NCBI GenBank assembly: GCA_963422645.2 | Contig: CAXXVO010000007.1 | Coordinates: 160,001-224,000 of the forward strand | DNA from: Alphaproteobacteria bacterium | GTDB taxonomy: Bacteria > Pseudomonadota > Alphaproteobacteria > UBA828 | DNA: 64,000 bases | Direction: 5' to 3' | Shown: in pieces, positions 1 through 64,000 of the stretch | How the letters are laid out: every line of letters begins with the position of its first letter | Position numbering within the stretch: position 1 is the stretch's first letter | Program-made: the position numbers and the translations under genes | Notes under the pieces: model-generated | What the model was told of the DNA's origin: nothing | Databases searched by the model: none | What the model saw: the letters and a program-made list of their open reading frames with translations, nothing else

Positions 1-1
1 T

Positions 2-730
2 ATCGGCGGCATCACCACCGATGTCGGGGTGCTCGCCGGCGGGTTTCCCAGGGAAGCGTCCGCCGAGACCGAGGTCGGCGGAGTCAGGACGAATCTCCGC
101 ATGCCGGACATTGTTTCGGTCGGGCTCGGCGGCGGCAGCAGAGTGAGGAACGGCCGGGACGGGATCGCGGTCGGTCCGGACTCGGTGGGTCTCGCGCTGC
201 TGGAGGAAGCACTGGTGTTCGGCGGCGAGAGCGTCACCGCCACCGATATTGCAGTCGCCATAGGCCGCGTCGACATAGGTCGGAAGGAGAGAACCGGCAC
301 GCTTGAGCGGAAGTTCGTGTCAGGCGCGGCGGCGGCAATTCGATCGATACTCGAGGACGCGATCGACCGGATTGCGGTGTCCAGCACGGCGCTGCCCTTG
401 GTGCTGGTCGGCGGCGGCGCGATCCTCGCCGGGGACGCGCTCCGTGGCGTCTCCGGCATCGTCAAGCCTCCCCATGCAAGCTCGGCCAACGCCGTCGGCG
501 CGGCGATCGCCCAGGTTTCGGGCGAAATCGACCGGGTGGTATCGCTGGACCACACCAGCAGGTGCGCCGCCCTGGCGGAGGCCAAGGAGCAGGCCATGGA
601 GAAGGCGGCTGCTCTTGGCGCCGCGCGCGATACCATCACCGTCGCCGACGTGGAAGAGACTCCGCTCACATATCTTCCCGGCCATGCCACACGGATTCGG
701 GTCAAGGCCGTGGGGGAGCTCGGACGATGA
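2..730 (+). CDS. Hydantoinase/oxoprolinase family protein, C-terminal part (gene begins before the window)
   Basis: Frame open from nt 2: IGGITTDVG, SVGLGGGS, VGPDSVG, TATDIAVA, ANAVGAA motifs. Stop overlaps the next start (ATGA 727-730). Confidence 0.85.
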   Translation: MGGITTDVGVLAGGFPREASAETEVGGVRTNLRMPDIVSVGLGGGSRVRNGRDGIAVGPDSVGLALLEEALVFGGESVTATDIAVAIGRVDIGRKERTGTLERKFVSGAAAAIRSILEDAIDRIAVSSTALPLVLVGGGAILAGDALRGVSGIVKPPHASSANAVGAAIAQVSGEIDRVVSLDHTSRCAALAEAKEQAMEKAAALGAARDTITVADVEETPLTYLPGHATRIRVKAVGELGR

Positions 731-1314
731 CGGCCTGGTGCCTCTCCGAAGCCGACGTTGCGGCCATCGCGCTGGGAGCGGGCGTGCTGGGAACGGGCGG
801 CGGCGGCAACGTGCGCCACGGCTTTCTGCGGGTGCGCGACCAGCTCCGCCAGGGCCGGCGCGTCGAGATCATCGCGGCGGACCGGCTCGGCGCGCGCGAT
901 GCCGTGGTCTTGATCAGCGGCATCGGCGCACCGACGGTGAGCTACGAGAAGCCGGACGCGGGCGACGAGTGCTACCGGGCCTTGCGCGCGGTCGAGGAAC
1001 GCTGCGGCGTGAAGGCGCACGCGCTGATGGCCGCCGAAATCGGCGGCGCCAACGCGATGGAGCCGATGATCGCAGCCGCCATGACCGGCCTGCCGGTGGT
1101 CGACTGCGACGCGATGGGCCGCGCGTTCCCGGAAATGCACATGACGACGCTGGCCATCCACGGCGTCAGCGAGCTTCCCGCAGCCCTCGCCGACGACAAG
1201 GGCAATCTGCTGATGTTCGAAGCCGTGGCCTCGGAGCGCTGGTTCGAGAAGCTGGTGCGGACGGCGACGATTGCCATGGGGTGCACCGCCGTCATGGCCA
1301 GCGCCCCGATCTGA
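727..1314 (+). pseudogene. DUF917 family protein (S-methyl thiohydantoin desulfurase-like), 3'-truncated by deletion
   Basis: GAGVLGTGGGG, IGAPTV, EIGGANAM and DCDAMGRAFPE motifs. Only 195 aa; ends abruptly where permease sequence begins at about 1311. Confidence 0.8.
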
Positions 1315-1550
1315 GCCCCACGCTCACGATCCTCGGCCTGACCTTCGCGTTCTCGCTGACCGGCGCGGTCCTGGTGGAGGTGGTCTTCGCCTGGCCCGGC
1401 CTCGGGCGCTACGTCACCGACGCCATACTCTCCGTGGATTTTCCCGTCATCATGGCGGTCACGCTGATCGGCACCTTGTTCTACGTCCTGGTGAATCTGG
1501 CCGTCGATCTGGTGCAGGCGGCGATCGATCCCCGCATCGAGCTGACATGA
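1311..1550 (+). pseudogene. C-terminal fragment of peptide/nickel ABC permease (DppB/OppB-type)
   Basis: LTGAVLVEVVFAWPGLGRY...DFPVIM...NLAVDLVQAAIDPRI is the typical DppB C-terminus. There is no start or N-terminal part. Confidence 0.85.
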
Positions 1551-2425
1551 CGGATTGGACCTGGACGCGCGAGAGGGCCGGGGCCGGCGTGCAGGCGCTG
1601 CTTGCTTTCGTCTGGCGGGAGCCTGCGGGCGCGCTCAGCTTGCTTGCGATCGTCCTGATCGTCCTCGCGGCGGTCTTCGCGCCCTATCTCACCGATTATG
1701 TGGCCGAGGGCCGGGGCACACCCAACCTCGCCCACAAGCTGCAGCAGCCGTCTGCCGCGCACATTCTCGGCACCGATCACCAGGGGCGCGACCTCTGGGC
1801 CCGCATCCTTTTCGGCGGGCGGGTATCCCTCTCGGTCGCCTTCGTGGTCGTCGGCATCGCCGTCGGGATCGGCACGCCGCTCGGTATCGTGGCGGGTTAC
1901 TACGGCGGCTGGGTGGACGAGGTGGTGATGCGCGTCACCGACGTGTTCCTCGCCTTTCCGCCGCTGCTGCTGGCAATCTACTTCGGCGCGCTGCTTGGCC
2001 CCGGGTTCTTCAACATGGTGGTCGCGATCTCGTTGGGCTGGTGGCCCTGGTATGCCCGCATCGCGCGCGGGCAGGTGGTTTCGCTCAAGCAGCGCCCCTT
2101 TGTCGAGGCTGCCCGGTTCATGGGTGTTGCGGACGTCACGGTGATGCGCCGCCACCTGCTCCCCTTCGTGGTCGCACCGCTTTCCGTGCAGGCTACCCTC
2201 GACGTGGGCCTCGCCATCATCACCGCGTCGGCGCTCTCCTTCCTCGGCCTCGGCATACCGCCGCCGACGCCGGACTGGGGCGAGATGGTGAACGCCGGGC
2301 GCGTCTATTTTCCCGACCGCTGGTGGTACGTCGTGTTCCCGGGACTCGCCATCGTCGCGGTCGCGGTCGCGTTCAGCGTCCTCGGCGACAGTCTTCGCCG
2401 GCTCACCAGGACCACGAGCGTGTGA
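1547..2425 (+). CDS. Peptide ABC transporter permease (DppC/OppC-type)
   Basis: HILGTDHQGRDLWARILFGGRVSL, EAA motif (FVEAARFMG), LSFLGLG-PPTPDWG. ATGA overlap with the upstream fragment. Confidence 0.9.
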   Translation: MTDWTWTRERAGAGVQALLAFVWREPAGALSLLAIVLIVLAAVFAPYLTDYVAEGRGTPNLAHKLQQPSAAHILGTDHQGRDLWARILFGGRVSLSVAFVVVGIAVGIGTPLGIVAGYYGGWVDEVVMRVTDVFLAFPPLLLAIYFGALLGPGFFNMVVAISLGWWPWYARIARGQVVSLKQRPFVEAARFMGVADVTVMRRHLLPFVVAPLSVQATLDVGLAIITASALSFLGLGIPPPTPDWGEMVNAGRVYFPDRWWYVVFPGLAIVAVAVAFSVLGDSLRRLTRTTSV

Positions 2426-3273
2426 TGGCCTACGTCTGCGTCGATAACCTGCATGTCCGCATCGGGACAGGGAGCGGCTCCATCCATGCGGTGCGGGGCG
2501 TGACCCTGAAGATCGACAGGGGCGAGATCCACGGGCTCGCCGGGGAAAGCGGCTCCGGCAAGACGATGACCTGCCTGACGCTGCTCGGCCTGGCGCCGCG
2601 CACGGCCGAGGTCGCCGCCGACCGGCTGGAATTCGACGGCGTCGACCTGCTTCGCGCCGACTGGCGGACCATACGGGGCGCCCGGATCACCATGATCCCC
2701 CAGGACCCGGCCGCCGCCCTCAATCCGGTCTACAGAATTCGCTACCAGATGGAGCGCGTACTCTGCGCGCACACGAGGCTGCGCCGGCGGGAGAGGTCCG
2801 CGCGCGCAATCCGCTTGCTGGAGGACGTCGGCCTGCCCGATCCTGAGCGGGTGATGGCGCTCTATCCTCACCAGATGTCCGGCGGCATGCAGCAGAGGGC
2901 GCTGATCGCGATGGCGCTCGCCGCCGGCGCCGATCTCCTGATCGCGGACGAGGCGACGACCGCGCTCGACGTGACCGTCCAGGCCCAGCTCCTGAACCTG
3001 CTGTCGGCGCTGCGCGCGCGCCACGGGCTGACCATCATCTTCGTCACGCACGACCTGGCGCTCCTCTCCAACTTCTGCGACCGGGCGAGCGTCATGCAGC
3101 ACGGGCGCATCGTCGAAGGCGGCACCGCCGACGCACTGTTCAGGACGCCCGGTCATCCCTATACCCAGGCGCTCCTCGCCGCGGCTCCGGGGCAGTACAG
3201 CCGGGGCATGCGAATCCCGACAGGCCTGGAGGCCGCTGAGCCCCGCCCCATCGGTGGAAGCGATGCGCCTTGA
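2425..3273 (+). CDS. Peptide ABC transporter ATP-binding protein (DppD-type)
   Basis: Walker A GESGSGKT, signature MSGGMQQR, Walker B LLIADEATTALD, HPYTQAL. Confidence 0.9.
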   Translation: MAYVCVDNLHVRIGTGSGSIHAVRGVTLKIDRGEIHGLAGESGSGKTMTCLTLLGLAPRTAEVAADRLEFDGVDLLRADWRTIRGARITMIPQDPAAALNPVYRIRYQMERVLCAHTRLRRRERSARAIRLLEDVGLPDPERVMALYPHQMSGGMQQRALIAMALAAGADLLIADEATTALDVTVQAQLLNLLSALRARHGLTIIFVTHDLALLSNFCDRASVMQHGRIVEGGTADALFRTPGHPYTQALLAAAPGQYSRGMRIPTGLEAAEPRPIGGSDAP

Positions 3274-4072
3274 TATCGAAAGCCTGAACAAGTCCTTCGA
3301 CCTGCCGGGTGGCTTCCTGTGGAGACGGCGCATCGCCGTGCTGCGCGACGTGTCCGTGAATATCGCCAGCGGCGAGGTCCTCGGCCTGGTGGGTGAATCA
3401 GGCAGCGGCAAGACGACACTGGCGCGCTGCATCATGGGGCTCGTCCGGCCCGATAGCGGGGCCGTGCGGCTCGACGGCGCTGAGGCTGCGGGTCTCGGCA
3501 GGCGGGCGCTGCGGCAGTGGCGCCGCGACATGGCCGTGGTCTACCAGAATCCCTTCCTCTCGCTGAATCCGACCATGACCGTCCAGGCCATCGTCGCCGA
3601 GCCCATGCTGGCCAGGGAGCGCATCGCCCGAGCCGCCCTGGGCAACAGGATTTCGGGGCTCCTGGGGGACGTTGGCTTGGGCGACTCCTTACCTGCGGCG
3701 CCGGGTCGGCGCGCTCTCCGGCGGGCAGGCGCAACGGGTGGCGATCGCACGCGCAATCGCCACGCGGCCCCGCTGATCATCCTGGACGAGCCGTCCTCTT
3801 CGCTTGACGTCTCGGTGCAGGCCCAGATCCTGAACCTTCTGGTCGACCTGCAGGCGCGCGACGGCTTCTCGTGCCTCTTCATTACCCACGATCTCGACGT
3901 CGTCCGCTTCGCGACCGATAGAGTGGCGGTGATGGAGAAGGGCGCCATCGTCGAGGTCGGTGATACCGAGCGGGTACTGGACGCGCCTCGGCACGCGTAC
4001 ACCGCGAGGCTCATCGCCGCGACCCCGCGCCTGCCGGCCGGGGCTGGCGTGCGCGGACTGCTCGCGCACTGA
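3263..4072 (+). pseudogene. Peptide ABC ATP-binding protein (DppF-type) with two compensating frameshifts
   Basis: Walker A GESGSGKT and LIILDEP are in frame, but the signature LSGGQAQRVAIARA is encoded in another frame between about 3689 and 3772. Confidence 0.75.
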
Positions 4073-4236
4073 ATGGCCCCGCTGTCCGCACCTGCCGAGA
4101 ATCCCTTACACCACCCTACGCACCTGCGGTACTAACTATCTGACAAAGGGTCGATTTTTCTCCTGACAATTGTTGCAGCGGAACGGATGGCGCAACTCCC
4201 GCTTCCCCGGCTGCAACCGCAAACGGGAGAAAGTTC

Positions 4237-5359
4237 ATGCCCAAGGTCATCCTGACCGACGCCCGCGTCAAGGCGCTTCGGCCACGCAGAACCGCCTTCG
4301 ACATCCGCGACGGCAAACTCGGAGGCTTCGGTGTCCGGGTGCTGCCCTCGGGGCGCAAACGCTTCTTCGTCCATTCCCAGCATCAAGGAGAACGCATCTG
4401 GAAGATCGTCGGCGACGCAGCCGCTATGAGCGTAGACGAAGCGCGGTCGAGTGCCGTGCAAACTATCGCCGCGATCCGGCGGGGAGAGGACCCACCCCGC
4501 GACCCCGCCGACACCCTCTTCGAGGCCGTCGCCGAGACCGTGTTCGAGCGCTACCGGAGGCTCTGGAAGCCGGGAACGCTCGATATCAACCGGTGCTACC
4601 TGAAGAACCAGATCCTGCCCCGCTTCCAGGGACGGCAAGTCGGCGACATCGACCGTCGGGACGTCCGGGACTGGTTCGCATCGCTGCGCGACCCCGGTCG
4701 CCGCCGACCGCTCAATGCCGGTGCTCTCCGTCATCATGAGGGAGGCGGAAGCCATGGGCCTTCGGCCGCAGGGCTCCAACCCCTGCCTTGGCATCCGGCG
4801 CTATCGCCGCAAGGGGCGCGCGCGCTTCCTGTCCGACGAAGAGTTACGCCACCTGGCGGCGAGACTGTCGGCACATGCGGAAACTGCCCCTCGGCAGGTC
4901 GCAGTGGTCCGCCTCCTCCTGCTCACGGGGTGCCGCAAGAGCGAGATCCTGACGCTGCGCTGGTCCGACTACCGCGAGGGGCATCTCTTCCTCCGCGACA
5001 GCAAGACTGGGCCCCGCACCGTCTGGCTGTCGCAGCCCGCCCGACACGTTCTCGACGGGCTGGACCGGACCGGGCAGTGGGTATTCCCGGCGGCGCGCGG
5101 CAAAGGGCCGAGAAACAAGGGCTGGCTCGAAGGGTTCTGGGACACGGTTCGTGCCGAAGCCGGGTTGCGCGGCGTTCGCCTTCACGACCTCCGTCACACC
5201 CATGCCAGCATCGCCCTGCGGCAAGGTGAGACCGTCCTCACCATCGCCAGGCTGCTCGGTCACCGCAACCCGGAAACCACGCTCAAGTACACGCACCTCG
5301 CCGACAAGACGGTGATGGACGCCGCCGAGACCGTCGGCGCTGCGCTGGAGGCCCGAATC
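4237..5359 (+). pseudogene. Tyrosine recombinase/integrase 1 with N-terminal arm-binding domain; frameshift at about 4690, no stop before integrase 2
   Basis: N-terminus LTDARVKAL..IRDGKLGGFGVRVLPSGRK. Catalytic motifs TGCRKSE, SKTG, HDLRH, LLGH..TTLKY lie in the downstream frame. Confidence 0.8.
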
Positions 5360-6499
5360 ATGGCCGGCAGGGAACGCATGCGGCTCGCCGACCGTGCCAT
5401 CGCCCGTCTCCGCCCTCGCGAGCAGGAATTTACGGTCTGGGATAATCAATTTGTCGGCCTCGGGGTTCGGGTCCGGCCCACCGGCGGGCGGAGCTATGTC
5501 CTGTTGGAGAACACCGGCGGGCGGTCGAGGCGGATCTCGCTCGGTCCGGTGTCGCTGAAGACCGTCGCGGAGGTCCGCCGGGAATGCCATACGCGCAAGG
5601 CCGAACCGGAAGCGACCGGAGCACCCAGGCGTGCGGCTCCGCTCTTCCGGGACTTCGTCGAGGGTGCGTGGAAGGAGGCTCATCTCGACGGCTACAAGCC
5701 GTCCACCAGGAAGGGCGTGCGATCCGTGCTCGACCGCCAACTCCTGCCGGCCTTCGGCTCGAAGCCGCTCGACCGCATCTCGCCAACGCACATCGGGCGA
5801 TGGTTCGATCGGTTCAGCCGGAGCGCCCCCGGCAACGCCAATCACGCACTCGATCTTCTCACGCAGATCATCAATTTCGCCATCGCCCGCGGCCACCTCG
5901 AAACCAACCCGGCGTGGGCCGTGGAAAGGAACCCGAGGCGGATGCTCACACGCTTCTTGTCCCGGGAGGAGATATCCCGGCTCCATCACGTCCTGGACAG
6001 GCAGACCCGCAACAGCAGGCGAGAGCAGGCCGATATCATCCGGCTCCTGCTTCTGACCGGATGCCGCAGGAGCGAGATCCTCCGCCTGCGTTGGTTGGAA
6101 GTCGATCGCGACAGGATGGTCCTTGCCGACGGCAAGACCGGGCCAAGGATCGTTCCCCTCAATACCCAGGCCCGGCACATTCTCCAACGCCGACCGAACG
6201 GCGGAAGCCCCTTCGTCTTTCCTTCGCCGAGAGATCCCGACCGGCCCCGCAACCGCAACCTTCCCTTCTGGTATTGCGCCCGGCGCGAGGCGGGCATCGA
6301 GGACGTTCGCCTTCACGATCTGCGCCATACCCATGCCAGTCACGCGGTGATGAACGGCGTGCCAGTGCCGCTGGTCGCGCGGCTGCTCGGCCATTCCGAC
6401 GTGCGCACGACGCTGCGCTACGCCCATCTCGGGGACCGGGAAATCGAGCAAGCGGCCGAGAGGGTCGGGCAGGCCATCGCAGCCCTCTTGCGCACCTAG
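5360..6499 (+). CDS. Tyrosine recombinase/integrase 2 with arm-binding domain
   Basis: ATG 5360 after GGAGG. VWDNQFVGLGVRVRPTGGRSY arm domain; TGCRRSE, GKTG, HDLRH, LLGH..TTLRY catalytic motifs. Confidence 0.85.
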   Translation: MAGRERMRLADRAIARLRPREQEFTVWDNQFVGLGVRVRPTGGRSYVLLENTGGRSRRISLGPVSLKTVAEVRRECHTRKAEPEATGAPRRAAPLFRDFVEGAWKEAHLDGYKPSTRKGVRSVLDRQLLPAFGSKPLDRISPTHIGRWFDRFSRSAPGNANHALDLLTQIINFAIARGHLETNPAWAVERNPRRMLTRFLSREEISRLHHVLDRQTRNSRREQADIIRLLLLTGCRRSEILRLRWLEVDRDRMVLADGKTGPRIVPLNTQARHILQRRPNGGSPFVFPSPRDPDRPRNRNLPFWYCARREAGIEDVRLHDLRHTHASHAVMNGVPVPLVARLLGHSDVRTTLRYAHLGDREIEQAAERVGQAIAALLRT

Positions 6500-6666
6500 A
6501 ATGTGCGCTCGCCGATGCGTGGGGTGTGTTAAGTCAAAGCGGCTCCGCCGTAGAGCCGGACTTGGGGGCGGTGCAGAAACGGTCAGGCCCCAGCCTTTGG
6601 TGAGCGCCGCTTTCAGCGGTCGCGACGCATGGGCGGTCATCTCCGATCCCTTCGGAACCTCGATCC

Positions 6667-7679
6667 GTGACGCCGTTACCGGGCGTGTCCTGGGCGGTAC
6701 CGAAGCAGTTGCCACTCACTAGAAGTCTGTCGGACTTTGGGGTCGGAATCCGATTATGTCCCCCGGCACGGTCCGATAACCGTGCCTGGAACGTAGAAGG
6801 CCGATCAACATCTGGTGTGATCGGAAGCAAAGGGAGAAGCCTTTTGATCGAAACCCACGCCGAAGCCGACGGTTTGAGACTTATCGCGGACGCCCAAGCC
6901 GATGCGCGAAGAGCTCTCATGGCGTCCGCCGACGGAGCCGGAGGCACGTTGGAGATCACCCAGGCGCAGATCAGCCAGCGATTGCAGTTCCAAGAACAGA
7001 AGAGGCACCGGAACATCGCCTCGGCCGTGCGGGAAGCCGCCGCCGAATTGGATGGCGAGACTGTAAGCGACCACGAACCGGATCACGACTGGACAGCGCG
7101 GTTCTTCGAGTACGTCCAGGCCATTTCCTCTGAAGACGTGCGCTCAATCTGGGCCAGGATCCTTGCCGGTGAGGTTCGCGCCCCAGGCGGTGTTTCCATG
7201 CAAACGCTCTCGATCCTCAGGAATCTCTCAAGCAAGCAATCCTCCTTACGGAGGCGATGCGCTATCGCCTTCAGGACTTCATCATCGAGGGCGCATGTCT
7301 TCGATCATCTGACGTCCTGACGGACTACGACTTGACCTTCGAATTCGAGGACCTCGGTCTCTTTCGTTCGCCCATAAACGCCCATCCGATCAGATCCCTT
7401 TCGCTCGGAAACGACGGAACCCGTACCTATATCAACGCCGACCACATCCTTTTCCCTCAAGGTGTCAAGGGCCGCAATCTTGGTATTGAAGGAGTCGTAG
7501 TCCTGAAGCCGCCCGCCATGGAGCTCGCAAATTTCTGTAATCCCAAGTTCCTTGCTGAGCTGGCCAGGCGTCTCTCGGGCAAAGACTGCGTTCTCAGGGC
7601 GGCCCCGATTGAATCGCAATCGACTGATGGTCAGGTAACCTACTTCGAGAACAAAACTCAGGTTGTCGAACCGGCCTAG
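6667..7679 (+). pseudogene. DUF2806-like protein, frameshifted at about 7233, start uncertain
   Basis: EQKRHRNI...DHDWTARFFEYVQAISSEDVRSIWARILAGEVRAPG.VSMQTLSILRNLS. Continues in another frame (AILLTEAMRY...). Visibly more AT-rich than its neighbours. Confidence 0.6.
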
Positions 7680-7685
7680 CCGCTT

Positions 7686-8040
7686 TGTTAACGGCGGAGG
7701 AATAATGCTTCACGCGAAGCGGCCGGGCGGTCCGGTCGCGGCGGCGCAAAATTGCGCCACGTATGGCCCCTTGTCTATTTGGCACGGGGTGGGGGATGTA
7801 CGGCGTGGAGCTCTATGCGGCGGTTCGGCTGGCGGTTGTCGAGGAGGGTCTGAGCCATCACGAAGCCGGGCGGCGGTTCGGGATCGACCGCCGCACGGTG
7901 AAGAAGATGCTGAGCTATTCGTCGCCGCCGGGGTATCGGCGGTCGAGACCGGTTCGGCGGCCCAAGCTGGAAGGGTTCACCGGCATCATCGACGCGATCC
8001 TGGAGGCGGACGCCGATCCGGACGTGCCGCGCAAGCAGCC
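7686..8040 (+). mobile_element. istA: IS21-family remnant: left end plus first ~82 codons of istA
   Basis: TGTTAACGGCGG start with a repeated CGGCGG..(A)AT..GC..CACG motif. ORF from 7796 reads MYGVELYAAVRLAV..GLS..EAGRRFGIDRRTVKKML..PPGYRR..PKL. No catalytic domain or istB. Confidence 0.75.
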
Positions 8041-8287
8041 CTGCGCCAGTTCCGCGACATCGCTTCCGGAGAGCACGTCGGGTAAGAACCGAACGCCGGT
8101 GTGCAGATCTCTCTCGTGCGTTTGCCATCTCCCGTTTCCGACGTATCGCCGGCTCCATCGGACGGGAGACCAGCCACGACTGTTCCGGACCCGCCCTGGG
8201 TCGTTGCCGGCATCGCCGCCTCGAGGCAGAGAGCCGCGGCGAGCGGGCGTTGGGCGCCGGTCACGATGCGATTGGGGAGACACGCCG

Positions 8288-9193
8288 ATGTATGCCGGCA
8301 GGCTCGTCTACATTCCCGCCCTGGCGGCGCTCGGGGCGGTCTACGGCGCCCTCTTCCCGGTCAACAAGATGAGCGCGGAAGCCGGGCTTCCCTATATCGG
8401 CTATGTCTTCTGGTTCTCACTGATCGCCACGATCGGGCTCGCGATCCCGGCCGCGCTGAGGGGCGAGCTGCCGAGGCTCACTATTCCCCACATACGGGTC
8501 TATGCCGTCCTGGGCGGACTCGGCGTCGCAATTCCGGTGCCGCTGCTCACCTTCGTGGCGCCGAAGCTTCCAGTCGGCATCATAACGCTGTTAATGATCC
8601 TGGTGCCGCTGCTCACCTATCTGCTGTCCTATCTGGCCCGCATCGAGCGCTTTCGCCTGTCCGGGGTCATCGGGGTGCTGTTCGGCCTCGGGGGCATGCT
8701 GTTGATCCTGATCCCCGAGGTCAGCCTGCCGTCGCGGGACATGGTGGGCTGGGTGCTGCTGGGGCTGGTGGCGCCGGTCTGCTTCGCCGCCACCAACACA
8801 CTGGCGGTCTATCTCCGGCCTCCGGCCTCGCCGGCGCTGACGATGGCGACGGGCATGTCGGCCTGCGCCACGTTGATGCTGGCGCCGGTCATGGTCGGCA
8901 CCGGGCATGCCTACCTCTTTCCCGGGCCCGGCACCGCGGGCATGCTGGTTGTGCTCTACGCTGCGGCGATCACGGCGGTGACAATGGTCGGCTGGTTCGT
9001 GCTGGTGCGCATCATCGGCGCGGTCTACTTCTCGCAGTTCAACTACTTCATCGTTCTGAGCGGCTTCGGCTGGGGCGTTCTGCTATTCGACGAACATCAC
9101 GGCGTCTATGTCTGGGCGGCCACCGGCCTGACCTTCATCGGCCTCGCCGTCTTCACCCGCGGCGCGCACATCGAGGGCCGCGCAGACGCGTAG
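8288..9193 (+). CDS. DMT/EamA family transporter
   Basis: About 10 hydrophobic segments in two repeats. RBS GGGGAG precedes ATG 8288. Confidence 0.85.
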   Translation: MYAGRLVYIPALAALGAVYGALFPVNKMSAEAGLPYIGYVFWFSLIATIGLAIPAALRGELPRLTIPHIRVYAVLGGLGVAIPVPLLTFVAPKLPVGIITLLMILVPLLTYLLSYLARIERFRLSGVIGVLFGLGGMLLILIPEVSLPSRDMVGWVLLGLVAPVCFAATNTLAVYLRPPASPALTMATGMSACATLMLAPVMVGTGHAYLFPGPGTAGMLVVLYAAAITAVTMVGWFVLVRIIGAVYFSQFNYFIVLSGFGWGVLLFDEHHGVYVWAATGLTFIGLAVFTRGAHIEGRADA

Positions 9194-9340
9194 ATCGCAG
9201 GAGATACCGGCCCCGCAGCACCACCGTCTCGCCGGTGGCGTGTTTGCGGTTCACCGATTTTTGCGGAGCCGTTCAGCTTCCGATACGTTGATTCGAAGAC
9301 CGGACGACGAGAGCTTCGACTTTTTTCGCGGAGGCGCCTG

Positions 9341-9745
9341 ATGATCGGTTATGTAACCCTTGGCTCGAACGACATTGCCCGCACCGGTGAGTTCTACGAT
9401 GCGCTGCTCGGCGAGATCGGCGCGACGCGGCAGATAGAAGGAGAGACCTTTGTCGCTTGGTCGGTGACCCCCGGCACTCCGATGCTGTGGGTCATCAAAC
9501 CCTTCGATGGCACGCCGGCGAGTGTCGGCAACGGCGTCATGGTGGCCCTCGCGGTCGACTCGAAGGATCATGTGGAGCGCCTGCACGCGAAGGCGCTCAG
9601 TCTGGGCGCCAGTGACGAAGGCGCCCCGGGGCTGCGCGGCGATACCTTCTACGGCGCCTACTTCCGCGACCCTGATGGGAACAAGCTGGCGGTGTTCGAC
9701 AAAACAGTCATGGTCCCCGCGGTTCTGAGCCACCCCGTGGCATGA
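9341..9745 (+). CDS. VOC/glyoxalase family protein; native last 4 codons displaced to 13240-13254 by IS110 insertion
   Basis: MIGYVTLGSND..FYDALL, PFDG.PASVGNG.MVAL, GASDEGAPGLR..FYGAYFRDPDGNKL. Confidence 0.9.
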   Translation: MIGYVTLGSNDIARTGEFYDALLGEIGATRQIEGETFVAWSVTPGTPMLWVIKPFDGTPASVGNGVMVALAVDSKDHVERLHAKALSLGASDEGAPGLRGDTFYGAYFRDPDGNKLAVFDKTVMVPAVLSHPVA

Positions 9746-9811
9746 AACAGGAGCGGTTCGGCTGACGTTTTCCTTGCGCTTGCACCCATTTGCCGTGTCA
9801 GGATGGGTATT

Positions 9812-9994
9812 GGCGGAGGTGGGGACGTGTGAGCGTCGTTATATCGGTGACGTAGTTCCCGATGACAAAACTGCTTCCGGCGGCCGGCTCCGCACCCCGT
9901 ATTGTACCCGGCCCGTGGCCGTGGACGCGCGGCAAATTGCACCGCACCCGCTCGTCGGATGCGTGTTCTTCCGACCGCTGTCCCCGCCTCCACC
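9812..9994 (+). ncRNA. Candidate IS110 bridge RNA in the left non-coding end (second copy 11580-11762)
   Basis: Closing stem 9812-9827/9979-9994, internal hairpins, and short matches to the donor junction and target (see findings). Confidence 0.5.
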
Positions 9995-10056
9995 GTGGCG
10001 ATGCCACGGCGTGATCGTACGCCGCCGTGGCGAGAGCGCAAATGAGGAGGAAGGCG

Positions 10057-11307
10057 ATGAAGACGGAAGGCTTGCACGTCGTCCGGCCGCGCGCGGCGGG
10101 TCTGGACGTGCACAAGATGGAGATCACCGCGACGGTTCGCCTCTGTGAGGGCGAGGGTGAGCCGGTGGTGGAGACGCGCTGCTTCGGCACGCTGCCGAGC
10201 GGTCTGGAGGAGATGGTCGCGTGGCTGACCGGTCACGGCGTCGAGGCTGCGGTGATGGAAGGGACCGGGGTCTACTGGCAGGCGCCCTTCGCGGCCCTGG
10301 AGGCGGCCGGGCTCGAGGCGATCCTGGTGCATGCGCGTCAGGTGAAGCAGTTGAAGGGGCGCAAGACCGACGTGGCGGACAGCGTGTGGCTGGCCTGCGT
10401 GTGCCAGTTCGGGCTCTGCACGCCTTCCCACGTTCCGCCTGAGCCGTTCCGGGAGCTGCGCGCACTGAGCCGCCAGCGCCGCGTCCTGGTCAGGCAGCGC
10501 TCCGCCGTGCGCAACCGCGTGCAGAAGATCATCGACCGCGCCGGTGCGCGCATCGGCGGCATCCTCTCCGACGTCTTCGGCGTCAACGGCCGGAAGATCC
10601 TCGACGGCCTGGCGCAGGGGACGGCGCGCGAGGTCATCCTCGCCTCGCTCACCAGCCACGTTGCGAACAAGCTGGAGGGGCTCGGCGAGGCGCTCACCCT
10701 GAGCCTGGGCGACAACGACCGCTTCATGCTCAACGACCTGCTGGAGGAGCATGACGCGCTTGAGGCGCGCATCGCGTCCTACACCAGGAAGATCGACGGG
10801 CAGATGACACCGTGGGAGGAGCAGCTCCGTCTGCTGACCACCATCCCCGGCATCGACCGCACCGCCGCCTCGACCATCCTCATCGAGATCGGCCCCGACA
10901 TCGGCGTGTTCGCCTCCAAGGAGCACTTCGCCGCCTGGGCCGGGCTCTGCCCCGGCAACAACGAGAGCGGGGGCAAGCGCCGCAACGCACGCACCCGCAT
11001 GGGCTCCAAGACCCTGCGCGCCTGCCTCGTCGAGTGTGCCCACGGCGCGGCCCGAACCAAGGGGTGCCAGTTCGAGGCTCATCACCGCGCCCTCGCCGCC
11101 CGGCGCGGCTACAAGCGCGCCATCGTCGCCGGCGCTCACAAGATGCTGCGCATCATCTATGTGGTGCTCAAGACCGGCAGGCCCTACTACGACCGCACGG
11201 CCGACTACGACGCTCTGATGGTCAAGCGCAACGCTCCTCGGTGGATCCGCATGCTCCGCCGCTACGGCTACATCGAGCCCGTAGGCGCGGAACTCAAGGC
11301 CGCCTGA
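10057..11307 (+). CDS. IS110 transposase/bridge recombinase
   Basis: DEDD motifs GLDVHK, VMEGTG, KTDVADS; C-terminal GLCPGNNESGGK serine motif. RBS GAGGAGGAAGG. Confidence 0.95.
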   Translation: MKTEGLHVVRPRAAGLDVHKMEITATVRLCEGEGEPVVETRCFGTLPSGLEEMVAWLTGHGVEAAVMEGTGVYWQAPFAALEAAGLEAILVHARQVKQLKGRKTDVADSVWLACVCQFGLCTPSHVPPEPFRELRALSRQRRVLVRQRSAVRNRVQKIIDRAGARIGGILSDVFGVNGRKILDGLAQGTAREVILASLTSHVANKLEGLGEALTLSLGDNDRFMLNDLLEEHDALEARIASYTRKIDGQMTPWEEQLRLLTTIPGIDRTAASTILIEIGPDIGVFASKEHFAAWAGLCPGNNESGGKRRNARTRMGSKTLRACLVECAHGAARTKGCQFEAHHRALAARRGYKRAIVAGAHKMLRIIYVVLKTGRPYYDRTADYDALMVKRNAPRWIRMLRRYGYIEPVGAELKAA

Positions 11308-11469
11308 GCGGCCCGCATCTCGTCAGCCGGCTACGCGGGACCGCTTCGGACCACATCGGGGAAGTCCACCGCTCGTCTCCGCCGCGCCGACCCTGGCGGT
11401 CTCAGCCAACGCCGTGACCTCGGGGTTGGAGCGTCACCGCGCGTCCCTCGCCAGAATCTGTTTCACGGC

Positions 11470-13239
11470 AAACAGTCATGGTCCCCGCGGTTCTGAGCCA
11501 CCCCGTGGCATGAAACAGGAGCGGTTCGGCTGACGTTTTCCTTGCGCTTGCACCCATTTGCCGTGTCAGGATGGGTATTGGCGGAGGTGGGGACGTGTGA
11601 GCGTCGTTATATCGGTGACGTAGTTCCCGATGACAAAACTGCTTCCGGCGGCCGGCTCCGCACCCCGTATTGTACCCGGCCCGTGGCCGTGGACGCGCGG
11701 CAAATTGCACCGCACCCGCTCGTCGGATGCGTGTTCTTCCGACCGCTGTCCCCGCCTCCACCGTGGCGATGCCACGGCGTGATCGTACGCCGCCGTGGCG
11801 AGAGCGCAAATGAGGAGGAAGGCGATGAAGACGGAAGGCTTGCACGTCGTCCGGCCGCGCGCGGCGGGTCTGGACGTGCACAAGATGGAGATCACCGCGA
11901 CGGTTCGCCTCTGTGAGGGCGAGGGTGAGCCGGTGGTGGAGACGCGCTGCTTCGGCACGCTGCCGAGCGGTCTGGAGGAGATGGTCGCGTGGCTGACCGG
12001 TCACGGCGTCGAGGCTGCGGTGATGGAAGGGACCGGGGTCTACTGGCAGGCGCCCTTCGCGGCCCTGGAGGCGGCCGGGCTCGAGGCGATCCTGGTGCAT
12101 GCGCGTCAGGTGAAGCAGTTGAAGGGGCGCAAGACCGACGTGGCGGACAGCGTGTGGCTGGCCTGCGTGTGCCAGTTCGGGCTCTGCACGCCTTCCCACG
12201 TTCCGCCTGAGCCGTTCCGGGAGCTGCGCGCACTGAGCCGCCAGCGCCGCGTCCTGGTCAGGCAGCGCTCCGCCGTGCGCAACCGCGTGCAGAAGATCAT
12301 CGACCGCGCCGGTGCGCGCATCGGCGGCATCCTCTCCGACGTCTTCGGCGTCAACGGCCGGAAGATCCTCGACGGCCTGGCGCAGGGGACGGCGCGCGAG
12401 GTCATCCTCGCCTCGCTCACCAGCCACGTTGCGAACAAGCTGGAGGGGCTCGGCGAGGCGCTCACCCTGAGCCTGGGCGACAACGACCGCTTCATGCTCA
12501 ACGACCTGCTGGAGGAGCATGACGCGCTTGAGGCGCGCATCGCGTCCTACACCAGGAAGATCGACGGGCAGATGACACCGTGGGAGGAGCAGCTCCGTCT
12601 GCTGACCACCATCCCCGGCATCGACCGCACCGCCGCCTCGACCATCCTCATCGAGATCGGCCCCGACATCGGCGTGTTCGCCTCCAAGGAGCACTTCGCC
12701 GCCTGGGCCGGGCTCTGCCCCGGCAACAACGAGAGCGGGGGCAAGCGCCGCAACGCACGCACCCGCATGGGCTCCAAGACCCTGCGCGCCTGCCTCGTCG
12801 AGTGTGCCCACGGCGCGGCCCGAACCAAGGGGTGCCAGTTCGAGGCTCATCACCGCGCCCTCGCCGCCCGGCGCGGCTACAAGCGCGCCATCGTCGCCGG
12901 CGCTCACAAGATGCTGCGCATCATCTATGTGGTGCTCAAGACCGGCAGGCCCTACTACGACCGCACGGCCGACTACGACGCTCTGATGGTCAAGCGCAAC
13001 GCTCCTCGGTGGATCCGCATGCTCCGCCGCTACGGCTACATCGAGCCCGTAGGCGCGGAACTCAAGGCCGCCTGAGCGGCCCGCATCTCGTCAGCCGGCT
13101 ACGCGGGACCGCTTCGGACCACATCGGGGAAGTCCACCGCTCGTCTCCGCCGCGCCGACCCTGGCGGTCTCAGCCAACGCCGTGACCTCGGGGTTGGAGC
13201 GTCACCGCGCGTCCCTCGCCAGAATCTGTTTCACGGCAA
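11470..13239 (+). mobile_element. IS110-family element, copy 2
   Basis: Same sequence as copy 1 at offset 1768 bp. Confidence 0.9.
11825..13075 (+). CDS. IS110 transposase/bridge recombinase (same translation as copy 1)
   Basis: Translation identical to 10057-11307. Confidence 0.95.
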   Translation: MKTEGLHVVRPRAAGLDVHKMEITATVRLCEGEGEPVVETRCFGTLPSGLEEMVAWLTGHGVEAAVMEGTGVYWQAPFAALEAAGLEAILVHARQVKQLKGRKTDVADSVWLACVCQFGLCTPSHVPPEPFRELRALSRQRRVLVRQRSAVRNRVQKIIDRAGARIGGILSDVFGVNGRKILDGLAQGTAREVILASLTSHVANKLEGLGEALTLSLGDNDRFMLNDLLEEHDALEARIASYTRKIDGQMTPWEEQLRLLTTIPGIDRTAASTILIEIGPDIGVFASKEHFAAWAGLCPGNNESGGKRRNARTRMGSKTLRACLVECAHGAARTKGCQFEAHHRALAARRGYKRAIVAGAHKMLRIIYVVLKTGRPYYDRTADYDALMVKRNAPRWIRMLRRYGYIEPVGAELKAA

Positions 13240-13347
13240 GCATATATGGGCTGAGCCGGCCGCACTCCGGCGGAGCCTGCGAGCGCACACGCCACCCGGC
13301 CCAGCGCCGACCGCGTCCGGCCGGACTGGAACGATGAAGTCTCGCGA

Positions 13348-14412
13348 TCAGGCAAGCTTGGCGCCCGTCGGCACGAGACCGGTTTCAGAGAACCGCCAAA
13401 GTGCGATGAGTAGCTTGCGGGCGAGCGCCACGACCATCACTCGACGAATACGTCCCCGGGCTCCGGCGGTGCGCCCCTCGAACCACTTGCTAAGCGCGCT
13501 GTCGGGTTGATGACGCAACCAGCGCCACGCTATTTGGATGAGGAGGGCACGGATCCAGGCCGGACCGTCGCGGCCGATCCCCTGATCGCGTTGCATTTCC
13601 CCGCTTGCCCACGGGGTCGGCGTCAACCCGACCCAGCTCGCAAGCTCACGGCGGTTGCGGAAGTCGCGGTAGAAGATCTCGTGCTCGAGCAGCCTCGCGT
13701 CGTTCGCGCCGATCCCATTCAGCTGGGTCAACGTCGCGATCTTGGCCGTCACCTTCTCCTGGCTTCCCTCCGGCGCGACCGGCACCGCGATAGCCTCGCC
13801 CTGGCGGACAACTTCATCTCGCTCGGCCTCGACTTCCGCGATCTGCCGCTGCACGAGCGACAGCCTCTCCACAAGCCGAAGGATCTCCTGGCGAGCCCGC
13901 GGCGGGAACGGCGATCCATACGCGGTCACCGCGTCCGCGAACCTCCGCTCGAACCCTTTGGCGCGCGGGTCCAGGTCGAAGACCCCCTGAAGCTTCAGCA
14001 GCCCCTTGATCGAGTTGGTCAGCGAGGTCCGCTCCTTCACCAGGCGCCGGCGCTCGCGAAGCAGTCGCTTGCGATCTTCCTCCTCCACGCTCGGAACCCG
14101 CACCTGGCTCAGCACCGCAGCGTCGCCCCGGTCGTGCGCGAGCAGCGCTCGTACCATCTTCTTCGCGTCAATCCGATCCGTCTTGCGCTGCTTCGCCTTC
14201 CGATTCACCAACAGGCTCGCCGGATCGAGCACCACCGTCTCGATGGACATCTCCCGGTCCAGCCAGCGCTCCAGCCAGAAGCCCTCGTAGCCCGCCTCGT
14301 AACAGCACAGAACGCGCACCTCTCGGCCGAGGGCCCGTTCCGCCTTGGCCCGCTGATGCTCGATCAGCTCTCTGAGGCCTTCGACGTCCGCTGGCTGTTG
14401 ATCGGCGTGCAA
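13348..14412 (-). pseudogene. Second, unrelated IS110-family transposase, 5'-truncated
   Basis: CCYEAGYEGFWL, KTDRIDA, VGLTPTPWASG..RDQGI, VALARKLLIALWR. The first catalytic strand and the start are missing; an IS end lies at 14448. Confidence 0.85.
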
Positions 14413-14447
14413 TTTTGGCCCCGTAGTATCAAGCTACTTCAATAACT

Positions 14448-16890
14448 TCAGACTTCCTGACCTCGTGATGCTGGCTGTTCTGGGCAGCGTGCCGGGAACT
14501 CCTTGAATTCTGATACATTTCGGTTGTTTCAGGCGGTTTTTCGCTGGGTGTCGCGCCCGAGGTCTGATAGTATAATTTGATACCAATTGCACGGTCTCAA
14601 CCATGCCCAGTACCCTCCCAATGTGCCCTCCAGAGGCGGTCTCGATCGGCAACAGCTGCTTCGCCGTCCTGATCTCGGACGACACCTTCACCTACTTTTC
14701 CAACCTCATTCCCTTTGACAGCCACGCCGCCGATGACCGCACGGCCATGCTCTTGCGGATCGGCCGCCTCGCGGCGATCAGCGCGGTCTCGCCGCAGGAA
14801 CTGGCTGACGCTTTCGCTGTCTCGCGCGCGACGGTGCAGCGCGCACGACGGCGCTACCTGGCCGAGGGCGAAGCGGGGTTCATGAAGCCCCGGCGCGGTC
14901 GCGGGCCGTCGGTGTTCACTCCGGAGTTGGCGGAGAAGGCGACGGCGTTGCTGGCATCGGGCCTGAGCGGCTCTGCGGCGGCCCGGGTTCTCGGCGTGTC
15001 AGCGCCATCGGTCAACAAGTGGCGCCGTCAGGGACTGATCGGCAACACGGAGGCGGATGGGGAGCCCGGACGCTCAGCGCTGGCTGCGCCGCCTGACGCG
15101 GGTGCGGCTCCTGAAGGCCGTGTCGATGAAGAGAGTACCGGTGCCCCGGGGCCGGAGACGGCGCCGGGGCTGGAAGCGCAGCCGCAAACGGATCGCAGCG
15201 CGCGCGATCGGCGGGACCGGCAGGCGCCGATGGGGCGTGCGACTTGCGATGTTCCGGCTCGGGTTCTGGCCAGTTGTGGACAGGCGGGGCCGGTCGAACC
15301 GCAGTTCGCCGCCGCCGCCCGCGGTGTCCGCTTCGGCGGCGTGCTCGCCGCCCTGCCGGCCCTGCTGAAGGAAGGTCTTCTCTCCGAGACCGGTCTCCTG
15401 CCATTGCTGCCGAAGGGCTATTACGGCTTGCCTACGATCCTGCTCTTCCTGGCCTTCATGACCTTGGCGCGGGTGCGCAACCCCGAGAGCCTGCGCTACC
15501 AGGCGCCGGGCGAATGGGGCGCCATTCTCGGCCTCGATCGCTGCCCCGAGGTCAAGACGCTGCGCCGCAAGATCGCTCTCATCGCCGACGACGAGGCCGG
15601 CGTGCGGGCGTGGCAGCTCGCCCTTGCCAGGCGCTGGCAGGCGCCGACGAGCCGGAGCTCTGGGCGACGCTGGCCATCGACGGGCACGTCAAGGTCTACT
15701 CCGGCCGCAAGGGGCGCTTGCCCAAGCACTTCGTCTCGCGCGAGAAGCTGTGCCTGCCGGCGAGCGCCAGCTACTGGATCAACGCTCTGGGCGGCAAGCC
15801 GCTGCTCTGTCTGCACAAGCCGCTGGACCCGAAGATGGTCGCGGCCATCGAAGCCGACGTGGTGCCGGCGCTGCAGGAGCTTGGGATCGTTGGCGCCGGG
15901 GCGCCGGACCTGACCGCCGAGCATCCCGGCCAGCCGGCGCTCACCCTGGTCTTCGACCGCGAGGGCTGGAGCCCGGATCTGTTCCGCCGGCTGGCGAGGC
16001 GCGGCGTCGCCTGCCTGACCTGGCACAAGAACTTCAGGGGCGAGGACTGGCCGGCCGAGGACTTCGGCGCGATGACCGTTCCCATTCACGGACCGGCGGC
16101 GGACGGCAGCGCCACCATGCGGCTGGCTGAGAAGCCGGTGACGTTGCCGAACGGCTTCAGGGTGCGCCAGATCCGCCGCCTGCTCGACAACGGCCGTCAG
16201 GTGCCGCTGATCACCACCGATCCGCACAAGCCGATGGCTGAGGTTGCGGGCGCCATGTTCTCGCGCTGGTCGCAGGAGAACTTCTTCAAGTACATGCGTG
16301 ACGAGTTCAATCTCGACGCCCTGCCGACCCACGAGCTCGAGCCTCTCGATCCCGCCGCCATGGTCGTCAACCCGCTGCGGCGGGCCTATGACAAGGCAAT
16401 CCATCGCCTCGACCGCCAGCTTGGCCGCCTGCGCAACCGCATCGCCGACACGGCCCGGAAGAAGCAGCCGACGGCGGAACTCAGGAGGGAAGTCAGGGAC
16501 CTCCAGGATGTCCGCGACATCGTCAGGGCCAGCCGCAGGGAGACGCCCAAGCACTGCCGGGCCGGCGACCTCGACGAAGCCGAGCAGCTCGATGCCTTGC
16601 CCGCGCGCGAGCGCCTCCTCCTCGACGTCATCCGGATGATCGCCTACCGCGCCGAAACCCGCATGATGCTTCCCGTCATGCAGGCGCAGGGCCACAAGCC
16701 CCATCCCCGGAAACTGCTTCAAGCGCTGCTCACCGCCGATGCCGACATCCTGCCGGATCCTGGCAATGGCCTCCTGCGGGTCCACATTCTTGGCCTCGCA
16801 AACGACGCCTGCGACCGTTGGATCGATGCGGTTCTGAGCGACCTGAACGCCACCGAAACGGTCTTCCCCGGCACCCGTCTGCGCATAGTC
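14448..16890 (+). mobile_element. Unclassified DDE IS, outer copy (left IR plus body, interrupted 75 bp before its right end)
   Basis: IRL TCAGACTTCCTGACCTC at 14448. A 2443-bp direct repeat of 16891-19333; one SNP noticed (14570 G vs 17013 T). Confidence 0.9.
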
Positions 16891-16911
16891 TCAGACTTCC
16901 TGACCTCGTGA
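14603..16911 (+). pseudogene. Large HTH + DDE transposase, frameshift at about 15643, C-terminus replaced by read-through into the next IRL
   Basis: Two HTH segments; GVLAALPALL, LGLDRCPEVKTLR; catalytic-like IDGHVKVY, VFDREGWS, RWSQENFFKY. Confidence 0.75.
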
Positions 16912-19405
16912 TGCTGGCTGTTCTGGGCAGCGTGCCGGGAACTCCTTGAATTCTGATACATTTCGGTTGTTTCAGGCGGTTTTTCGCTGGGTGTCGCGCC
17001 CGAGGTCTGATATTATAATTTGATACCAATTGCACGGTCTCAACCATGCCCAGTACCCTCCCAATGTGCCCTCCAGAGGCGGTCTCGATCGGCAACAGCT
17101 GCTTCGCCGTCCTGATCTCGGACGACACCTTCACCTACTTTTCCAACCTCATTCCCTTTGACAGCCACGCCGCCGATGACCGCACGGCCATGCTCTTGCG
17201 GATCGGCCGCCTCGCGGCGATCAGCGCGGTCTCGCCGCAGGAACTGGCTGACGCTTTCGCTGTCTCGCGCGCGACGGTGCAGCGCGCACGACGGCGCTAC
17301 CTGGCCGAGGGCGAAGCGGGGTTCATGAAGCCCCGGCGCGGTCGCGGGCCGTCGGTGTTCACTCCGGAGTTGGCGGAGAAGGCGACGGCGTTGCTGGCAT
17401 CGGGCCTGAGCGGCTCTGCGGCGGCCCGGGTTCTCGGCGTGTCAGCGCCATCGGTCAACAAGTGGCGCCGTCAGGGACTGATCGGCAACACGGAGGCGGA
17501 TGGGGAGCCCGGACGCTCAGCGCTGGCTGCGCCGCCTGACGCGGGTGCGGCTCCTGAAGGCCGTGTCGATGAAGAGAGTACCGGTGCCCCGGGGCCGGAG
17601 ACGGCGCCGGGGCTGGAAGCGCAGCCGCAAACGGATCGCAGCGCGCGCGATCGGCGGGACCGGCAGGCGCCGATGGGGCGTGCGACTTGCGATGTTCCGG
17701 CTCGGGTTCTGGCCAGTTGTGGACAGGCGGGGCCGGTCGAACCGCAGTTCGCCGCCGCCGCCCGCGGTGTCCGCTTCGGCGGCGTGCTCGCCGCCCTGCC
17801 GGCCCTGCTGAAGGAAGGTCTTCTCTCCGAGACCGGTCTCCTGCCATTGCTGCCGAAGGGCTATTACGGCTTGCCTACGATCCTGCTCTTCCTGGCCTTC
17901 ATGACCTTGGCGCGGGTGCGCAACCCCGAGAGCCTGCGCTACCAGGCGCCGGGCGAATGGGGCGCCATTCTCGGCCTCGATCGCTGCCCCGAGGTCAAGA
18001 CGCTGCGCCGCAAGATCGCTCTCATCGCCGACGACGAGGCCGGCGTGCGGGCGTGGCAGCTCGCCCTTGCCAGGCGCTGGCAGGCGCCGACGAGCCGGAG
18101 CTCTGGGCGACGCTGGCCATCGACGGGCACGTCAAGGTCTACTCCGGCCGCAAGGGGCGCTTGCCCAAGCACTTCGTCTCGCGCGAGAAGCTGTGCCTGC
18201 CGGCGAGCGCCAGCTACTGGATCAACGCTCTGGGCGGCAAGCCGCTGCTCTGTCTGCACAAGCCGCTGGACCCGAAGATGGTCGCGGCCATCGAAGCCGA
18301 CGTGGTGCCGGCGCTGCAGGAGCTTGGGATCGTTGGCGCCGGGGCGCCGGACCTGACCGCCGAGCATCCCGGCCAGCCGGCGCTCACCCTGGTCTTCGAC
18401 CGCGAGGGCTGGAGCCCGGATCTGTTCCGCCGGCTGGCGAGGCGCGGCGTCGCCTGCCTGACCTGGCACAAGAACTTCAGGGGCGAGGACTGGCCGGCCG
18501 AGGACTTCGGCGCGATGACCGTTCCCATTCACGGACCGGCGGCGGACGGCAGCGCCACCATGCGGCTGGCTGAGAAGCCGGTGACGTTGCCGAACGGCTT
18601 CAGGGTGCGCCAGATCCGCCGCCTGCTCGACAACGGCCGTCAGGTGCCGCTGATCACCACCGATCCGCACAAGCCGATGGCTGAGGTTGCGGGCGCCATG
18701 TTCTCGCGCTGGTCGCAGGAGAACTTCTTCAAGTACATGCGTGACGAGTTCAATCTCGACGCCCTGCCGACCCACGAGCTCGAGCCTCTCGATCCCGCCG
18801 CCATGGTCGTCAACCCGCTGCGGCGGGCCTATGACAAGGCAATCCATCGCCTCGACCGCCAGCTTGGCCGCCTGCGCAACCGCATCGCCGACACGGCCCG
18901 GAAGAAGCAGCCGACGGCGGAACTCAGGAGGGAAGTCAGGGACCTCCAGGATGTCCGCGACATCGTCAGGGCCAGCCGCAGGGAGACGCCCAAGCACTGC
19001 CGGGCCGGCGACCTCGACGAAGCCGAGCAGCTCGATGCCTTGCCCGCGCGCGAGCGCCTCCTCCTCGACGTCATCCGGATGATCGCCTACCGCGCCGAAA
19101 CCCGCATGATGCTTCCCGTCATGCAGGCGCAGGGCCACAAGCCCCATCCCCGGAAACTGCTTCAAGCGCTGCTCACCGCCGATGCCGACATCCTGCCGGA
19201 TCCTGGCAATGGCCTCCTGCGGGTCCACATTCTTGGCCTCGCAAACGACGCCTGCGACCGTTGGATCGATGCGGTTCTGAGCGACCTGAACGCCACCGAA
19301 ACGGTCTTCCCCGGCACCCGTCTGCGCATAGTCTACGACATCGACGGGGCCTCGGAATCCGCGCGGCTCGTGTCACCTAAAATCAGCAGAGGTCAGGAAG
19401 TCTGA
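16891..19405 (+). mobile_element. Unclassified DDE IS, inner complete copy (2515 bp, perfect 17-bp IRs)
   Basis: IRL 16891-16907 and IRR 19389-19405 (GAGGTCAGGAAGTCTGA). Flanked by duplicated GTC (or AGTCT if the IRs are 16 bp). Confidence 0.92.
17046..19405 (+). pseudogene. Large HTH + DDE transposase with the same frameshift (about 18086); stop codon lies inside IRR
   Basis: Same motifs as the outer copy; ends SPKISRGQEV-TGA. Confidence 0.75.
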
Positions 19406-19555
19406 GTCTACGACATCGACGGGGCCTCGGAATCCGCGCGGCTCGTGTCACCTAAAATCAGCAGAGGTCAGGAAGTCTGAGTCTACGACATCGACGGGGC
19501 CTCGGAATCCGCGCGGCTCGTGTCACCTAAAATCAGCAGAGGTCAGGAAGTCTGA
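19331..19555 (+). repeat. Three exact 75-bp tandem copies of the IS right end
   Basis: Units 19331-19405, 19406-19480 and 19481-19555, each GTCTACGAC...GAGGTCAGGAAGTCTGA. Confidence 0.97.
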
Positions 19556-19612
19556 TATTGTGTGAGGTGAGCTACGCTGATAGAGTGTGCGGGTGGGAAA
19601 CAAAGTGCGAAC
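19555..19612 (+). promoter_or_regulatory. Putative nrdJ promoter with half NrdR box and near-consensus LexA box
   Basis: TTGTGT(19558)-N17-TAGAGT(19581); ATATTGTGT at 19555-19563; AAAC-N7-GAAC at 19598-19612. Confidence 0.4.
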
Positions 19613-19663
19613 ATCAATAGAAATCGCGCCAATGGCCGAACATCCGGAGGCGCTGGACCGGCC

Positions 19664-22045
19664 ATGACAGAGATGCTGCCGATCTCGTCCCGAATCTGGG
19701 ACATGAAGTACCGCTTGAAGGAGGCGGACGGCACGCCCATCGACGGCGCCATCGAGGATAGCTGGCGGCGGGTGGCCCGCGCCTTGGCCTCGGCCGAGGC
19801 GGAACCCGAGCGCTGGGAGCCTGAATTCTATCGCGCGCTGGAGGGGTTCAAGTTCCTGCCCGCCGGCCGCATCCTCGCCGGCGCCGGGGCCGAGCGGCAG
19901 GTCACGCTCTTCAACTGCTTCGTGATGGGGCGGATCGCGGACGACATGACCGCGATTTTCGAGCACCTGAAGGAAGCGGCGCTCACCATGCAGCAGGGCG
20001 GTGGCATCGGCTTCGACTTCTCGACGCTTCGGCCCAAGGGGGCGCCGGTCAAGGGCGTCGGCGCCGATGCCTCGGGGCCGCTGCCCTTCATGGACTGCTG
20101 GGATGCGATGTGCCGCACCATCATGAGCGCGGGCTTTCGCCGCGGCGCCATGATGGGCTGCCTGCGCTGCGACCATCCCGACGTCGAGGCCTTCATCGAG
20201 GCGAAGCGCGACCCCGGCCGGTTGCGCATGTTCAACCTCTCGGTGCTGGTGAGCGATGCGTTCATGCAGGCGGTCAAGGACAACGCTCCGTGGGAGCTGC
20301 GCTTCGAGGGCGTCGTCTACAAGACCGTCTCGGCGCGCGCGCTCTGGGAGCGGATTATCCGCTCGACCTACGCCTACGCCGAGCCCGGCGTGATCTTCAT
20401 CGACCGCATCAACCGGGCCAACAACCTCGCCTATTGCGAGGAGATTTTCGCCACCAATCCCTGCGGCGAGCAGCCCCTGCCACCCTATGGCGCCTGCCTC
20501 CTGGGCTCGATCAACCTGGCGAGCCTGGTGCAGGATCCCTTCGAGCCGGGCGCAGCACTCGACATGGCGGCGCTCGAGGCGCTCACCGCCACCGCCGTCA
20601 GGATGCTCGACAACGCGATCGACTGCTCGCGCTTCCCCATCGCGGCACAGCAGGAGGAAGCGCAGGCGAAGCGGCGCATCGGGCTCGGCGTCACCGGGCT
20701 CGCCGACGCGCTCATCATGTGCCGGGCGCGCTACGGCAGCGACGCGGCGAACGCCCTGATCGAGCAGTGGATGAGCGGCCTGCAGCGGGCGGCATATCTG
20801 GCGTCCGCGCGGCTGGCGGAGGAGAAGGGTGCCTTCCCGCTCTACGTTTCCGCGCGCTATGCCGACAGCCCGACGATCCAGCGCCTCGACGACGACGTGC
20901 AGGCGGCAATCGCCGCCTCGGGGGTTCGCAATGCGCTGCTCACCTCGGTGGCACCGACGGGAACGATTTCGCTGCTGGCGGGGAATGTCTCCTCCGGCAT
21001 CGAGCCCGTGTTCAGCTATTCCTACACGCGCAACGTGCTGATGCCGGATGGCACGCGCCGGGCGGAGTCGGTGGACGACCACGCCTATCTGCTGTTTCGG
21101 CGCCTCAAAGGCGACGCCGCGCAACTGCCGGACTATTTCGTCGACGCCCAGTCGCTCTACCCGGCGGATCACCTCGCCGTCCAGGCGCGGGTCCAGACCT
21201 TCGTCGACAGCTCCATCTCCAAGACCATCAACTGCCCGGAGGAGATGAAATTCGACGACTTCAAGGATGTTTACATGCGGGCCTACGACCTCGGCTGCAA
21301 GGGCTGCACCACCTATCGACCCAACCCGGTGACCGGCGCGGTGCTGGAGAGCGCATCTGGAGCGGAGGAGGGAAGCGACGGCGCACCCTCGGCCGGCGTC
21401 GAGAGTGCCGCTTCGCCGGTCGCGCTGGTCCCCGCGCACCTGCCGGCCGCGCGGCAGAGCGAACTCCCGCTGGAGCCGCCGCCGGCACGGCCCGAGGATG
21501 CCTTCGAGGCCGGCGCGGTCATCCAGATGACCCGCCCGCTGGAGCGGCCGGAGGCCCTGCACGGCAGCACCTACAAGATCCGCTGGCCGGAGAGCGACCA
21601 CGCCATCTACATCACGATCAACGATATCGTGCGCGACGGGCGGCGGCAGCCCTTCGAGATCTTCATCAACTCCAAGAACACCGAGCACTATGCCTGGACA
21701 GTGGCGCTGACGCGGATGATCAGCGCCGTGTTCCGCCGGGGCGGCGACGTGTCCTTCATCGTGGAGGAGCTCAAGGCGGTCTTCGACCCGAGAGGCGGCC
21801 AATGGATGGGCGGCCACTATGTGCCCTCCATCCTCGCCGCAATCGGCGGCGTGATCGAGCAGCACCTGGTGAGCATCGGCGCGCTCGCGCCACCGGAGGC
21901 CGCGCATCTGGAACCACCCGCGGCGGGGGACAGCGACGCGCCGGCGCGGGCGGTGCGATTCTGCGGGCGCTGCGGGCAGCCGGGGCTCCTGCATCGGGAG
22001 GGGTGCGACCTCTGCCCGGCCTGCGGCTATTCCAAGTGCGCGTGA
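19664..22045 (+). CDS. nrdJ: Adenosylcobalamin-dependent class II ribonucleotide reductase
   Basis: TLFNCFV, ATNPCGEQPL, ACLLGSINL, VAPTGTIS, SISKTIN, GCKGCTTYR; C-terminal TSCPD-like domain and CxxC..CxxC Zn ribbon. Confidence 0.95.
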   Translation: MTEMLPISSRIWDMKYRLKEADGTPIDGAIEDSWRRVARALASAEAEPERWEPEFYRALEGFKFLPAGRILAGAGAERQVTLFNCFVMGRIADDMTAIFEHLKEAALTMQQGGGIGFDFSTLRPKGAPVKGVGADASGPLPFMDCWDAMCRTIMSAGFRRGAMMGCLRCDHPDVEAFIEAKRDPGRLRMFNLSVLVSDAFMQAVKDNAPWELRFEGVVYKTVSARALWERIIRSTYAYAEPGVIFIDRINRANNLAYCEEIFATNPCGEQPLPPYGACLLGSINLASLVQDPFEPGAALDMAALEALTATAVRMLDNAIDCSRFPIAAQQEEAQAKRRIGLGVTGLADALIMCRARYGSDAANALIEQWMSGLQRAAYLASARLAEEKGAFPLYVSARYADSPTIQRLDDDVQAAIAASGVRNALLTSVAPTGTISLLAGNVSSGIEPVFSYSYTRNVLMPDGTRRAESVDDHAYLLFRRLKGDAAQLPDYFVDAQSLYPADHLAVQARVQTFVDSSISKTINCPEEMKFDDFKDVYMRAYDLGCKGCTTYRPNPVTGAVLESASGAEEGSDGAPSAGVESAASPVALVPAHLPAARQSELPLEPPPARPEDAFEAGAVIQMTRPLERPEALHGSTYKIRWPESDHAIYITINDIVRDGRRQPFEIFINSKNTEHYAWTVALTRMISAVFRRGGDVSFIVEELKAVFDPRGGQWMGGHYVPSILAAIGGVIEQHLVSIGALAPPEAAHLEPPAAGDSDAPARAVRFCGRCGQPGLLHREGCDLCPACGYSKCA

Positions 22046-22123
22046 GAATTCAGGGCTAACGCTTGAACCCGTAGGGCGCTCTGATTACCGTGCCTCGGAC
22101 CGAGTCCGTCCATGGGAAGTTGA

Positions 22124-23167
22124 ATGAGGCGCGTCCTCTTGGTGGCGGCCGGCGTCGTCGTCACAATTGCGATCGCGGTAGCCGGGTACACCGGCTACTG
22201 GTTCATCGCTGCGGGCGAAATCGGGGACCGGATCGACGAGTGGACTGAGAAGCAGCGGGGGCAAGGTCTCGAGATCGAGACCGGGGGAACGTACGTATCC
22301 GGCTTTCCCCTCCGCTTCGAGGTCACCCTGCGCGCGCCGCGCATTCACGACACGCGGAACGGATGGCGCTGGGCCACCGATTCGCTGCGCGCCGAGGCCA
22401 GCGCCTGGGACTTCAGCGAGGTCACCGTCTTCCCCGACCGCCGCAATGCGGTTCAGGTTCTTCTCGAGGGTGGCGAATGGCGCGAAATCGATGCGCACAT
22501 CGGCGCGGGTCAGCTCACCGTCAGGCTGGACGACGACAGGCGCTTCAGGGAAGTCGCGCTCGACCTGCAGGGGATTGAGGTCGCGGGCGTGTGGCCTGAG
22601 CGGGTTGCCCGGGTCGGCAGTCTGCTGGCCAACGGGGTTGCCATCGACGACGACGGGAGCGGCGAGCAGGTCCTGAAGACCTCGATTGCCGTGCGCGAGG
22701 TCGTGCTCCCGAGCGACCTCGCCGAGGGACTCGGCGAGTCCCTCGACTTCCTCGACATCGACGCGAGCGTGGTGGGGTCGATCCCGAGCGAGCGCGGGAC
22801 CAACGAGGCGATCACCGCCTGGCGCGACGCGGGCGGCACACTGGAGCTGAACGACTTCAGAGTCCGCTGGGGGCCGCTCGGGATCGAATCGGCGGGCACC
22901 ATCGCGCTCGACGGCGCGATGCGCCCCATCGCCGCGCTGACGGCCGATATCATAGGCTACGGCGATGTCATCGACGCGCTGATCATGAGCAACATGATCC
23001 CGCTCGGCGATGCCTTCATCGCCAAGGTCGCCTTCAACATGCTGGCCGAGAAGCCCGAAGACGGCGGCCCCCCGGTGCTGCGTGGGGTGCCGGTGACGGC
23101 GCAGGACGGCACATTGACCGTCGCGACGATCAAGGTTGCCGAGCTGCCGCCGCTGCCTCTGGAGTAG
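22124..23167 (+). CDS. DUF2125-like membrane-anchored protein
   Basis: N-terminal TM, YTGYWFIAA, VSGFPLRF, AWRDAGGTLEL..WGPL. Confidence 0.7.
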   Translation: MRRVLLVAAGVVVTIAIAVAGYTGYWFIAAGEIGDRIDEWTEKQRGQGLEIETGGTYVSGFPLRFEVTLRAPRIHDTRNGWRWATDSLRAEASAWDFSEVTVFPDRRNAVQVLLEGGEWREIDAHIGAGQLTVRLDDDRRFREVALDLQGIEVAGVWPERVARVGSLLANGVAIDDDGSGEQVLKTSIAVREVVLPSDLAEGLGESLDFLDIDASVVGSIPSERGTNEAITAWRDAGGTLELNDFRVRWGPLGIESAGTIALDGAMRPIAALTADIIGYGDVIDALIMSNMIPLGDAFIAKVAFNMLAEKPEDGGPPVLRGVPVTAQDGTLTVATIKVAELPPLPLE

Positions 23168-23202
23168 GGGGGTGCTGGGGGCCCGGCGCGAGTCCCGTGG
23201 CT

Positions 23203-23958
23203 CTACGGCTTGGCCAGAACCCCGCCATCGACGATCAGCTCGGTCCCAGTGATGAACGATGCCGCGTCCGACAAGAGGAACAGCGTGGCATTCGCCATGT
23301 CTTGCGTCGTGCCGACTCGACCGAGCGGCACCGCCGCCTCTGTCGCATCCTTGAGCTCGGGCCTCTCGACCCAACGCTGCTGCATCGGCGTCATCGTGGG
23401 GCCCGGCAATATCGTGTTGGAGCGGATGCCGTCGCCCGCGAACTGAATCGCGATGGATTTCGACATCGCGATGAGCCCCGCCTTGGAGGCCTGGTAGGCG
23501 TCCTGGGGCGCATCGTCGCCGCGCACGCACTGGATGGTCGAGACGTGCACCATCGCGCCGCCGCCGGTCCGCTTCATCAGCGGTATCGCGTGGCGGGCGG
23601 TGAGCGCCGCGCCCTTGAGGTTGATCGCGAGCACGTCGTCCCACACGTCGAGGTCGATATCCACCAGCGAGCGATCGCGGCCGAGCAGCAGGACGCCGGC
23701 GGCATTCACCAGGTAGTCGAGTCGGCCGGCCGCCTCGCAGCAGTCGGCCATGGCTTGGGCCACGTCGGTTGCAGAGCGCAGGTCGGCCTGCACGTAGCGG
23801 GCGCCGGTTGGCAGGTCATCGGGTGCGGGCTTCACGTCGAAGAGCGTCGCCTGCGCGCCGGCGCCGATCAGATTGCGCGCGATCTGCAGCCCCATGCCGC
23901 CGCCGGCGCCGGTCACGAAGGCATTGCGGTCGCTGAAGTCGGCCTGCATCTGGGTCAT
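23203..23958 (-). CDS. SDR family oxidoreductase
   Basis: TGAGGGMG, NAAG, YQASK, GIRSNTILPG, VDGG. Confidence 0.92.
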   Translation of the reverse strand: MTQMQADFSDRNAFVTGAGGGMGLQIARNLIGAGAQATLFDVKPAPDDLPTGARYVQADLRSATDVAQAMADCCEAAGRLDYLVNAAGVLLLGRDRSLVDIDLDVWDDVLAINLKGAALTARHAIPLMKRTGGGAMVHVSTIQCVRGDDAPQDAYQASKAGLIAMSKSIAIQFAGDGIRSNTILPGPTMTPMQQRWVERPELKDATEAAVPLGRVGTTQDMANATLFLLSDAASFITGTELIVDGGVLAKP

Positions 23959-24070
23959 CGGTCCCTCCCTGAGTCAGGTGACGCTTTAGCCGTAGTTTCG
24001 GCCGGCCCGCAAGCTGTCACGCGCTTTGGCTCTGTGGCACGTATAGTGGAACAAGATCCGGCACCCGGCG

Positions 24071-25171
24071 ATGGCGGGGCATGAAGGGAGCAGCGGCGAA
24101 CACGTGGGCAGGCTCGACCGCAGGCTGAGCGTCGCGCCGATGATGGCGCGCACCGATCGCCACTGCCGCTATCTGCTGCGGCTTATCAGCGCGCGCACGC
24201 TCCTCTACAGCGAGATGATCCATGCCAACGCGGTGCTGCGCGGCGATGCCACCCGGCTGCTCGCCTTCGACGACGCGGAGCACCCCGTGGGGCTCCAACT
24301 TGGCGGCGCAGAGCCGGACGCGCTCGCCCGCGCGGCGGAAATCGGCCAGGCCTTCGGCTACGACGAGATCAACCTCAATATCGGCTGCCCGAGCCCCCGC
24401 GTCCGCAAGGGCCGCTTCGGCGCCGCTCTGATGGAGACGCCCGATCTGGTGGCCGACTGCGCGCGCGCCATGATCCGTGCGGTCGATGTTCCGGTCACGG
24501 TGAAGTGCCGCATCGGGGTCGCGCGGGACGCGCGCGGAGCGCACGACGGGCGAGGCAGCTATCAGGACCTCAAGGTCTTCGTCGAGACCGTCGCCGCCGC
24601 CGGCGTGACGAGCTTCGCCGTGCACGCGCGGATTGCCGTGCTCGACGGCCTGAGTCCGGCCGAGAACCGCGAGATCCCGCCGCTCCGTTACGACGCGGTC
24701 TACCGCCTCAAGCAGGACCTGCCGGCGCTGGAGGTGGTCATCAACGGCGGTGTCGCCAGCCTCGACGAGGCGGACGCGCACCTCGAACTGGTCGACGGCG
24801 CCATGATCGGGCGCGCGGCCTACGCCGACCCCTTCATGCTTCGCGCCGCTGACCAGCCCATCTTCGGCGCACCGGTGCGTACCCTGCCGAGCCGGCACGA
24901 CATCGCCCGCGCCATGCTGCCTTATGTGCGCCGGATGCGCGCCGACCGCGTGTCGCTCCACCACATCACTAGGCACATGCTGGGACTCTTCGCAGGTCAG
25001 CCCGGCGGGCGCGCCTGGCGCCGCGCGCTCGGCGGGGGCAGCCAGCGCCCCGGTGCCGGCGCTGAGGTCATCGAAGAGGCGCTGACGCTGGTGCCGGAGC
25101 TTGCCGCGCCAAAGGATGCCAAGCGTCCCGGTGCCGTCCAGACCATGACCCTGGCGAGAGTTCCGGGTTAG
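24071..25171 (+). CDS. dusA: tRNA-dihydrouridine(20/20a) synthase
   Basis: SVAPMM, QLGG, EINLNIGCPSPRV, VKCRIG, HAR..L.GLSPAENREIPPL. Confidence 0.93.
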   Translation: MAGHEGSSGEHVGRLDRRLSVAPMMARTDRHCRYLLRLISARTLLYSEMIHANAVLRGDATRLLAFDDAEHPVGLQLGGAEPDALARAAEIGQAFGYDEINLNIGCPSPRVRKGRFGAALMETPDLVADCARAMIRAVDVPVTVKCRIGVARDARGAHDGRGSYQDLKVFVETVAAAGVTSFAVHARIAVLDGLSPAENREIPPLRYDAVYRLKQDLPALEVVINGGVASLDEADAHLELVDGAMIGRAAYADPFMLRAADQPIFGAPVRTLPSRHDIARAMLPYVRRMRADRVSLHHITRHMLGLFAGQPGGRAWRRALGGGSQRPGAGAEVIEEALTLVPELAAPKDAKRPGAVQTMTLARVPG

Positions 25172-25228
25172 GATGCCGCGCCTGCGACCGTCACGGTCGC
25201 GGATCGCAAGTTTTTGGGACAGGGGGCG

Positions 25229-27328
25229 ATGGCAAGAATTGGCGTCGATGTCGGGGGGACGTTCACCGATCTCATCCTGGAGTCGGAGGGTGGCGCGAGC
25301 GAGGGCGGCCGGGTCTTCGTACACAAGGTGCCGAGCACGCCGGAGGACCAGTCGCGCGGAGTCATCCAGGGCGTCCTCGAGATTTGCGCCGAGGCGGGCG
25401 TCCAACCGGGCGATATCGAGCAGATCGTCCACGGCACGACGATCGCGACGAATACGGTGATCGAGTATTCCGGCGCCGAGGTCGGAATGCTCACCACGCG
25501 GGGCTTCCGCGACATCCTGCACATGGCGCGGCACAAGCGGCCCCACAACTTCTCGATGCAGTTCGATGTGCCCTGGCAGTCGCGCCCGCTGGTCAAGCGG
25601 CGCAACCGTATCCCCATTACCGAGCGCATCCTGCCGCCGGACGGCCGCAGCGAAGTCGCGCTCGATGAAGACGAGGTGCGCGCCGCCGCCGAGCTTTTGA
25701 AATCGCGCGAGGTGAGCTCGGTCATCGTCTGTTTCCTGTTCGCCTTCCTTAACGACGAGCATGAGCTGCGCGCCAAGGAGATCGTGAAGGAGGTGATGCC
25801 GGACGCCTACGTCGGCTGCTCGTCCGAGGTGGTCGATGTGATCCGGGAATACGAGCGCTTCTCGACGGCGGCGATGAACGCCTTTATCGGCCCGCGCACG
25901 TCCTACTACCTGAACAATCTCGCGAGGGCGCTGCAGGAGAACGGCGTCGATGCCCAGATTCGCGTGATGCAGTCCAACGGCGGCGTGACCACGCTTGCCG
26001 GCGCCGCCGAGCGCCCGGTGACGATTCTCATGTCGGGGCCCGCTGGCGGCGTCATCGGCGGCCAGTGGGCGGGCGACATGTCGGGCGTGCGCAACCTGAT
26101 CACCGTCGATATCGGCGGGACCTCCGCCGACATCAGCGTGGTGCCAGACGGCGAGGTCCGCATCATGAACCCGCGGGACACGCAGGTCGGCGGCTACCCG
26201 ATCCTGGCCCCGATGATCGATCTCGCGACCATCGGTGCCGGCGGCGGCTCGATCGCCTACGTCGACGATGGCGGGGCCTTCCGCGTAGGCCCCCGCTCCG
26301 CCGGGGCGGAACCGGGACCCGCCTGCTATGGCCGTGGCGGCACCGAGGCCACCGTGACCGACGCACAGGTGGTGCTCGGCCGGCTGGACCCCGAGCAGTT
26401 CCTGGGCGGCGGGCTGGAGATCGACCCGGCGCGCTCGCGCAAGGCGCTGGAGGACAACCTCTGCGGCCGGCTCGACATGACGCTCGAAGAGGCGGCGCTC
26501 GGCGTGATCCGAGTCATCAACTCCAACATGTCGCTCGCGATCCGCGCGAATTCCGTCGCTAAGGGCGTCGATCCGCGTGACTTCGCGCTCGTTGCCTTCG
26601 GCGGTGCCGGACCCTTGCACGGCGTGGCGCTCGCCCGCTCGGTCTTTGCGCGCGAAGTGATCGTGCCGCCGGCGCCGGGGATCAATGCCGCGACCGGGCT
26701 GCTCGCCACCGACATGCGCTACGAGTTCACCCGCTCAGTGCTCTGCGTGCTCACCAAGGCGAGCCAGGACGAGATCGACACCCTCAACGAGCAGACCGAC
26801 GCCCTGATGCGGCGCGCGCAAGAGGCGCTGGCGGCGGACGGCGTCGCGCCTGAGCACCAGCGGGTCGTCAAGATCGCGGAGTGCCGCTACCAGGGGCAGG
26901 GCTTCGAGCTTCGCGGCACCATGCCGGACGGCCCTCTCACCCTCGACAACCGGACGGAGCTGCTGGCGAGCTTCCACGAGCGCCACCGACAGGACTACGG
27001 CCATGCTTTCGAGGACCAGGATGTCGAGGTCATTACGCTCCGGGTCGTTGCCTCCGCCGGCATCGGCGCATTGAGCTGGCCCGAAACGCCCCAAGGCGGC
27101 GGCCGCAATCCCGAGGACGCGTTGCTCTACCGCCGCGCCACCACCTTCGACGACGGCCGCACTTGCGAGACTCCGCGCTTCGACCGGGGCAAGCTCAAGG
27201 CCGGCCAGCATATCGACGGGCCGTCCATCGTCATCCAGACCGATTCGACCACGCTGGTGTCGCCCGGCTACGAGGCGCTGGTCGCGCCTTCGGGCAATCT
27301 TCACGTCAGGGAGGTCGCCGAGTCATGA
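25229..27328 (+). CDS. Hydantoinase/5-oxoprolinase subunit A (N-methylhydantoinase A-like)
   Basis: [53 protein letters not shown]. Confidence 0.92.
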   Translation: MARIGVDVGGTFTDLILESEGGASEGGRVFVHKVPSTPEDQSRGVIQGVLEICAEAGVQPGDIEQIVHGTTIATNTVIEYSGAEVGMLTTRGFRDILHMARHKRPHNFSMQFDVPWQSRPLVKRRNRIPITERILPPDGRSEVALDEDEVRAAAELLKSREVSSVIVCFLFAFLNDEHELRAKEIVKEVMPDAYVGCSSEVVDVIREYERFSTAAMNAFIGPRTSYYLNNLARALQENGVDAQIRVMQSNGGVTTLAGAAERPVTILMSGPAGGVIGGQWAGDMSGVRNLITVDIGGTSADISVVPDGEVRIMNPRDTQVGGYPILAPMIDLATIGAGGGSIAYVDDGGAFRVGPRSAGAEPGPACYGRGGTEATVTDAQVVLGRLDPEQFLGGGLEIDPARSRKALEDNLCGRLDMTLEEAALGVIRVINSNMSLAIRANSVAKGVDPRDFALVAFGGAGPLHGVALARSVFAREVIVPPAPGINAATGLLATDMRYEFTRSVLCVLTKASQDEIDTLNEQTDALMRRAQEALAADGVAPEHQRVVKIAECRYQGQGFELRGTMPDGPLTLDNRTELLASFHERHRQDYGHAFEDQDVEVITLRVVASAGIGALSWPETPQGGGRNPEDALLYRRATTFDDGRTCETPRFDRGKLKAGQHIDGPSIVIQTDSTTLVSPGYEALVAPSGNLHVREVAES

Positions 27329-29097
27329 CCGCCAACAAGACCGAGATCGACCCGATCACCCTCCAGGTGATCGGCGGTGCGCTGCACACGATCGCCAAGG
27401 AGATGGGGCACGTGCTCTACCGCATGTCCTACTCGTCGATCATCCGGGAATCGGAGGACTTGGGCGCCGGACTCTTCGATCGAAACTTCAACACGCTCTG
27501 CGAATCGGATTCGACGCCGATGCACATCGGATCGATCCCGGCTTACCTGAGGGGGATCGACGAAACTCTGCATGACCCCTGGCAGCCCGGCGACATCGTG
27601 ATCCACAACCACCCCTATTACGGCGCGAGCCACTCGCCGGACATCGCCGCAGTCGCGCCGGTCTTCTACCAGGGCGAGCTGGTCGGCTTCTCCGCCAACA
27701 CGGCGCACCACGTGGATATCGGCGCGGCGACGCCCGGCCTCATCATCGACGTGCCGGACGTCTTCGCCGAGGGCATGCTGTTCAAAGGCGTGAAGCTCTA
27801 CGAGGGGGGCAAGCTAAACCGAGCGTTCTGGCAGTTCATCGAGACCAACACGCGGGTGCCAAGCCAGGTGATGGGCGATATCGAGGCCCAGGTCGCCTCC
27901 GCAGAGCTCGGCGTGAAGCGATTCATCGAATTGCTCGATCAGTACGGCAAGGACGTGGTGTTCGCCGCGACCGAGCAGCTCATGGACTATTCCGAGCACA
28001 TGCTACGCCGCCAGATCGCGGCGATCCCCGACGGAGAGTACAGGGCCGAGGGCTTCCTGGACGACGACGGGCGCAACCGGAAGCAGCCGCTCCCGGTCAA
28101 GGTCGCGGTGCGTATCGAGGGAGATTCCGTCGAGGTCGACCTCACCGGTTCGTCGCCGCAGGTGCCGACTGCGTTCAACGTGCCCTTCGAGGGCTCGACC
28201 AAGGTCGCCTGCTACTTCGCCTTCCGCGCGCTGCTTCTGGATAGCGCGACGATCAGCGAGCACGTGCCGCAGAATGAAGGCTCGTTCCGGCCCATCAAGG
28301 TCACCGCGCCCAAGGGCACGATCTTCAATCCCGAGTACCCGGCTGCGGCGGAGGCGCGCTTCAACCAGATCCAGCGCGTGGTCGACTGCATCGCCAAGGC
28401 GCTCTCGCCGGTGATACCCGACAAGGTGACTGCGGGCTCCTCGGCCGACGTCTCGGCCATCGCCTATTCAGGGGTCAAGCCCGACGGCCAATACTGGGTT
28501 TTCATCGAGGTCAACGAGGGCGCCTGCGGCGGCAGGCCTCTTTCCGACGGGCCCGACACGATCGAGGAGCTGATGCGCAACACGCGCAACAATCCGATCG
28601 AGGACCTCGGCATGCACCTGCCGCTGCTCTGCGATCGCTACGAGTTGCGTGACGACGTGATGCCGGGCGCTGGCCGCCATCGCGGCGGCATCGGCGTGAT
28701 CAAGGTGCAGCGCTATCTCACGCCGGGCTTCCTCACCCACGAGGCGGACCGGCACGACGACCCGCCCTGGGGCTTCCGCGGGGGCACCGCCGGCAAGGGC
28801 GGGCGCCTCATCAAGTACAACATCGCGGAACCTGACCGGATCGATGACCTGCCGGCAAAGATCCACGGGCTGCGCAACCAGACCGGGGATTGCATCGGCT
28901 TTCTCGGCCCCTGCGGGGGCGGCTACGGGGATCCGCTGGATCGGCCGGCCGAGCAGGTGCGCGAGGACGTACTTGACGATTTCTGCACCCGCGAGCACGC
29001 CTATCAGGCTTACGGTGTCGTGCTCACCGAAGCGCTGGAAGTCGATCCGGCTGCCACCGAGGCGCGACGTGCCGAGATGGCAAAGCAGGTCGCGTAG
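27325..29097 (+). CDS. Hydantoinase B/oxoprolinase subunit B
   Basis: DPITLQVI, SSIIRESED, HNHPYYGASHSPD, HHVDIG, GAGRHRGG, GGGYGDP. ATGA overlap with subunit A. Confidence 0.92.
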   Translation: MTANKTEIDPITLQVIGGALHTIAKEMGHVLYRMSYSSIIRESEDLGAGLFDRNFNTLCESDSTPMHIGSIPAYLRGIDETLHDPWQPGDIVIHNHPYYGASHSPDIAAVAPVFYQGELVGFSANTAHHVDIGAATPGLIIDVPDVFAEGMLFKGVKLYEGGKLNRAFWQFIETNTRVPSQVMGDIEAQVASAELGVKRFIELLDQYGKDVVFAATEQLMDYSEHMLRRQIAAIPDGEYRAEGFLDDDGRNRKQPLPVKVAVRIEGDSVEVDLTGSSPQVPTAFNVPFEGSTKVACYFAFRALLLDSATISEHVPQNEGSFRPIKVTAPKGTIFNPEYPAAAEARFNQIQRVVDCIAKALSPVIPDKVTAGSSADVSAIAYSGVKPDGQYWVFIEVNEGACGGRPLSDGPDTIEELMRNTRNNPIEDLGMHLPLLCDRYELRDDVMPGAGRHRGGIGVIKVQRYLTPGFLTHEADRHDDPPWGFRGGTAGKGGRLIKYNIAEPDRIDDLPAKIHGLRNQTGDCIGFLGPCGGGYGDPLDRPAEQVREDVLDDFCTREHAYQAYGVVLTEALEVDPAATEARRAEMAKQVA

Positions 29098-29109
29098 ATA
29101 GGGGGGCTT

Positions 29110-29895
29110 CTAGAGGCGGAAACGGTCGCCGAGGTAGACGCGGCGAACCTCGTCGTGGGAGACGATGTCCGACGGCGCGCCCTCCATCAGCACGGCGCCC
29201 TCGTTGATGATGTAGGCGCGGTCCACGATGTCGAGCGCTTCCCGCACGTTGTGGTCCGTCAGCAGCACGCCGATGCCGCGATCCTTGAGGTGGGCGACGA
29301 GATCGCGGATCTCAGCCACCGCGATCGGGTCGATCCCCGATAGCGGCTCATCGAGCAGAATGAAGCGGGGCTTCGAGGCGAGGGAGCGGGCGATCTCGAC
29401 CCTCCGCCTTTCGCCGCCCGAGAGCGCGAGCGAGGGCGTGCGCCGCAGATGGGTGATCGAGAACTCGGCGAGCAGCTCGTCCAGCACGAGTTCGCGCTCG
29501 TCCCGCGCCGGCACGGAGACTTCCAGCACGGCGCGAATGTTGTTCTCCACCGTGAGCCCGCGAAAGATCGAGGCCTCCTGCGGCAGGTAGCCGAGGCCGA
29601 GGCGGGCGCGGCGGTACATGGGCAGCCCCGTGATGTCGTGGCCATCGAGGAAGACCCGGCCATAGTCCGCCGCCATCAAGCCGGTCATCAGATAGAAGCA
29701 GGTGGTCTTGCCCGCGCCGTTAGGCCCGAGCAGGCCGACCGCCTCGCCCCGCCGGACCGTCAGGTTGAGGCCCCGCAGCACCGGCCGCTTCTTGAAGCTC
29801 TTGCCCAGGTTCTCCGCGCGCAGGCCCGGGTTGCCGGCGAGGACGACGGGAGTCGTGGGGCTTCCCTCGACGCCGGCGCTCACGGGCCGTGTCAT
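29110..29895 (-). CDS. lptB: LPS export ABC ATPase
   Basis: GPNGAGKTT, YLPQEASIFRGLTV, LSGGERRR, TDHNVRE, VYLG. Confidence 0.95.
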   Translation of the reverse strand: MTRPVSAGVEGSPTTPVVLAGNPGLRAENLGKSFKKRPVLRGLNLTVRRGEAVGLLGPNGAGKTTCFYLMTGLMAADYGRVFLDGHDITGLPMYRRARLGLGYLPQEASIFRGLTVENNIRAVLEVSVPARDERELVLDELLAEFSITHLRRTPSLALSGGERRRVEIARSLASKPRFILLDEPLSGIDPIAVAEIRDLVAHLKDRGIGVLLTDHNVREALDIVDRAYIINEGAVLMEGAPSDIVSHDEVRRVYLGDRFRL

Positions 29896-29924
29896 GCGGC
29901 AATCACCCTGCTGTCCTGCACGCT

Positions 29925-30485
29925 CTACTCGTCCTCTTCATCAGGCACGAACAGGCCTTGCACGCGCGTGCTGCCGCCGGAAACCCGGCTGACCCCGGAC
30001 TCCAGGTCCATCGTCAGCGTTTCGCCCTGGATGATGTTGTTGCCTTGACTCAGGATCACGCCGCCGGCCAGGTCGATGCGAGCGCCTTCGACGTCGTAGG
30101 TACCGCGCTGCCCCTGCGCCGTCTCATCCGGCGAGGAGATGACGACATTGCCCTCGGCGTCAATGCGCGAGACGCCCAGGTTGCCTTGGGCGTCCTCACC
30201 CTCTTGGTAGTAGACGGTGAGCATGTCCGCGTTCAGCACCAGCTCGCCCTGAACCGCGTTAACGCTCCCTTCGAAGACTGCGACGTTCTCCGACTGGCGC
30301 ACTTCGAGCGTGTCTGCGGTGATCTCGATCGCCTGGCTCGCGTTGCCGGCCGTGACGCCTTCGTCGTCCGCATCCTGTGCGGTGCCGGCTCCAGCCAGCG
30401 TGAGCGCTGCCACGAGCGCGGGCGCGATCAGACCCAGCCGCCGAAAGCGCCGCGCCTGTTCGGGTCGGCTAGCCTTGGTTCTCAT
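29925..30485 (-). CDS. lptA: LPS transport periplasmic protein LptA/OstA
   Basis: Signal peptide, IEITADTLEV, F.G.V.A.QG, I.A.GNV; lies between lptC and lptB. Confidence 0.85.
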   Translation of the reverse strand: MRTKASRPEQARRFRRLGLIAPALVAALTLAGAGTAQDADDEGVTAGNASQAIEITADTLEVRQSENVAVFEGSVNAVQGELVLNADMLTVYYQEGEDAQGNLGVSRIDAEGNVVISSPDETAQGQRGTYDVEGARIDLAGGVILSQGNNIIQGETLTMDLESGVSRVSGGSTRVQGLFVPDEEDE

Positions 30486-31200
30486 CGCCTTGCCTCCCCA
30501 TAGCGTCATTTTCTCCTCCCAGCGCATGCGGGAACAGGGTCATCCGCACCCGGCCGCCGAAGGTCATGATCTCTCCCCGATCGAGGAGTGCGAAATTGCC
30601 AGCGTCGAGCAGCCCGTGCGGGCCCTTGCCGCTCACCGGCTCGTCGCCTCTTGCGATTCCCGCCGGCAGGTCGATATGGGCCTTCGAGGTCCGGAACTCG
30701 TGACCCGCGTCGGAGCGGACCGTCACATCGCCGGAGAGGTCGAGCTGCTCGGCGTCGCGCTGGTAGAGACCCTCGTTCGCCGTCAACGCCATCATGCTGC
30801 TGCGCGCTTGATCGCCGTAGATATCGGCTTCGATCCCGTTGAGATGCACGATGGGTGAGTCGCTCTCCGACTGGAACGCCTCCGCCCCCCTCACGGCGAA
30901 GGGCCGGTTCTTCGCGTCGGTTCCCTGATAGCTGGCATTGATCATTGTCAATCTGCCGTCGACGTCCGGGTCCTCGATCAGCGGGACGTGGATGCCCTCC
31001 TGCCCACCGCTCACGAGCGGCCATGCCACGACGAGGCCGAGCAGGGCAGCCGCCATCGTCGGCAGCAGATAGCGCATGAGGCCGACAAAGCCGCTGTAGC
31101 GGCCGGGGCGGCCGACGCTGCCGCCACCGTCCGCGCGGTAGTGCCGGAGCCGGCCCGCCGGGGCGGCCCCCCCCGGTGCTTTGCCCGTCCCTGTGTTCAT
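30469..31200 (-). CDS. lptC: LPS export protein LptC
   Basis: RYS.FV..MR..LP plus TM, Y.G.D...RPF, V.G.GP.G.L.A..F; operon position. Confidence 0.8.
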   Translation of the reverse strand: MNTGTGKAPGGAAPAGRLRHYRADGGGSVGRPGRYSGFVGLMRYLLPTMAAALLGLVVAWPLVSGGQEGIHVPLIEDPDVDGRLTMINASYQGTDAKNRPFAVRGAEAFQSESDSPIVHLNGIEADIYGDQARSSMMALTANEGLYQRDAEQLDLSGDVTVRSDAGHEFRTSKAHIDLPAGIARGDEPVSGKGPHGLLDAGNFALLDRGEIMTFGGRVRMTLFPHALGGENDAMGRQGDENQG

Positions 31201-32189
31201 GCCAGGCCTGCTCGCAGGCAATCGTGGATGTGCACGACGCCCACGGGTTGTCTCGCCTCGATCACGAAGAGGCTGGTGATCTGGTGCTCGTTCATGAGGT
31301 GCACGGCCTCCGCGCCGAGCGCTCCGGCATGAACTGTCACCGGATCTCTCGTCATGATGTCGGAGACCGGCCGTTGCAGCAGGCCGGCCTCCATGTGACG
31401 TCTGAGGTCGCCGTCGGTCACGATGCCGGCCAGCGCGCCCTGCGGGTCGGTCGCACCGACGCAGCCGAGGCGCTTCGCCGTCATCACGATCAGGGCCTCT
31501 GCCATCAAGGCATCGGTGGAGACGAGCGGCAGGTCTTCGCCCGCATGCATGATGTCGGCGACCCGGACCAGCCGGCGGCCGAGCTTGCCGCCGGGATGGT
31601 AGAGCTCGAAGTCCTCGGCCGTAAGCCCCTTGCGCTCCAGCAGGGCGACCGCAAGCGCATCGCCCAGTGCCAGCATCATGATGGTGGACGTCGTCGGCGC
31701 CAGGCCGAGGGTGCCGGCCTCCGGCTCGTCGGGCAGTACCAGCGCGACGGTGGCGGCGTCAGCCAGCGTGCTCGGCGCCCGCCCCACGACGGCGACGAGC
31801 GGAATGCTGAATCGCGTGGCGTAATTCACCAGGTCAGCGAGTTCCGGCGTCTCGCCCGAATTCGAGAGCATCAGCAGCGTGTCTGCCCCTGTAATCATGC
31901 CGAGATCGCCGTGGCTCGCCTCTGCCGGGTGAACGAAGAGAGCCGGCGCCCCGGTCGAGGCGAAGGTTGCCGCAATCTTGTTGGCGATATGGCCGCTCTT
32001 GCCCATGCCGGAGAGCACGATCCGACCCTGCGTGGCTGCGAGCAACTCGGTGGCGTCCACAAAGCGCCCAGTCAACGCCTCGGCGAGCCGCGCGAGCGCG
32101 CGCGATTCCTGGCCCACCACCCGGCGGGCGGCGGCAAGGTCGTCATGCTCGATCAGGTCGAGCGCGGCGGTCGCTGCGGTCGGACTCAC
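31197..32189 (-). CDS. kdsD: Arabinose-5-phosphate isomerase (KpsF/GutQ)
   Basis: GMGKSGHI, HPAEASHGDLG, APTTST, HPGGKLG, two CBS domains. Start uncertain. Confidence 0.93.
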   Translation of the reverse strand: MSPTAATAALDLIEHDDLAAARRVVGQESRALARLAEALTGRFVDATELLAATQGRIVLSGMGKSGHIANKIAATFASTGAPALFVHPAEASHGDLGMITGADTLLMLSNSGETPELADLVNYATRFSIPLVAVVGRAPSTLADAATVALVLPDEPEAGTLGLAPTTSTIMMLALGDALAVALLERKGLTAEDFELYHPGGKLGRRLVRVADIMHAGEDLPLVSTDALMAEALIVMTAKRLGCVGATDPQGALAGIVTDGDLRRHMEAGLLQRPVSDIMTRDPVTVHAGALGAEAVHLMNEHQITSLFVIEARQPVGVVHIHDCLRAGLA

Positions 32190-32591
32190 TGAATTCGAAT
32201 TTTGTCCAAAACGTGGCAAGCATGATGCGGACGGCGCCGCCCGTCAATGAATTGTGCCGGTCTTGGAGCCATGCAAGGGCGCACAACCCCACATATTGTA
32301 TGCCATGTGTGATATAGCGACCGGCCACGCTTAGCACCCGACGGCGCGCCTCCATTGCGCGTGAAATGGCGAGCCCTTTCTGCCTTCGTCGGCCAGCCAG
32401 TTAACCCGCACTTCTCGCTAGGGTCGCGGCCTGCGCGGTACTGTTCGGGGGTCAGCGCAGGAAAGCGGGGCGGTATGCCGTGGGTCAGGGTACGACCCTG
32501 CGCGCCGCCGGGCGTCGGTGTTTGAATGTCCGCTCGAAGGGTATACATGAGGCGATCGAGAGACCCTGCGACGTACAAAGGGACGGAGAAC

Positions 32592-33905
32592 GTGACCCCG
32601 GGCGAGCTGATCTACCTGGTCTGGAACGACCTTGTCGGACTCTCACGAACGCGCGGTGTGCCGGCCGCGGAATACGAGCGACGCAAGGATCACGGGCTTG
32701 GCTGGGCGCTGGCGGGGCAGTCGCTGACACCGTTCGAGGACATCGCCGACAACCCGTGGGGGCCAATGGATGAGGTGAGGCAGACGCCCGACGACGGCAC
32801 CCGACGTCGGATCGTGCTGCAGCCGGAGTATCCGGCCCTTCATCTGGTCCTGTGCGACAGTCTCAACCCCGACGGCAGCCCCTGGGAATGCTGCACGAGG
32901 AGCTTCCTGGCTAAGGCGCTGGCCGACTTGAAGACGGAAACGGGGCTTGACCTGCATATCGCGTACGAGAACGAGTTCGGACTGTTGGGCGAAGGACTCG
33001 AGTGGGCAGCGCCCTTCTCGTTGGATGCCGGACGCCGAATCGCTCCCTTTGCCGATCTCTGCGTGGCAGCGCTTATCGACGCCGACCTCGGCATCGAGAC
33101 CTTCGAGCCCGAATACGGCGTGGGCCAATTCGAGATAACGAGTGGGCCTGCGGTTGGGCTTGCGGGCGCGGACCGTGTGGTCCTGACGCGGGAAGTCGTG
33201 CGCGAAGCCGCCCGCCAGTGCGGGCTGCGCGCGACCTTCACCCCCAAACCGGCCCCGGATGCGGTCGGCAACGGCTGCCATCTTCACCTGAGCATTTGGG
33301 ACGACGACGGCAGGCCTGCAGCTTATGACCCCGGATCGCCCGGGGAGCTCAGCACGGTCGCCGCAAGCTTCTGTGCAGGCGCGCAGCGGCACCTCGCCGC
33401 TCTCTGCGCGCTGACCGCGCCGAGCCCCATCTCCTATCTGCGTCTCGTCCCGCACCACTGGAGCTGCGCCTACGACATCGTCGGCCTGCAGAACCGCGAG
33501 GCAGCAATTCGCATCTGCCCATCCCCGGTCGCCGATCCTGCGGCGCGCGGCGATGCCTTCAACATCGAGTTCCGCTTCACCGATGCCACGGCGAGCCCGT
33601 ACCTCGCCATCGGCGCCATCGTTCGCGCGGGGCTTCAGGGAATTCGCGAGGAGCTGCCGCGTCCCACTCTTGTGGACGGTGAACCGGACGACCTGAGTGA
33701 AGACGAGAGAAGCGCGCTCGGCATAAGCAGACTCCCCACGTCTCTTCAGGGGGCTCTCGACGCATTCGGCGAAGACGAGACCGCGAAGGGTTGGTTCACG
33801 CCCACGATGGTGGAGGCCTATACCGCGCTAAAGCGGCACGAAGCGCGTGTCTATGCGGAATCGAGGCCCGAACGCATGTGCGAACGGTATACGCAGGCCT
33901 ATTGA
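32592..33905 (+). CDS. Glutamine synthetase family protein (gamma-glutamyl-amine ligase-like)
   Basis: ENEF, EPEYGVGQFEI, GNGCHLHLS, NREAAIRI, EFRFTDATASPYL. GTG start after GGAGAA. Confidence 0.88.
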   Translation: MTPGELIYLVWNDLVGLSRTRGVPAAEYERRKDHGLGWALAGQSLTPFEDIADNPWGPMDEVRQTPDDGTRRRIVLQPEYPALHLVLCDSLNPDGSPWECCTRSFLAKALADLKTETGLDLHIAYENEFGLLGEGLEWAAPFSLDAGRRIAPFADLCVAALIDADLGIETFEPEYGVGQFEITSGPAVGLAGADRVVLTREVVREAARQCGLRATFTPKPAPDAVGNGCHLHLSIWDDDGRPAAYDPGSPGELSTVAASFCAGAQRHLAALCALTAPSPISYLRLVPHHWSCAYDIVGLQNREAAIRICPSPVADPAARGDAFNIEFRFTDATASPYLAIGAIVRAGLQGIREELPRPTLVDGEPDDLSEDERSALGISRLPTSLQGALDAFGEDETAKGWFTPTMVEAYTALKRHEARVYAESRPERMCERYTQAY

Positions 33906-34001
33906 CGGCACTGAACGCGCAACGAGGGCGAGCGCGGTGCGGCCCGGCCACAGCGACGGAAATGGTCGGGCGACCCCGCTTCGACACTGGAGACCAAAGA
34001 C

Positions 34002-34664
34002 ATGCTGCGCAGCGAAATGGATGCCATTCCCCTGGAAGGCGACGTCTCGTTTCGACAACGGGCGGTGGAGCCCGAGCGTACGGCGTTACTTGTGATCGAC
34101 CTTCAAAAGGGCTTCTACAACGAGGAGATACGCGAGCGGGAGCAGGACCGCCGCTACCTTTACGACCGTATTCGCGACGTTGTCATCCCGAACGGGCGGC
34201 GCCTGATCGCCGCTTGCCGGGGTGAGGGTATCGAGGTCGTATACACGGTTGTCGAATGCCTGACACATGACGGCCGCGACCGCGGGCTGGACTACAAGGT
34301 TTCCGGAATTTTCGCCGCCAAGGGATCGTGGGAAGCGGAGGTCGTCGACGAGTTGGGGCCGGGAGACGACGACATCGTCATCCCGAAGACCTCATCGAGC
34401 CTGTTCAATTCGACGAACTGCGATTACGTGCTTCGCAATCTCGGCATCGAATACGTGATGGTCATGGGGATGCTGACCGACCAATGCGTCGAGACCGCCG
34501 TGCGCGACGGCTGCGATCGCGGATTCCTCATGACCTTTATCGACGATGCCTGCGCCACGCATTCGGAGCAGCGCCACCGTGAGGCCGCGCACGGATTCCG
34601 AGGCTATTGTCGGATTCGAACCACGGACCAGCTGCTTGAGGAACTCGGCCAGCATCCGTCCTGA
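34002..34664 (+). CDS. Isochorismatase family cysteine hydrolase
   Basis: ALLVIDLQ, KTSSSLFNST, TDQCVETAVRD catalytic D-K-C. Confidence 0.9.
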   Translation: MLRSEMDAIPLEGDVSFRQRAVEPERTALLVIDLQKGFYNEEIREREQDRRYLYDRIRDVVIPNGRRLIAACRGEGIEVVYTVVECLTHDGRDRGLDYKVSGIFAAKGSWEAEVVDELGPGDDDIVIPKTSSSLFNSTNCDYVLRNLGIEYVMVMGMLTDQCVETAVRDGCDRGFLMTFIDDACATHSEQRHREAAHGFRGYCRIRTTDQLLEELGQHPS

Positions 34665-34789
34665 CCGGCAAGGATTCAGTCGGACCCTTGCACTCCGGAA
34701 CACATGCGCTGCACGACGCGCTTCGCGACTTTCCTGTCTTGTAGGCCGGACAGCGCCGCGCAGGCCACAACCGTGGTGAGAAATTCGGG

Positions 34790-35476
34790 CTACCTACATA
34801 AGGGCCATACCTCGTACCAGGCGTCGCAGCGGAAGTCTGATTCGCAGCGCTTGAGCTGCGCCTCGTAGCGGCTGGCGGTCTCGGCCACGCGCTTCGAGAT
34901 GCGCTGTAGCGCCGGCTTATCTTTCCAGGTGCCTCGCCGGTAGCCCGTGCGGCCCTCGTGATAGGCGAGATAAAGATTGCGCGCGTCGGTCTTGGCGATG
35001 CCGAGCTCCCGCGACGTCCCGTGGTTGTACCAGCCGATGAAATCGAGGGCGTCTTCCATGTCCGACCGGCTGCGCCAGAACGAGCCGCGCTCGTTCGTGT
35101 AGTCCGCCCACGCCGGGTCCTGCGCCTGGGCGTATCCCTTGGCTGACGACACGCGGCCCCACGGGATGAAACCGAGAATATAGGTGCGGGGCGGCCGCGC
35201 ATTGCTCCTGTAGCTCGATTCGTGATGCACGAAGGCCATGAGAACGGGGATCGGCACGTCCCACGTGTCCGCTGCCTCGCGCGCGTAATCGAACCAGTCG
35301 GGATGCTGGTGGAAGACCGCACAAAGATCCTGCTGACGATCCGGAACCGAGGGCGTGCATCCGGCCACCACCAGGGCGAGAAGAAGGGTGGCCACCAGGC
35401 CTGCCCCCATCCACCGCCGGCGGCCCAAACGAGCCGTCAGGGTCGAAAGAACGCCCTCGATCTGCCTGCTCGTCAT
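34790..35476 (-). CDS. Lytic transglycosylase (SLT-like) lipoprotein
   Basis: Lipobox VAGC, HHESSY, SSAKGYAQA, YLAYHEG. Confidence 0.8.
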   Translation of the reverse strand: MTSRQIEGVLSTLTARLGRRRWMGAGLVATLLLALVVAGCTPSVPDRQQDLCAVFHQHPDWFDYAREAADTWDVPIPVLMAFVHHESSYRSNARPPRTYILGFIPWGRVSSAKGYAQAQDPAWADYTNERGSFWRSRSDMEDALDFIGWYNHGTSRELGIAKTDARNLYLAYHEGRTGYRRGTWKDKPALQRISKRVAETASRYEAQLKRCESDFRCDAWYEVWPLCR

Positions 35477-35488
35477 CGGCGGGGACGC

Positions 35489-36646
35489 TCACATCATGAC
35501 GATTCGGGGTTGGGCGCGGCCGGCGCCGCTCACCGCTGAGGTCGCCTTGTCGATCAGGCCGGCTGCGATCTGCCGGTAGGATTCGGCGTGGGGGCTCTCG
35601 GGTCGGGTGACCACGATGGGACGGCCCGAATCGGATGTCATCCTGATCTCGAGGTCCAGCGGAATCTCTCCCAGGAAGTCCACACCAAGCCGCAGCGCGG
35701 TCTCGCGCGCGCCGCCATGGTGAAAGAGCTCGGCCCGGTGGCCGCATTCGGGGCAGATGTAGTAGCTCATGTTCTCGACGACGCCGAAGATCGGCACATT
35801 GACCTGCTGGAACATGTTGATGCCCCGGGTCACGTCGAGCAGGGCGATGTCCTGCGGGGTGGACACGATGACCGCGCCCGTGAGCGGCACCCGTTGCGCC
35901 ATGGTGAGCTGCGCATCGCCGGTGCCGGGCGGCAGGTCGCAGAGCAGAACGTCGAGCTCACCCCAATCGACGTCCCGCATCATCTGTTCCAGCGCCTGCA
36001 TGACCATCGGCCCGCGCCAGATCATGGCGGTGTCCTCGGCGACCAGGAAGCCGATGGACATGCACTTGATGCCGTAATTCGCCATGGGGCGCAGCGTGCG
36101 CTCGCCCACCATCTCCGGCTGGCCGCTGAGATTGAGCATGCGCGGGATCGAGGGGCCGTAGATATCGCAGTCGAGCAGGCCGACTCGGACATTCTGGGCG
36201 GCCATGGCCGTAGCGAGGTTCACGGCGGTGGTCGACTTGCCGACTCCGCCCTTTCCCGACGCGATGGCGATGACGCTCTTTACGCCGGGCAGGAGCTGTT
36301 CGGGCTGCTGCGCCCGCGTCTGAGCCTGCCCGCCGTGAGCGTGCCCATGGCCATGGGTGTGGCCCTGCGCGTCGCCATGCGGCTGCCCGCCCGCGGGTCT
36401 CTCGGCGGTCAGCACGGCCGTCACGGACAGTACGCCCGACAAATGCTCGACAGCGGTCTCGCACGCCTTGCGCAGCGGCTCCTTCGCCGCACCCTGGGCC
36501 GGGTCGACCTCGAGCGCAAAGCCGACATTGCCGTCCCTGACCACGACTCCGCTGATCAGGCCGCCGGCAACCACGTTCTGGCCGCTGTCCGGATCCAGGA
36601 CGTCCGCCAGCGCCGCCAGAACCTGATCCTTGGTGACTGACGCCAT
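35489..36646 (-). CDS. apbC: Mrp/ApbC Fe-S cluster carrier ATPase
   Basis: SGKGGVGKST, DIYGPS, WRGPMV, DLPPGTGD, ENMS..CPEC. Confidence 0.93.
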   Translation of the reverse strand: MASVTKDQVLAALADVLDPDSGQNVVAGGLISGVVVRDGNVGFALEVDPAQGAAKEPLRKACETAVEHLSGVLSVTAVLTAERPAGGQPHGDAQGHTHGHGHAHGGQAQTRAQQPEQLLPGVKSVIAIASGKGGVGKSTTAVNLATAMAAQNVRVGLLDCDIYGPSIPRMLNLSGQPEMVGERTLRPMANYGIKCMSIGFLVAEDTAMIWRGPMVMQALEQMMRDVDWGELDVLLCDLPPGTGDAQLTMAQRVPLTGAVIVSTPQDIALLDVTRGINMFQQVNVPIFGVVENMSYYICPECGHRAELFHHGGARETALRLGVDFLGEIPLDLEIRMTSDSGRPIVVTRPESPHAESYRQIAAGLIDKATSAVSGAGRAQPRIVMM

Positions 36647-36777
36647 CGTTCCACTCCGAGCGGGTGGTCCCGGCACAACGAGACGACAAATGCGTACTCG
36701 CGTCATTGCGTGCCGAGACCACATGACTTATAAGGCGCTCATGATGACTTGCAAAGCCTTGGGAGAAAGGCTGATCC

Positions 36778-37908
36778 ATGCCCTGGTCTAGCCAAGGCGG
36801 TGGAGGCGGCTGGCAAAGCGGCGGCGGCAATAGCGGCCCTTGGGGGCGCTCGCCGGGCGGCGGCGGCCGGCGTGGCGGTGGGCAGCAAACCCCACCGCCA
36901 GATCTCGAAGAGATGCTCCGGCGTGGGCAGGATCGCTTCCGCCGATTTATGCCGGGTCTGCGCGGGGGCCGCGGCCTCATCTTGCTCCTCATCGTCGTGC
37001 TCGGCATCTGGCTGCTGACCGGTTTCTACCGCGTCGAGCCCGACGAGCAGGGTGTGGTGCTGCGCTGGGGCGAGTGGACCCAGACCACCCAGCCGGGCCT
37101 CAACTATCATCTGCCCTGGCCCTTCGAGACGGTTCTCTTGCCCAAGGTGACGAAGATCAACCGGGCCGAGATCGGCTACCGGACCCTGGTCGATTCGCAA
37201 CGGGGGGCGTTCACGCGGCCGGTGCCGGACGAGAGCCTGATGCTCACCGGCGACGAGAACATTATCGACGTGAAGTTCACCGCCTTCTGGCGCATCCGCG
37301 ATGCCGGCCAGTATCTGTTCAACATCCAGTCGCCGGATCGCACGGTGAGGGACGCGGCCGAGAGCGCGATGCGCGAGGTGATCGGCAAGACCCGCCTGCA
37401 ATCCGCCCTTGCCGAGGAGCGGTTTCTCCTGGCCCAGCAGACTCACGAACTGACCCAGTCGATCCTGGACTATTACGGCGCCGGCATAGAAGTCACCCAG
37501 ATCGAGCCGCAGGACATTGCACCGCCGGACGCGGTGATCGCCGCCTTCCGTGACGTGCAGGCCGCACGCGCGGACCAGGAGCGGGCGAAGAACGAGGCCG
37601 AGTCCTACCGCAACGACATCATCCCGCGTGCACGCGGCGCGGCGGAACGCCTCGTGCAGGAGGGCACGGCCTACAAGGAGCAGATCGTCGCCGAGGCCCA
37701 GGGCGAGGCGTCGCGCTTCGTAGCGGTCCATGTCGAGTACGCGCAGAACCCCGACGTCGTCCGCCGCCGCATGTATCTGGAGACGTTGGAAGAGGTGCTC
37801 GGCGGGCTGGACAAGATCATCATCGATTCGGGCGGGGAGGGCTCTTCCGGCGTCGTGCCCTACCTGCCCCTGCCCGAGCTTCAACGCCGCCAGGGCGGCA
37901 CGCAGTAG
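36778..37908 (+). CDS. hflK: FtsH modulator HflK
   Basis: MPW..GGG..GPWG N-terminus, PGLNYHLPWP, MLTGDENI, IIPRARG. Confidence 0.95.
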   Translation: MPWSSQGGGGGWQSGGGNSGPWGRSPGGGGRRGGGQQTPPPDLEEMLRRGQDRFRRFMPGLRGGRGLILLLIVVLGIWLLTGFYRVEPDEQGVVLRWGEWTQTTQPGLNYHLPWPFETVLLPKVTKINRAEIGYRTLVDSQRGAFTRPVPDESLMLTGDENIIDVKFTAFWRIRDAGQYLFNIQSPDRTVRDAAESAMREVIGKTRLQSALAEERFLLAQQTHELTQSILDYYGAGIEVTQIEPQDIAPPDAVIAAFRDVQAARADQERAKNEAESYRNDIIPRARGAAERLVQEGTAYKEQIVAEAQGEASRFVAVHVEYAQNPDVVRRRMYLETLEEVLGGLDKIIIDSGGEGSSGVVPYLPLPELQRRQGGTQ

Positions 37909-37914
37909 TAGGCC

Positions 37915-38832
37915 ATGAGCACCCGACTCAAATTCATCATCGGCATCGCGGTCGTCCTCGTGGCGATCGTCGTGATTCTGATCTCCACCTACAAGGTGCG
38001 TGAGGATCAGCAGGCGATCCTCCTGCAGCTCGGCGAGCCCATCAAGGTGGTGAACCAGTGGGGCACGGACGAACCGGGGCTGCGCTTCAAGACGCCCTTC
38101 GTCCAGAACGTCGAGTATTTTGAGAAGCGGGTTCTCGACTTCAACGCGCCGGCGGAGGAGATGATCCTCGGAGATCAGAAGCGGCTGGTCGTGGACGCCT
38201 TCATCCGCTACCGGATCATCGATCCCCTGCGCTTCTTCCAGTCCGTCGGCAACGAGGCGGTGGCCCGCGCCAGACTCGGCGCCATCCTCAACGCCAGCAC
38301 GCGGCAGGTGCTGGGCACGGTCGAGCTGATCACCGTGCTCTCCGGCGAGCGCGCCCAGCTGATGACCGAGATCAGGGACCAGGTGAACCGTCAGTCCACC
38401 GGCTTCGGCGTCGATGTGATCGATGTGCGCATCCGCCGCGCCGACCTGCCGGAGGAGAACAGCCAGGCCGTCTATCAGCGCATGCAGACCGAGCGCGAGC
38501 GCGAGGCGAAGGAGTTCCGGGCCCAGGGTGAAGAAGAGTCGCAGCGCATCCGCTCACGCGCCGACCGCGAACGTGTGGTGCTCCTCGCGGAGGCGGAGCG
38601 CGAGTCCCAGATCCTGCGCGGCGACGGCGACGGCGAAGCGCACCGGATCTCCCGCGAGGCCTATGGCCGGGACCCCGAATTCTACGCCTTCTACCGGGCT
38701 ATGCAGGCCTATCGCGAAGCCCTCGGGGACTCCGATACCTCGATGGTGCTGTCGCCGGACAGCGAGTTCTTCCGTTACTTCGGTGAGATATCGGGCAGCC
38801 AGGCACCCACCGCCCCGGCGACGCCTGAGTGA
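37915..38832 (+). CDS. hflC: FtsH modulator HflC
   Basis: DQKRLVVDAF, RADLP, RMQTERERE, DPEFYAFYR, LSPDSEFFRY. Confidence 0.95.
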   Translation: MSTRLKFIIGIAVVLVAIVVILISTYKVREDQQAILLQLGEPIKVVNQWGTDEPGLRFKTPFVQNVEYFEKRVLDFNAPAEEMILGDQKRLVVDAFIRYRIIDPLRFFQSVGNEAVARARLGAILNASTRQVLGTVELITVLSGERAQLMTEIRDQVNRQSTGFGVDVIDVRIRRADLPEENSQAVYQRMQTEREREAKEFRAQGEEESQRIRSRADRERVVLLAEAERESQILRGDGDGEAHRISREAYGRDPEFYAFYRAMQAYREALGDSDTSMVLSPDSEFFRYFGEISGSQAPTAPATPE

Positions 38833-38893
38833 CGCGCCCCGGCCGCGGGCCGGTGCAAGGCCGCCCCCACGGCCACCCCCCTACGATCCGGCT

Positions 38894-39088
38894 ATGAACG
38901 ACGGGCTCACCGCCTTCCTGACCGCTATCGGACTCATCTTCGTAATTGAGGGCGGGCTTTATGCACTGTTCCCGGAGGCCATGCGGCGCAGCATCGCGCG
39001 CGTACTGGCGCAGCCTTCGGGCCGGATCCGCGCCATAGGCACGGGCGCGGCGTTGGTGGGCCTCCTGCTGGTCTGGCTCGTCAACTAG
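38894..39088 (+). CDS. DUF2065 small membrane protein
   Basis: AIGLIFVIEGGLYALFP..MRR; usual position after hflC. Confidence 0.85.
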   Translation: MNDGLTAFLTAIGLIFVIEGGLYALFPEAMRRSIARVLAQPSGRIRAIGTGAALVGLLLVWLVN

Positions 39089-39127
39089 GGGCACGAAGCC
39101 AGCTGTGGAGAGGATGGAGGGTAGCGG

Positions 39128-40348
39128 GTGAGCAAGAGGCTCTTGGCCCCCTTTGCGGGACTTCGCGTCGCGCCGGACCATGCGGGCGCGGTGGCGGCAC
39201 CGCCCTATGACGTGCTGTCTAGGGCGGAGGCGCGCGCTGCGGTGGAGGGCCGGCCGTGGAGCTTCCTCCACGTTTCCCGGCCGGAGATCGATCTGCCGCC
39301 CGAGACGCCCGACGGCGCGTCAGCGCTCTACCACCGGGCGGCGGCAGTATTTTACCGGATGATCGAGCAGGGGGTGCTCATCCGCGATGCGTCGCCCCGC
39401 TTCTTCGCTTACCGCATGGCGAGCGAAGGTCGCACGCAGACGGGGCTCGCGGCTGCCGCCTCGCTCCCAGCCTACGAGGCGGGCGCGATCAAGCGCCACG
39501 AATCGACGCGGCCGCCCAAGGTGGAGGACCGCGCACGGCACATCGCGGCGTTGGGCGCGCAGACCGGCCCCCTGCTCCTGATCCACCGGCCGGACGAGGC
39601 GTGCCGCCGCCTGATCGGGGCGGCCTGCGACGGGCCGCCGCTCTGCAGCGCCCTGCTCGACGGTGCCGTGACCCACACGCTCTGGCCGATCGAGGGCGCA
39701 GACGAAATCGCGGCGCTGGCCGCGCGTTTCGACGCGCTCGCCGCGCTCTACATCGCCGACGGCCATCACCGCGCTGCCGCTGCTCACATGGCGGCCCAGG
39801 CAGCGGGAGGGCCGGCCGGCCGCATGCTCACGGTGTGCTTCCCCGCCGACGAGGTGCAAATTCTGGATTATCATCGGGTCGTGCGGGGCCTGAACGGCCT
39901 CTCGCCCGACGCCTTCCTTCGCGCGATCGGTGAGACGCTAAGCTGCGACCCGGCGGACGGGCCGGTGGAGCCCGCGCAACCGGCGCAATTCGGCATGTAC
40001 GTGGCGGGCCGCTGGTATCGCCTTAGCGCGGACAGTCTGACGCCCCCACGCGGCTCTGTGGTCGACCGTCTCGATGTTTCGCGCCTCACGCACCTGGTGC
40101 TCGCGCCGATCCTCGGTATCGGCGATCCCAGGCGCGATGGGCGGATCGACTTCGTGGGCGGCGGGCGCGGGGTGGAAGCGCTTGCGGCGGCGGTCGATGG
40201 CGGCAAGGCCTCCGTGGCCTTCTCGCTCCATCCCATCTCCGTGGACGACCTCATGGCGGTCGCCGATGCCAGCGCGATCCTGCCGCCGAAAACCACCTGG
40301 TTCGAGCCTAAGCTCGCCGACGGACTGGTCTCGCTGCCCCTTTCCTGA
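39128..40348 (+). CDS. DUF1015 family protein
   Basis: APPYDV, SFLHVSRPEID, IKRHE.T, YIADGHHR, PPKTTWFEPKL.DGL. Confidence 0.88.
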   Translation: MSKRLLAPFAGLRVAPDHAGAVAAPPYDVLSRAEARAAVEGRPWSFLHVSRPEIDLPPETPDGASALYHRAAAVFYRMIEQGVLIRDASPRFFAYRMASEGRTQTGLAAAASLPAYEAGAIKRHESTRPPKVEDRARHIAALGAQTGPLLLIHRPDEACRRLIGAACDGPPLCSALLDGAVTHTLWPIEGADEIAALAARFDALAALYIADGHHRAAAAHMAAQAAGGPAGRMLTVCFPADEVQILDYHRVVRGLNGLSPDAFLRAIGETLSCDPADGPVEPAQPAQFGMYVAGRWYRLSADSLTPPRGSVVDRLDVSRLTHLVLAPILGIGDPRRDGRIDFVGGGRGVEALAAAVDGGKASVAFSLHPISVDDLMAVADASAILPPKTTWFEPKLADGLVSLPLS

Positions 40349-40350
40349 CG

Positions 40351-41307
40351 GTGCCGAGGCACGCTCCAGTCGAAGACGGACCCTTGATCCTGGTGATCGG
40401 CGGCCCGACGGCGAGCGGCAAGTCGGCACTCGCGGCCGATGCCGCCGAGCGCCTCGGCGGTGTGGTCGTCAATGCCGACAGCATGCAGCTCTACCGCGAT
40501 CTGCCGATCCTGACGTCGTGCCCGGACGAAGCGCTCCGCGCGCGTGCGCCGCACCGCCTCTACGGCGTGCTCGACGGCGCAGAGCGCTGCTCGGCTGGCC
40601 GCTGGCGCAGCATGGCGATGGCCGAAATCGAACGCATCAACGGGGACGGCGCGCTGCCGATTCTGGTTGGCGGGACGGGGCTTTACCTGCGGGCGCTGCT
40701 TGACGGCCTGGCGCCGGTGCCGGCGATTCCCGAGCTTGTGCGCGAAGCGGTCCGCACGCTCTATGAGCGGGAGGGCAGCGTCGGCCTCCATGCGCGTCTT
40801 GCCGAACGCGACCCGGAGGCCGCCCGGCGCCTCGAACCCGGAGATAGCCAGCGCGTGATGCGGGCCTACGAAGTGATCGAAGCCACCGGGCGCTCGCTGC
40901 TCTCGTGGCAGGCGGAGCGGCATGATCGCTACCCCGGCCGCGCGGCAGTGCTCGTCCTCGAGCCGCCGCGGGATGCGCTTTATGACGCCTGCAATGAGCG
41001 CTTCGAGCGCATGATGGCGGCAGGCGCGCTCGACGAGGTGGCGCACCTGCTCGCGCGCGCTTTGGATCCTGCCTTGCCGGTCATGAAGGCGGTGGGCGTC
41101 CGAGCCCTGCTCGATCACTTGAGCGGTGTCGCCAAGCTGGAGCGTGCGGTCGCACTCGGCCGGCAGGCGACACGGCGCTACGCCAAGCGCCAGACCACCT
41201 GGTTCCGCACCCAGATGCCGGACCAGGCTCGTATGCCAGACCGTTATCGCCCGGAATCGAAACGGGAATCTCTCGCCCTCGTCGAACGCCTGCTATTGAC
41301 CGGCTGA
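40351..41307 (+). CDS. miaA: tRNA dimethylallyltransferase
   Basis: GPTASGKS, NADSMQLY, VGGTGLY, TRRYAKRQTTWFR. Confidence 0.96.
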   Translation: MPRHAPVEDGPLILVIGGPTASGKSALAADAAERLGGVVVNADSMQLYRDLPILTSCPDEALRARAPHRLYGVLDGAERCSAGRWRSMAMAEIERINGDGALPILVGGTGLYLRALLDGLAPVPAIPELVREAVRTLYEREGSVGLHARLAERDPEAARRLEPGDSQRVMRAYEVIEATGRSLLSWQAERHDRYPGRAAVLVLEPPRDALYDACNERFERMMAAGALDEVAHLLARALDPALPVMKAVGVRALLDHLSGVAKLERAVALGRQATRRYAKRQTTWFRTQMPDQARMPDRYRPESKRESLALVERLLLTG

Positions 41308-41324
41308 GGGCGAAGGACTACTGT
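41296..41324 (+). promoter_or_regulatory. Putative sigma70 promoter of ilv operon, followed by a GC-rich hairpin in the leader (about 41363-41402)
   Basis: TTGACC-N17-TACTGT. Confidence 0.5.
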
Positions 41325-41425
41325 CCGCCCTCCAAACACGGGTGCGTACGCAGGCGCACCGCGGCGGGCCGGCCGACCCTGATGGAAGGGTGGGCCGCTT
41401 GCGCTTGTTCGGAGGGGAGATCGCC

Positions 41426-43222
41426 GTGACAACGGATGCCGAGGACCATGCCCCGGCAGAACTGAGCGGGGCCGAGCTAGTCGTTCGCACGTTGGTCGAT
41501 CTCGGCGTAGATGTCGTGTTCGGCTATCCCGGCGGCGCGGTCCTGCCCATCTACGACGCCATATTCAAGCAGAACGAGCTGCGCCACATCCTGGTGCGGC
41601 ACGAGCAGGGTGCGGTCCATGCCGCCGAAGGCTATGCGCGCTCCACTGGCAAGGTCGGCACGGTGCTGGTCACCTCGGGCCCCGGCGCCACCAACAGCGT
41701 CACTGGCCTCACCGACGCGCTGATGGACAGCATCCCGGTCGTCTGCCTGACCGGGCAGGTGCCGACTCACATGATCGGCAACGATGCGTTTCAGGAAGCC
41801 GACACGGTGGGGATCACCCGGCCCTGCACCAAGCACAACTATCTGATCAAGGATGTCGACAACCTTTGCCAGGTGATCCGCGAGGCCTACTACATCGCGA
41901 GCGCCGGCCGGCCCGGCCCTGTGGTCGTGGACCTGCCGAAGGACGTGGTTATGGCCAAGGCGCCCTACGTCCCCAATGGGGAGGCGCCGGGCAACGGATT
42001 GGAGCATCGCTCCTACCGACCCCAGCGCGTGCCCAATGCCGATGCGGTCAAGCGCACGGTGGAGCTGCTGGCGCGCGCCAAGCGCCCGCTCTTCTATGCC
42101 GGGGGCGGCGTCATCAACGCCGGGCCCGACGCCGCGCAGAGCCTGTCAGCGCTGGTGCGGCGCACGGGTTATCCCATCACCAACACGCTGATGGGGCTCG
42201 GCTGCTATCCGGGGTCCGATCCCCTCTTCCTCGGCATGCTCGGCATGCACGGCACCTACGAAGCCAACATGGCGATGGCCAAGTGCGACCTGATGATCGC
42301 GGTGGGCGCGCGCTTCGATGATCGCGTCACCGGCCGGCTCGCCGATTTCTCGCGTGGCTCGACCAAGGTGCAGATCGACATCGACCCCTCGTCCATCAAC
42401 AAGAACGTGCCGGTGGACATTGCCATCATTGGCGATGCGGGCCTCGCGCTCGATGCCATCCTGGCCGAGTGGGGGGCGAGCGGCGCAGAACGCGACGCCG
42501 GGGCTTTGGCGGCGTGGTGGCGGCAGCTGGATGCGTGGCGCGGGCGCGACTGCCTGCGCTACAAGAACTCCAGCAACACCATCAAGCCGCAATACGCGCT
42601 GCAGCGGCTCTACGAGGCCACCAAGGGGCGGGACGCCTACTTCACCACCGAGGTGGGCCAGCACCAGATGTGGGCGGCGCAGTTCCTCAAGTTCGAGGAG
42701 CCCAACCGCTGGATGACTTCGGGCGGCCTCGGCACTATGGGCTATGGCTTTCCCGCCGCGATGGGCGTGCAGGTCGCCCATCCCGACTCGCTGGTTATCG
42801 ATGTTGCCGGCGAAGCCTCGCTGCTCATGGTGATCCAGGAACTCTCGACCATGGTGCAGTACCGGCTGCCGGTGAAGACCTTCCTGCTCAACAACGAGTA
42901 CATGGGCATGGTGCGCCAATGGCAGGAGTTCTTCCACGGCGGCCGCTACGCCGAGAGCTACATGGATTCGCTGCCCGATTTCGTGAAGCTGGCGGAATCG
43001 TTCGGGGCCACCGGGCTGCGCGCCCGCCGCCCTGAGGAGGTGGACGCCGTGATCGAGGCCATGATCGAGACGCCGGGTCCCGTGATCGCCGACATCCGCG
43101 TCGACAAGGAAGAGAACGTCTTTCCGATGATCCCGGCCGGCGCCGCGCACTACGAGATGAAGCTCGGGCCCGAGCACGGCGAGCTCGAAGAGCGCTCGGA
43201 AGACGGGATGGTGCTCGTCTAG
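41426..43222 (+). CDS. ilvI: Acetolactate synthase large subunit
   Basis: FGYPGGAVLP, RHEQGA, TSGPGATN, MLGMHG, TSGGLGTMG, MVRQWQ. Confidence 0.95.
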   Translation: MTTDAEDHAPAELSGAELVVRTLVDLGVDVVFGYPGGAVLPIYDAIFKQNELRHILVRHEQGAVHAAEGYARSTGKVGTVLVTSGPGATNSVTGLTDALMDSIPVVCLTGQVPTHMIGNDAFQEADTVGITRPCTKHNYLIKDVDNLCQVIREAYYIASAGRPGPVVVDLPKDVVMAKAPYVPNGEAPGNGLEHRSYRPQRVPNADAVKRTVELLARAKRPLFYAGGGVINAGPDAAQSLSALVRRTGYPITNTLMGLGCYPGSDPLFLGMLGMHGTYEANMAMAKCDLMIAVGARFDDRVTGRLADFSRGSTKVQIDIDPSSINKNVPVDIAIIGDAGLALDAILAEWGASGAERDAGALAAWWRQLDAWRGRDCLRYKNSSNTIKPQYALQRLYEATKGRDAYFTTEVGQHQMWAAQFLKFEEPNRWMTSGGLGTMGYGFPAAMGVQVAHPDSLVIDVAGEASLLMVIQELSTMVQYRLPVKTFLLNNEYMGMVRQWQEFFHGGRYAESYMDSLPDFVKLAESFGATGLRARRPEEVDAVIEAMIETPGPVIADIRVDKEENVFPMIPAGAAHYEMKLGPEHGELEERSEDGMVLV

Positions 43223-43337
43223 GGCCCAGGACGCCGATCGAGCCGATTCATGACGCGAAACGCCAAGCCGCAGTCCGGCATGTCTGAGTGTCGGAACCGG
43301 CGCGACGCCCGCCTGTAGGCGACCGGAGGGAAGGGCC

Positions 43338-43844
43338 GTGACGGACGAGAGTGAGCGCCGCACGCTTTCCGTGCTCGTGGAGAACGAGCCCGGCGTGCTG
43401 GCGCGCGTCATCGGGCTGTTCTCGGGCCGCGGCTACAACATCGAGAGCCTGACCGTCGCCGAGGTCGAGCGCGACAAGCGCCTCTCGCGCATCAATCTCG
43501 TGACCTCGGGCTCGTCCATGGTGATCGAGCAGATCAAGGCACAGCTCGACCGGCTGGTGCCGATCCACAAGGTCTCCGACCTCGGCAGCGAGGGCCCCTA
43601 CATCGAGCGCGAGCTCGCGCTCATCAAGGTCGTCGCCACCGGCGAGAAGCGGGTCGAATCGCTCCGGATTGCGGACATCTTCCGCGCCCACGTGGTCGAC
43701 AGCGAAATCGATTCGTTCGTGTTCGAGATGACCGGAAAGGGCACCAAGATTGACGCCTTCATCCGGCTGATGACGCCGCTCGGGCTGACCGAGATATCGC
43801 GCACGGGCGTGGTCGCAATCACGCGCGGCAAGGGATCGATCTGA
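43338..43844 (+). CDS. ilvH: Acetolactate synthase small subunit
   Basis: VENEPGVLARVIGLFSGRGYNIESL ACT domain. Confidence 0.96.
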   Translation: MTDESERRTLSVLVENEPGVLARVIGLFSGRGYNIESLTVAEVERDKRLSRINLVTSGSSMVIEQIKAQLDRLVPIHKVSDLGSEGPYIERELALIKVVATGEKRVESLRIADIFRAHVVDSEIDSFVFEMTGKGTKIDAFIRLMTPLGLTEISRTGVVAITRGKGSI

Positions 43845-44906
<1,062 letters not shown>

Positions 44907-45066
44907 CGAGGCTTCGCGCGGGAACGGCACCGAGGCGAGGCCACAAATTCGTTGCTTCGCCCAACGGGTTGGGCGTACAAGTTTCCGAACCGAGGCGGCG
45001 AATCGATCTTGTGCCGCACCGGAGGGCTGCCTATGTCGTGCAAATGGGGTCGAGGGCTATGGTCCG

Positions 45067-45171
45067 ATGACGGTGCCTACGGAGACTAAGCCGGAGGGCA
45101 CGCACCAATTGCGCGATGCTGCAGTTGCGGCACATTCCACCCTACGCGGGCTTCGACTTAGCTGCCCCTGA
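45067..45171 (+). promoter_or_regulatory. Putative leuA leader peptide (34 aa, ends LRGLRLSCP)
   Basis: uORF with Leu codons CTA/CTT/CTT near the stop. CCCCTG can pair with the downstream CAGGGG/CAGGG near the leuA RBS. Confidence 0.55.
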
Positions 45172-45243
45172 GCGGTTCGCCGTGCGTGATCGGCCGACCG
45201 ACCAGGGGAATGCGATGACTGTCGTAGCCGCCAGGGTGAAAGG

Positions 45244-46803
45244 ATGCCCGTTATGACCGAGACAGGGAACCGAGTCCGAATATTCGATACGACGATGCGC
45301 GATGGCGAGCAGTCGCCGGGCGCGTCGATGAATCTGGAGGAGAAACTCCGGATCGCCGAGATCCTCGAGGAGATGGGGGTCGACGTGATCGAGGCCGGCT
45401 TCCCCATCGCGTCAAACGGCGATTTCGAAGCTGTCCGCGAGGTCGCCAAGGTGGTGACCGAGAGCACAGTGTGCGGCCTGGCCCGCGCCGGGCGGCGGGA
45501 CATCGACCGCGCGGCCGATGCGCTTGCGCCTGCCAGGTCCGGCCGCATCCACACCTTCATCTCGACCAGCCCGCTCCACATGCGCGTCAAGCTGCAGATG
45601 GAACCTGAGGACGTGCATGCGGCGGTGATCGACAGCGTGAGCTACGCCCGCAAGTTCACCGACGACGTGGAGTGGTCCTGCGAGGACGGCTCGCGCACCG
45701 AGCACGACTTCCTCTGCCGCTGCGTCGAATCGGCGATCAAGGCCGGCGCCGGCACCATCAACATCCCCGACACCGTGGGCTACGCCGTGCCGCAAGAGTT
45801 CGCGGAGCTGATCGCCATGCTCTTCGACCGGGTGCCCAACATCGACAAGGCCGTGCTCTCGGTCCATTGTCACAACGACCTGGGCCTCGCCGTCGCCAAC
45901 TCGCTGAGCGCCGTGCAGGCCGGCGCGCGGCAGGTGGAATGCACCATCAACGGGCTCGGCGAGCGCGCCGGCAACGCCGCGATGGAAGAGATCGTCATGG
46001 CGCTCCGCACGCGCAACGACCTCATGAGCTACGAGACCGGCGTCAAGACCGAGAACATCATGCGCGCCTCGCGCCTGGTCTCGGCGGTGACGGGCTTCGT
46101 CGTGCAGCCGAACAAGGCGATCGTGGGCGCCAATGCCTTCGCCCACGAAGCGGGAATTCATCAGGACGGCGTCCTCAAGGACGCGCAGACTTACGAGATC
46201 ATGACGCCCGAATCGGTCGGCCTCATGCAGTCGACGCTCGTCATGGGCAAGCATTCGGGCCGGCACGCCTTCCGTGAGAAGCTGCGGAGCCTTGGCTACA
46301 CCGAGCTTGGCGATAATGCGCTTCAGGAAGCGTTCGTGCGTTTCAAGGACCTCGCCGACAACAAGAAAGAACTCTTCGACGAGGATATCATCGCGCTCGT
46401 GGACACTGAGGTGGCGGGCGCAAACGACCGCATCCGCTTCGGATCCCTCTCGGTGTCTTGCGGGTCGTCAGGACCGCAGGAGGCGTCTCTCACGCTTGCC
46501 ATCGACGGCGAGCAGGCAGAGGCACGCGCCAGCGGGAACGGCCCCGTGGATGCGGCTTTCAACGCCATCAAGGCGATTTACCCGCACGAAGCCAGGCTCC
46601 AGCTTTATCAGGTTCATGCGGTGACGGAGGGCACCGATGCCCAGGCCGAGGTGACCGTGCGGCTGGAGGAAAACGGGAGAACAGTGAACGGGCACAGTGC
46701 GCATATCGATACCATCGTGGCCTCGGTTCTGGCCTATGTGCACGCGCTCAACAAGCTTCTGGTCAAGCGGCAGAAGACGGCTCCGGAGGCGTTGTCAGCT
46801 TGA
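45244..46803 (+). CDS. leuA: 2-isopropylmalate synthase
   Basis: FDTTMRDGEQ, HCHNDLG, GERAGN, HEAGIHQDG, C-terminal regulatory domain GNGPVDA. Confidence 0.96.
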   Translation: MPVMTETGNRVRIFDTTMRDGEQSPGASMNLEEKLRIAEILEEMGVDVIEAGFPIASNGDFEAVREVAKVVTESTVCGLARAGRRDIDRAADALAPARSGRIHTFISTSPLHMRVKLQMEPEDVHAAVIDSVSYARKFTDDVEWSCEDGSRTEHDFLCRCVESAIKAGAGTINIPDTVGYAVPQEFAELIAMLFDRVPNIDKAVLSVHCHNDLGLAVANSLSAVQAGARQVECTINGLGERAGNAAMEEIVMALRTRNDLMSYETGVKTENIMRASRLVSAVTGFVVQPNKAIVGANAFAHEAGIHQDGVLKDAQTYEIMTPESVGLMQSTLVMGKHSGRHAFREKLRSLGYTELGDNALQEAFVRFKDLADNKKELFDEDIIALVDTEVAGANDRIRFGSLSVSCGSSGPQEASLTLAIDGEQAEARASGNGPVDAAFNAIKAIYPHEARLQLYQVHAVTEGTDAQAEVTVRLEENGRTVNGHSAHIDTIVASVLAYVHALNKLLVKRQKTAPEALSA

Positions 46804-46852
46804 ACGACGGGGTGGGCGTCGGCTGCTGCCTGACTGCCCCGCTGCCGTTTAG

Positions 46853-47908
<1,056 letters not shown>

Positions 47909-47964
47909 GTTTCCCGCTACGCGGGCCCGATTCGGAGTTCGCCGCGTACCGTATGGAGGTCTGA

Positions 47965-48846
47965 GTGAGGGTTGGCCGGGGGCGCAATCTTGTCCTGGCC
48001 GTGCCGGGCAGGGTCTTCGCCCAGCGCTTTGGCTACGCAATGCTGGCCTGCGCCGCGATCACCCTGATGATCCTGAGCCAGGCGGAACCGCGCGTGGTGG
48101 AGACGCTGCGCGTGGGCGTCGTCGATGCAGTGAGCCCAATTTTTGGCTTCTTCTCGCAGCCGGCGGCGACGATCGCCGGCGGGCTCAACGAGCTGGACGG
48201 CATCATGAGCGTTCACGAACGCAACGAGCAGCTGGCGCATGACAACGCCCAGCTCCGAAAGTGGCAGGCGGTGGCCGAGCAGCTGGGCTACGAGAACGAC
48301 GAGTTTCGCCGGCTCCTCAAGGTCGTGCCCGACCAGCGGGCGAGCTTCGTCACGGCCCGCGTGATCGCCGATTCGGGCGGACCCTTCATTCACATGGTCT
48401 TGGTCAATGCCGGCAAATCCCACGGCGTGCGCAAGGGCCAGGCGGTGGTCAACCACGACGGGCTGGTGGGACGTGTGTTGGAGGCCGGCCAGCACACGGC
48501 GCGCATCCTGCTGCTCACGGACTTAAACTCGCGGATTCCCGTGGTCCTTGAGGAGAGCCGGGACAGGACCATTCTGCGCGGCGACAACAGTCCGCATCCC
48601 TACCTGGCCTTCCTCGCGACAGACGCCAGGGTCAAGCCCGGCGATCGCATCGTGACCTCGGGCGAGGGCGGGATGTTCCCGCCGGCGCTCGATGTCGGGA
48701 TCGTCTCTGCGGTCGACAAGGACCGTGCGACCGTGCAGCCCTTCGTGGTCTGGGAGCGGCTCGATTTCGTCACCATCCTCGACTACGTGGTGCCGGGGGT
48801 CTTCCCCGAAACCCGCCGCGCCGAGCGTGCCGGGAGCCTCGAGTGA
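47965..48846 (+). CDS. mreC: Rod shape protein MreC
   Basis: TM, coiled coil, GLVGRV, LLTDLNSRIPV, GDRIVTSG.GG.FP. Confidence 0.93.
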   Translation: MRVGRGRNLVLAVPGRVFAQRFGYAMLACAAITLMILSQAEPRVVETLRVGVVDAVSPIFGFFSQPAATIAGGLNELDGIMSVHERNEQLAHDNAQLRKWQAVAEQLGYENDEFRRLLKVVPDQRASFVTARVIADSGGPFIHMVLVNAGKSHGVRKGQAVVNHDGLVGRVLEAGQHTARILLLTDLNSRIPVVLEESRDRTILRGDNSPHPYLAFLATDARVKPGDRIVTSGEGGMFPPALDVGIVSAVDKDRATVQPFVVWERLDFVTILDYVVPGVFPETRRAERAGSLE

Positions 48847-49364
48847 TGGGTGACTGGCTGCAATGGGCCGACCGCTCGCTGCGTGGCGCGATCCCCGTCA
48901 CCGTCACCGTGATACTTGTCTTTGCGGCGTCGCTCCCTTGGCGATTGCCGGCATTCGTCGAGGTCACGCCGGCCTTCGCGGTGATGGCGGTCTTCTACTG
49001 GACCATCTACCGGCCGGAGCGGTTCCCCTATGCGGCGACCTTCGGCATCGGCGTGCTTCAGGATCTCCTCGCCGGCACGCCGCTCGGCATGACGGCGCTC
49101 GCGCTTCTCATCGTTCAGGGCATCGTCGCCTCGCAACGAACCTTCTTCCGGGGCAAGCCATTCCTCGTCATATGGTGGGGCTTCTCCCTGGTCATGCCTA
49201 CGGTAGGATTGCTCAGCTGGATCATCAGCTCGGCCTGCTTGGGCGCGCCGCTTGTGCCGCCGTTGCCCATCGTCGTGCAGGTCTTGCTCACGCTGCTGCT
49301 GTTCCCGGTGTTCGTGCTGTTCTTCCGCCCTCTCGGCGTCCTCGCCGCCGCCCGGCCTGAGTGA
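48846..49364 (+). CDS. mreD: Rod shape protein MreD
   Basis: VFYWTIYRP, FGIGVLQDLLAGTPLG; hydrophobic; operon position. Confidence 0.9.
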   Translation: MGDWLQWADRSLRGAIPVTVTVILVFAASLPWRLPAFVEVTPAFAVMAVFYWTIYRPERFPYAATFGIGVLQDLLAGTPLGMTALALLIVQGIVASQRTFFRGKPFLVIWWGFSLVMPTVGLLSWIISSACLGAPLVPPLPIVVQVLLTLLLFPVFVLFFRPLGVLAAARPE

Positions 49365-49365
49365 C

Positions 49366-51249
49366 ATGCGGGGCGAAACCGGACGCGCCAACCTCTTCAC
49401 GCGTCGCGCGATTATCGTGGGCGGCGCACAGGCGCTGCTGACGGCCGGCCTCGCCGGACGCCTCTATCAGCTCCAGGTCGTCGACTCCGAGCGCTATCAG
49501 GTTCTCGCCGATGAGAACCGCATCAACATGCAGCTTCTGCCCCCCGCGCGCGGGCGCATCTTCGACCGCTTCGGCCAGGTCCTTGCCGAGAACCGGCTGA
49601 ACTATCGACTCATCGTGGTGCCTGAGGCGGCGTTGGACCTCGACAAGGCGCTCGACGAAATCGCGGCACTCGTACCGATCGAGGACCACGACCGCGAGCG
49701 GGTGCTGCGCGAAGCCCGGCGCAAGCAGCAATTCGTCCCCATTACGGTGCGAGAGCATTTGACCTGGGAGGAGGTCTCTCAGATCGAGGTCAACGCGCCC
49801 GATCTGCCCGGCGTGATGATCGACGTGGGCAGCCGCCGGCTCTACGCCTTCGGGCGCGATACGGTCCACATCGTCGGCTACGTCGGCGCAGTCAACGAAT
49901 CCGATTTGGAGTTGACGGACGATCCGCTGCTCACCCTCCCCGACTTCCGCATCGGCAAGAACGGTGCAGAAAAGGTGCTGGAGAGCTCGCTGCGGGGCGA
50001 AGCCGGCTCCCGGCAGGTCGAGGTGAACGCCTTCGGCCGAGTCATCCGTGAGCTCAATCGCAGGACCGGTCGGCCGGGCGACGACCAGATGTTGACCATC
50101 GACCTCGGGCTTCAGCAATACGTCGCGGCCCGTTTCGGAGACGAGAGCGGGTCGGCCGTGGTCCTCGATGTCCATTCGGGCGAAATCCTGGCGTTGGCAT
50201 CGATGCCGAGCTACGACCCCAACCTGTTCACCTCCGGCATCAGCCAGCGGCAATGGCGAGAGCTGATTGGCCATCCGCGCTTCCCGCTCAGCAACAAGGC
50301 GATCGCCGGCCAGTACTCGCCGGGCTCCACATTCAAGATGGTCGTGGCGCTGGCAGCTCTCGAAAGCGGCGAGTTGAGCCCCCATCACCGGTTCTACTGC
50401 AACGGATCGCTCAAGCTCGGGAAACGCCGGTTCCGCTGCTGGCGGCGCTATGGCCATGGGCATGTGGACATGGTGAAGGGCCTCAAGGAATCGTGCGACG
50501 TCTACTTCTACGAGGTGGCCAAGCGTGTCGGCATCGACCGCATTGCCACGATGTCGGAGCGCTTCGGTTTCGGCGAGAAACTCAACATCGAGCTGCCGGG
50601 GGAGAAGCCGGGCTTGGTGCCGACGCGCGAGTGGAAGCTCGCCATGATCGGCGAGCCCTGGCAGGGCGGCGAGACGCTGGTCGTCGGCATCGGCCAGGGC
50701 TACCTGCTCACCACGCCGCTGCAGCTCGCAGTGATGGTCGCGCGCATTGCCAACGGAGGCATCGCGGTCGAGCCCCGCATCCTGGCGGAGGTGATCCGCG
50801 AGGGGCAGCCGATTCAACAGGAGCGCGAGAACTTTGCGCCGATGGGCATTTCGCCCACCCACTTCAATATCGTCCGTGAGGGCATGCTGAAGGTGGTGAA
50901 CGATCCCAAGGGCACCGCCTATGGAGCGCGCATCGAGGAGCCGGCGCTTGCCATGGCCGGCAAGACAGGGAGCGTGCAGGTGCGGCGGATCTCCGAACGC
51001 GAGCACCGCGCGGGGGTGATAAGGAACGAAGACCGCCCGTGGGAGGAGCGCGACCACGCACTGTTCGTCGCCTACGCGCCATTGGAGCGGCCGCGCTACG
51101 GTGTCGCCGTCGTCGTGGAACACGGGGGCAGCGGCGGCTCCGTGGCGGCACCGATCGCCCGCGATATCCTACGCGAAGTGCAACGTCGTGACCCCTCGGC
51201 CCGCGCCCGCAATCTCGAGGCGATGACCCGACCGCACGAGACCGCCTGA
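49366..51249 (+). CDS. mrdA: Penicillin-binding protein 2
   Basis: PARGRIFDR, SxxK (STFK), SCD, KTG motifs. Confidence 0.95.
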   Translation: MRGETGRANLFTRRAIIVGGAQALLTAGLAGRLYQLQVVDSERYQVLADENRINMQLLPPARGRIFDRFGQVLAENRLNYRLIVVPEAALDLDKALDEIAALVPIEDHDRERVLREARRKQQFVPITVREHLTWEEVSQIEVNAPDLPGVMIDVGSRRLYAFGRDTVHIVGYVGAVNESDLELTDDPLLTLPDFRIGKNGAEKVLESSLRGEAGSRQVEVNAFGRVIRELNRRTGRPGDDQMLTIDLGLQQYVAARFGDESGSAVVLDVHSGEILALASMPSYDPNLFTSGISQRQWRELIGHPRFPLSNKAIAGQYSPGSTFKMVVALAALESGELSPHHRFYCNGSLKLGKRRFRCWRRYGHGHVDMVKGLKESCDVYFYEVAKRVGIDRIATMSERFGFGEKLNIELPGEKPGLVPTREWKLAMIGEPWQGGETLVVGIGQGYLLTTPLQLAVMVARIANGGIAVEPRILAEVIREGQPIQQERENFAPMGISPTHFNIVREGMLKVVNDPKGTAYGARIEEPALAMAGKTGSVQVRRISEREHRAGVIRNEDRPWEERDHALFVAYAPLERPRYGVAVVVEHGGSGGSVAAPIARDILREVQRRDPSARARNLEAMTRPHETA

Positions 51250-52397
51250 TGGCTCATCTGAATATCGGCAGCCGTCAGGGCTTTCGCATTGCCGAGAGGT
51301 TGCTCAGGCTCGACTGGTTCCTGATCGTGCTCGTCTGCACCATCGGAGCGGTCGGCATCGGCATGCTGATTTCCGCCTCGGGCGGTTCCACAGAGCCCTG
51401 GGCCTCGCGCCAGATGGTGTGGTTCGGTGCAGGCCTCCTGGTGATGATCGCGGTGGCGCTGATCGACATCGGCTTCTGGCTGCGCGCGGCGTACACGATT
51501 TACGGCCTGGCGTTCGCCCTGCTGATGGGTGTGGATCTGCTCGGCGCGGCAGGGAAGGGGGCGCAGCGTTGGATCGACCTGGGTGTGATCCAGCTTCAGC
51601 CGTCCGAGCTGATGAAGATCGCGCTGATCCTGGCGCTCGCTCGCTACTTCCACGGCGTCCCCCTGGATGGGCTCGGGCGTATCCGCACCTACCTCCCGCC
51701 GCTACTAATGATTCTCGCACCGGCCGCGCTGATCCTGCGCCAGCCCGATCTGGGCACCGCGCTGCTGCTCGCCATCGGCGGCGGGATCATGCTGTTCCTG
51801 GCCGGAATCAAGGCGTGGAAGATCGGTGTGGGCATTGCTCTCGCGCTCGGCTCAGGGCCCGTCGCTTGGCAGTTCCTGCACGAGTATCAAAAGGCGCGCA
51901 TTCTCACGTTCTTCAACCCCGAGGCGGACCCGCTCGGCGCGGGTTATCACATCCTGCAGTCGAAGATCGCGCTCGGCTCCGGCGGCCTGTTCGGCAAGGG
52001 ATACCTTCAGGGAACCCAAAGCCACCTCAACTTCCTGCCGGAGAAGCAGACCGATTTCATCTTCACGATGATGGCGGAGGAGCTGGGCTTCTTTGGCGTC
52101 GCCGGTGTGCTCCTGCTCTACCTCGGGATTGCCACCTACGGCGTAGTGATCTCGGCCCGAAGCAACAACCATTTCGGCCGTCTGCTGGGCATGGGCATCA
52201 CGGTCACGTTCTTCTTCCACGTGTTCTTCAATGTCGCGATGGTGATCGGACTGATCCCTATCGTCGGCCTGCCGCTGCCCCTGATCTCCTACGGTGGCAG
52301 CGCCATGCTGAGCCTGATGCTGGGACTCGGGCTGCTGCTTTGCGTCGGCGTTCACCGCGACGTCATCATCACGCGCCGCCCCGGTTCAGCCGGGTAA
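51249..52397 (+). CDS. rodA: Rod shape protein RodA
   Basis: GAQRWI, QPSELMK, QPDLGT, LPEKQTDFIF, LPLISYGGS. Confidence 0.96.
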   Translation: MAHLNIGSRQGFRIAERLLRLDWFLIVLVCTIGAVGIGMLISASGGSTEPWASRQMVWFGAGLLVMIAVALIDIGFWLRAAYTIYGLAFALLMGVDLLGAAGKGAQRWIDLGVIQLQPSELMKIALILALARYFHGVPLDGLGRIRTYLPPLLMILAPAALILRQPDLGTALLLAIGGGIMLFLAGIKAWKIGVGIALALGSGPVAWQFLHEYQKARILTFFNPEADPLGAGYHILQSKIALGSGGLFGKGYLQGTQSHLNFLPEKQTDFIFTMMAEELGFFGVAGVLLLYLGIATYGVVISARSNNHFGRLLGMGITVTFFFHVFFNVAMVIGLIPIVGLPLPLISYGGSAMLSLMLGLGLLLCVGVHRDVIITRRPGSAG

Positions 52398-52414
52398 GGG
52401 ACCGGATCGCTGGC

Positions 52415-53215
52415 TCAGACGATCGTCGCTTCCACGGCCCCCAGCCCCTCGATCTCGTAGACGAAGCGAACCCCCTCATCGGGGAACCGCGTTGCGAGCG
52501 TGCTGCCGGTCATCACAATCATGCCGCCTTTCAGCGTCAACCCGCGCGAGGCGAGCTGGTTGGCGAGCCAGACAAGAGAGTTCAGCGGGTTCCCCATGGC
52601 GGCGCCCGTGACCGCTGCAGCCGGCGGGGCGTCGTTGACCCTGAGTGAGACCGGCGTGTCGGCGAGGTCGAGCGAGTGCCAATCGGTGCTGGGCGGCCCC
52701 AGGACCACACCGGCGCACCAGGAATTATCCACGAGGATGGAGAGCGCGTCGACGTCGCCGTGGTCGGCATTGCGATCCTCGATCAGCTCGAAGGCCGGCA
52801 TGCAGGCGGCGACGCGGGCGCGCGCGTCGTCGAGGGCGAACGGCGCGTCCTCAGGCCGGAACTCGCTTCCGATCTCTACCGCAAGCTCGAACTCGATCCC
52901 GAGGTGGGTGTAGTCCGCGAGTGCGATCCGAGCGGGCGAGCGGTGCACCCCGGTATCGAACACCACACCGCTGATCGGCTGATCGCTCCCGTACATCGTC
53001 TGGATGGCCTCGGAGGTGAGGCCCACCTTGTAGCCGGCAGGCGCACCCCTCCCGGCCTCTGCGAATCGCCGGTTGAGGAGGTTCTGGACGCGGTATCCCT
53101 CGTCCAGGGACGCCGGTCGGTCGGCGCCCCGCGGGCGGCGGAACGGGCGGCCTTCGACGTTCTCGGCGAAAAGCCTATCGGCGAGCGCTGCCGCCCGATC
53201 ATGACTGTCGGTCAT
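52415..53215 (-). CDS. 2-keto-4-pentenoate hydratase / FAH family protein
   Basis: GYKVGLTS, IEFELA, PAFELIEDR, GNPLNSLVWLAN, VMTGS. Confidence 0.85.
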   Translation of the reverse strand: MTDSHDRAAALADRLFAENVEGRPFRRPRGADRPASLDEGYRVQNLLNRRFAEAGRGAPAGYKVGLTSEAIQTMYGSDQPISGVVFDTGVHRSPARIALADYTHLGIEFELAVEIGSEFRPEDAPFALDDARARVAACMPAFELIEDRNADHGDVDALSILVDNSWCAGVVLGPPSTDWHSLDLADTPVSLRVNDAPPAAAVTGAAMGNPLNSLVWLANQLASRGLTLKGGMIVMTGSTLATRFPDEGVRFVYEIEGLGAVEATIV

Positions 53216-53262
53216 GCATGGTCTCCCTCAGGCGATGAGCGCACAGGGAGCCCTGGCCCCGC

Positions 53263-54198
53263 TCAGGCGGGCGGGACCAGGGTGAGCCAGCGGTGATCGT
53301 CGTTGGAGCGGCCGCTCACGATCTCGGAGAAGCGCCGCTGGATCCGCCGCGTGACCGGGCCGATCCCGCCGGGTCCGATGGTGATCCGGTCGACGGAGCG
53401 GATCGGCGTGATCTCCGCCGCGGTGCCGGAGAAGAACAGCTCGTCCGCGCAATAGAGCAGCTCGCGGGGCATCGGGCATTCGCGCACCGGCACGTCGAGG
53501 TCGGCGGCGATGGTGAGAACCGCGTTCCGCGTGATGCCGGAGAGGTTGCTGCCGTCAATCGGCGGCGTCAGCAGGGCGCCGTCCATCACCGCGAAGAGAT
53601 TCTGGCCGCTGCCCTCGCTGATCTGCCCGTCGTGGGTTAGCGCGATCGCTTCGACGAAGCCGTTGGCCATCGCCTCCAGCTTGATGAGCTGCGCGTTGTT
53701 GTAGTGCCCAGTCGCCTTGGCCATGCCGGGGAAGGTGTTGGGCGCGGCGCGGCTCCACGAGGAGACACAGACGTCGACGCCCCGCTCCAGGGCGTCTGCA
53801 CCAAGATAGGCGCCCCACTCCCAGGCCGGAATACAAGTCTCGATCGGGCTGCCGATGCCGTCCATCCCGATGGCGCCGTAACCGCGCATGATTACCGGGC
53901 GGATGTAGCAGTGGCGGAGCCCGTTGCGCCCTATCAGGGCGAAGCAGGCCTCAGTCAGCTCCTCGTCGCTGTAGCCTATCTCCATGCGATAGATCCGGGC
54001 GGAATTGCGCAGCCGCTTCAGATGCTCGGCCAAGCGGAAGACGGCGGGGCCGCCGGTGGTGTCGTAGCAGCGGATGCCCTCGAAGACCGAGGAGCCGAAC
54101 TGAACGGCGGTGGCCAGGATATGAACCGTGGCGTCCTGCCAACGGACGAATTCCCCGTCGCGCCAGATCCACTCGGTCTCCTTGAATGTCGTGCTCAT
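53263..54198 (-). CDS. ilvE: Branched-chain amino acid aminotransferase
   Basis: VFEGIRCY, YIRP, AKATGHY, EGSGQNLF, GITR, GTAAEITP. Confidence 0.9.
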   Translation of the reverse strand: MSTTFKETEWIWRDGEFVRWQDATVHILATAVQFGSSVFEGIRCYDTTGGPAVFRLAEHLKRLRNSARIYRMEIGYSDEELTEACFALIGRNGLRHCYIRPVIMRGYGAIGMDGIGSPIETCIPAWEWGAYLGADALERGVDVCVSSWSRAAPNTFPGMAKATGHYNNAQLIKLEAMANGFVEAIALTHDGQISEGSGQNLFAVMDGALLTPPIDGSNLSGITRNAVLTIAADLDVPVRECPMPRELLYCADELFFSGTAAEITPIRSVDRITIGPGGIGPVTRRIQRRFSEIVSGRSNDDHRWLTLVPPA

Positions 54199-54336
54199 CA
54201 TCTCTCCGGCAGGCTCGAGGGGCGTGCGGGCGGGGATGTTAGTGGAGCAGGGGCCGCGCGGCCATCCTTGTTGCATCCTCTGTCGGTGCCGGTCGCACAC
54301 CACCGACCTCCATCGCTCTCAGGCGAGGCATAATGT

Positions 54337-54405
54337 GTTCGCTTTTTGTTCAAACTCGGGTCCCTTACATATACAGTGTGACCAGGAGGGGTTCTGGTTC
54401 AGTTA
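54337..54405 (+). promoter_or_regulatory. Alphaproteobacterial LexA box overlapping a putative promoter
   Basis: GTTC-GCTTTTT-GTTC at 54337-54351; TTCAAA(54349)-N17-TACAGT(54372); a second imperfect GTTC-N7-GTTA at 54391-54405. Confidence 0.65.
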
Positions 54406-54442
54406 GTTCCGGCGCCTTGGGTCCTGCCGGTCAGAGGTAACG

Positions 54443-54943
54443 ATGCGCAAATGGTACGTCGTCCAAACGCGGCCCCATCAGGAGCAGCGCGCTGAAGTTA
54501 ACCTGGCGCGCCAGGGGTACCGGGTGTGGCTGCCGGTGACGGAGCGCTCCCGCCGCCAGGCAAAGCGCATCGAAACCGGGTACGCACCGCTCTTTCCACA
54601 GTACCTGTTCGTGCAACTCGATATCGGGCGCGAGCCGTGGCGCGCCATCAACGGCACCTTCGGGGTGAAGCGGCTTCTCGCCGACGGCCCGCGGCCTCAG
54701 CCGCTGCCCGGCGAATTCGTTGCTGCACTGCGGGAGGCGACCGGGACCGACGGCGTGAGCACACCCGCGCCGCCCGAGTTGCAGCCGGGAGATGCCGTCA
54801 CCATCACCGTTGGTCCCTTCGTGGAGTGCGCGGCGGTCGTCCTGCGGCTTGCGCCGCGCGAGAGGGTCGAGGTGCTGCTGGATGTTATGGGCGGGCGGGT
54901 GCCGGCCCGGCTTCCCATTCGATCGGTTATCGCCAGCGCCTGA
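54443..54943 (+). CDS. RfaH-like NusG paralogue (NGN + KOW)
   Basis: WYVVQTRP..E.RA..NL..QG, PLFPQYLFV, INGTFGV, PGDAV.I..GPF. Confidence 0.85.
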   Translation: MRKWYVVQTRPHQEQRAEVNLARQGYRVWLPVTERSRRQAKRIETGYAPLFPQYLFVQLDIGREPWRAINGTFGVKRLLADGPRPQPLPGEFVAALREATGTDGVSTPAPPELQPGDAVTITVGPFVECAAVVLRLAPRERVEVLLDVMGGRVPARLPIRSVIASA

Positions 54944-54962
54944 ACCCGCCGGCGATTTAGCT

Positions 54963-55889
54963 CTAGGTTTGTCCCTTGCCCCGGTAGATGCCGATGACCG
55001 TGTTCAGCATGGCGAGAGCATCAACGCGCGGGCGCTGGAAGCTGTTGCGGCCGATGATCGAGCCGCTGCCCCCGCCGGCATGGATCGCGCGAACCTCGCC
55101 GAAGAGCCCTTCCAGCCCCTTCGCGGCACCGCCAGAGAAGACCACGAGCCGGCGCCCGGCGAAGGCCGCCTGCATGATGTGCGCGATCCGCTTCTGCAGC
55201 GTCTCGCCGCCCACACCTGCGGCGTTGTAGGCCTTGGCGGCGGCCTCCTGCTCCAGATGGGCGGTGGGCGGCTTGACCTTGATGATGTGGGCGCCGGCAA
55301 GCGCGGCCATGTGCGCTGCATAGGCCACCACGTCGAGTGCGGTCTCACCCTCCTTGGAGAGCGACCCGCCACGCGGGTAGGACCAGACCACCACTGCGAG
55401 CCCGTGCGCCTTCGCCTCCGCCGCGAGCTCGCGGATCTCCTCGATCATCTCGTACTGATGGTCGGAGGCGGGATAGATGGTGAATCCAATGGCCGAGCAG
55501 CCCAGCCGGAGCGCGTCACGCACCGAGCCGGTCACGGCCTGATCCCTGGCCGAGCCCAGCGAATTGGCGTTGTTGACCTTGAGAATTGTCGGGATTGCAC
55601 CGGCGAAGCTCTCGGCGCCTGCTTCGATCATGCCGAGCGGGCTCGCGAACGCGTTGAAACCCGCGTCGATGGCAAGCTGCCAGTGGTAGTGCGGGTCGTA
55701 GGCTGGCGGGTTGGGTGCGAAGCTGCGCGCCGGACCATGCTCGAAGCCCTGATCGACGGGCAGGATGACCATGCGCCCGGTGCCGCCGAGGCGACCGTGC
55801 ATCAGGATGCGAGCGAGGTTCGCTTTCGTGCCCGGATTGTCGCTCTCATACCAGGAGAGAATTTCTCTGACGCGCCTGGTGATTCGCAT
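54963..55889 (-). CDS. fbaB: Class I fructose-bisphosphate aldolase (DhnA type)
   Basis: ILPVDQGFEHGP, WSYPRG, HIIKVK, GSIIGRNSFQR. Confidence 0.93.
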   Translation of the reverse strand: MRITRRVREILSWYESDNPGTKANLARILMHGRLGGTGRMVILPVDQGFEHGPARSFAPNPPAYDPHYHWQLAIDAGFNAFASPLGMIEAGAESFAGAIPTILKVNNANSLGSARDQAVTGSVRDALRLGCSAIGFTIYPASDHQYEMIEEIRELAAEAKAHGLAVVVWSYPRGGSLSKEGETALDVVAYAAHMAALAGAHIIKVKPPTAHLEQEAAAKAYNAAGVGGETLQKRIAHIMQAAFAGRRLVVFSGGAAKGLEGLFGEVRAIHAGGGSGSIIGRNSFQRPRVDALAMLNTVIGIYRGKGQT

Positions 55890-55927
55890 GGCCCATCCTG
55901 ACCGAGGCGCGGCTCGTTTTCCAGAGC

Positions 55928-56362
55928 TTATGAACGTCCGGCATGCCCTTTTGCGAGATAGGCGGCGCTGTCACGCTCCGGGTCGGCGGAATGGACGAGA
56001 TCGAGCGCGTCCCGAGCCGGACCGGCAGTAATCAGCCGGCCGCTCTGCCCGTCCGCGATGGCCTGGAGGGTCTTGCGCATGACTCCGCGGCCGGTGAACG
56101 CCACGTTGGCGAGGCCCCGGCGCAGCGCCTCGTGGGCGAGCACGGCGCTGCCCCTGCAGTCGACGACCGCATCGTGGTCGGCTTCCGGCACTGCCTCCTT
56201 GGCCTTCTCGAAGACCGTACCGAGAAAACCGAGACCCGCGTAGGAAGCGGCGCCGGGCGCGGACCAGAGCGTGACCGGAACTCCGGCTGCCGCGGCCGCA
56301 CGGAGCGCGCCGACGGCCTGGTCGAGATCGTGCACGACGATCGCGGGACGCCGTGCGCTCAT
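55928..56362 (-). CDS. Hypothetical protein (144 aa) in the glycolytic operon
   Basis: AIVVHDLDQA..AL....VTLWSAPGAASYAG...VDC. Fills the pgk-fbaB gap on the operon strand. Confidence 0.65.
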   Translation of the reverse strand: MSARRPAIVVHDLDQAVGALRAAAAAGVPVTLWSAPGAASYAGLGFLGTVFEKAKEAVPEADHDAVVDCRGSAVLAHEALRRGLANVAFTGRGVMRKTLQAIADGQSGRLITAGPARDALDLVHSADPERDSAAYLAKGHAGRS

Positions 56363-56369
56363 GGCCCGC

Positions 56370-57578
56370 TCACGGGGTGCTCGCGGTCTCGAGTGCCGCG
56401 ACCCCCGGCAGTGTCTTACCCTCCAGCCATTCGAGGAAGGCACCGCCGGCAGTGGAGACGTAGCTGAGGTCGCCGAGCACGCCTGCGCCTTGAAGGGCTG
56501 CGACCGTGTCCCCGCCGCCGGCGACGGAGAGCAGTCTACCTTCATCGGTGAGCCGCGCGGCGGCGCGGGCACAGCGCGTCGTCGCGCGATCGAAGGGCGG
56601 GATCTCGAATGCCCCGAGGGGCCCGTTCCAGACCAGGGTGCGCGACTCTGCCAGCGCCGCTTCGATTTGCGCACAAGACTCGGGCCCGAGGTCGAGGATC
56701 ATTCCATTTGCCGGAACGTCGGCCGCGCGCGTTACCACACCCTCGGCACCCTCCCTGAACTCCCGCGTCACCATCACGTCGGTGGGGAGGACGATCCCGC
56801 AGCCGGCGCCCGACGCCTCTCCCATGATGCGGCGCGCATCCGCCGCCAAGTCTGGCTCGTGAAGCGACGCCCCGACGGAAACCCCCTGCGCGTGGAGGAA
56901 GGTGTTGGCCATAGCGCCGCCGATGACGAGGCGGTCCACTCGCTCAATCAAGTTGGCGAGGAGCGCGAGCTTGGTCGAGACCTTGGCGCCGCCGACCACG
57001 GCGATGACCGGCCGCTCGGGCGCCTGCAGCGCCTTGCCGAGCGCCTCCAGCTCCGCCTGCATGAGTCGCCCCGCCGCGTTCGGCAGGCGCTCTGCCACGG
57101 CGGTGGTCGACACATGGGCCCGGTGCGCCGCAGAGAACGCGTCGTTGACGTAGAAATCGGCGAGGCGCGCGAGGGCATCGGCGAAGGCGGGATCGTTCGC
57201 CTCCTCGCCCGCGTGGAAGCGCAGGTTCTCCAGCAACGCGACTTCGCCCGGCGCGAGGGTGGCAACCGCCGCCTCCGCTTCCGCGCCCGCACAATCGGGC
57301 ACGAAGCGAACCGGGAGGCCACCGAGCGCCTGGGAGAGAGGCTCGGCAATCGGCCCGAGCGACATGGCCGCTACGGGCTTCCCCTTGGGCCGGCCGAAAT
57401 GCGAGGCGACGATGACCTTCGCCCCGCGCCCCGCGAGTTCCGCAAGCGTGGGCGCCACCCGGTCGATCCGCGTGGTATCGCCCACCGCGCCTTCGCGCAT
57501 CGGTACGTTCAGGTCTACCCGCACCAAGACGCGTTTGCCGGCGACCTCGATATCGTCAAGCGTGCGAAACGCGGTCAT
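56370..57578 (-). CDS. pgk: Phosphoglycerate kinase
   Basis: [42 protein letters not shown]. Confidence 0.97.
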
Positions 57579-57615
57579 GTCACGGGCGAAAGACCGAGCG
57601 GTCGCGCGGACACCG

Positions 57616-58620
57616 TCACAGGTTGCCGAGATGGGCCGCGACATCGCCCATCCGGTTCGAAAAACCCCATTCGTTGTCGTACCAGGAAAGCACGCGGCCG
57701 AGCGTGCCATCGACCACGGCGGTCTGGCCGGTATCGACAATCGAGCTTTCCGGCCGGTGGTTGAAATCGACCGAGACCAGCGGCTCCTCGCTGTAGGCGA
57801 GCACGCCGGCCATGTCCCCGGCGGCGGCGTTCGCCACGGCTTCGTTGATCTCGTCCACGGATGTCGTCCGTTTGGCGACGAAGCTGAGATCGACCATCGA
57901 GACGTTGGAGGTCGGCACCCTGACCGCCGTGCCGTCCAGCTTGCCGGCGAGCGCGGGCAGCACGAGACCCACGGCGCGCGCGGCGCCGGTTGACGTGGGG
58001 ATCATCGAGCCCGCCGCACCGCGCGCGCGCCGCAGGTCCTTGTGGAGCGTGTCGAGTACCGGCTGGTCCAGCGTGTAGGCGTGCACCGTGGTCATGAATC
58101 CGCTCTCGATCCCGATCGCCTCGTGCAGCACCGACGCGACCGGGGCCAGGCAGTTGGTGGTGCAGGACGCGTTGGAAACGATGCGGTGCTCGGGCGTGAG
58201 CGCGGTGTGATTGACGCCATAGACCACGGTGAGGTCGGAATCCCTTCCGGGGGCCGAGATCAGCACCGCCCGGGCGCCGGCCTCCAGATGGGCCGCGGCT
58301 TTCTCACGCGCCGTGAAGATCCCGGTGCACTCCAGCGCCACGTCGATGCCGAGGTCGGTCCAGGGCAGCCGCGCCGGGTCGCGCTCGCTCAGCACCTGGA
58401 TCGGCCCCGAGCCGATGTCGATGGAGCCGTCCGCCACCTCGATCGTGCCGGGGAAGCGCCCGTGGACCGAATCGTAGCGCAGCAGGTGGGCGTTGGTCTC
58501 CACGTCGCCCAGATCGTTCAGGGCGACGACGGTGAGATCGGTGCGGCCGGACTCGTGGATCGCGCGCAAAATGTTGCGGCCGATCCGCCCGAATCCGTTG
58601 ATGGCGATGCGAACCGTCAT
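57616..58620 (-). CDS. gap: Glyceraldehyde-3-phosphate dehydrogenase
   Basis: [24 protein letters not shown]. Confidence 0.97.
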
Positions 58621-58684
58621 ATTCCCTCCGCTCTGTGAGATGCCGCGTCTAGGCTGCGGCCCCGAACCGCGACCGCCGGAGCGG

Positions 58685-60706
58685 TCAGGAGCGTTGCAGT
58701 CTCTGCTTGGCTGCTGCGACCACGGCGTCGGCCGTGATGCCGAAGTGGGCGTAAAGCTCCTTGGCAGGCGCCGAGCCGCCGAAGCTCCGCATCCCGACGA
58801 CGGTGCCGTCGGGGCCTACGTAGCGCTCCCAGCCGAGCGGGCTTGCGGCTTCGACCGCAACCCGGATCGCGTCGGCGCCCAGCACGCTCTCGCGATAGGC
58901 GGGCTCCTGCTCGTCGAACAGCTCCCAGCAGGGGACAGACACCAGCCGCGTCGGCACGCCGTCGGCTTCCAGCGTCTGCCGCGCCTCGTCGGCAATCGCG
59001 CATTCCGACCCCGTCGCGAGCAGCACGACCGCGGGTTTTCCCGACGACGCCTCGCGCAGCATGTAGCCGCCGCGCGCGCAGGCATTCTCGGAGCCATTCT
59101 CGTCCGTCCGCAAGTAGGGCACGCCCTGCCGGGTCAGCGCGAGCACCGACGGGCGCTCGGCGTTGGCCAGGGCGAGCTCCCAGCATTCCGCCGTTTCGAT
59201 GGCATCGGCGGGCCGGAAGAGTAGCAGGTTGGGCATGGCCCGAAGGCTCGCGAGATGCTCGACCGGCTGATGGGTCGGGCCGTCCTCCCCGAGGCCGATG
59301 GAATCGTGGGTCATCACGTAGATGACGCGGAGCTCCATAAGTGCAGAAAGCCGGATCGCCGGCCGGCAATAGTCGGTGAAGGTGAGGAAGGTGCCGCCGA
59401 AGGGAATGACCCCGCCGTGGAGCGCCATGCCGTTCATCACCGCGCCCATGGCGTGCTCGCGCACCCCGTAATAGAGGTAGCGGCCGCCGTAATCGCCGGG
59501 CGTGATCGGCGCGAGTTCGTCGCTCTTCGTGCCGTTGGAGCCGGTGAGGTCGGCCGACCCGCCGAGGAGGGACGGCAAGGCGTCGGCGATGGCGCCGATG
59601 ACACGCTTATTGGCCACCCTGGTAGCGATGGTGGGGCGCTCCTCGGCAAGCGCGGCCTTCAGGCTTGCGAGAGCCTCCAGGAGTGCCGGCGGCAGCGCGC
59701 CTGCGACCGCATCGTCGAATTCGGCCCGTTGCCCTTCGTCGAGGTCGGCGTGACGCGCCTCCCAGGCTCCTCGAGCCTCTCGGCCCCGCGCGCCGGCAGC
59801 GCGCCAAGCGGCGAGGATCGCATCGGGCACCGTGAAGGGTGCATGCGGCCAAACCAGTGCCTCACGGGTGCCCGCAATCTCGTCAGGTCCGAGCGGCGCG
59901 CCATGGCTCGCGGCGGTGCCGGCCTTCGTAGGCGCGCCGTAGCCGATCACCGTGCGGCACTCGATCATCGAAGGCCGGGACTCGGCCTTGGCTGCGCCGA
60001 TGGCCGCCGCCACCGCGTTGGGATCGTGGCCATCGACGCGCAGCGTGTGCCATCCGGCGGACTCGAAGCGCTTCCGCGCGTCGTCGGAGCAGGAGAGGCT
60101 GGTGGGCCCGTCGATGGAGATGTCGTTCGAATCGTAGAGCACAATCAGGCGGTCCAACCGTAGATGACCTGCGAGCGAGATCGCCTCCTGGCTGATGCCT
60201 TCCATCAGGCAGCCGTCGCCGCACACGACATAGGTGTGATGGTCCACCAGGTCGCCGCCGAAGCGGGCGGCCATGCTGCGCTCCGCCAGGGCCATGCCGA
60301 CCGCGTTGGCAAGGCCTTGGCCGAGCGGGCCGGTGGTGGTCTCGATCCCGGCAGCGAGGCCGTACTCCGGATGGCCCGCGGTGCGGCTGCCAAGCTGGCG
60401 GAAGTTGCGGATTTCTTCGATGTCGATGTCCGGATAGCCGGTGAGATAGAGCAGCGAATAGAGCAGCATCGAGCCGTGACCGTTCGACAGCACGAAGCGG
60501 TCCCGGTCGGGCCAATCGGGGCGCGCGGGATCGAACTTGAGGAAGCGGCCGAAGAGCACGGTCGCGACGTCGGCGAGACCCAATGGCATGCCGGGATGGC
60601 CGGAGCGGGCTTGCTCCACCGCATCCATCGAAAGGGCGCGGATGGCGTTCGCCATGTCCGCGTGGTCGACGCGCGGTGCGCGCCCTTCAGCCGTTGTGGA
60701 AGGCAT
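58685..60706 (-). CDS. tkt: Transketolase
   Basis: [35 protein letters not shown]. Confidence 0.97.
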
Positions 60707-60796
60707 GGGCCCTCGTCCTGTGCCGCGCCATCGCGCCGAAAAGTGCGCGCAACATGCCCCCCACCGGGGTGAGCGTCAACCGCGCGCTCGCGCGAG

Positions 60797-61333
60797 CTAG
60801 AACGAGGAGTTGGGGGTCTTGAGGAAGGCGATTTCCTCGGGCGTGGAGGGGCGCGAGAGCGCCTTGTTGCGGTGCGGATAACGCCCGAAGCGGTCGATGA
60901 TCGCCTTGTGCTGCAGCTCGTAGTCGAGGCTTCTGGGATCGTCGATGGACTCGAAAAGGCGCACGGCGATTTCGTGGATCAGGCGCGATTCGCTGTGCTC
61001 GTAGGGCATGTAAAAGAACTTCCGGCGCTCCAGCGGCACCGCCCGGTCGGCACGCGCGCGCAGGGCCTCCTGCGCCAGCACGAGCGCCATGCCGTCGCAT
61101 GCGAAGGCGCGCGGGTCCTCGCGGTAGAGGTTTCGGGAGAACTGGTCGAGCACGATGATTTCGGCCAGGCGGCCCTCCGGCACCTCGCGCCACTCGTGCA
61201 GCTCGCCGAGCGCGGCGCTGGCGTGAAGCGCGCCGAACTCGGTGCGGATCGCCTCGTCGAAGGCGGGGTCCTTGGTCCACCACTGATCGGGGCCATGGCG
61301 TTCGAACCAGAACGAGAGAACCCGTCCAATCAT
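60797..61333 (-). CDS. DUF924 family protein
   Basis: VLSFWF, IIVLDQFSRN, FFYMPYEHSE, RFGRYPHRN. Confidence 0.9.
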   Translation of the reverse strand: MIGRVLSFWFERHGPDQWWTKDPAFDEAIRTEFGALHASAALGELHEWREVPEGRLAEIIVLDQFSRNLYREDPRAFACDGMALVLAQEALRARADRAVPLERRKFFYMPYEHSESRLIHEIAVRLFESIDDPRSLDYELQHKAIIDRFGRYPHRNKALSRPSTPEEIAFLKTPNSSF

Positions 61334-61340
61334 TATTCCG

Positions 61341-62117
61341 TCACTCCTGACTGCTTGCAGCCAACGCCCGCGCACGCTCCAGTTGTGCCTGCGTATCGAC
61401 GCCGAGCGGGACCGTGTCCGCGAACGCGACCTCGATGCGCATCCCATCCTCCAGGGCGCGCAGCTGCTCCAGACGCTCCCGGCGCTCGAGCGGGCTCGGC
61501 GGGAGCGCGACGAAGCGGGCAAGCGCTTCACGCCTATAGGCGTAGAGGCCGATATGGTGCCAGAGCGGGCCCTCGCCGGAGGGCGCGGTCGCGCGGGTGA
61601 AATAGAGGGCCCGGCCCTGCGTCTCCCCCGGCCGATGGGAAACCACGGCCTTGACCACGCTGGGGTCGTCGCGCTCCGCCGGGCTGACGATCTCGGCCGC
61701 GAGCGTGCCGATTTCGACCGCAGGGTCCGCCAGGAGCGCGAGCGCGCGCGCCAGCAGAGCGGGGTCCAGAGTGGGCAGATCGCCCTGCAGGTTGACCACC
61801 GCGTCGTGGTTGCCTGCCGGATCGATGGCCTGGAGCGCCTCGAATATCCGGTCGGAGCCGGATGGATGATCGGGGTCAGTGATGACCGCGCGCCCGCCAG
61901 CGCGCTCGACCGCCTCGGAAATTGCGGGCTCGGCGCAGGCGACGATCACGGGGCCGATCTCCGCAGCCTCAGCTCGCTCCAGCACGTGCACGATCATCGG
62001 CCGGCCGGCGATGTCGGCAAGGGGCTTGCCGGGAAGACGGGTCGAGGCCATGCGCGCCGGAATCAGCACGATTGGGTTCCGGGGCGGCAGCTTGGTGGTG
62101 TTGCCGGAGACGCTCAT
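61341..62117 (-). CDS. kdsB: 3-deoxy-manno-octulosonate cytidylyltransferase
   Basis: [33 protein letters not shown]. Confidence 0.95.
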
Positions 62118-62138
62118 CCGCCTCGCCGTGCCGACTGG

Positions 62139-64000
62139 TCAGCCGGCCGTCACGGGCGCCGTGGCGGCACGAAGCCAGGCGAGCGTCGCCTTGTCGTCCG
62201 CGAGCAGGGGCGCGAGCGTCTCCGCGACGCGCGCGTGATAGGCATCGAGCCATGCGCGCTCGTCTGCGGTCAGCATGGCGGGCTCAATGAGCGTGCGGTC
62301 GATGGGTGCGAGCGTCAGTGTCTCGAAGCCGAGGAAGCCCCCGTTGGCGTCGTCAGCCTCCTTCACCGCCACCAGGTTCTCGATCCGGATGCCGTAGGCG
62401 CCGGTCCTGTAGTAGCCGGGCTCGTTGGAGACCACCATGCCGGGCGCGAGCGCCGCGCCCGAGCCCATCCGGGAGATGCGCTGCGGGCCCTCGTGCACGT
62501 TGAGGTAGTGGCCCACGCCGTGGCCGGTGCCGTGGTCGTAGTCGAGGCCCGCCTGCCACAGGAACTGGCGGGCGAGCGTGTCGAGCTGCGCACCGCTGGT
62601 GCCGCGCGGGAAGCGCGCCGTCGCCAGCGCGATATGGCCGCGCAACACGCGGGTGAAGCGGTCCCGGTGCTCGGGCTCAGGCCGGCCGATCGCAACCGTG
62701 CGGGTCACGTCTGTAGTGCCGTCCAGGTACTGCCCGCCCGAATCGACGAGGTAGAGGGTGCCGGGCTCCAGCGTGCGGTTGCTCTCTTCCGTCACCCGGT
62801 AATGGACGATGGCGCCGTTGGAACCGGCGCCCGAGATCGTGTCGAAGCTCGGACCCCGGTAGTGCTCGCCGCCGGCGCGCATCGCCGCCAACCGTGCAAC
62901 TGCATCGAGTTCGGTGATCGAGCCAGGCGGGGCGGCGGCAAGCCAAGCCAGGAAGCGGGTCAAGGCCGCGCCGTCCCGGCGGTGGGCGGCGCGGATACCG
63001 TCGAGCTCGACGGCGTTCTTACGGGCCTTGGGCAGCGCGCAGGGATCGGCGTCGCGAATCACTTCTGCACCGCCTTCCCTCAGCCGATCGACCATCCAGA
63101 CCGGGGTCGTGGCCTCGTCGATCAGCACCGTCTTGCCCGCGCCGGCAAACGCGTCGAGCACATTCGCCATCGTCTCCGGCGCCTGCACGTGCACGGCGTT
63201 GCCGAGATGGGCCGGAAGCTCGGGCAGGAGCTTGCGGCTGTCTACAAACCAGTCCACGCCGCCGTCGCCGTGCATGATGGCGAAGGAGTGAGGGAGGGGG
63301 CTGTTGGCAACATCGGCGCCGCGGACGTTGAGCAGCCAGGCGATCGAATCGGGTGCGCTCAGCACCGCTGCGGCCGCACCCTTCTCCGTGAGCCGGGCGG
63401 CGACGGTCTCTCGCTTGTCGCTCGCCTCGGCACCAGAAAAGCGTGCCGGATGGGGGGCGATGGGGCCGAGCGGGGCCGGTGGCTGATCCGCCCACAGCGC
63501 GTCGATGGGATTGTCGTCGCACGGGACCAGGCGGGCGCCGACAGCGCGGCAGGGCGCCGCCATCCGGTCGCGCTCCCGCGTGCCGTGCAGCCGGGGGTCG
63601 TAGCCGAGCGCGGCGCCTTCCGCGAGATGATTCCGGAGCCATGCGTCGGCCGGCTCCTCGGTGATATGACGGTGCTCGTAGAGGCTGTCATCCACCTGCG
63701 CCGCCGCCTGAATTGTATAGCGCCCGTCGACGAAGAGTGCGGCCCGCTCGGCCAGCACGACCGCCATGCCGGCAGAGCCCGTGAAGCCGGTGAGCCACGC
63801 CAGCCGCTGTGAGCGCCGCGCCACGTACTCGCCCTGATGCTCGTCGCTGAGCGGCACCATGAAGCCATCGAGGCCGCGCTTGGCGAGCTCGGCCCTGAGC
63901 GCCGCGAGCCGGGTCTCTTGCTGCGGGGTGTCGATCCCGTCCGGTGCCTCGGCATAGGTCCGGCGCAGAGCCTCGAAGCTCTCGGCGTAGCCCGCACCGG
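62139..64000 (-). CDS. Aminopeptidase P (M24B) family; start lies beyond the window
   Basis: WLTGFTGSAG, DSGGQYLDGTTDVTRT, HGTGHGVG, VHEGP, SNEPGYY, IRIEN. Confidence 0.92.
   Translation of the reverse strand, partial: GAGYAESFEALRRTYAEAPDGIDTPQQETRLAALRAELAKRGLDGFMVPLSDEHQGEYVARRSQRLAWLTGFTGSAGMAVVLAERAALFVDGRYTIQAAAQVDDSLYEHRHITEEPADAWLRNHLAEGAALGYDPRLHGTRERDRMAAPCRAVGARLVPCDDNPIDALWADQPPAPLGPIAPHPARFSGAEASDKRETVAARLTEKGAAAAVLSAPDSIAWLLNVRGADVANSPLPHSFAIMHGDGGVDWFVDSRKLLPELPAHLGNAVHVQAPETMANVLDAFAGAGKTVLIDEATTPVWMVDRLREGGAEVIRDADPCALPKARKNAVELDGIRAAHRRDGAALTRFLAWLAAAPPGSITELDAVARLAAMRAGGEHYRGPSFDTISGAGSNGAIVHYRVTEESNRTLEPGTLYLVDSGGQYLDGTTDVTRTVAIGRPEPEHRDRFTRVLRGHIALATARFPRGTSGAQLDTLARQFLWQAGLDYDHGTGHGVGHYLNVHEGPQRISRMGSGAALAPGMVVSNEPGYYRTGAYGIRIENLVAVKEADDANGGFLGFETLTLAPIDRTLIEPAMLTADERAWLDAYHARVAETLAPLLADDKATLAWLRAATAPVTAG

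Follow-up and report, generated by a model that had tools for sequence, protein, structure and literature searches.

The left end of an IS110-family insertion sequence, lying within a 64,000-nt stretch of an Alphaproteobacteria bacterium genome (the window), very probably encodes a bridge RNA (seekRNA), a reading to which we give a probability of about 0.88. The predicted RNA is ~185 nt long and would be transcribed from the plus strand at ~9812-9994. The assignment is made because the guides covary with the DNA they match, and the RNA structure covaries internally, across relatives whose recombinases range from 97% down to ~42% protein identity. Judged from sequence, it is a genuine, though unsurprising, addition to a class discovered only recently; the guide-RNA mechanism of the IS110 family is described in Durrant 2024 (PMC11208160), Hiraizumi 2024 (PMC11208158) and Siddiquee 2024 (PMC11187229). 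The original prediction, which placed a bridge RNA with its target module ahead of its donor module in this left end, is upheld by the covariation of guides and structure, and every string that it named was found in its place.

Structure and strand of the predicted left-end RNA

The two non-coding ends of the element differ in length (353 nt on the left vs 162 nt on the right), and the predicted RNA lies in the long one, adjoining the recombinase gene and on the same strand (Table 1). The encoded protein is predicted to be an IS110-family RNA-guided recombinase with an N-terminal DEDD/RuvC-like and a C-terminal Tnp domain: it contains PF01548 (E 1.8e-23) and PF02371 (E 4.5e-21), scores 270 bits against NF033542 ('IS110 family RNA-guided transposase', cut-off 140), and matches the IS621 structure 8wt6 (E 6e-16) as well as ISCro4 chains. 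All RNA parts of the first copy recur at +1768 in the second, where the RNA model matches at 11577-11765 with the same score.

Table 1. Features of the element and of the predicted bridge RNA (window coordinates)
Feature	Coordinates	Strand	Remarks
IS copy 1	9704-11469	+	1766 bp, ACAGTC...CACGGC; core AA either side at 9702-9703 and 11470-11471
Subterminal inverted repeat, left arm TGAAACAG	9743-9750	+	five or more covarying classes across lineages
TTTGCCGTG	9789-9797	+	reverse complement of right end + core + A
P1 closing stem, 5' strand	9812-9825	+	pairs with 9981-9994; 8/10 pairs changed on both sides
Target-module stem, 5' strand GAGCG	9831-9835	+	pairs with TGCTT 9872-9876
Candidate right target guide TCGTTATAT	9836-9844	+	5' strand of target loop
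Inner hairpin of target module (CGGTGA / TTCCCG)	9845-9861	+	pair 46:96 GC 19, AU 16
Putative left target guide GACA + AA + AC	9864-9871	+	GACA = target -4 to -1; AA = core 9868-9869
Target-module stem, 3' strand TGCTT	9872-9876	+	right target guide ('RTG') of the original prediction
P2, 5' strands	9878-9882 and 9885-9887	+	pair with 9976-9980 and 9971-9973
Hairpin A	9903-9927	+	directly 5' of left donor guide; 98.8% of cells paired
Putative left donor guide CGCGGCAAA (CGCGGC + AA + A)	9928-9936	+	core 9934-9935; tracks right-end tip
Hairpin B	9943-9963	+	between donor guides; 7/8 pairs changed on both sides, 78% paired
Candidate right donor guide TGTT	9964-9967	+	complementary to core A + ACA at the left end
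P1 closing stem, 3' strand	9981-9994	+	pairs with 9812-9825; family consensus
Recombinase gene	10057-11307	+	416 aa from ATG 10057; alternative GTG at 10027
Subterminal inverted repeat, right arm CTGTTTCA	11458-11465	+	4 nt from right end
IS copy 2	11472-13237	+	identical to copy 1, in tandem, period 1768; right core AA 13238-13239

For the consensus, 25 sequences were picked as distinct representatives of 57 loci and the window. The structure is kept in 37 distinct relatives, with 92.7% of cells paired vs 82.8% after shuffling (0 of 500 shuffles reached the observed value); slid controls give at most 52%. Of 45 pairs, 29 have changed on both sides; the alignment behind these pair counts was fitted to the plus-strand model, which favours the structure. 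The closing stem P1 had been predicted as 9812-9827 with 9979-9994, including two G-U pairs. Both the fold and the family consensus bear out the stem itself, but its outer two pairs (9826-27/9979-80) compete with another helix, and it now comprises fourteen positions a side, with one T-G pair (9820-9986) and one C.A mismatch (9814/9992). P2 closes the donor module as a three-way junction, 5/5 and 2/3 of the pairs in its two segments having changed on both sides. Hairpin A is the most conserved part of the RNA, kept even in homologs of ~60% protein identity, and hairpin B, also proposed originally, proves real, with compensatory changes (C.A, C-G, T-A) among relatives at 9943-9950/9956-9963. 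An Rfam search of 8000-15000 (E up to 1) returned chance hits only, in the recombinase gene and elsewhere.

The plus strand is assigned because consensus pairs in the family alignment hold an excess of G-U over A-C cells (169 vs 34); consensus pairing reaches 92.7% on the plus strand vs 84.2% on the minus strand. A functional RNA made from the minus strand, antisense to the left end, would likewise carry complements of target and donor, and the single-sequence fold of 9809-9997 is better on that strand (-92.2 kcal/mol, z -4.04, unequalled in 200 shuffles) than on the plus strand (-83.3 kcal/mol, z -1.86). Such an antisense RNA is nevertheless highly improbable in view of the G-U excess, even though this was counted in an alignment fitted to the plus-strand model, and of the recombinase-strand location of all bridge RNAs and seekRNAs characterised so far, as described in PMC11208160 and PMC11187229. 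The single-sequence fold of the whole 353-nt left end is unexceptional (z -0.30).

Putative guides for donor and target DNA

In the predicted donor module, loop strands covary with the DNA of the element's joined ends. The left donor guide, as originally proposed, matches the right end (CACGGC + AA + A) at 8/9 positions with G opposite T, and its two variable positions follow the right-end tip in 7/7 distinct variants; in permutations, a score this high arose 950 times in 100,000. The guide classes GGC, AGC and AAC match the right-end tips of their own elements across lineages, and the class AGT does so by eye at locus L094 (the right end of L096 was not found). The candidate right donor guide is correctly placed but weakly supported, with only ~3-4 nt read. 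The TGTT that the original prediction singled out sits in the right place and is complementary to the donor AACA, and a G-T-T motif follows hairpin B in most relatives; support from change, however, comes to one compensatory event (locus L088, where GTT became GAT, as AGAT, together with A to T in the left end, which starts TCT), and TGTC stands here in L031/L032 and L036 although their left end is identical. Other positions for this guide were compared by eye and rejected: neither 9888-9902, 5' of hairpin A, nor the loops of hairpin A and of the target hairpin track the variable bases 3-6 of the left end, and the same comparison found no RNA segment that reads these bases.

In the predicted target module, the loop strands covary with target DNA. 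GACAAA (9864-9869) equals the left flank plus core, and its original reading as target-left plus core holds well above chance level: the 24 distinct guide variants agree with the flank of their own element at a mean of 3.93/6 positions vs 1.54 for the flanks of other lineages, a score reached by 0 of 100,000 permutations, with per-position identities of 1.00, 0.94, 0.86 and 0.69 at -1 to -4. The relation extends to a Bacillus thuringiensis plasmid element, in which guide and flank match over 11/11 nt, and to a Citrobacter plasmid element of 30-37% protein identity (8/9 nt, 7 contiguous). The AC extension at 9870-9871 equals the first 2 nt of the left end. Covariation with target or donor across homologs, whose absence the original prediction had named as an outcome that would overturn it, was found for both left guides. 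Locus L086, with an aberrant, interrupted left end, was dropped from both target-guide tests, and each test was restricted to loci in which the end concerned could be identified, which excluded L054, L055, L087 and L090-L092 where the start of the left end was needed, and other loci where the right end was.

The right target guide likely sits 5' of the left one, at 9836-9844, with a modest signal. In relatives this strand is complementary to the top strand of core plus right target, the mean complementary run being 3.96 vs 3.35 (8 of 20,000 permutations) and the best cases 6-nt matches in L055-type elements, L093 and L039; the copy studied here apparently makes little use of it. TGCTT, the right target guide of the original prediction, has to be given up in this role: its complementarity to AAGCA, seen at this one site, does not exceed chance or structure, it is a stem strand that pairs with GAGCG and is either invariant or covaries with it (pair 25:113 UA 16, GC 15, AU 3, CG 1; pair 24:115 GC 14, AU 12), and only 2/33 genomic insertion sites carry AAGCA. 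The close spacing of the two target matches first proposed, an atypical geometry, would be explained by a right target guide that most likely lies 5' of the left one.

These guide relations bear on whether the structure merely serves the recombinase mRNA as a 5' leader, controlling translation or stability, with incidental matches to flank and ends. Its position directly upstream of the ribosome-binding site and start codon would suit a leader, as would a further hairpin in the fold (~9996-10024) between the conserved structure and the start codon, and scanning of the junction and the left end turned up neither a sigma-70-like promoter nor a terminator; yet a leader gives no reason for four bases to follow the left flank in 24 variants, for two bases to change with the right-end tip, or for the guide-flank relation to hold in distant phyla. 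A leader role is compatible with the guide role and does not replace it, and the leader-only explanation is most improbable.

The motifs might also act as DNA, either as internal copies of target- or end-like sequences bound by the recombinase or as recombination hot spots. DNA-level symmetry is indeed present, in the covarying subterminal inverted repeat (5-9 bp long, its arms 35-42 nt inside the left end and 4 nt inside the right) and in the inverted copy of the right-end tip at 9789-9797. However, the helices covary with many conserved G-U pairs (27:111 GU 33/35; 147:175 UG 28/37), which are meaningful only in RNA, and the motifs are located in the single-stranded loop strands of the structure, so that a purely DNA-based role is very unlikely. 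If the transcript were longer, the inverted tip copy could base-pair with the left donor guide; TGCCGTG, in this region, is conserved only among close relatives.

Distribution and relation to known systems

Searched against 40 sources (38 matches), the RNA model gave full-length matches that either immediately precede a recombinase gene or immediately follow the right end of an element (the latter at L094 and L087), and none within a right end. This bears on the possibility that, following the IS1111-type pattern, the guide RNA resides instead in the right end (11308-11469) and the left-end structure is something else; the original prediction had named a guide RNA there as an outcome that would overturn it. 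IS1111-like traits do occur here (the subterminal inverted repeat, the top-strand guide first and the donor guides in a multiloop; PMC11187229, PMC11208160), and the right end is conserved among close relatives. It is nevertheless short, holds no ACAAA-type target match and cannot be aligned beyond its tip in relatives of ~60% protein identity, which, together with the distribution of model matches, makes a right-end guide RNA extremely improbable.

Upstream of homologs, the predicted RNA module is detectable in Bacillota, Betaproteobacteria and Gammaproteobacteria. Of 8 plasmid homologs, 7 gave a model match where one was expected, ahead of the gene, but only 4 did so with E < 0.01 (the E-values being rough); the Streptomyces locus L107 gave no match to the model. 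When 401 genomes of the class were searched, 4 contained homologs at E <= 1e-60, own genome included, and a metagenome scan returned only 10 loci. In metatranscriptomes, the only coverage of the element comes from relatives' contigs, mostly 85-95% alike, whose word shares are small (0.07-0.12); these contigs break at the element's ends, as repeats do, may reflect DNA carry-over, and are uninformative in the parts they leave uncovered. One contig (X1) joins a right end to a left end, as a circle, a tandem array or DNA could.

The IS621 system (PMC11208160, PMC11208158) offers parallels for much of this arrangement: the RNA lies in a long left end that precedes a DEDD/Tnp recombinase gene, with which it shares the strand; a target module precedes a donor module, each arranged guide-hairpin-guide; the 2-nt core stands inside both bottom-strand guides, and the guides covary with target and donor; and the donor module runs from left guide through hairpin to a right guide that is short or discontinuous. 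The IS621-type architecture is thus found in the donor module but reversed in the target module, where 9836-9844 precedes 9864-9871 inside a covarying stem. In IS621 the target order is described as stem, LTG (50-58), stem loop and RTG (77-80), whereas here the top-strand guide comes first and the bottom-strand guide second. The left target guide is also shorter (4+2 nt vs 7+2), the core is AA rather than CT (PMC11208160, PMC11208158), the donor guides lie in a three-way junction with an extra invariant hairpin, and the protein has 416 aa vs 328 aa and is distantly related (E 6e-16). A further difference may lie in a promoter rebuilt across the right-end/left-end junction, for which a scan of 11380-11830 restricted to the sigma-70 consensus found 0 sites.

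The IS1111-type seekRNAs described in PMC11187229 (ISEc11, ISPa11, ISKpn4) resemble the present RNA in carrying the top-strand match 5' of the bottom-strand match, and those elements likewise have a subterminal inverted repeat; Durrant et al. (PMC11208160) place the donor-binding bases of many IS1111 elements in a multiloop. Unlike in the present element, their non-coding region is downstream of the recombinase gene, and their inverted repeats measure 11-13 bp at 6-7 and 3 bp from the ends, whereas those found here measure 5-9 bp at 35-42 and 4 nt. Their transposases have 330-350 aa; the 416 aa found here fall within the 395-455 aa of the subgroup that holds IS110 (PMC11187229). The seekRNA of ISEc21, an IS110-type element, shares the upstream non-coding region and matches both target strands, but its bottom-strand match is 5' of its top-strand match (PMC11187229), the reverse of the order here.

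The architecture is a hybrid, possibly one undescribed so far. A more far-reaching reading, which we regard as tentative and on balance doubtful, is that it represents a third bridge-RNA architecture, typical of the ~395-455 aa transposase subgroup holding IS110: an upstream RNA, a target module circularly permuted relative to IS621 (top-strand guide first), a short 4+2 left guide with a 3' extension matching the left end, a donor three-way junction and a subterminal inverted repeat. Under such an architecture, the 3' extension of the left guide would be a bottom-strand 'handshake' that recognises the left junction, and the rule of two classes, in which upstream RNAs have the bottom-strand guide first and downstream RNAs the top-strand guide first, would break. 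Bridge RNAs make recombinases programmable, and natural variants show what the scaffold tolerates; this element provides a well-supported natural case in which the target guides stand in the opposite order to IS621 with the RNA still upstream of the gene. Its long guide reads only four target bases plus the core, with many natural retargeting events to learn from.

Proposed mechanism and insertion sites

By analogy with IS621, the DEDD/Tnp recombinase would use the bridge RNA to recognise, by base-pairing, the insertion target as well as the joined ends of the element itself. The RNA may be made from the joined right-end/left-end form, whether a circle or a tandem junction. In the structure, P1 encloses the target and donor modules. 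The target module comprises a hairpin, an internal loop and the GAGCG:TGCTT stem; in its loop, the 3' strand GACA-AA(-AC) reads as left target plus core and would pair with the bottom strand, and the 5' strand is, in relatives, complementary to core plus right target. In the three-way junction of the donor module, CGCGGC-AA(-A) reads in the same sense as the right-end tip plus core, and the TGTT after hairpin B is complementary to the core plus the first bases of the left end. Bound to the recombinase, the RNA would direct insertion at ..ACA-AA-a sites with a 2-bp AA duplication.

Insertion sites in the element's own genome are consistent with this scheme. The 33 unique sites yield the logo gACA-AA-a (-3 A 29/33, -2 C 33/33, -1 A 32/33, AA 33/33, +1 A 24/33), with no right-target conservation beyond +1. 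The AA core stands at both junctions and inside both bottom-strand guides, and its 2-bp duplication is seen against empty copies of two repeated targets in the same genome. Since only ~6-7 target bases are read and the right target guide is seemingly little used, insertion by this copy is likely to be promiscuous (33 distinct sites). The genomic effect of such low guide specificity is on show: the genome holds 48 copies (47/48 identical) in 37 places, including head-to-tail arrays of 2, 2, 2, 3, 3 and 5 copies, and the element accounts for a large share of its repeats.

Arrays of whole elements are present also at the relative loci L087 and L094, and head-to-tail arrays of the same kind are described for tandem IS110 modules (bioRxiv 10.64898/2026.08.14.744561) and for the tandem cargo repeats of CazIS110-1 (10.1101/2025.10.25.684509). 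The former report argues that insertion regenerates no target, whereas the left junction here retains its match to the left target guide. Because that match is perfect and includes the extension, re-insertion beside a resident copy would be expected. One possible origin of the tandem 'AAA' junctions, insertion into the right end plus A as a target mimic, was rejected because it leaves one extra A unaccounted for at three loci with identical outer flanks. In the window, the element also explains the truncation of a glyoxalase-like gene at 9341-9745.

A probable guide RNA in the left end of the element

The non-coding left end of the element is well supported as encoding a new member of the bridge RNAs or seekRNAs, which have been known since 2024 and are predicted by covariance models in most IS110 elements (PMC11208160). 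Each copy comprises a left end of 353 nt, a 416-codon gene (10057-11307) and a right end of 162 nt. The recombinase carries domains PF01548 and PF02371 and scores 270 bits (cut-off 140) against NCBIfam NF033542, 'IS110 family RNA-guided transposase', while the solved IS621 and ISCro4 recombinases are only distant matches to it (E 6e-16 and 3e-15). A scan of species-representative genomes yielded 57 loci of relatives with 97%-42% protein identity, and a metagenome scan added 10. The family is sparse, with a homolog (E <= 1e-60) in 4 of 401 class genomes sampled, its own included.

The original prediction had proposed a covariance model of homologous left ends, and such a model, built from the RNAalifold consensus of 25 representatives with hairpin B added by hand, bears out the helices. 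Run against 40 sources, it gave 38 matches, of which 37 are distinct. Standard pairs occupy 92.7% of cells against 82.8% after shuffling (0/500), with both-sided changes at 29 of 45 pairs, in an alignment that was fitted to the model and is thus biased toward structure; slid controls paired at most 52% of cells. The same helices were recovered in a MAFFT-based RNAalifold consensus of the 25 left ends. Among consensus pairs, G-U occurs in 169 cells and A-C in 34, which indicates the plus strand; single-sequence folding scores the minus strand better than the plus strand. The hairpin and the long closing stem read earlier from the sequence are both maintained through compensatory changes.

Features of the tandem element and of the predicted left-end RNA (window coordinates)
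Feature	Position	Strand	Remark
IS copy 1	9704-11469	+	head-to-tail with copy 2
IS copy 2	11472-13237	+	head-to-tail with copy 1
Core AA	9702-9703, 11470-11471, 13238-13239		flanking both copies
Target-module stem	GAGCG 9831-9835 with TGCTT 9872-9876	+	covarying pairs
5' loop strand, candidate right target guide	9836-9844	+	complementary to core and right target in relatives
Inner hairpin	9845-9861	+	between 5' and 3' loop strands
3' loop strand with left target guide	includes 9864-9869	+	inside the GAGCG:TGCTT stem
P2	9878-9882/9976-9980 and 9885-9887/9971-9973	+	closes three-way junction
Hairpin A	9903-9927	+	invariant; inside three-way junction
Left donor guide	9928-9935	+	between hairpins A and B
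Hairpin B	9943-9963	+	followed by 3' strand

Target and donor guides

The left target guide, previously proposed from its match to the left target and core, tracks the left flank in the aligned element ends, across 24 distinct variants, with 0 of 100,000 permutations reaching the observed total. GACA here is replaced elsewhere by ATAT, ATCT, CACC, ACGC, CGCT, TGAG, CCAC, GTTG or GTCT, and by GTAT in the relative L088, each being the four bases that precede the core at its own insertion. Over these 24 variants, identity of guide to own flank is 1.00, 0.94, 0.86 and 0.69 at -1 to -4, falling to background at -5 and -6. The two post-core bases of the guide (AC; TC in L088) are identical to those with which the left end begins and are unlike the right target, which is TG in L088 and has C at +2 in only 7/33 own-genome sites. 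From sequence comparison, we infer that this extension may be a match to the left junction. Such a match would work in favour of the product, or of excision, and would leave a perfect target next to every resident copy.

The right target guide probably lies elsewhere than first placed. TGCTT, originally assigned this role, pairs with GAGCG, and covariation in that helix (pair 25:113 UA 16, GC 15, AU 3, CG 1; pair 24:115 GC 14, AU 12) identifies it as a stem strand; its AAGCA match at this site is due to chance, AAGCA being present at only 2/33 sites. In relatives, it is the 5' loop strand that shows complementarity to the top strand across core and right target: CCGCAT faces ATGCGG in the L055 type, GAAGGT faces ACCTTC (L093), TCCTTT faces AAAGGA (L039), CCTTT faces AAAGG (L062) and GCGGT faces ACCGC (L089). 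The longest complementary run averages 3.96 nt versus 3.35 (sd 0.16) when permuted (8/20,000 permutations). This complementarity points to the order top-strand guide, hairpin, bottom-strand guide.

The left donor guide likewise follows the right-end tip, with all 7 distinct variants matching at both variable positions: GGC, AGC and AAC accompany right ends GGC, AGC and AAC (950/100,000 permutations), and in L094 AGT accompanies a right end ending in AGT. The G:T wobble noted earlier is confirmed as G at 9929 opposite T. The right donor guide was read originally as TGTT complementary to donor AACA. In most relatives, hairpin B is followed by a strand that starts with G-T-T, the complement of core A and AC, and L088, whose left end is TCT rather than ACA, has AGAT there, which favours the placement; this is a single event, and L031/L032 and L036 carry TGTC despite the same left end. 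The left end is freely variable at bases 3-6, and no RNA part tracks them in the aligned relatives.

Other features of the ends include a subterminal inverted repeat, with arms at 9743-9750 and 11458-11465, that covaries in at least five classes. At 9789-9797, TTTGCCGTG is complementary to the tip of the right end together with the core, and in a long transcript it could mask the left donor guide. The left end contains two copies of CACCCCGT, one at 9731-9738 within a conserved terminal DNA segment (GCCACCCCGTGGCATGAAAC) and one at 9893-9900 on the conserved strand that precedes hairpin A; both copies are kept across lineages.

Insertion sites, arrays and transcripts

The element's own genome (5.9 Mb, 23 contigs) holds 48 copies, 47 identical over 1768 nt and one with a 32-bp deletion, at 37 places: 31 singles and six head-to-tail arrays of 2, 2, 2, 3, 3 and 5 copies. 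Empty versions of two repeated targets (one in 2 copies, the other in 23) show that AA is duplicated upon insertion, which defines the target as LT(..ACA)-AA-RT and the donor as CACGGC-AA-ACAGTC. The 33 unique sites out of the 37 places have G at -4 in 17, A at -3 in 29, C at -2 in 33, A at -1 in 32, AA in 33 and A at +1 in 24. Beyond +1, the right target has no conservation among these 33 sites, so GACA-AA-a is apparently all that the window copy relies on. The genome also contains 42 copies of a REP-like repeat (e.g. C8, C5, C18; motif CTGCCGTGAGCGACAAA) that end GACAA(A/G), followed by conserved GAGCGTTTCCG; the element is present in 3 of them. Insertions of L049-type and L055-type relatives are nearly all in their own REP-like repeats.

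Arrays in which complete IS110 modules are repeated in tandem have been reported (10.64898/2026.08.14.744561, 10.1101/2025.10.25.684509). The window's array truncates a glyoxalase-like gene (9341-9745), which loses its last codons. Internal junctions (n=11, one at 11470-11471) read AA in 6 and AAA in 5. Three loci whose outer flanks are identical hold 1, 2 and 3 copies; their AAA spacer is one A longer than 2-bp duplications would produce, and the right junction in relatives has the same one-A wobble; register slip, a 3-nt stagger or homopolymer error could each suffice. Immediately right of the array, another IS110-family gene (13348-14412, minus strand, 354 aa) matches PF02371 and, from profile position 27, PF01548. 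It may be truncated, its upstream side abutting an unrelated IS at 14448-19333, a head-to-tail pair of period 2443 bp whose two overlapping frames match Transposase_29 (PF21804) and helix-turn-helix domains. That two unrelated elements are both in tandem within 10 kb makes one ask if the arrays have a biological origin or stem from the assembly. Among relatives, L051 has a partial right-end tip duplication (ACTGTTTCACGGCAA twice, ~2890-2930), L042 a partial second right end after the first (~2910-3060), and L086 a left end broken by the right end of another copy (~1300-1500).

Four metatranscriptome runs contained contigs of relatives. One run's contigs span the whole element and end at its ends, and a contig in another links right end to left end, a finding that fits transcription running through a circle or array but proves neither. 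Scanning the joined ends and left end revealed no sigma-70-type promoter.

Relation to known systems and distant homologs

In the published text considered here, the IS621 target module consists of a stem, LTG (50-58), a stem loop and RTG (77-80), with the bottom-strand guide first (PMC11208158, PMC11208160), whereas the window element has the top-strand guide first. Within the portions of Siddiquee et al. (PMC11187229) used for comparison, IS1111-type seekRNAs share this top-before-bottom order, the IS110-type ISEc21 has the reverse, bottom before top, and IS1111 repeats are longer and otherwise placed than the subterminal inverted repeat; the protein lengths of the window element's subgroup fit the 395-455 aa described there for IS110 subgroup transposases. 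The combination of upstream location, top-before-bottom order, 4+2 guide, closing stem and three-way donor junction was not found in the published texts considered here, and is a possible novelty rather than the main reading.

Plasmid-borne homologs (30-45% identity) have an RNA model match directly upstream of the gene in 7/8 cases with filters off, at E values of 8e-8 to 0.38 (<0.01 in four). The Bacillus thuringiensis element has a 3' loop strand, GTAAAATAAAC, equal to its left flank over 11 nt, and a donor guide, ACAGAAAA, identical to the right end with the core. For the Citrobacter element, the comparison is TAAAAAAAC against flank TTAAAAAAC. These matches indicate that the target-module design is old and widespread within the subgroup. 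The distant homolog on the Citrobacter freundii plasmid (L112, NZ_CP150625.1, locus 430-480) lies at ..TTAAAAAAC.., with an IS66 transposase annotated on the side opposite the upstream flank. That flank is suspected to be an IS3-family gene; ISEc21 is described as targeting IS3-family genes in the text consulted (Siddiquee et al., PMC11187229).

Follow-up and report, generated by a model that had tools for sequence, protein, structure and literature searches.

The window, the whole 64,000-nucleotide stretch of an alphaproteobacterial contig that was analysed, holds between positions 14449 and 19554 the left part of one insertion sequence (IS) copy, an inserted full 2.5-kb copy and two further identical 75-bp right ends, all on the forward strand. 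The element itself is 2513 bp long, with 16-bp inverted repeats (IRs; CAGACTTCCTGACCTC) and a single gene for a 786-aa transposase. Positions are given in a register of 16-bp IRs and 5-bp duplications, which places the inner copy at 16892–19404 (16891–19405, or 2515 nt, in the 17-nt numbering). Adjoining the flanking pentamer AACTT (14444–14448), the left part of the outer copy (14449–16891) begins with its left IR (14449–14464), lacks the last 70 bp of the element and ends in AGTCT (16887–16891), which is both the internal target of the outer copy and the left 5-bp duplication of the inner copy, and lies within the perfect palindromic target TAGTCTA. The inner copy is full-length, and its own right end, from internal target AGTCT to right IR, forms the first of three 75-bp units (19330–19404). 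The second unit (19405–19479) consists of the right AGTCT duplication (19405–19409) and the last 70 bp of an outer copy, and the third (19480–19554) is an identical extra right end with the same GTCTG/AGTCT junction. It is followed by the pentamer ATATT (19555–19559), about 105 bp upstream of a ribonucleotide reductase gene starting at 19664. Both outermost flanks fit A-N3-T; they differ from each other, so the left end of the outer copy and the rightmost end do not belong to one undisturbed single insertion.

Direct repeats at 14448–14747 and 16891–17190 are spaced by 2443 nt, and the two 2443-nt bodies differ at a single base, G at 14570 in the outer copy and T at 17013 in the inner one. All three 75-nt units are identical; 76-nt copies start at 19330, 19405 and 19480, and TRF reported 19330–19555 as a repeat of period 75 with 3.0 copies and 100% matches. 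The 17-nt IR arms at 14448–14464 and 16891–16907 pair with 19389–19405, 19464–19480 and 19539–19555, and the 17-mer end occurs five times in the window, as compared with a mean of 0.02 in shuffled sequence (0 of 100 shuffles reached five). Repeat comparison, TRF and the junctions thus agree with the layout and coordinates of the preliminary description to within a one-base register. Bodies and units in the window were counted from the assembly, the reads giving only short k-mer contigs there.

The left junction of the inner copy reads CATAGTCT/CAGAC at 16891/16892, and GTCTG/AGTCTACG is found at both 19404/19405 and 19479/19480. As had been described, the inner copy interrupts the outer transposase gene within its 3′ end, with a clean 5-bp AGTCT duplication, and the innermost copy keeps an intact target. 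The outer gene (14603–16911) runs in two frames, from 14603 to about 15642 and then in −1 to 16911, and is interrupted at codons R-I-V-Y, 23 codons before its stop; the cut frame ends in ...RLRIVSDFLTS inside the inner left repeat. The inner gene (17046–19405) encodes an N-terminal helix-turn-helix (HTH) part and Pfam PF21804, with a −1 frame change near 18083–18086 at a frameshift hot spot, CAGGCGCTGGCA(A)GG(CG)CCGACGAGC (18070–18094), which has its 25-nt out-of-frame form here and an equivalent in the outer copy at 15627–15651. Its stop codon TGA (19403–19405) is made of the last two IS bases and the A of the target duplication.

Transposase family and element ends

Besides the N-terminal HTH part, the family's transposase has PF21804 (Transposase_29) as its sole Pfam match. 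The preliminary description had assigned no IS family with confidence; Pfam classification, with membership defined as a match above the gathering score, places the transposase in PF21804. The intact copy matches profile positions 10–560 of 562 (E 1.1e-99, 334.7 bits, cut-off 27), and the two transposase frames in the window span positions 10–133 and 136–560. The PF21804 part is probably the catalytic part of the transposase and would carry its catalytic chemistry. As candidates for the acidic triad that DDE transposases carry on an RNase H-like fold, D360, D452 and E559 are invariant in 16 sequences. No Pfam DDE family matched the transposase even at E up to 10, no NCBIfam family matched the catalytic part at E up to 0.01, and a sequence search for solved transposases found none. 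At least 1717 relatives were scored.

Known families were compared and set aside. In IS4-related families (IS4, IS701, ISH3 and IS1634) the third acidic residue is followed by the signature Y-(2)-R-(3)-E-(6)-K, to which M552..R555-x3-E559-x6-R566 bears only a partial likeness. For IS630 and IS481, the N-terminal HTH alone matched an NCBIfam equivalog, at 39.5 bits against a cut-off of 100 and at 25.4 bits against a cut-off of 224, respectively.

On sequence comparison, the element ends are CAGAC...GTCTG, with a 16-bp IR and a 5-bp duplication rather than a 17-bp IR and 3 bp, because relatives carry the duplications TGGTT, GACTT, CATTT and CAATG. Of the two registers first proposed, AGTCT with 16-bp IRs is thereby retained and GTC with 17-bp IRs dropped. 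By our own definition, drawn from 80 related loci, the family shares 16-bp IRs (CAGACNTCCTGAC..) and a 5-bp duplication that is mostly A-N3-T, and the element in the window has both. Related elements in other phyla yielded 79 end pairs and, from these, 57 unique sites with a matching 5-bp duplication, of which 53 have the form A...T; G...T duplications make up 2 of the 57 family-wide.

Target word and self-insertions across the genome

The genome harbors 67 full IS copies and many fragments, a copy number supported by k-mer depths of IS versus flank in independent runs (780 vs 8, 5000 vs 62 and 330 vs 7.8). A-N3-T precedes 120 of 120 left ends and follows 116 of 116 right ends, and a perfect 5-bp duplication encloses 34 of the 67 full copies; the other 33 lack matching duplications, which points to frequent exchange between copies. 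In the 171 non-self unique half sites, position −6 is mostly T, position −4 mostly R and position −2 mostly Y, and the target consensus is the palindrome T-A-R-N-Y-T-A. The transposase probably makes 5-bp staggered cuts at A-N3-T, best within T-A-R-N-Y-T-A. Other IS families likewise insert at this AT-rich word, so the word itself attracts insertions. Three head-to-tail pairs of right end, 5 bp and left end (C7 73486/73490, C8 321776/321780 and C8 359797/359801) are explained equally well by re-use of the flanking A-N3-T and by dimer formation.

The word TA[AG]N[CT]TA occurs 233 times in the remaining genome and once in the 2515-nt element (position 2439), where this sole perfect TARNYTA, TAGTCTA, lies 75 bp from the right end in the 13-bp word GCATAGTCTACGA. 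Close relatives and a diverged subfamily in the same genome have CGCATGGTCTAC at the self site, with the codon ATG, not ATA; a conserved Met codon appears to have come to read ATA in this lineage (CATGGTCTAC to CATAGTCTAC), a change that would have created the one perfect target of the element. At about 100 copies per genome, internal sites would then amount to roughly a third of all perfect sites. We counted 101 intact and 11 occupied internal self sites. This occupancy of 11 in 112 exceeds that of other perfect sites, of which 2 were occupied (among 30 reconstructable) beside 233 empty (Fisher p = 0.0001; p = 0.006 with the non-self count scaled to 6), an excess that selection against insertions in host DNA may explain.

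The self-junction recurs at these 11 loci, not all of which may be independent, as C5:279600 and C9:629000 share pieces and so do the window and C16:34500. Nine are direct and two inverted: the left junction GCGCATAGTCT/CAGAC is found at 9 places and its inverted form at 2, the right junction GTCTG/AGTCTACGAC at 8 and its inverted form at 1. Direct nests outnumber inverted ones despite the palindromic target (binomial p = 0.065), a bias for which the instability of long inverted repeats could account. In most nests the outer and inner copies differ in haplotype, in four the inner copy is a 1-kb deletion derivative, and outer duplications are intact at C3 (AGGTT), C16 (AAGCT), C5 (ATTCT, an inverted nest) and C9 (AACCT), all of which speaks for real transposition and not copying error. 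Extra units after the nest number 0 at C15, C16:8257 and C18, 1 at C3, C5, C16:128771 and C22, and 2 in the window.

Nested or arrayed examples were also found in relatives. A distant relative, L118, is nested about 590 bp from its left end at AGCCT, and in another, L126, a left-end tandem of 236 bp is present at ATTTT. G011, another species of the genus, has a 90%-identical element that reads ATG at the self site and carries one additional 75-bp end at the same position; the junction there, GTCTG/GGTCTATGAC, has the duplication GGTCT, which begins with G instead of A, and the site ranks only 17th to 60th in its own element by weight matrix. The motif alone does not explain this extra end.

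Origin of the nest and comparison with known systems

Three things were observed directly, namely the target rule, the presence of one perfect internal site and the recurrence of junctions with duplications, and we consider it likely that the nest arose from ordinary sequence-specific target choice by an IS landing inside its own kind. Copies, presumably mobilised in trans, would pile up inside copies at exactly one base because insertions there spare host genes and so do no harm to them. Recombination between the 2.44-kb direct repeats would turn a nest into one body plus an extra 75-bp end; composites without a tail may have lost one 75-bp unit or may descend from an outer left end and inner copy transposed as one, and slippage or new insertion could alter the number of units. 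For the two bodies and two extra ends of the window, the order of events was probably either collapse of a nest that was then hit again at the same site or growth of the 75-bp tandem of a simple nest by one unit.

Repeated use of one base, as first proposed, thus holds genome-wide; for the window, the third right end had been taken as a second hit, which it does not prove, because slippage or unequal exchange can add a third 75-bp unit to two adjacent ones, and because nest collapse followed by re-insertion gives the same junction too. The earlier arithmetic on a different slippage, between the AGTCT words at 19330 and 19399, is correct in that it would leave a 69-nt unit, and none is seen. 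That only one nesting event took place in the window, with the third unit and the mismatched outer flanks coming from homologous recombination and replication slippage among about 100 copies, is a reading we consider quite improbable as a full account. The three units are identical and adjacent, the unit number after the nest ranges from 0 to 2, and the same 33 of 67 full copies attest to exchange. This history is nevertheless compatible with sequence-specific nesting, from which it differs only in the origin of one unit, and it cannot explain 11 separate loci with the same junction and different flanks and haplotypes. Far less credible still is an assembly artefact, with a repeat wrongly joined or expanded too far at a locus that is really single-copy. 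Marker duplication in the genome stands at 8.5% and flanks are repeated, read data gave no unit count for the window, and a contig from run X1 aligns from 19555 rightwards with at least 516 letters to its left that do not fit the IS. Against this, the SNP between the two bodies is likewise found segregating in other copies, the duplication at the junction is of textbook form, the junction recurs elsewhere with outer duplications intact at four loci, an extra end is also present in the assembly of the other species, and the 67 full copies are resolved within contigs, which implies long reads.

The preliminary description had left target choice between a fixed position relative to the end and a sequence motif. 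Recurrence appears to be driven by the motif rather than by distance from the end: all ends adjoin A-N3-T and the element has one perfect match, while fixed position is not supported as a family property. A resident right end with bound transposase, or with a peculiar DNA shape, might still guide insertion 75 bp inside, the word only adding to it, in the sense of the opposite of immunity first suggested; we hold this to be unlikely, as we do the specific form in which bound transposase or the DNA shape in ...CGCAT(A/G)GTCTAYGAC makes the end a landing pad that positions the transpososome exactly 75 bp (25 codons) inside. Such guidance would suit the GGTCT junction in the other species, with its poor motif match, a self site 4 to 12 times likelier to be occupied than other perfect sites, the excess of 9 direct over 2 inverted nests, and an AATTT site at position 127 that outscores the self site by weight matrix and at which no copy sits. 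However, no break at −75 was seen in about 50 right ends of related elements with ATG from four other genomes (0 vs 11/112; Fisher p = 0.019), relatives are nested at other internal A-N3-T sites, and no matching hot spot was found inside the left end, where breaks at 114–133 are other IS families. Other IS families are also drawn to the AT-rich word itself, simple selective explanations exist for both the occupancy excess and the orientation bias, and the case for such guidance depends on the one locus in the other species. If such a landing pad exists, target choice would follow a new principle, the positive counterpart of target immunity, and both the extra end that arose there without the A and the several-fold self-site excess would be explained.

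Several known elements share part of this behavior. IS5 targets YTAR and IS630 targets TA. IS30-type elements target their own inverted repeats and form (IS)2 dimers; the present element is likewise drawn to its own sequence and shows three head-to-tail pairs, but its hot spot is away from the repeat, 75 bp inside the end, and is explained by a general target word. Affinity for its own inverted repeat is not demonstrated by these pairs, which fit A-N3-T re-use equally. Plant MITEs, rich in their own target word, self-nest at TA/TAA targets and form multimers; here too elements nest in each other through their own target word, at a single fixed base, whereas the eukaryotic MITEs offer many sites per element.

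In laboratory evolution, IS1 nests within IS1 without target immunity (PMC12065110). As described in the parts of that study available to us, copies insert into copies, the nest brings homology together and recombines into variants, and sub-parts move as new units, much as here; IS1 nesting, however, is at random expectation with no fixed site, whereas all 11 self-insertions here fall at one nucleotide position because it matches a strict target word. IS1202-family elements insert sequence-specifically at dif sites (PMC10132070, as far as consulted). They are DDE-type elements, as the present one is a candidate to be, and their sites share a short, partly palindromic word duplicated on insertion; unlike theirs, the word here is A-N3-T within TARNYTA, with a 5-bp duplication and a transposase of PF21804. 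Target immunity is a property of some transposons, among which the IS1 study names Tn3, Tn7 and Mu (PMC12065110). It too concerns the influence of resident ends on where a new copy lands, but the outcome here is the opposite, as resident copies are hit: 11 insertions lie 75 bp inside resident right ends and 3 abut resident ends, with no evidence of active signalling from the resident end. To call this the opposite of target immunity as a mechanism, as was first suggested, goes beyond the data; the element simply lacks immunity. The notion of a self-made safe site likewise overreaches, insertions into IS copies being those least likely to be purged.

From sequence alone, the analysis defines the ends, the duplication length and the target word of a widespread transposase family otherwise known by a Pfam number only and matched by no NCBIfam IS model. 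Assembly and annotation of IS-rich symbiont-type genomes can easily go wrong at such nests and 75-bp end arrays. Self-nesting yields partial end duplications, composite units and deletion derivatives, a variant-generating route flagged as worth investigating in the IS1 evolution study (PMC12065110), and a change of one base within the transposase gene can make an element a hot spot for itself.

Layout and target duplication of the nested copies

In the window, the Pfam PF21804 insertion sequence forms a head-to-tail series in which a left inverted repeat with a 2443-nt body (14448-16890) is followed by a complete 2515-nt copy (16891-19405) and two more exact 75-nt right ends reaching to 19555, a layout read in the preliminary description and confirmed here by direct reading, repeat finding, Tandem Repeats Finder, and base-by-base comparison. 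Tandem Repeats Finder gave the right-end array a period of 75, 3.0 copies, and 100% matches; by base-by-base comparison the three 75-nt units, each running from the internal AGTCT through the right inverted repeat, are identical, and the only difference between the two bodies is a G at 14570 versus a T at 17013. The window contains the 17-nt end five times, where 0.02 occurrences would be expected. At the left junction CATAGTCT is joined to CAGAC, and at the right junction GTCTG is joined to AGTCTACG, so the break falls after AGTCT on one side and before it on the other, which indicates a staggered target cut and led us to reject pseudo-end cleavage at the internal GTCT. Microhomology slippage between the AGTCT words, already argued against from the sequence, was likewise rejected as the source of the 75-bp unit, because 69 nt separate the words, and the whole repeat is retained at the junction. 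Two IS110-family (DEDD) transposase genes lie directly left of the nest (11795-13075, plus strand; 13348-14412, minus strand), and a gene for a B12-type ribonucleotide reductase (19664-22045) begins about 105 bp downstream of the nest's final right end. An Rfam scan of 13000-20500 returned no matches.

BLAST finds 202 segments of the element in the genome assembly (23 contigs, 5.9 Mb); 196 have at least 97% identity and 67 are full length, and together the segments cover 262,876 bases. High copy number is also supported by k-mer depth in three public sequencing runs, where the element and unique flank had depths of 780 versus 8, 5000 versus 62, and 330 versus 7.8. Across this genome, A-N3-T precedes all 120 left ends and follows all 116 right ends, and the consensus of unique flanks is the palindrome (a)T-A-R-N-Y-T-A(t). 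Identical pentamers border 34 of the 67 full copies; the 33 without a match point to frequent exchange between copies, and many flanks recur with different partners. These mismatches imply that copies have recombined extensively or that several haplotypes were assembled together (8.5% marker duplication).

The duplication length, left between 5 bp with 16-bp inverted repeats and 3 bp with 17-bp repeats, was settled as 5 bp by 80 related loci from Alphaproteobacteria, Spirochaetia, Bryobacterales, Thermodesulfobacteriota, Verrucomicrobiae, and Arenicellales MAGs (42-85% protein identity), which have the repeat CAGACNTCCTGAC in common. Their 79 end pairs resolve to 57 unique sites whose 5-bp duplications match, of which 53 read A...T; the exceptions TGGTT, GACTT, CATTT, and CAATG exclude the 3-bp alternative.

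Recurrence of self-insertion and history of the window locus

The element contains exactly one match to TA[AG]N[CT]TA, the self site TAGTCTA, 75 bp from its right end. With 101 intact and 11 occupied internal sites, against 233 in the rest of the genome, the element's own sites make up about a third of all perfect sites. The left self-junction was found at nine places and in inverted form at two, the right one at eight places and in inverted form at one. The proposal that the same base is used repeatedly therefore stands genome-wide, with 11 occupied sites, though the third unit in the window is no proof of a second hit there. We estimate at least eight separate self-insertion events; some loci share pieces and are possibly not independent. 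A scan for the self-junction in a sample of 400 further genomes from the same class, without G011 (another species of the genus), gave no match, versus 14 matches in this genome, and two matching stretches in metagenome contigs were rejected as chance occurrences inside an unrelated gene.

Segment maps show that inner and outer copies are mostly unlike at three polymorphic markers, and four nests contain, in place of a full inner copy, a 1-kb deletion derivative (1-832 joined to 2320-2515). A matching outer duplication is kept in four nests (AGGTT, AAGCT, AACCT, and, in an inverted nest, ATTCT). Composites on contig C15 and at C16:8257 consist of an outer left part and an inner copy, lack the 75-bp tail, and are bordered by matching duplications (AAGAT, AGTAT), and contig C22 carries one body and one extra end. 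Two solo 75-bp units at C9:125976-126128 (L032 501-653) sit in a known target with the empty site ..gactgtat AGGTT ctctcg.., with no part of the body and no left AGGTT present, and the left junction lies in the 4-nt ATAG common to both target sites. Nests are followed by zero, one, or two extra units, with two in the window only.

An assembly artefact is an unlikely source of the window nest: its two bodies differ by a segregating SNP, its duplication is textbook-like, the same arrangement is found elsewhere with its outer duplications intact, and the separate assembly of G011 also has an extra end. The k-mer contigs of the three runs bear on copy number and on the 2-bp variant at 18084; the numbers of units and bodies are those of the assembly. 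In run X1 (2015), a 1369-letter contig of unique depth aligns from 19555 past 19800 and extends leftward by at least 516 further letters that do not match the element; in the sample behind this run, the sequence to the left of ATATT may thus differ, the site being empty or differently arranged.

A simple nest would consist of the outer left part, the inner copy, and the 75-bp outer tail. Exchange between the 2.44-kb direct repeats would then leave one body and two ends, and a new hit at the first, still intact target would produce the window layout; equally, a simple nest could have gained one unit through slippage or unequal exchange of neighboring 75-bp repeats. Because both routes leave identical junctions, the third unit does not tell a second hit from an expanded array. 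The outermost flanks of the nest differ (AACTT on the left, ATATT on the right), which requires at least one exchange with another copy; a left end at C16 38451, flanked by ATATT and itself heading a nest, may once have been paired with the right flank seen here.

Sequence motif versus position of the internal site

The preliminary description left open whether insertion follows a fixed position or a sequence motif, and the evidence favors the motif: A-N3-T within TARNYTA probably accounts for recurrence at the self site. The site falls in codons R-I-V-Y of a conserved motif, where CGC ATG GTC TAC is found in the close relatives L061 and L067, in L049 and L051 of G011, and in a diverged subfamily within this genome, with ATG CTC at the same codons of L050. 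Since relatives read ATG, the A completing A-N3-T is most simply a G-to-A change derived in the expanded lineage, judged by parsimony. A break 75 bp from the right end is absent from about 50 right ends of relatives without the A, listed for four genomes, versus 11 of 112 here (Fisher p = 0.019), which counts against a fixed position.

A component directed by a resident right end or by DNA shape seems improbable by comparison, although several observations point toward it. The single, 90%-identical element of G011 has one extra 75-bp unit, with GTCTG joined to GGTCTATGAC at a site ranking only 17th to 60th by our weight matrix, and G...T sites number 2 of 57 family-wide. Occupancy of the self site exceeds that of other perfect sites (p = 0.0001 to 0.006), an internal AATTT site scoring above it is never used, and nine direct nests stand against two inverted ones (p = 0.065); however, purifying selection against insertions into the host's DNA, the tendency of long inverted repeats to be unstable, and the crudeness of the matrix can explain these three points. 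Against end- or shape-directed insertion, two distant relatives carry partial duplications of a like kind at other internal A-N3-T sites: in L118 a left part of 590 bp, which shares 98% identity with the inner copy, ends in AGCCT, with AAACT as the outer duplication, and in L126 a left-end tandem of 236 bp lies at ATTTT. The AT-rich word at the self site is also a target of other IS families. The motif thus remains the preferred reading, with the extra end in G011 unexplained by it.

Transposase, derivatives, and relation to known insertion sequences

Each copy codes for a single long protein that has helix-turn-helix domains at its N terminus and matches Pfam PF21804 'Transposase_29'. NCBIfam IS630 and IS481 models matched the helix-turn-helix part only, with scores below cut-off, and none matched the catalytic part; no Pfam DDE family was found even at E values up to 10, and a profile search of solved structures returned no transposase, just helix-turn-helix and coiled-coil matches at chance level. 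Residues D360, D452, and E559 are invariant across sixteen homologues. The family comprises at least 1717 proteins at E values up to 0.001 among 8000 candidates scored; their source annotations give no protein name, and tblastn with the transposase found no match in a plasmid collection.

In both window copies the gene is broken into two frames midway through the Pfam domain, and an intact 786-aa gene is present elsewhere in the genome, for example in the copy at C13:120746-123261. A frameshift hot spot, CAGGCGCTGGCA(A)GG(CG)CCGACGAGC, lies at 18070-18094 and 15627-15651 and in all copies genome-wide. Its main length classes are four: 26 nt, with an intact frame, in 7 copies; 25 nt in 44; 24 nt in 33; and 23 nt, which keeps the frame but lacks one codon, in 9. 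A 785/786-aa frame is found in only 10 of the 67 full-length copies. K-mer contigs of the three runs support the 2-bp variant at 18084, and the 2-bp-shorter form, seen at about half depth in contigs of two other runs, is thus not an assembly error. The CG loss falls within GGCGCC, a known -2 slippage context. The stop codon TGA (19403-19405) consists of the last two element bases and the A of the target duplication, and the 75-bp unit is exactly 25 codons long; at G011 L049 (about 3991-4082) the first end reads TGG, and the frame would continue through the extra unit, repeating the 25-aa tail.

Deletion derivatives of about 1028 bp (1-832 joined to 2320-2515 with a 3-nt overlap) occupy about eight places, for example C8:517864-518888, C8:778610-779634, and C5:623696-624720; two or more of them are bordered by matching 5-bp duplications of their own, indicating that these transposase-less forms moved in trans. 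MITE-like derivatives of a related element, in G064 (the genome of L100), combine its first ~267 bp with its last ~80-87 bp (for example at C2:2192882-2193220 and C2:1651436-1651770). Three head-to-tail pairs have a right end, 5 bp of A-N3-T, and a left end (C7:70974-76002, C8:319387-324294, C8:358773-362315), which reflect either insertion into a flanking duplication that served as target again or junctions resembling those of dimers. The element is in turn interrupted by at least three other IS families, with ends TGTCAATCGG.., TGTTGTTAAGCG.., and ACCGCTTATGCACATGG.. (for example at C8:682531, C9:505711, and C8:318335/319387), in AT-rich positions 99-135 and beside the CATAG word of the self site. 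Left-end self-insertions were rejected, as the breaks at 99-135 adjoin these families; several solo right ends of 73-79 bp likewise adjoin other insertion sequences.

IS elements mostly lack target immunity and nest in one another, with nests recombining to give rise to variants (PMC12065110), and sequence-specific targets are well known among them (PMC10132070). A narrow literature search, judged by title and abstract, found nothing on this family or its target; a search on 5-bp duplications and new IS families led to IS1202. The present case differs in that a strict target word is seen in an uncharacterised family, and in that one internal perfect site takes all self-insertions and gives rise to end arrays.
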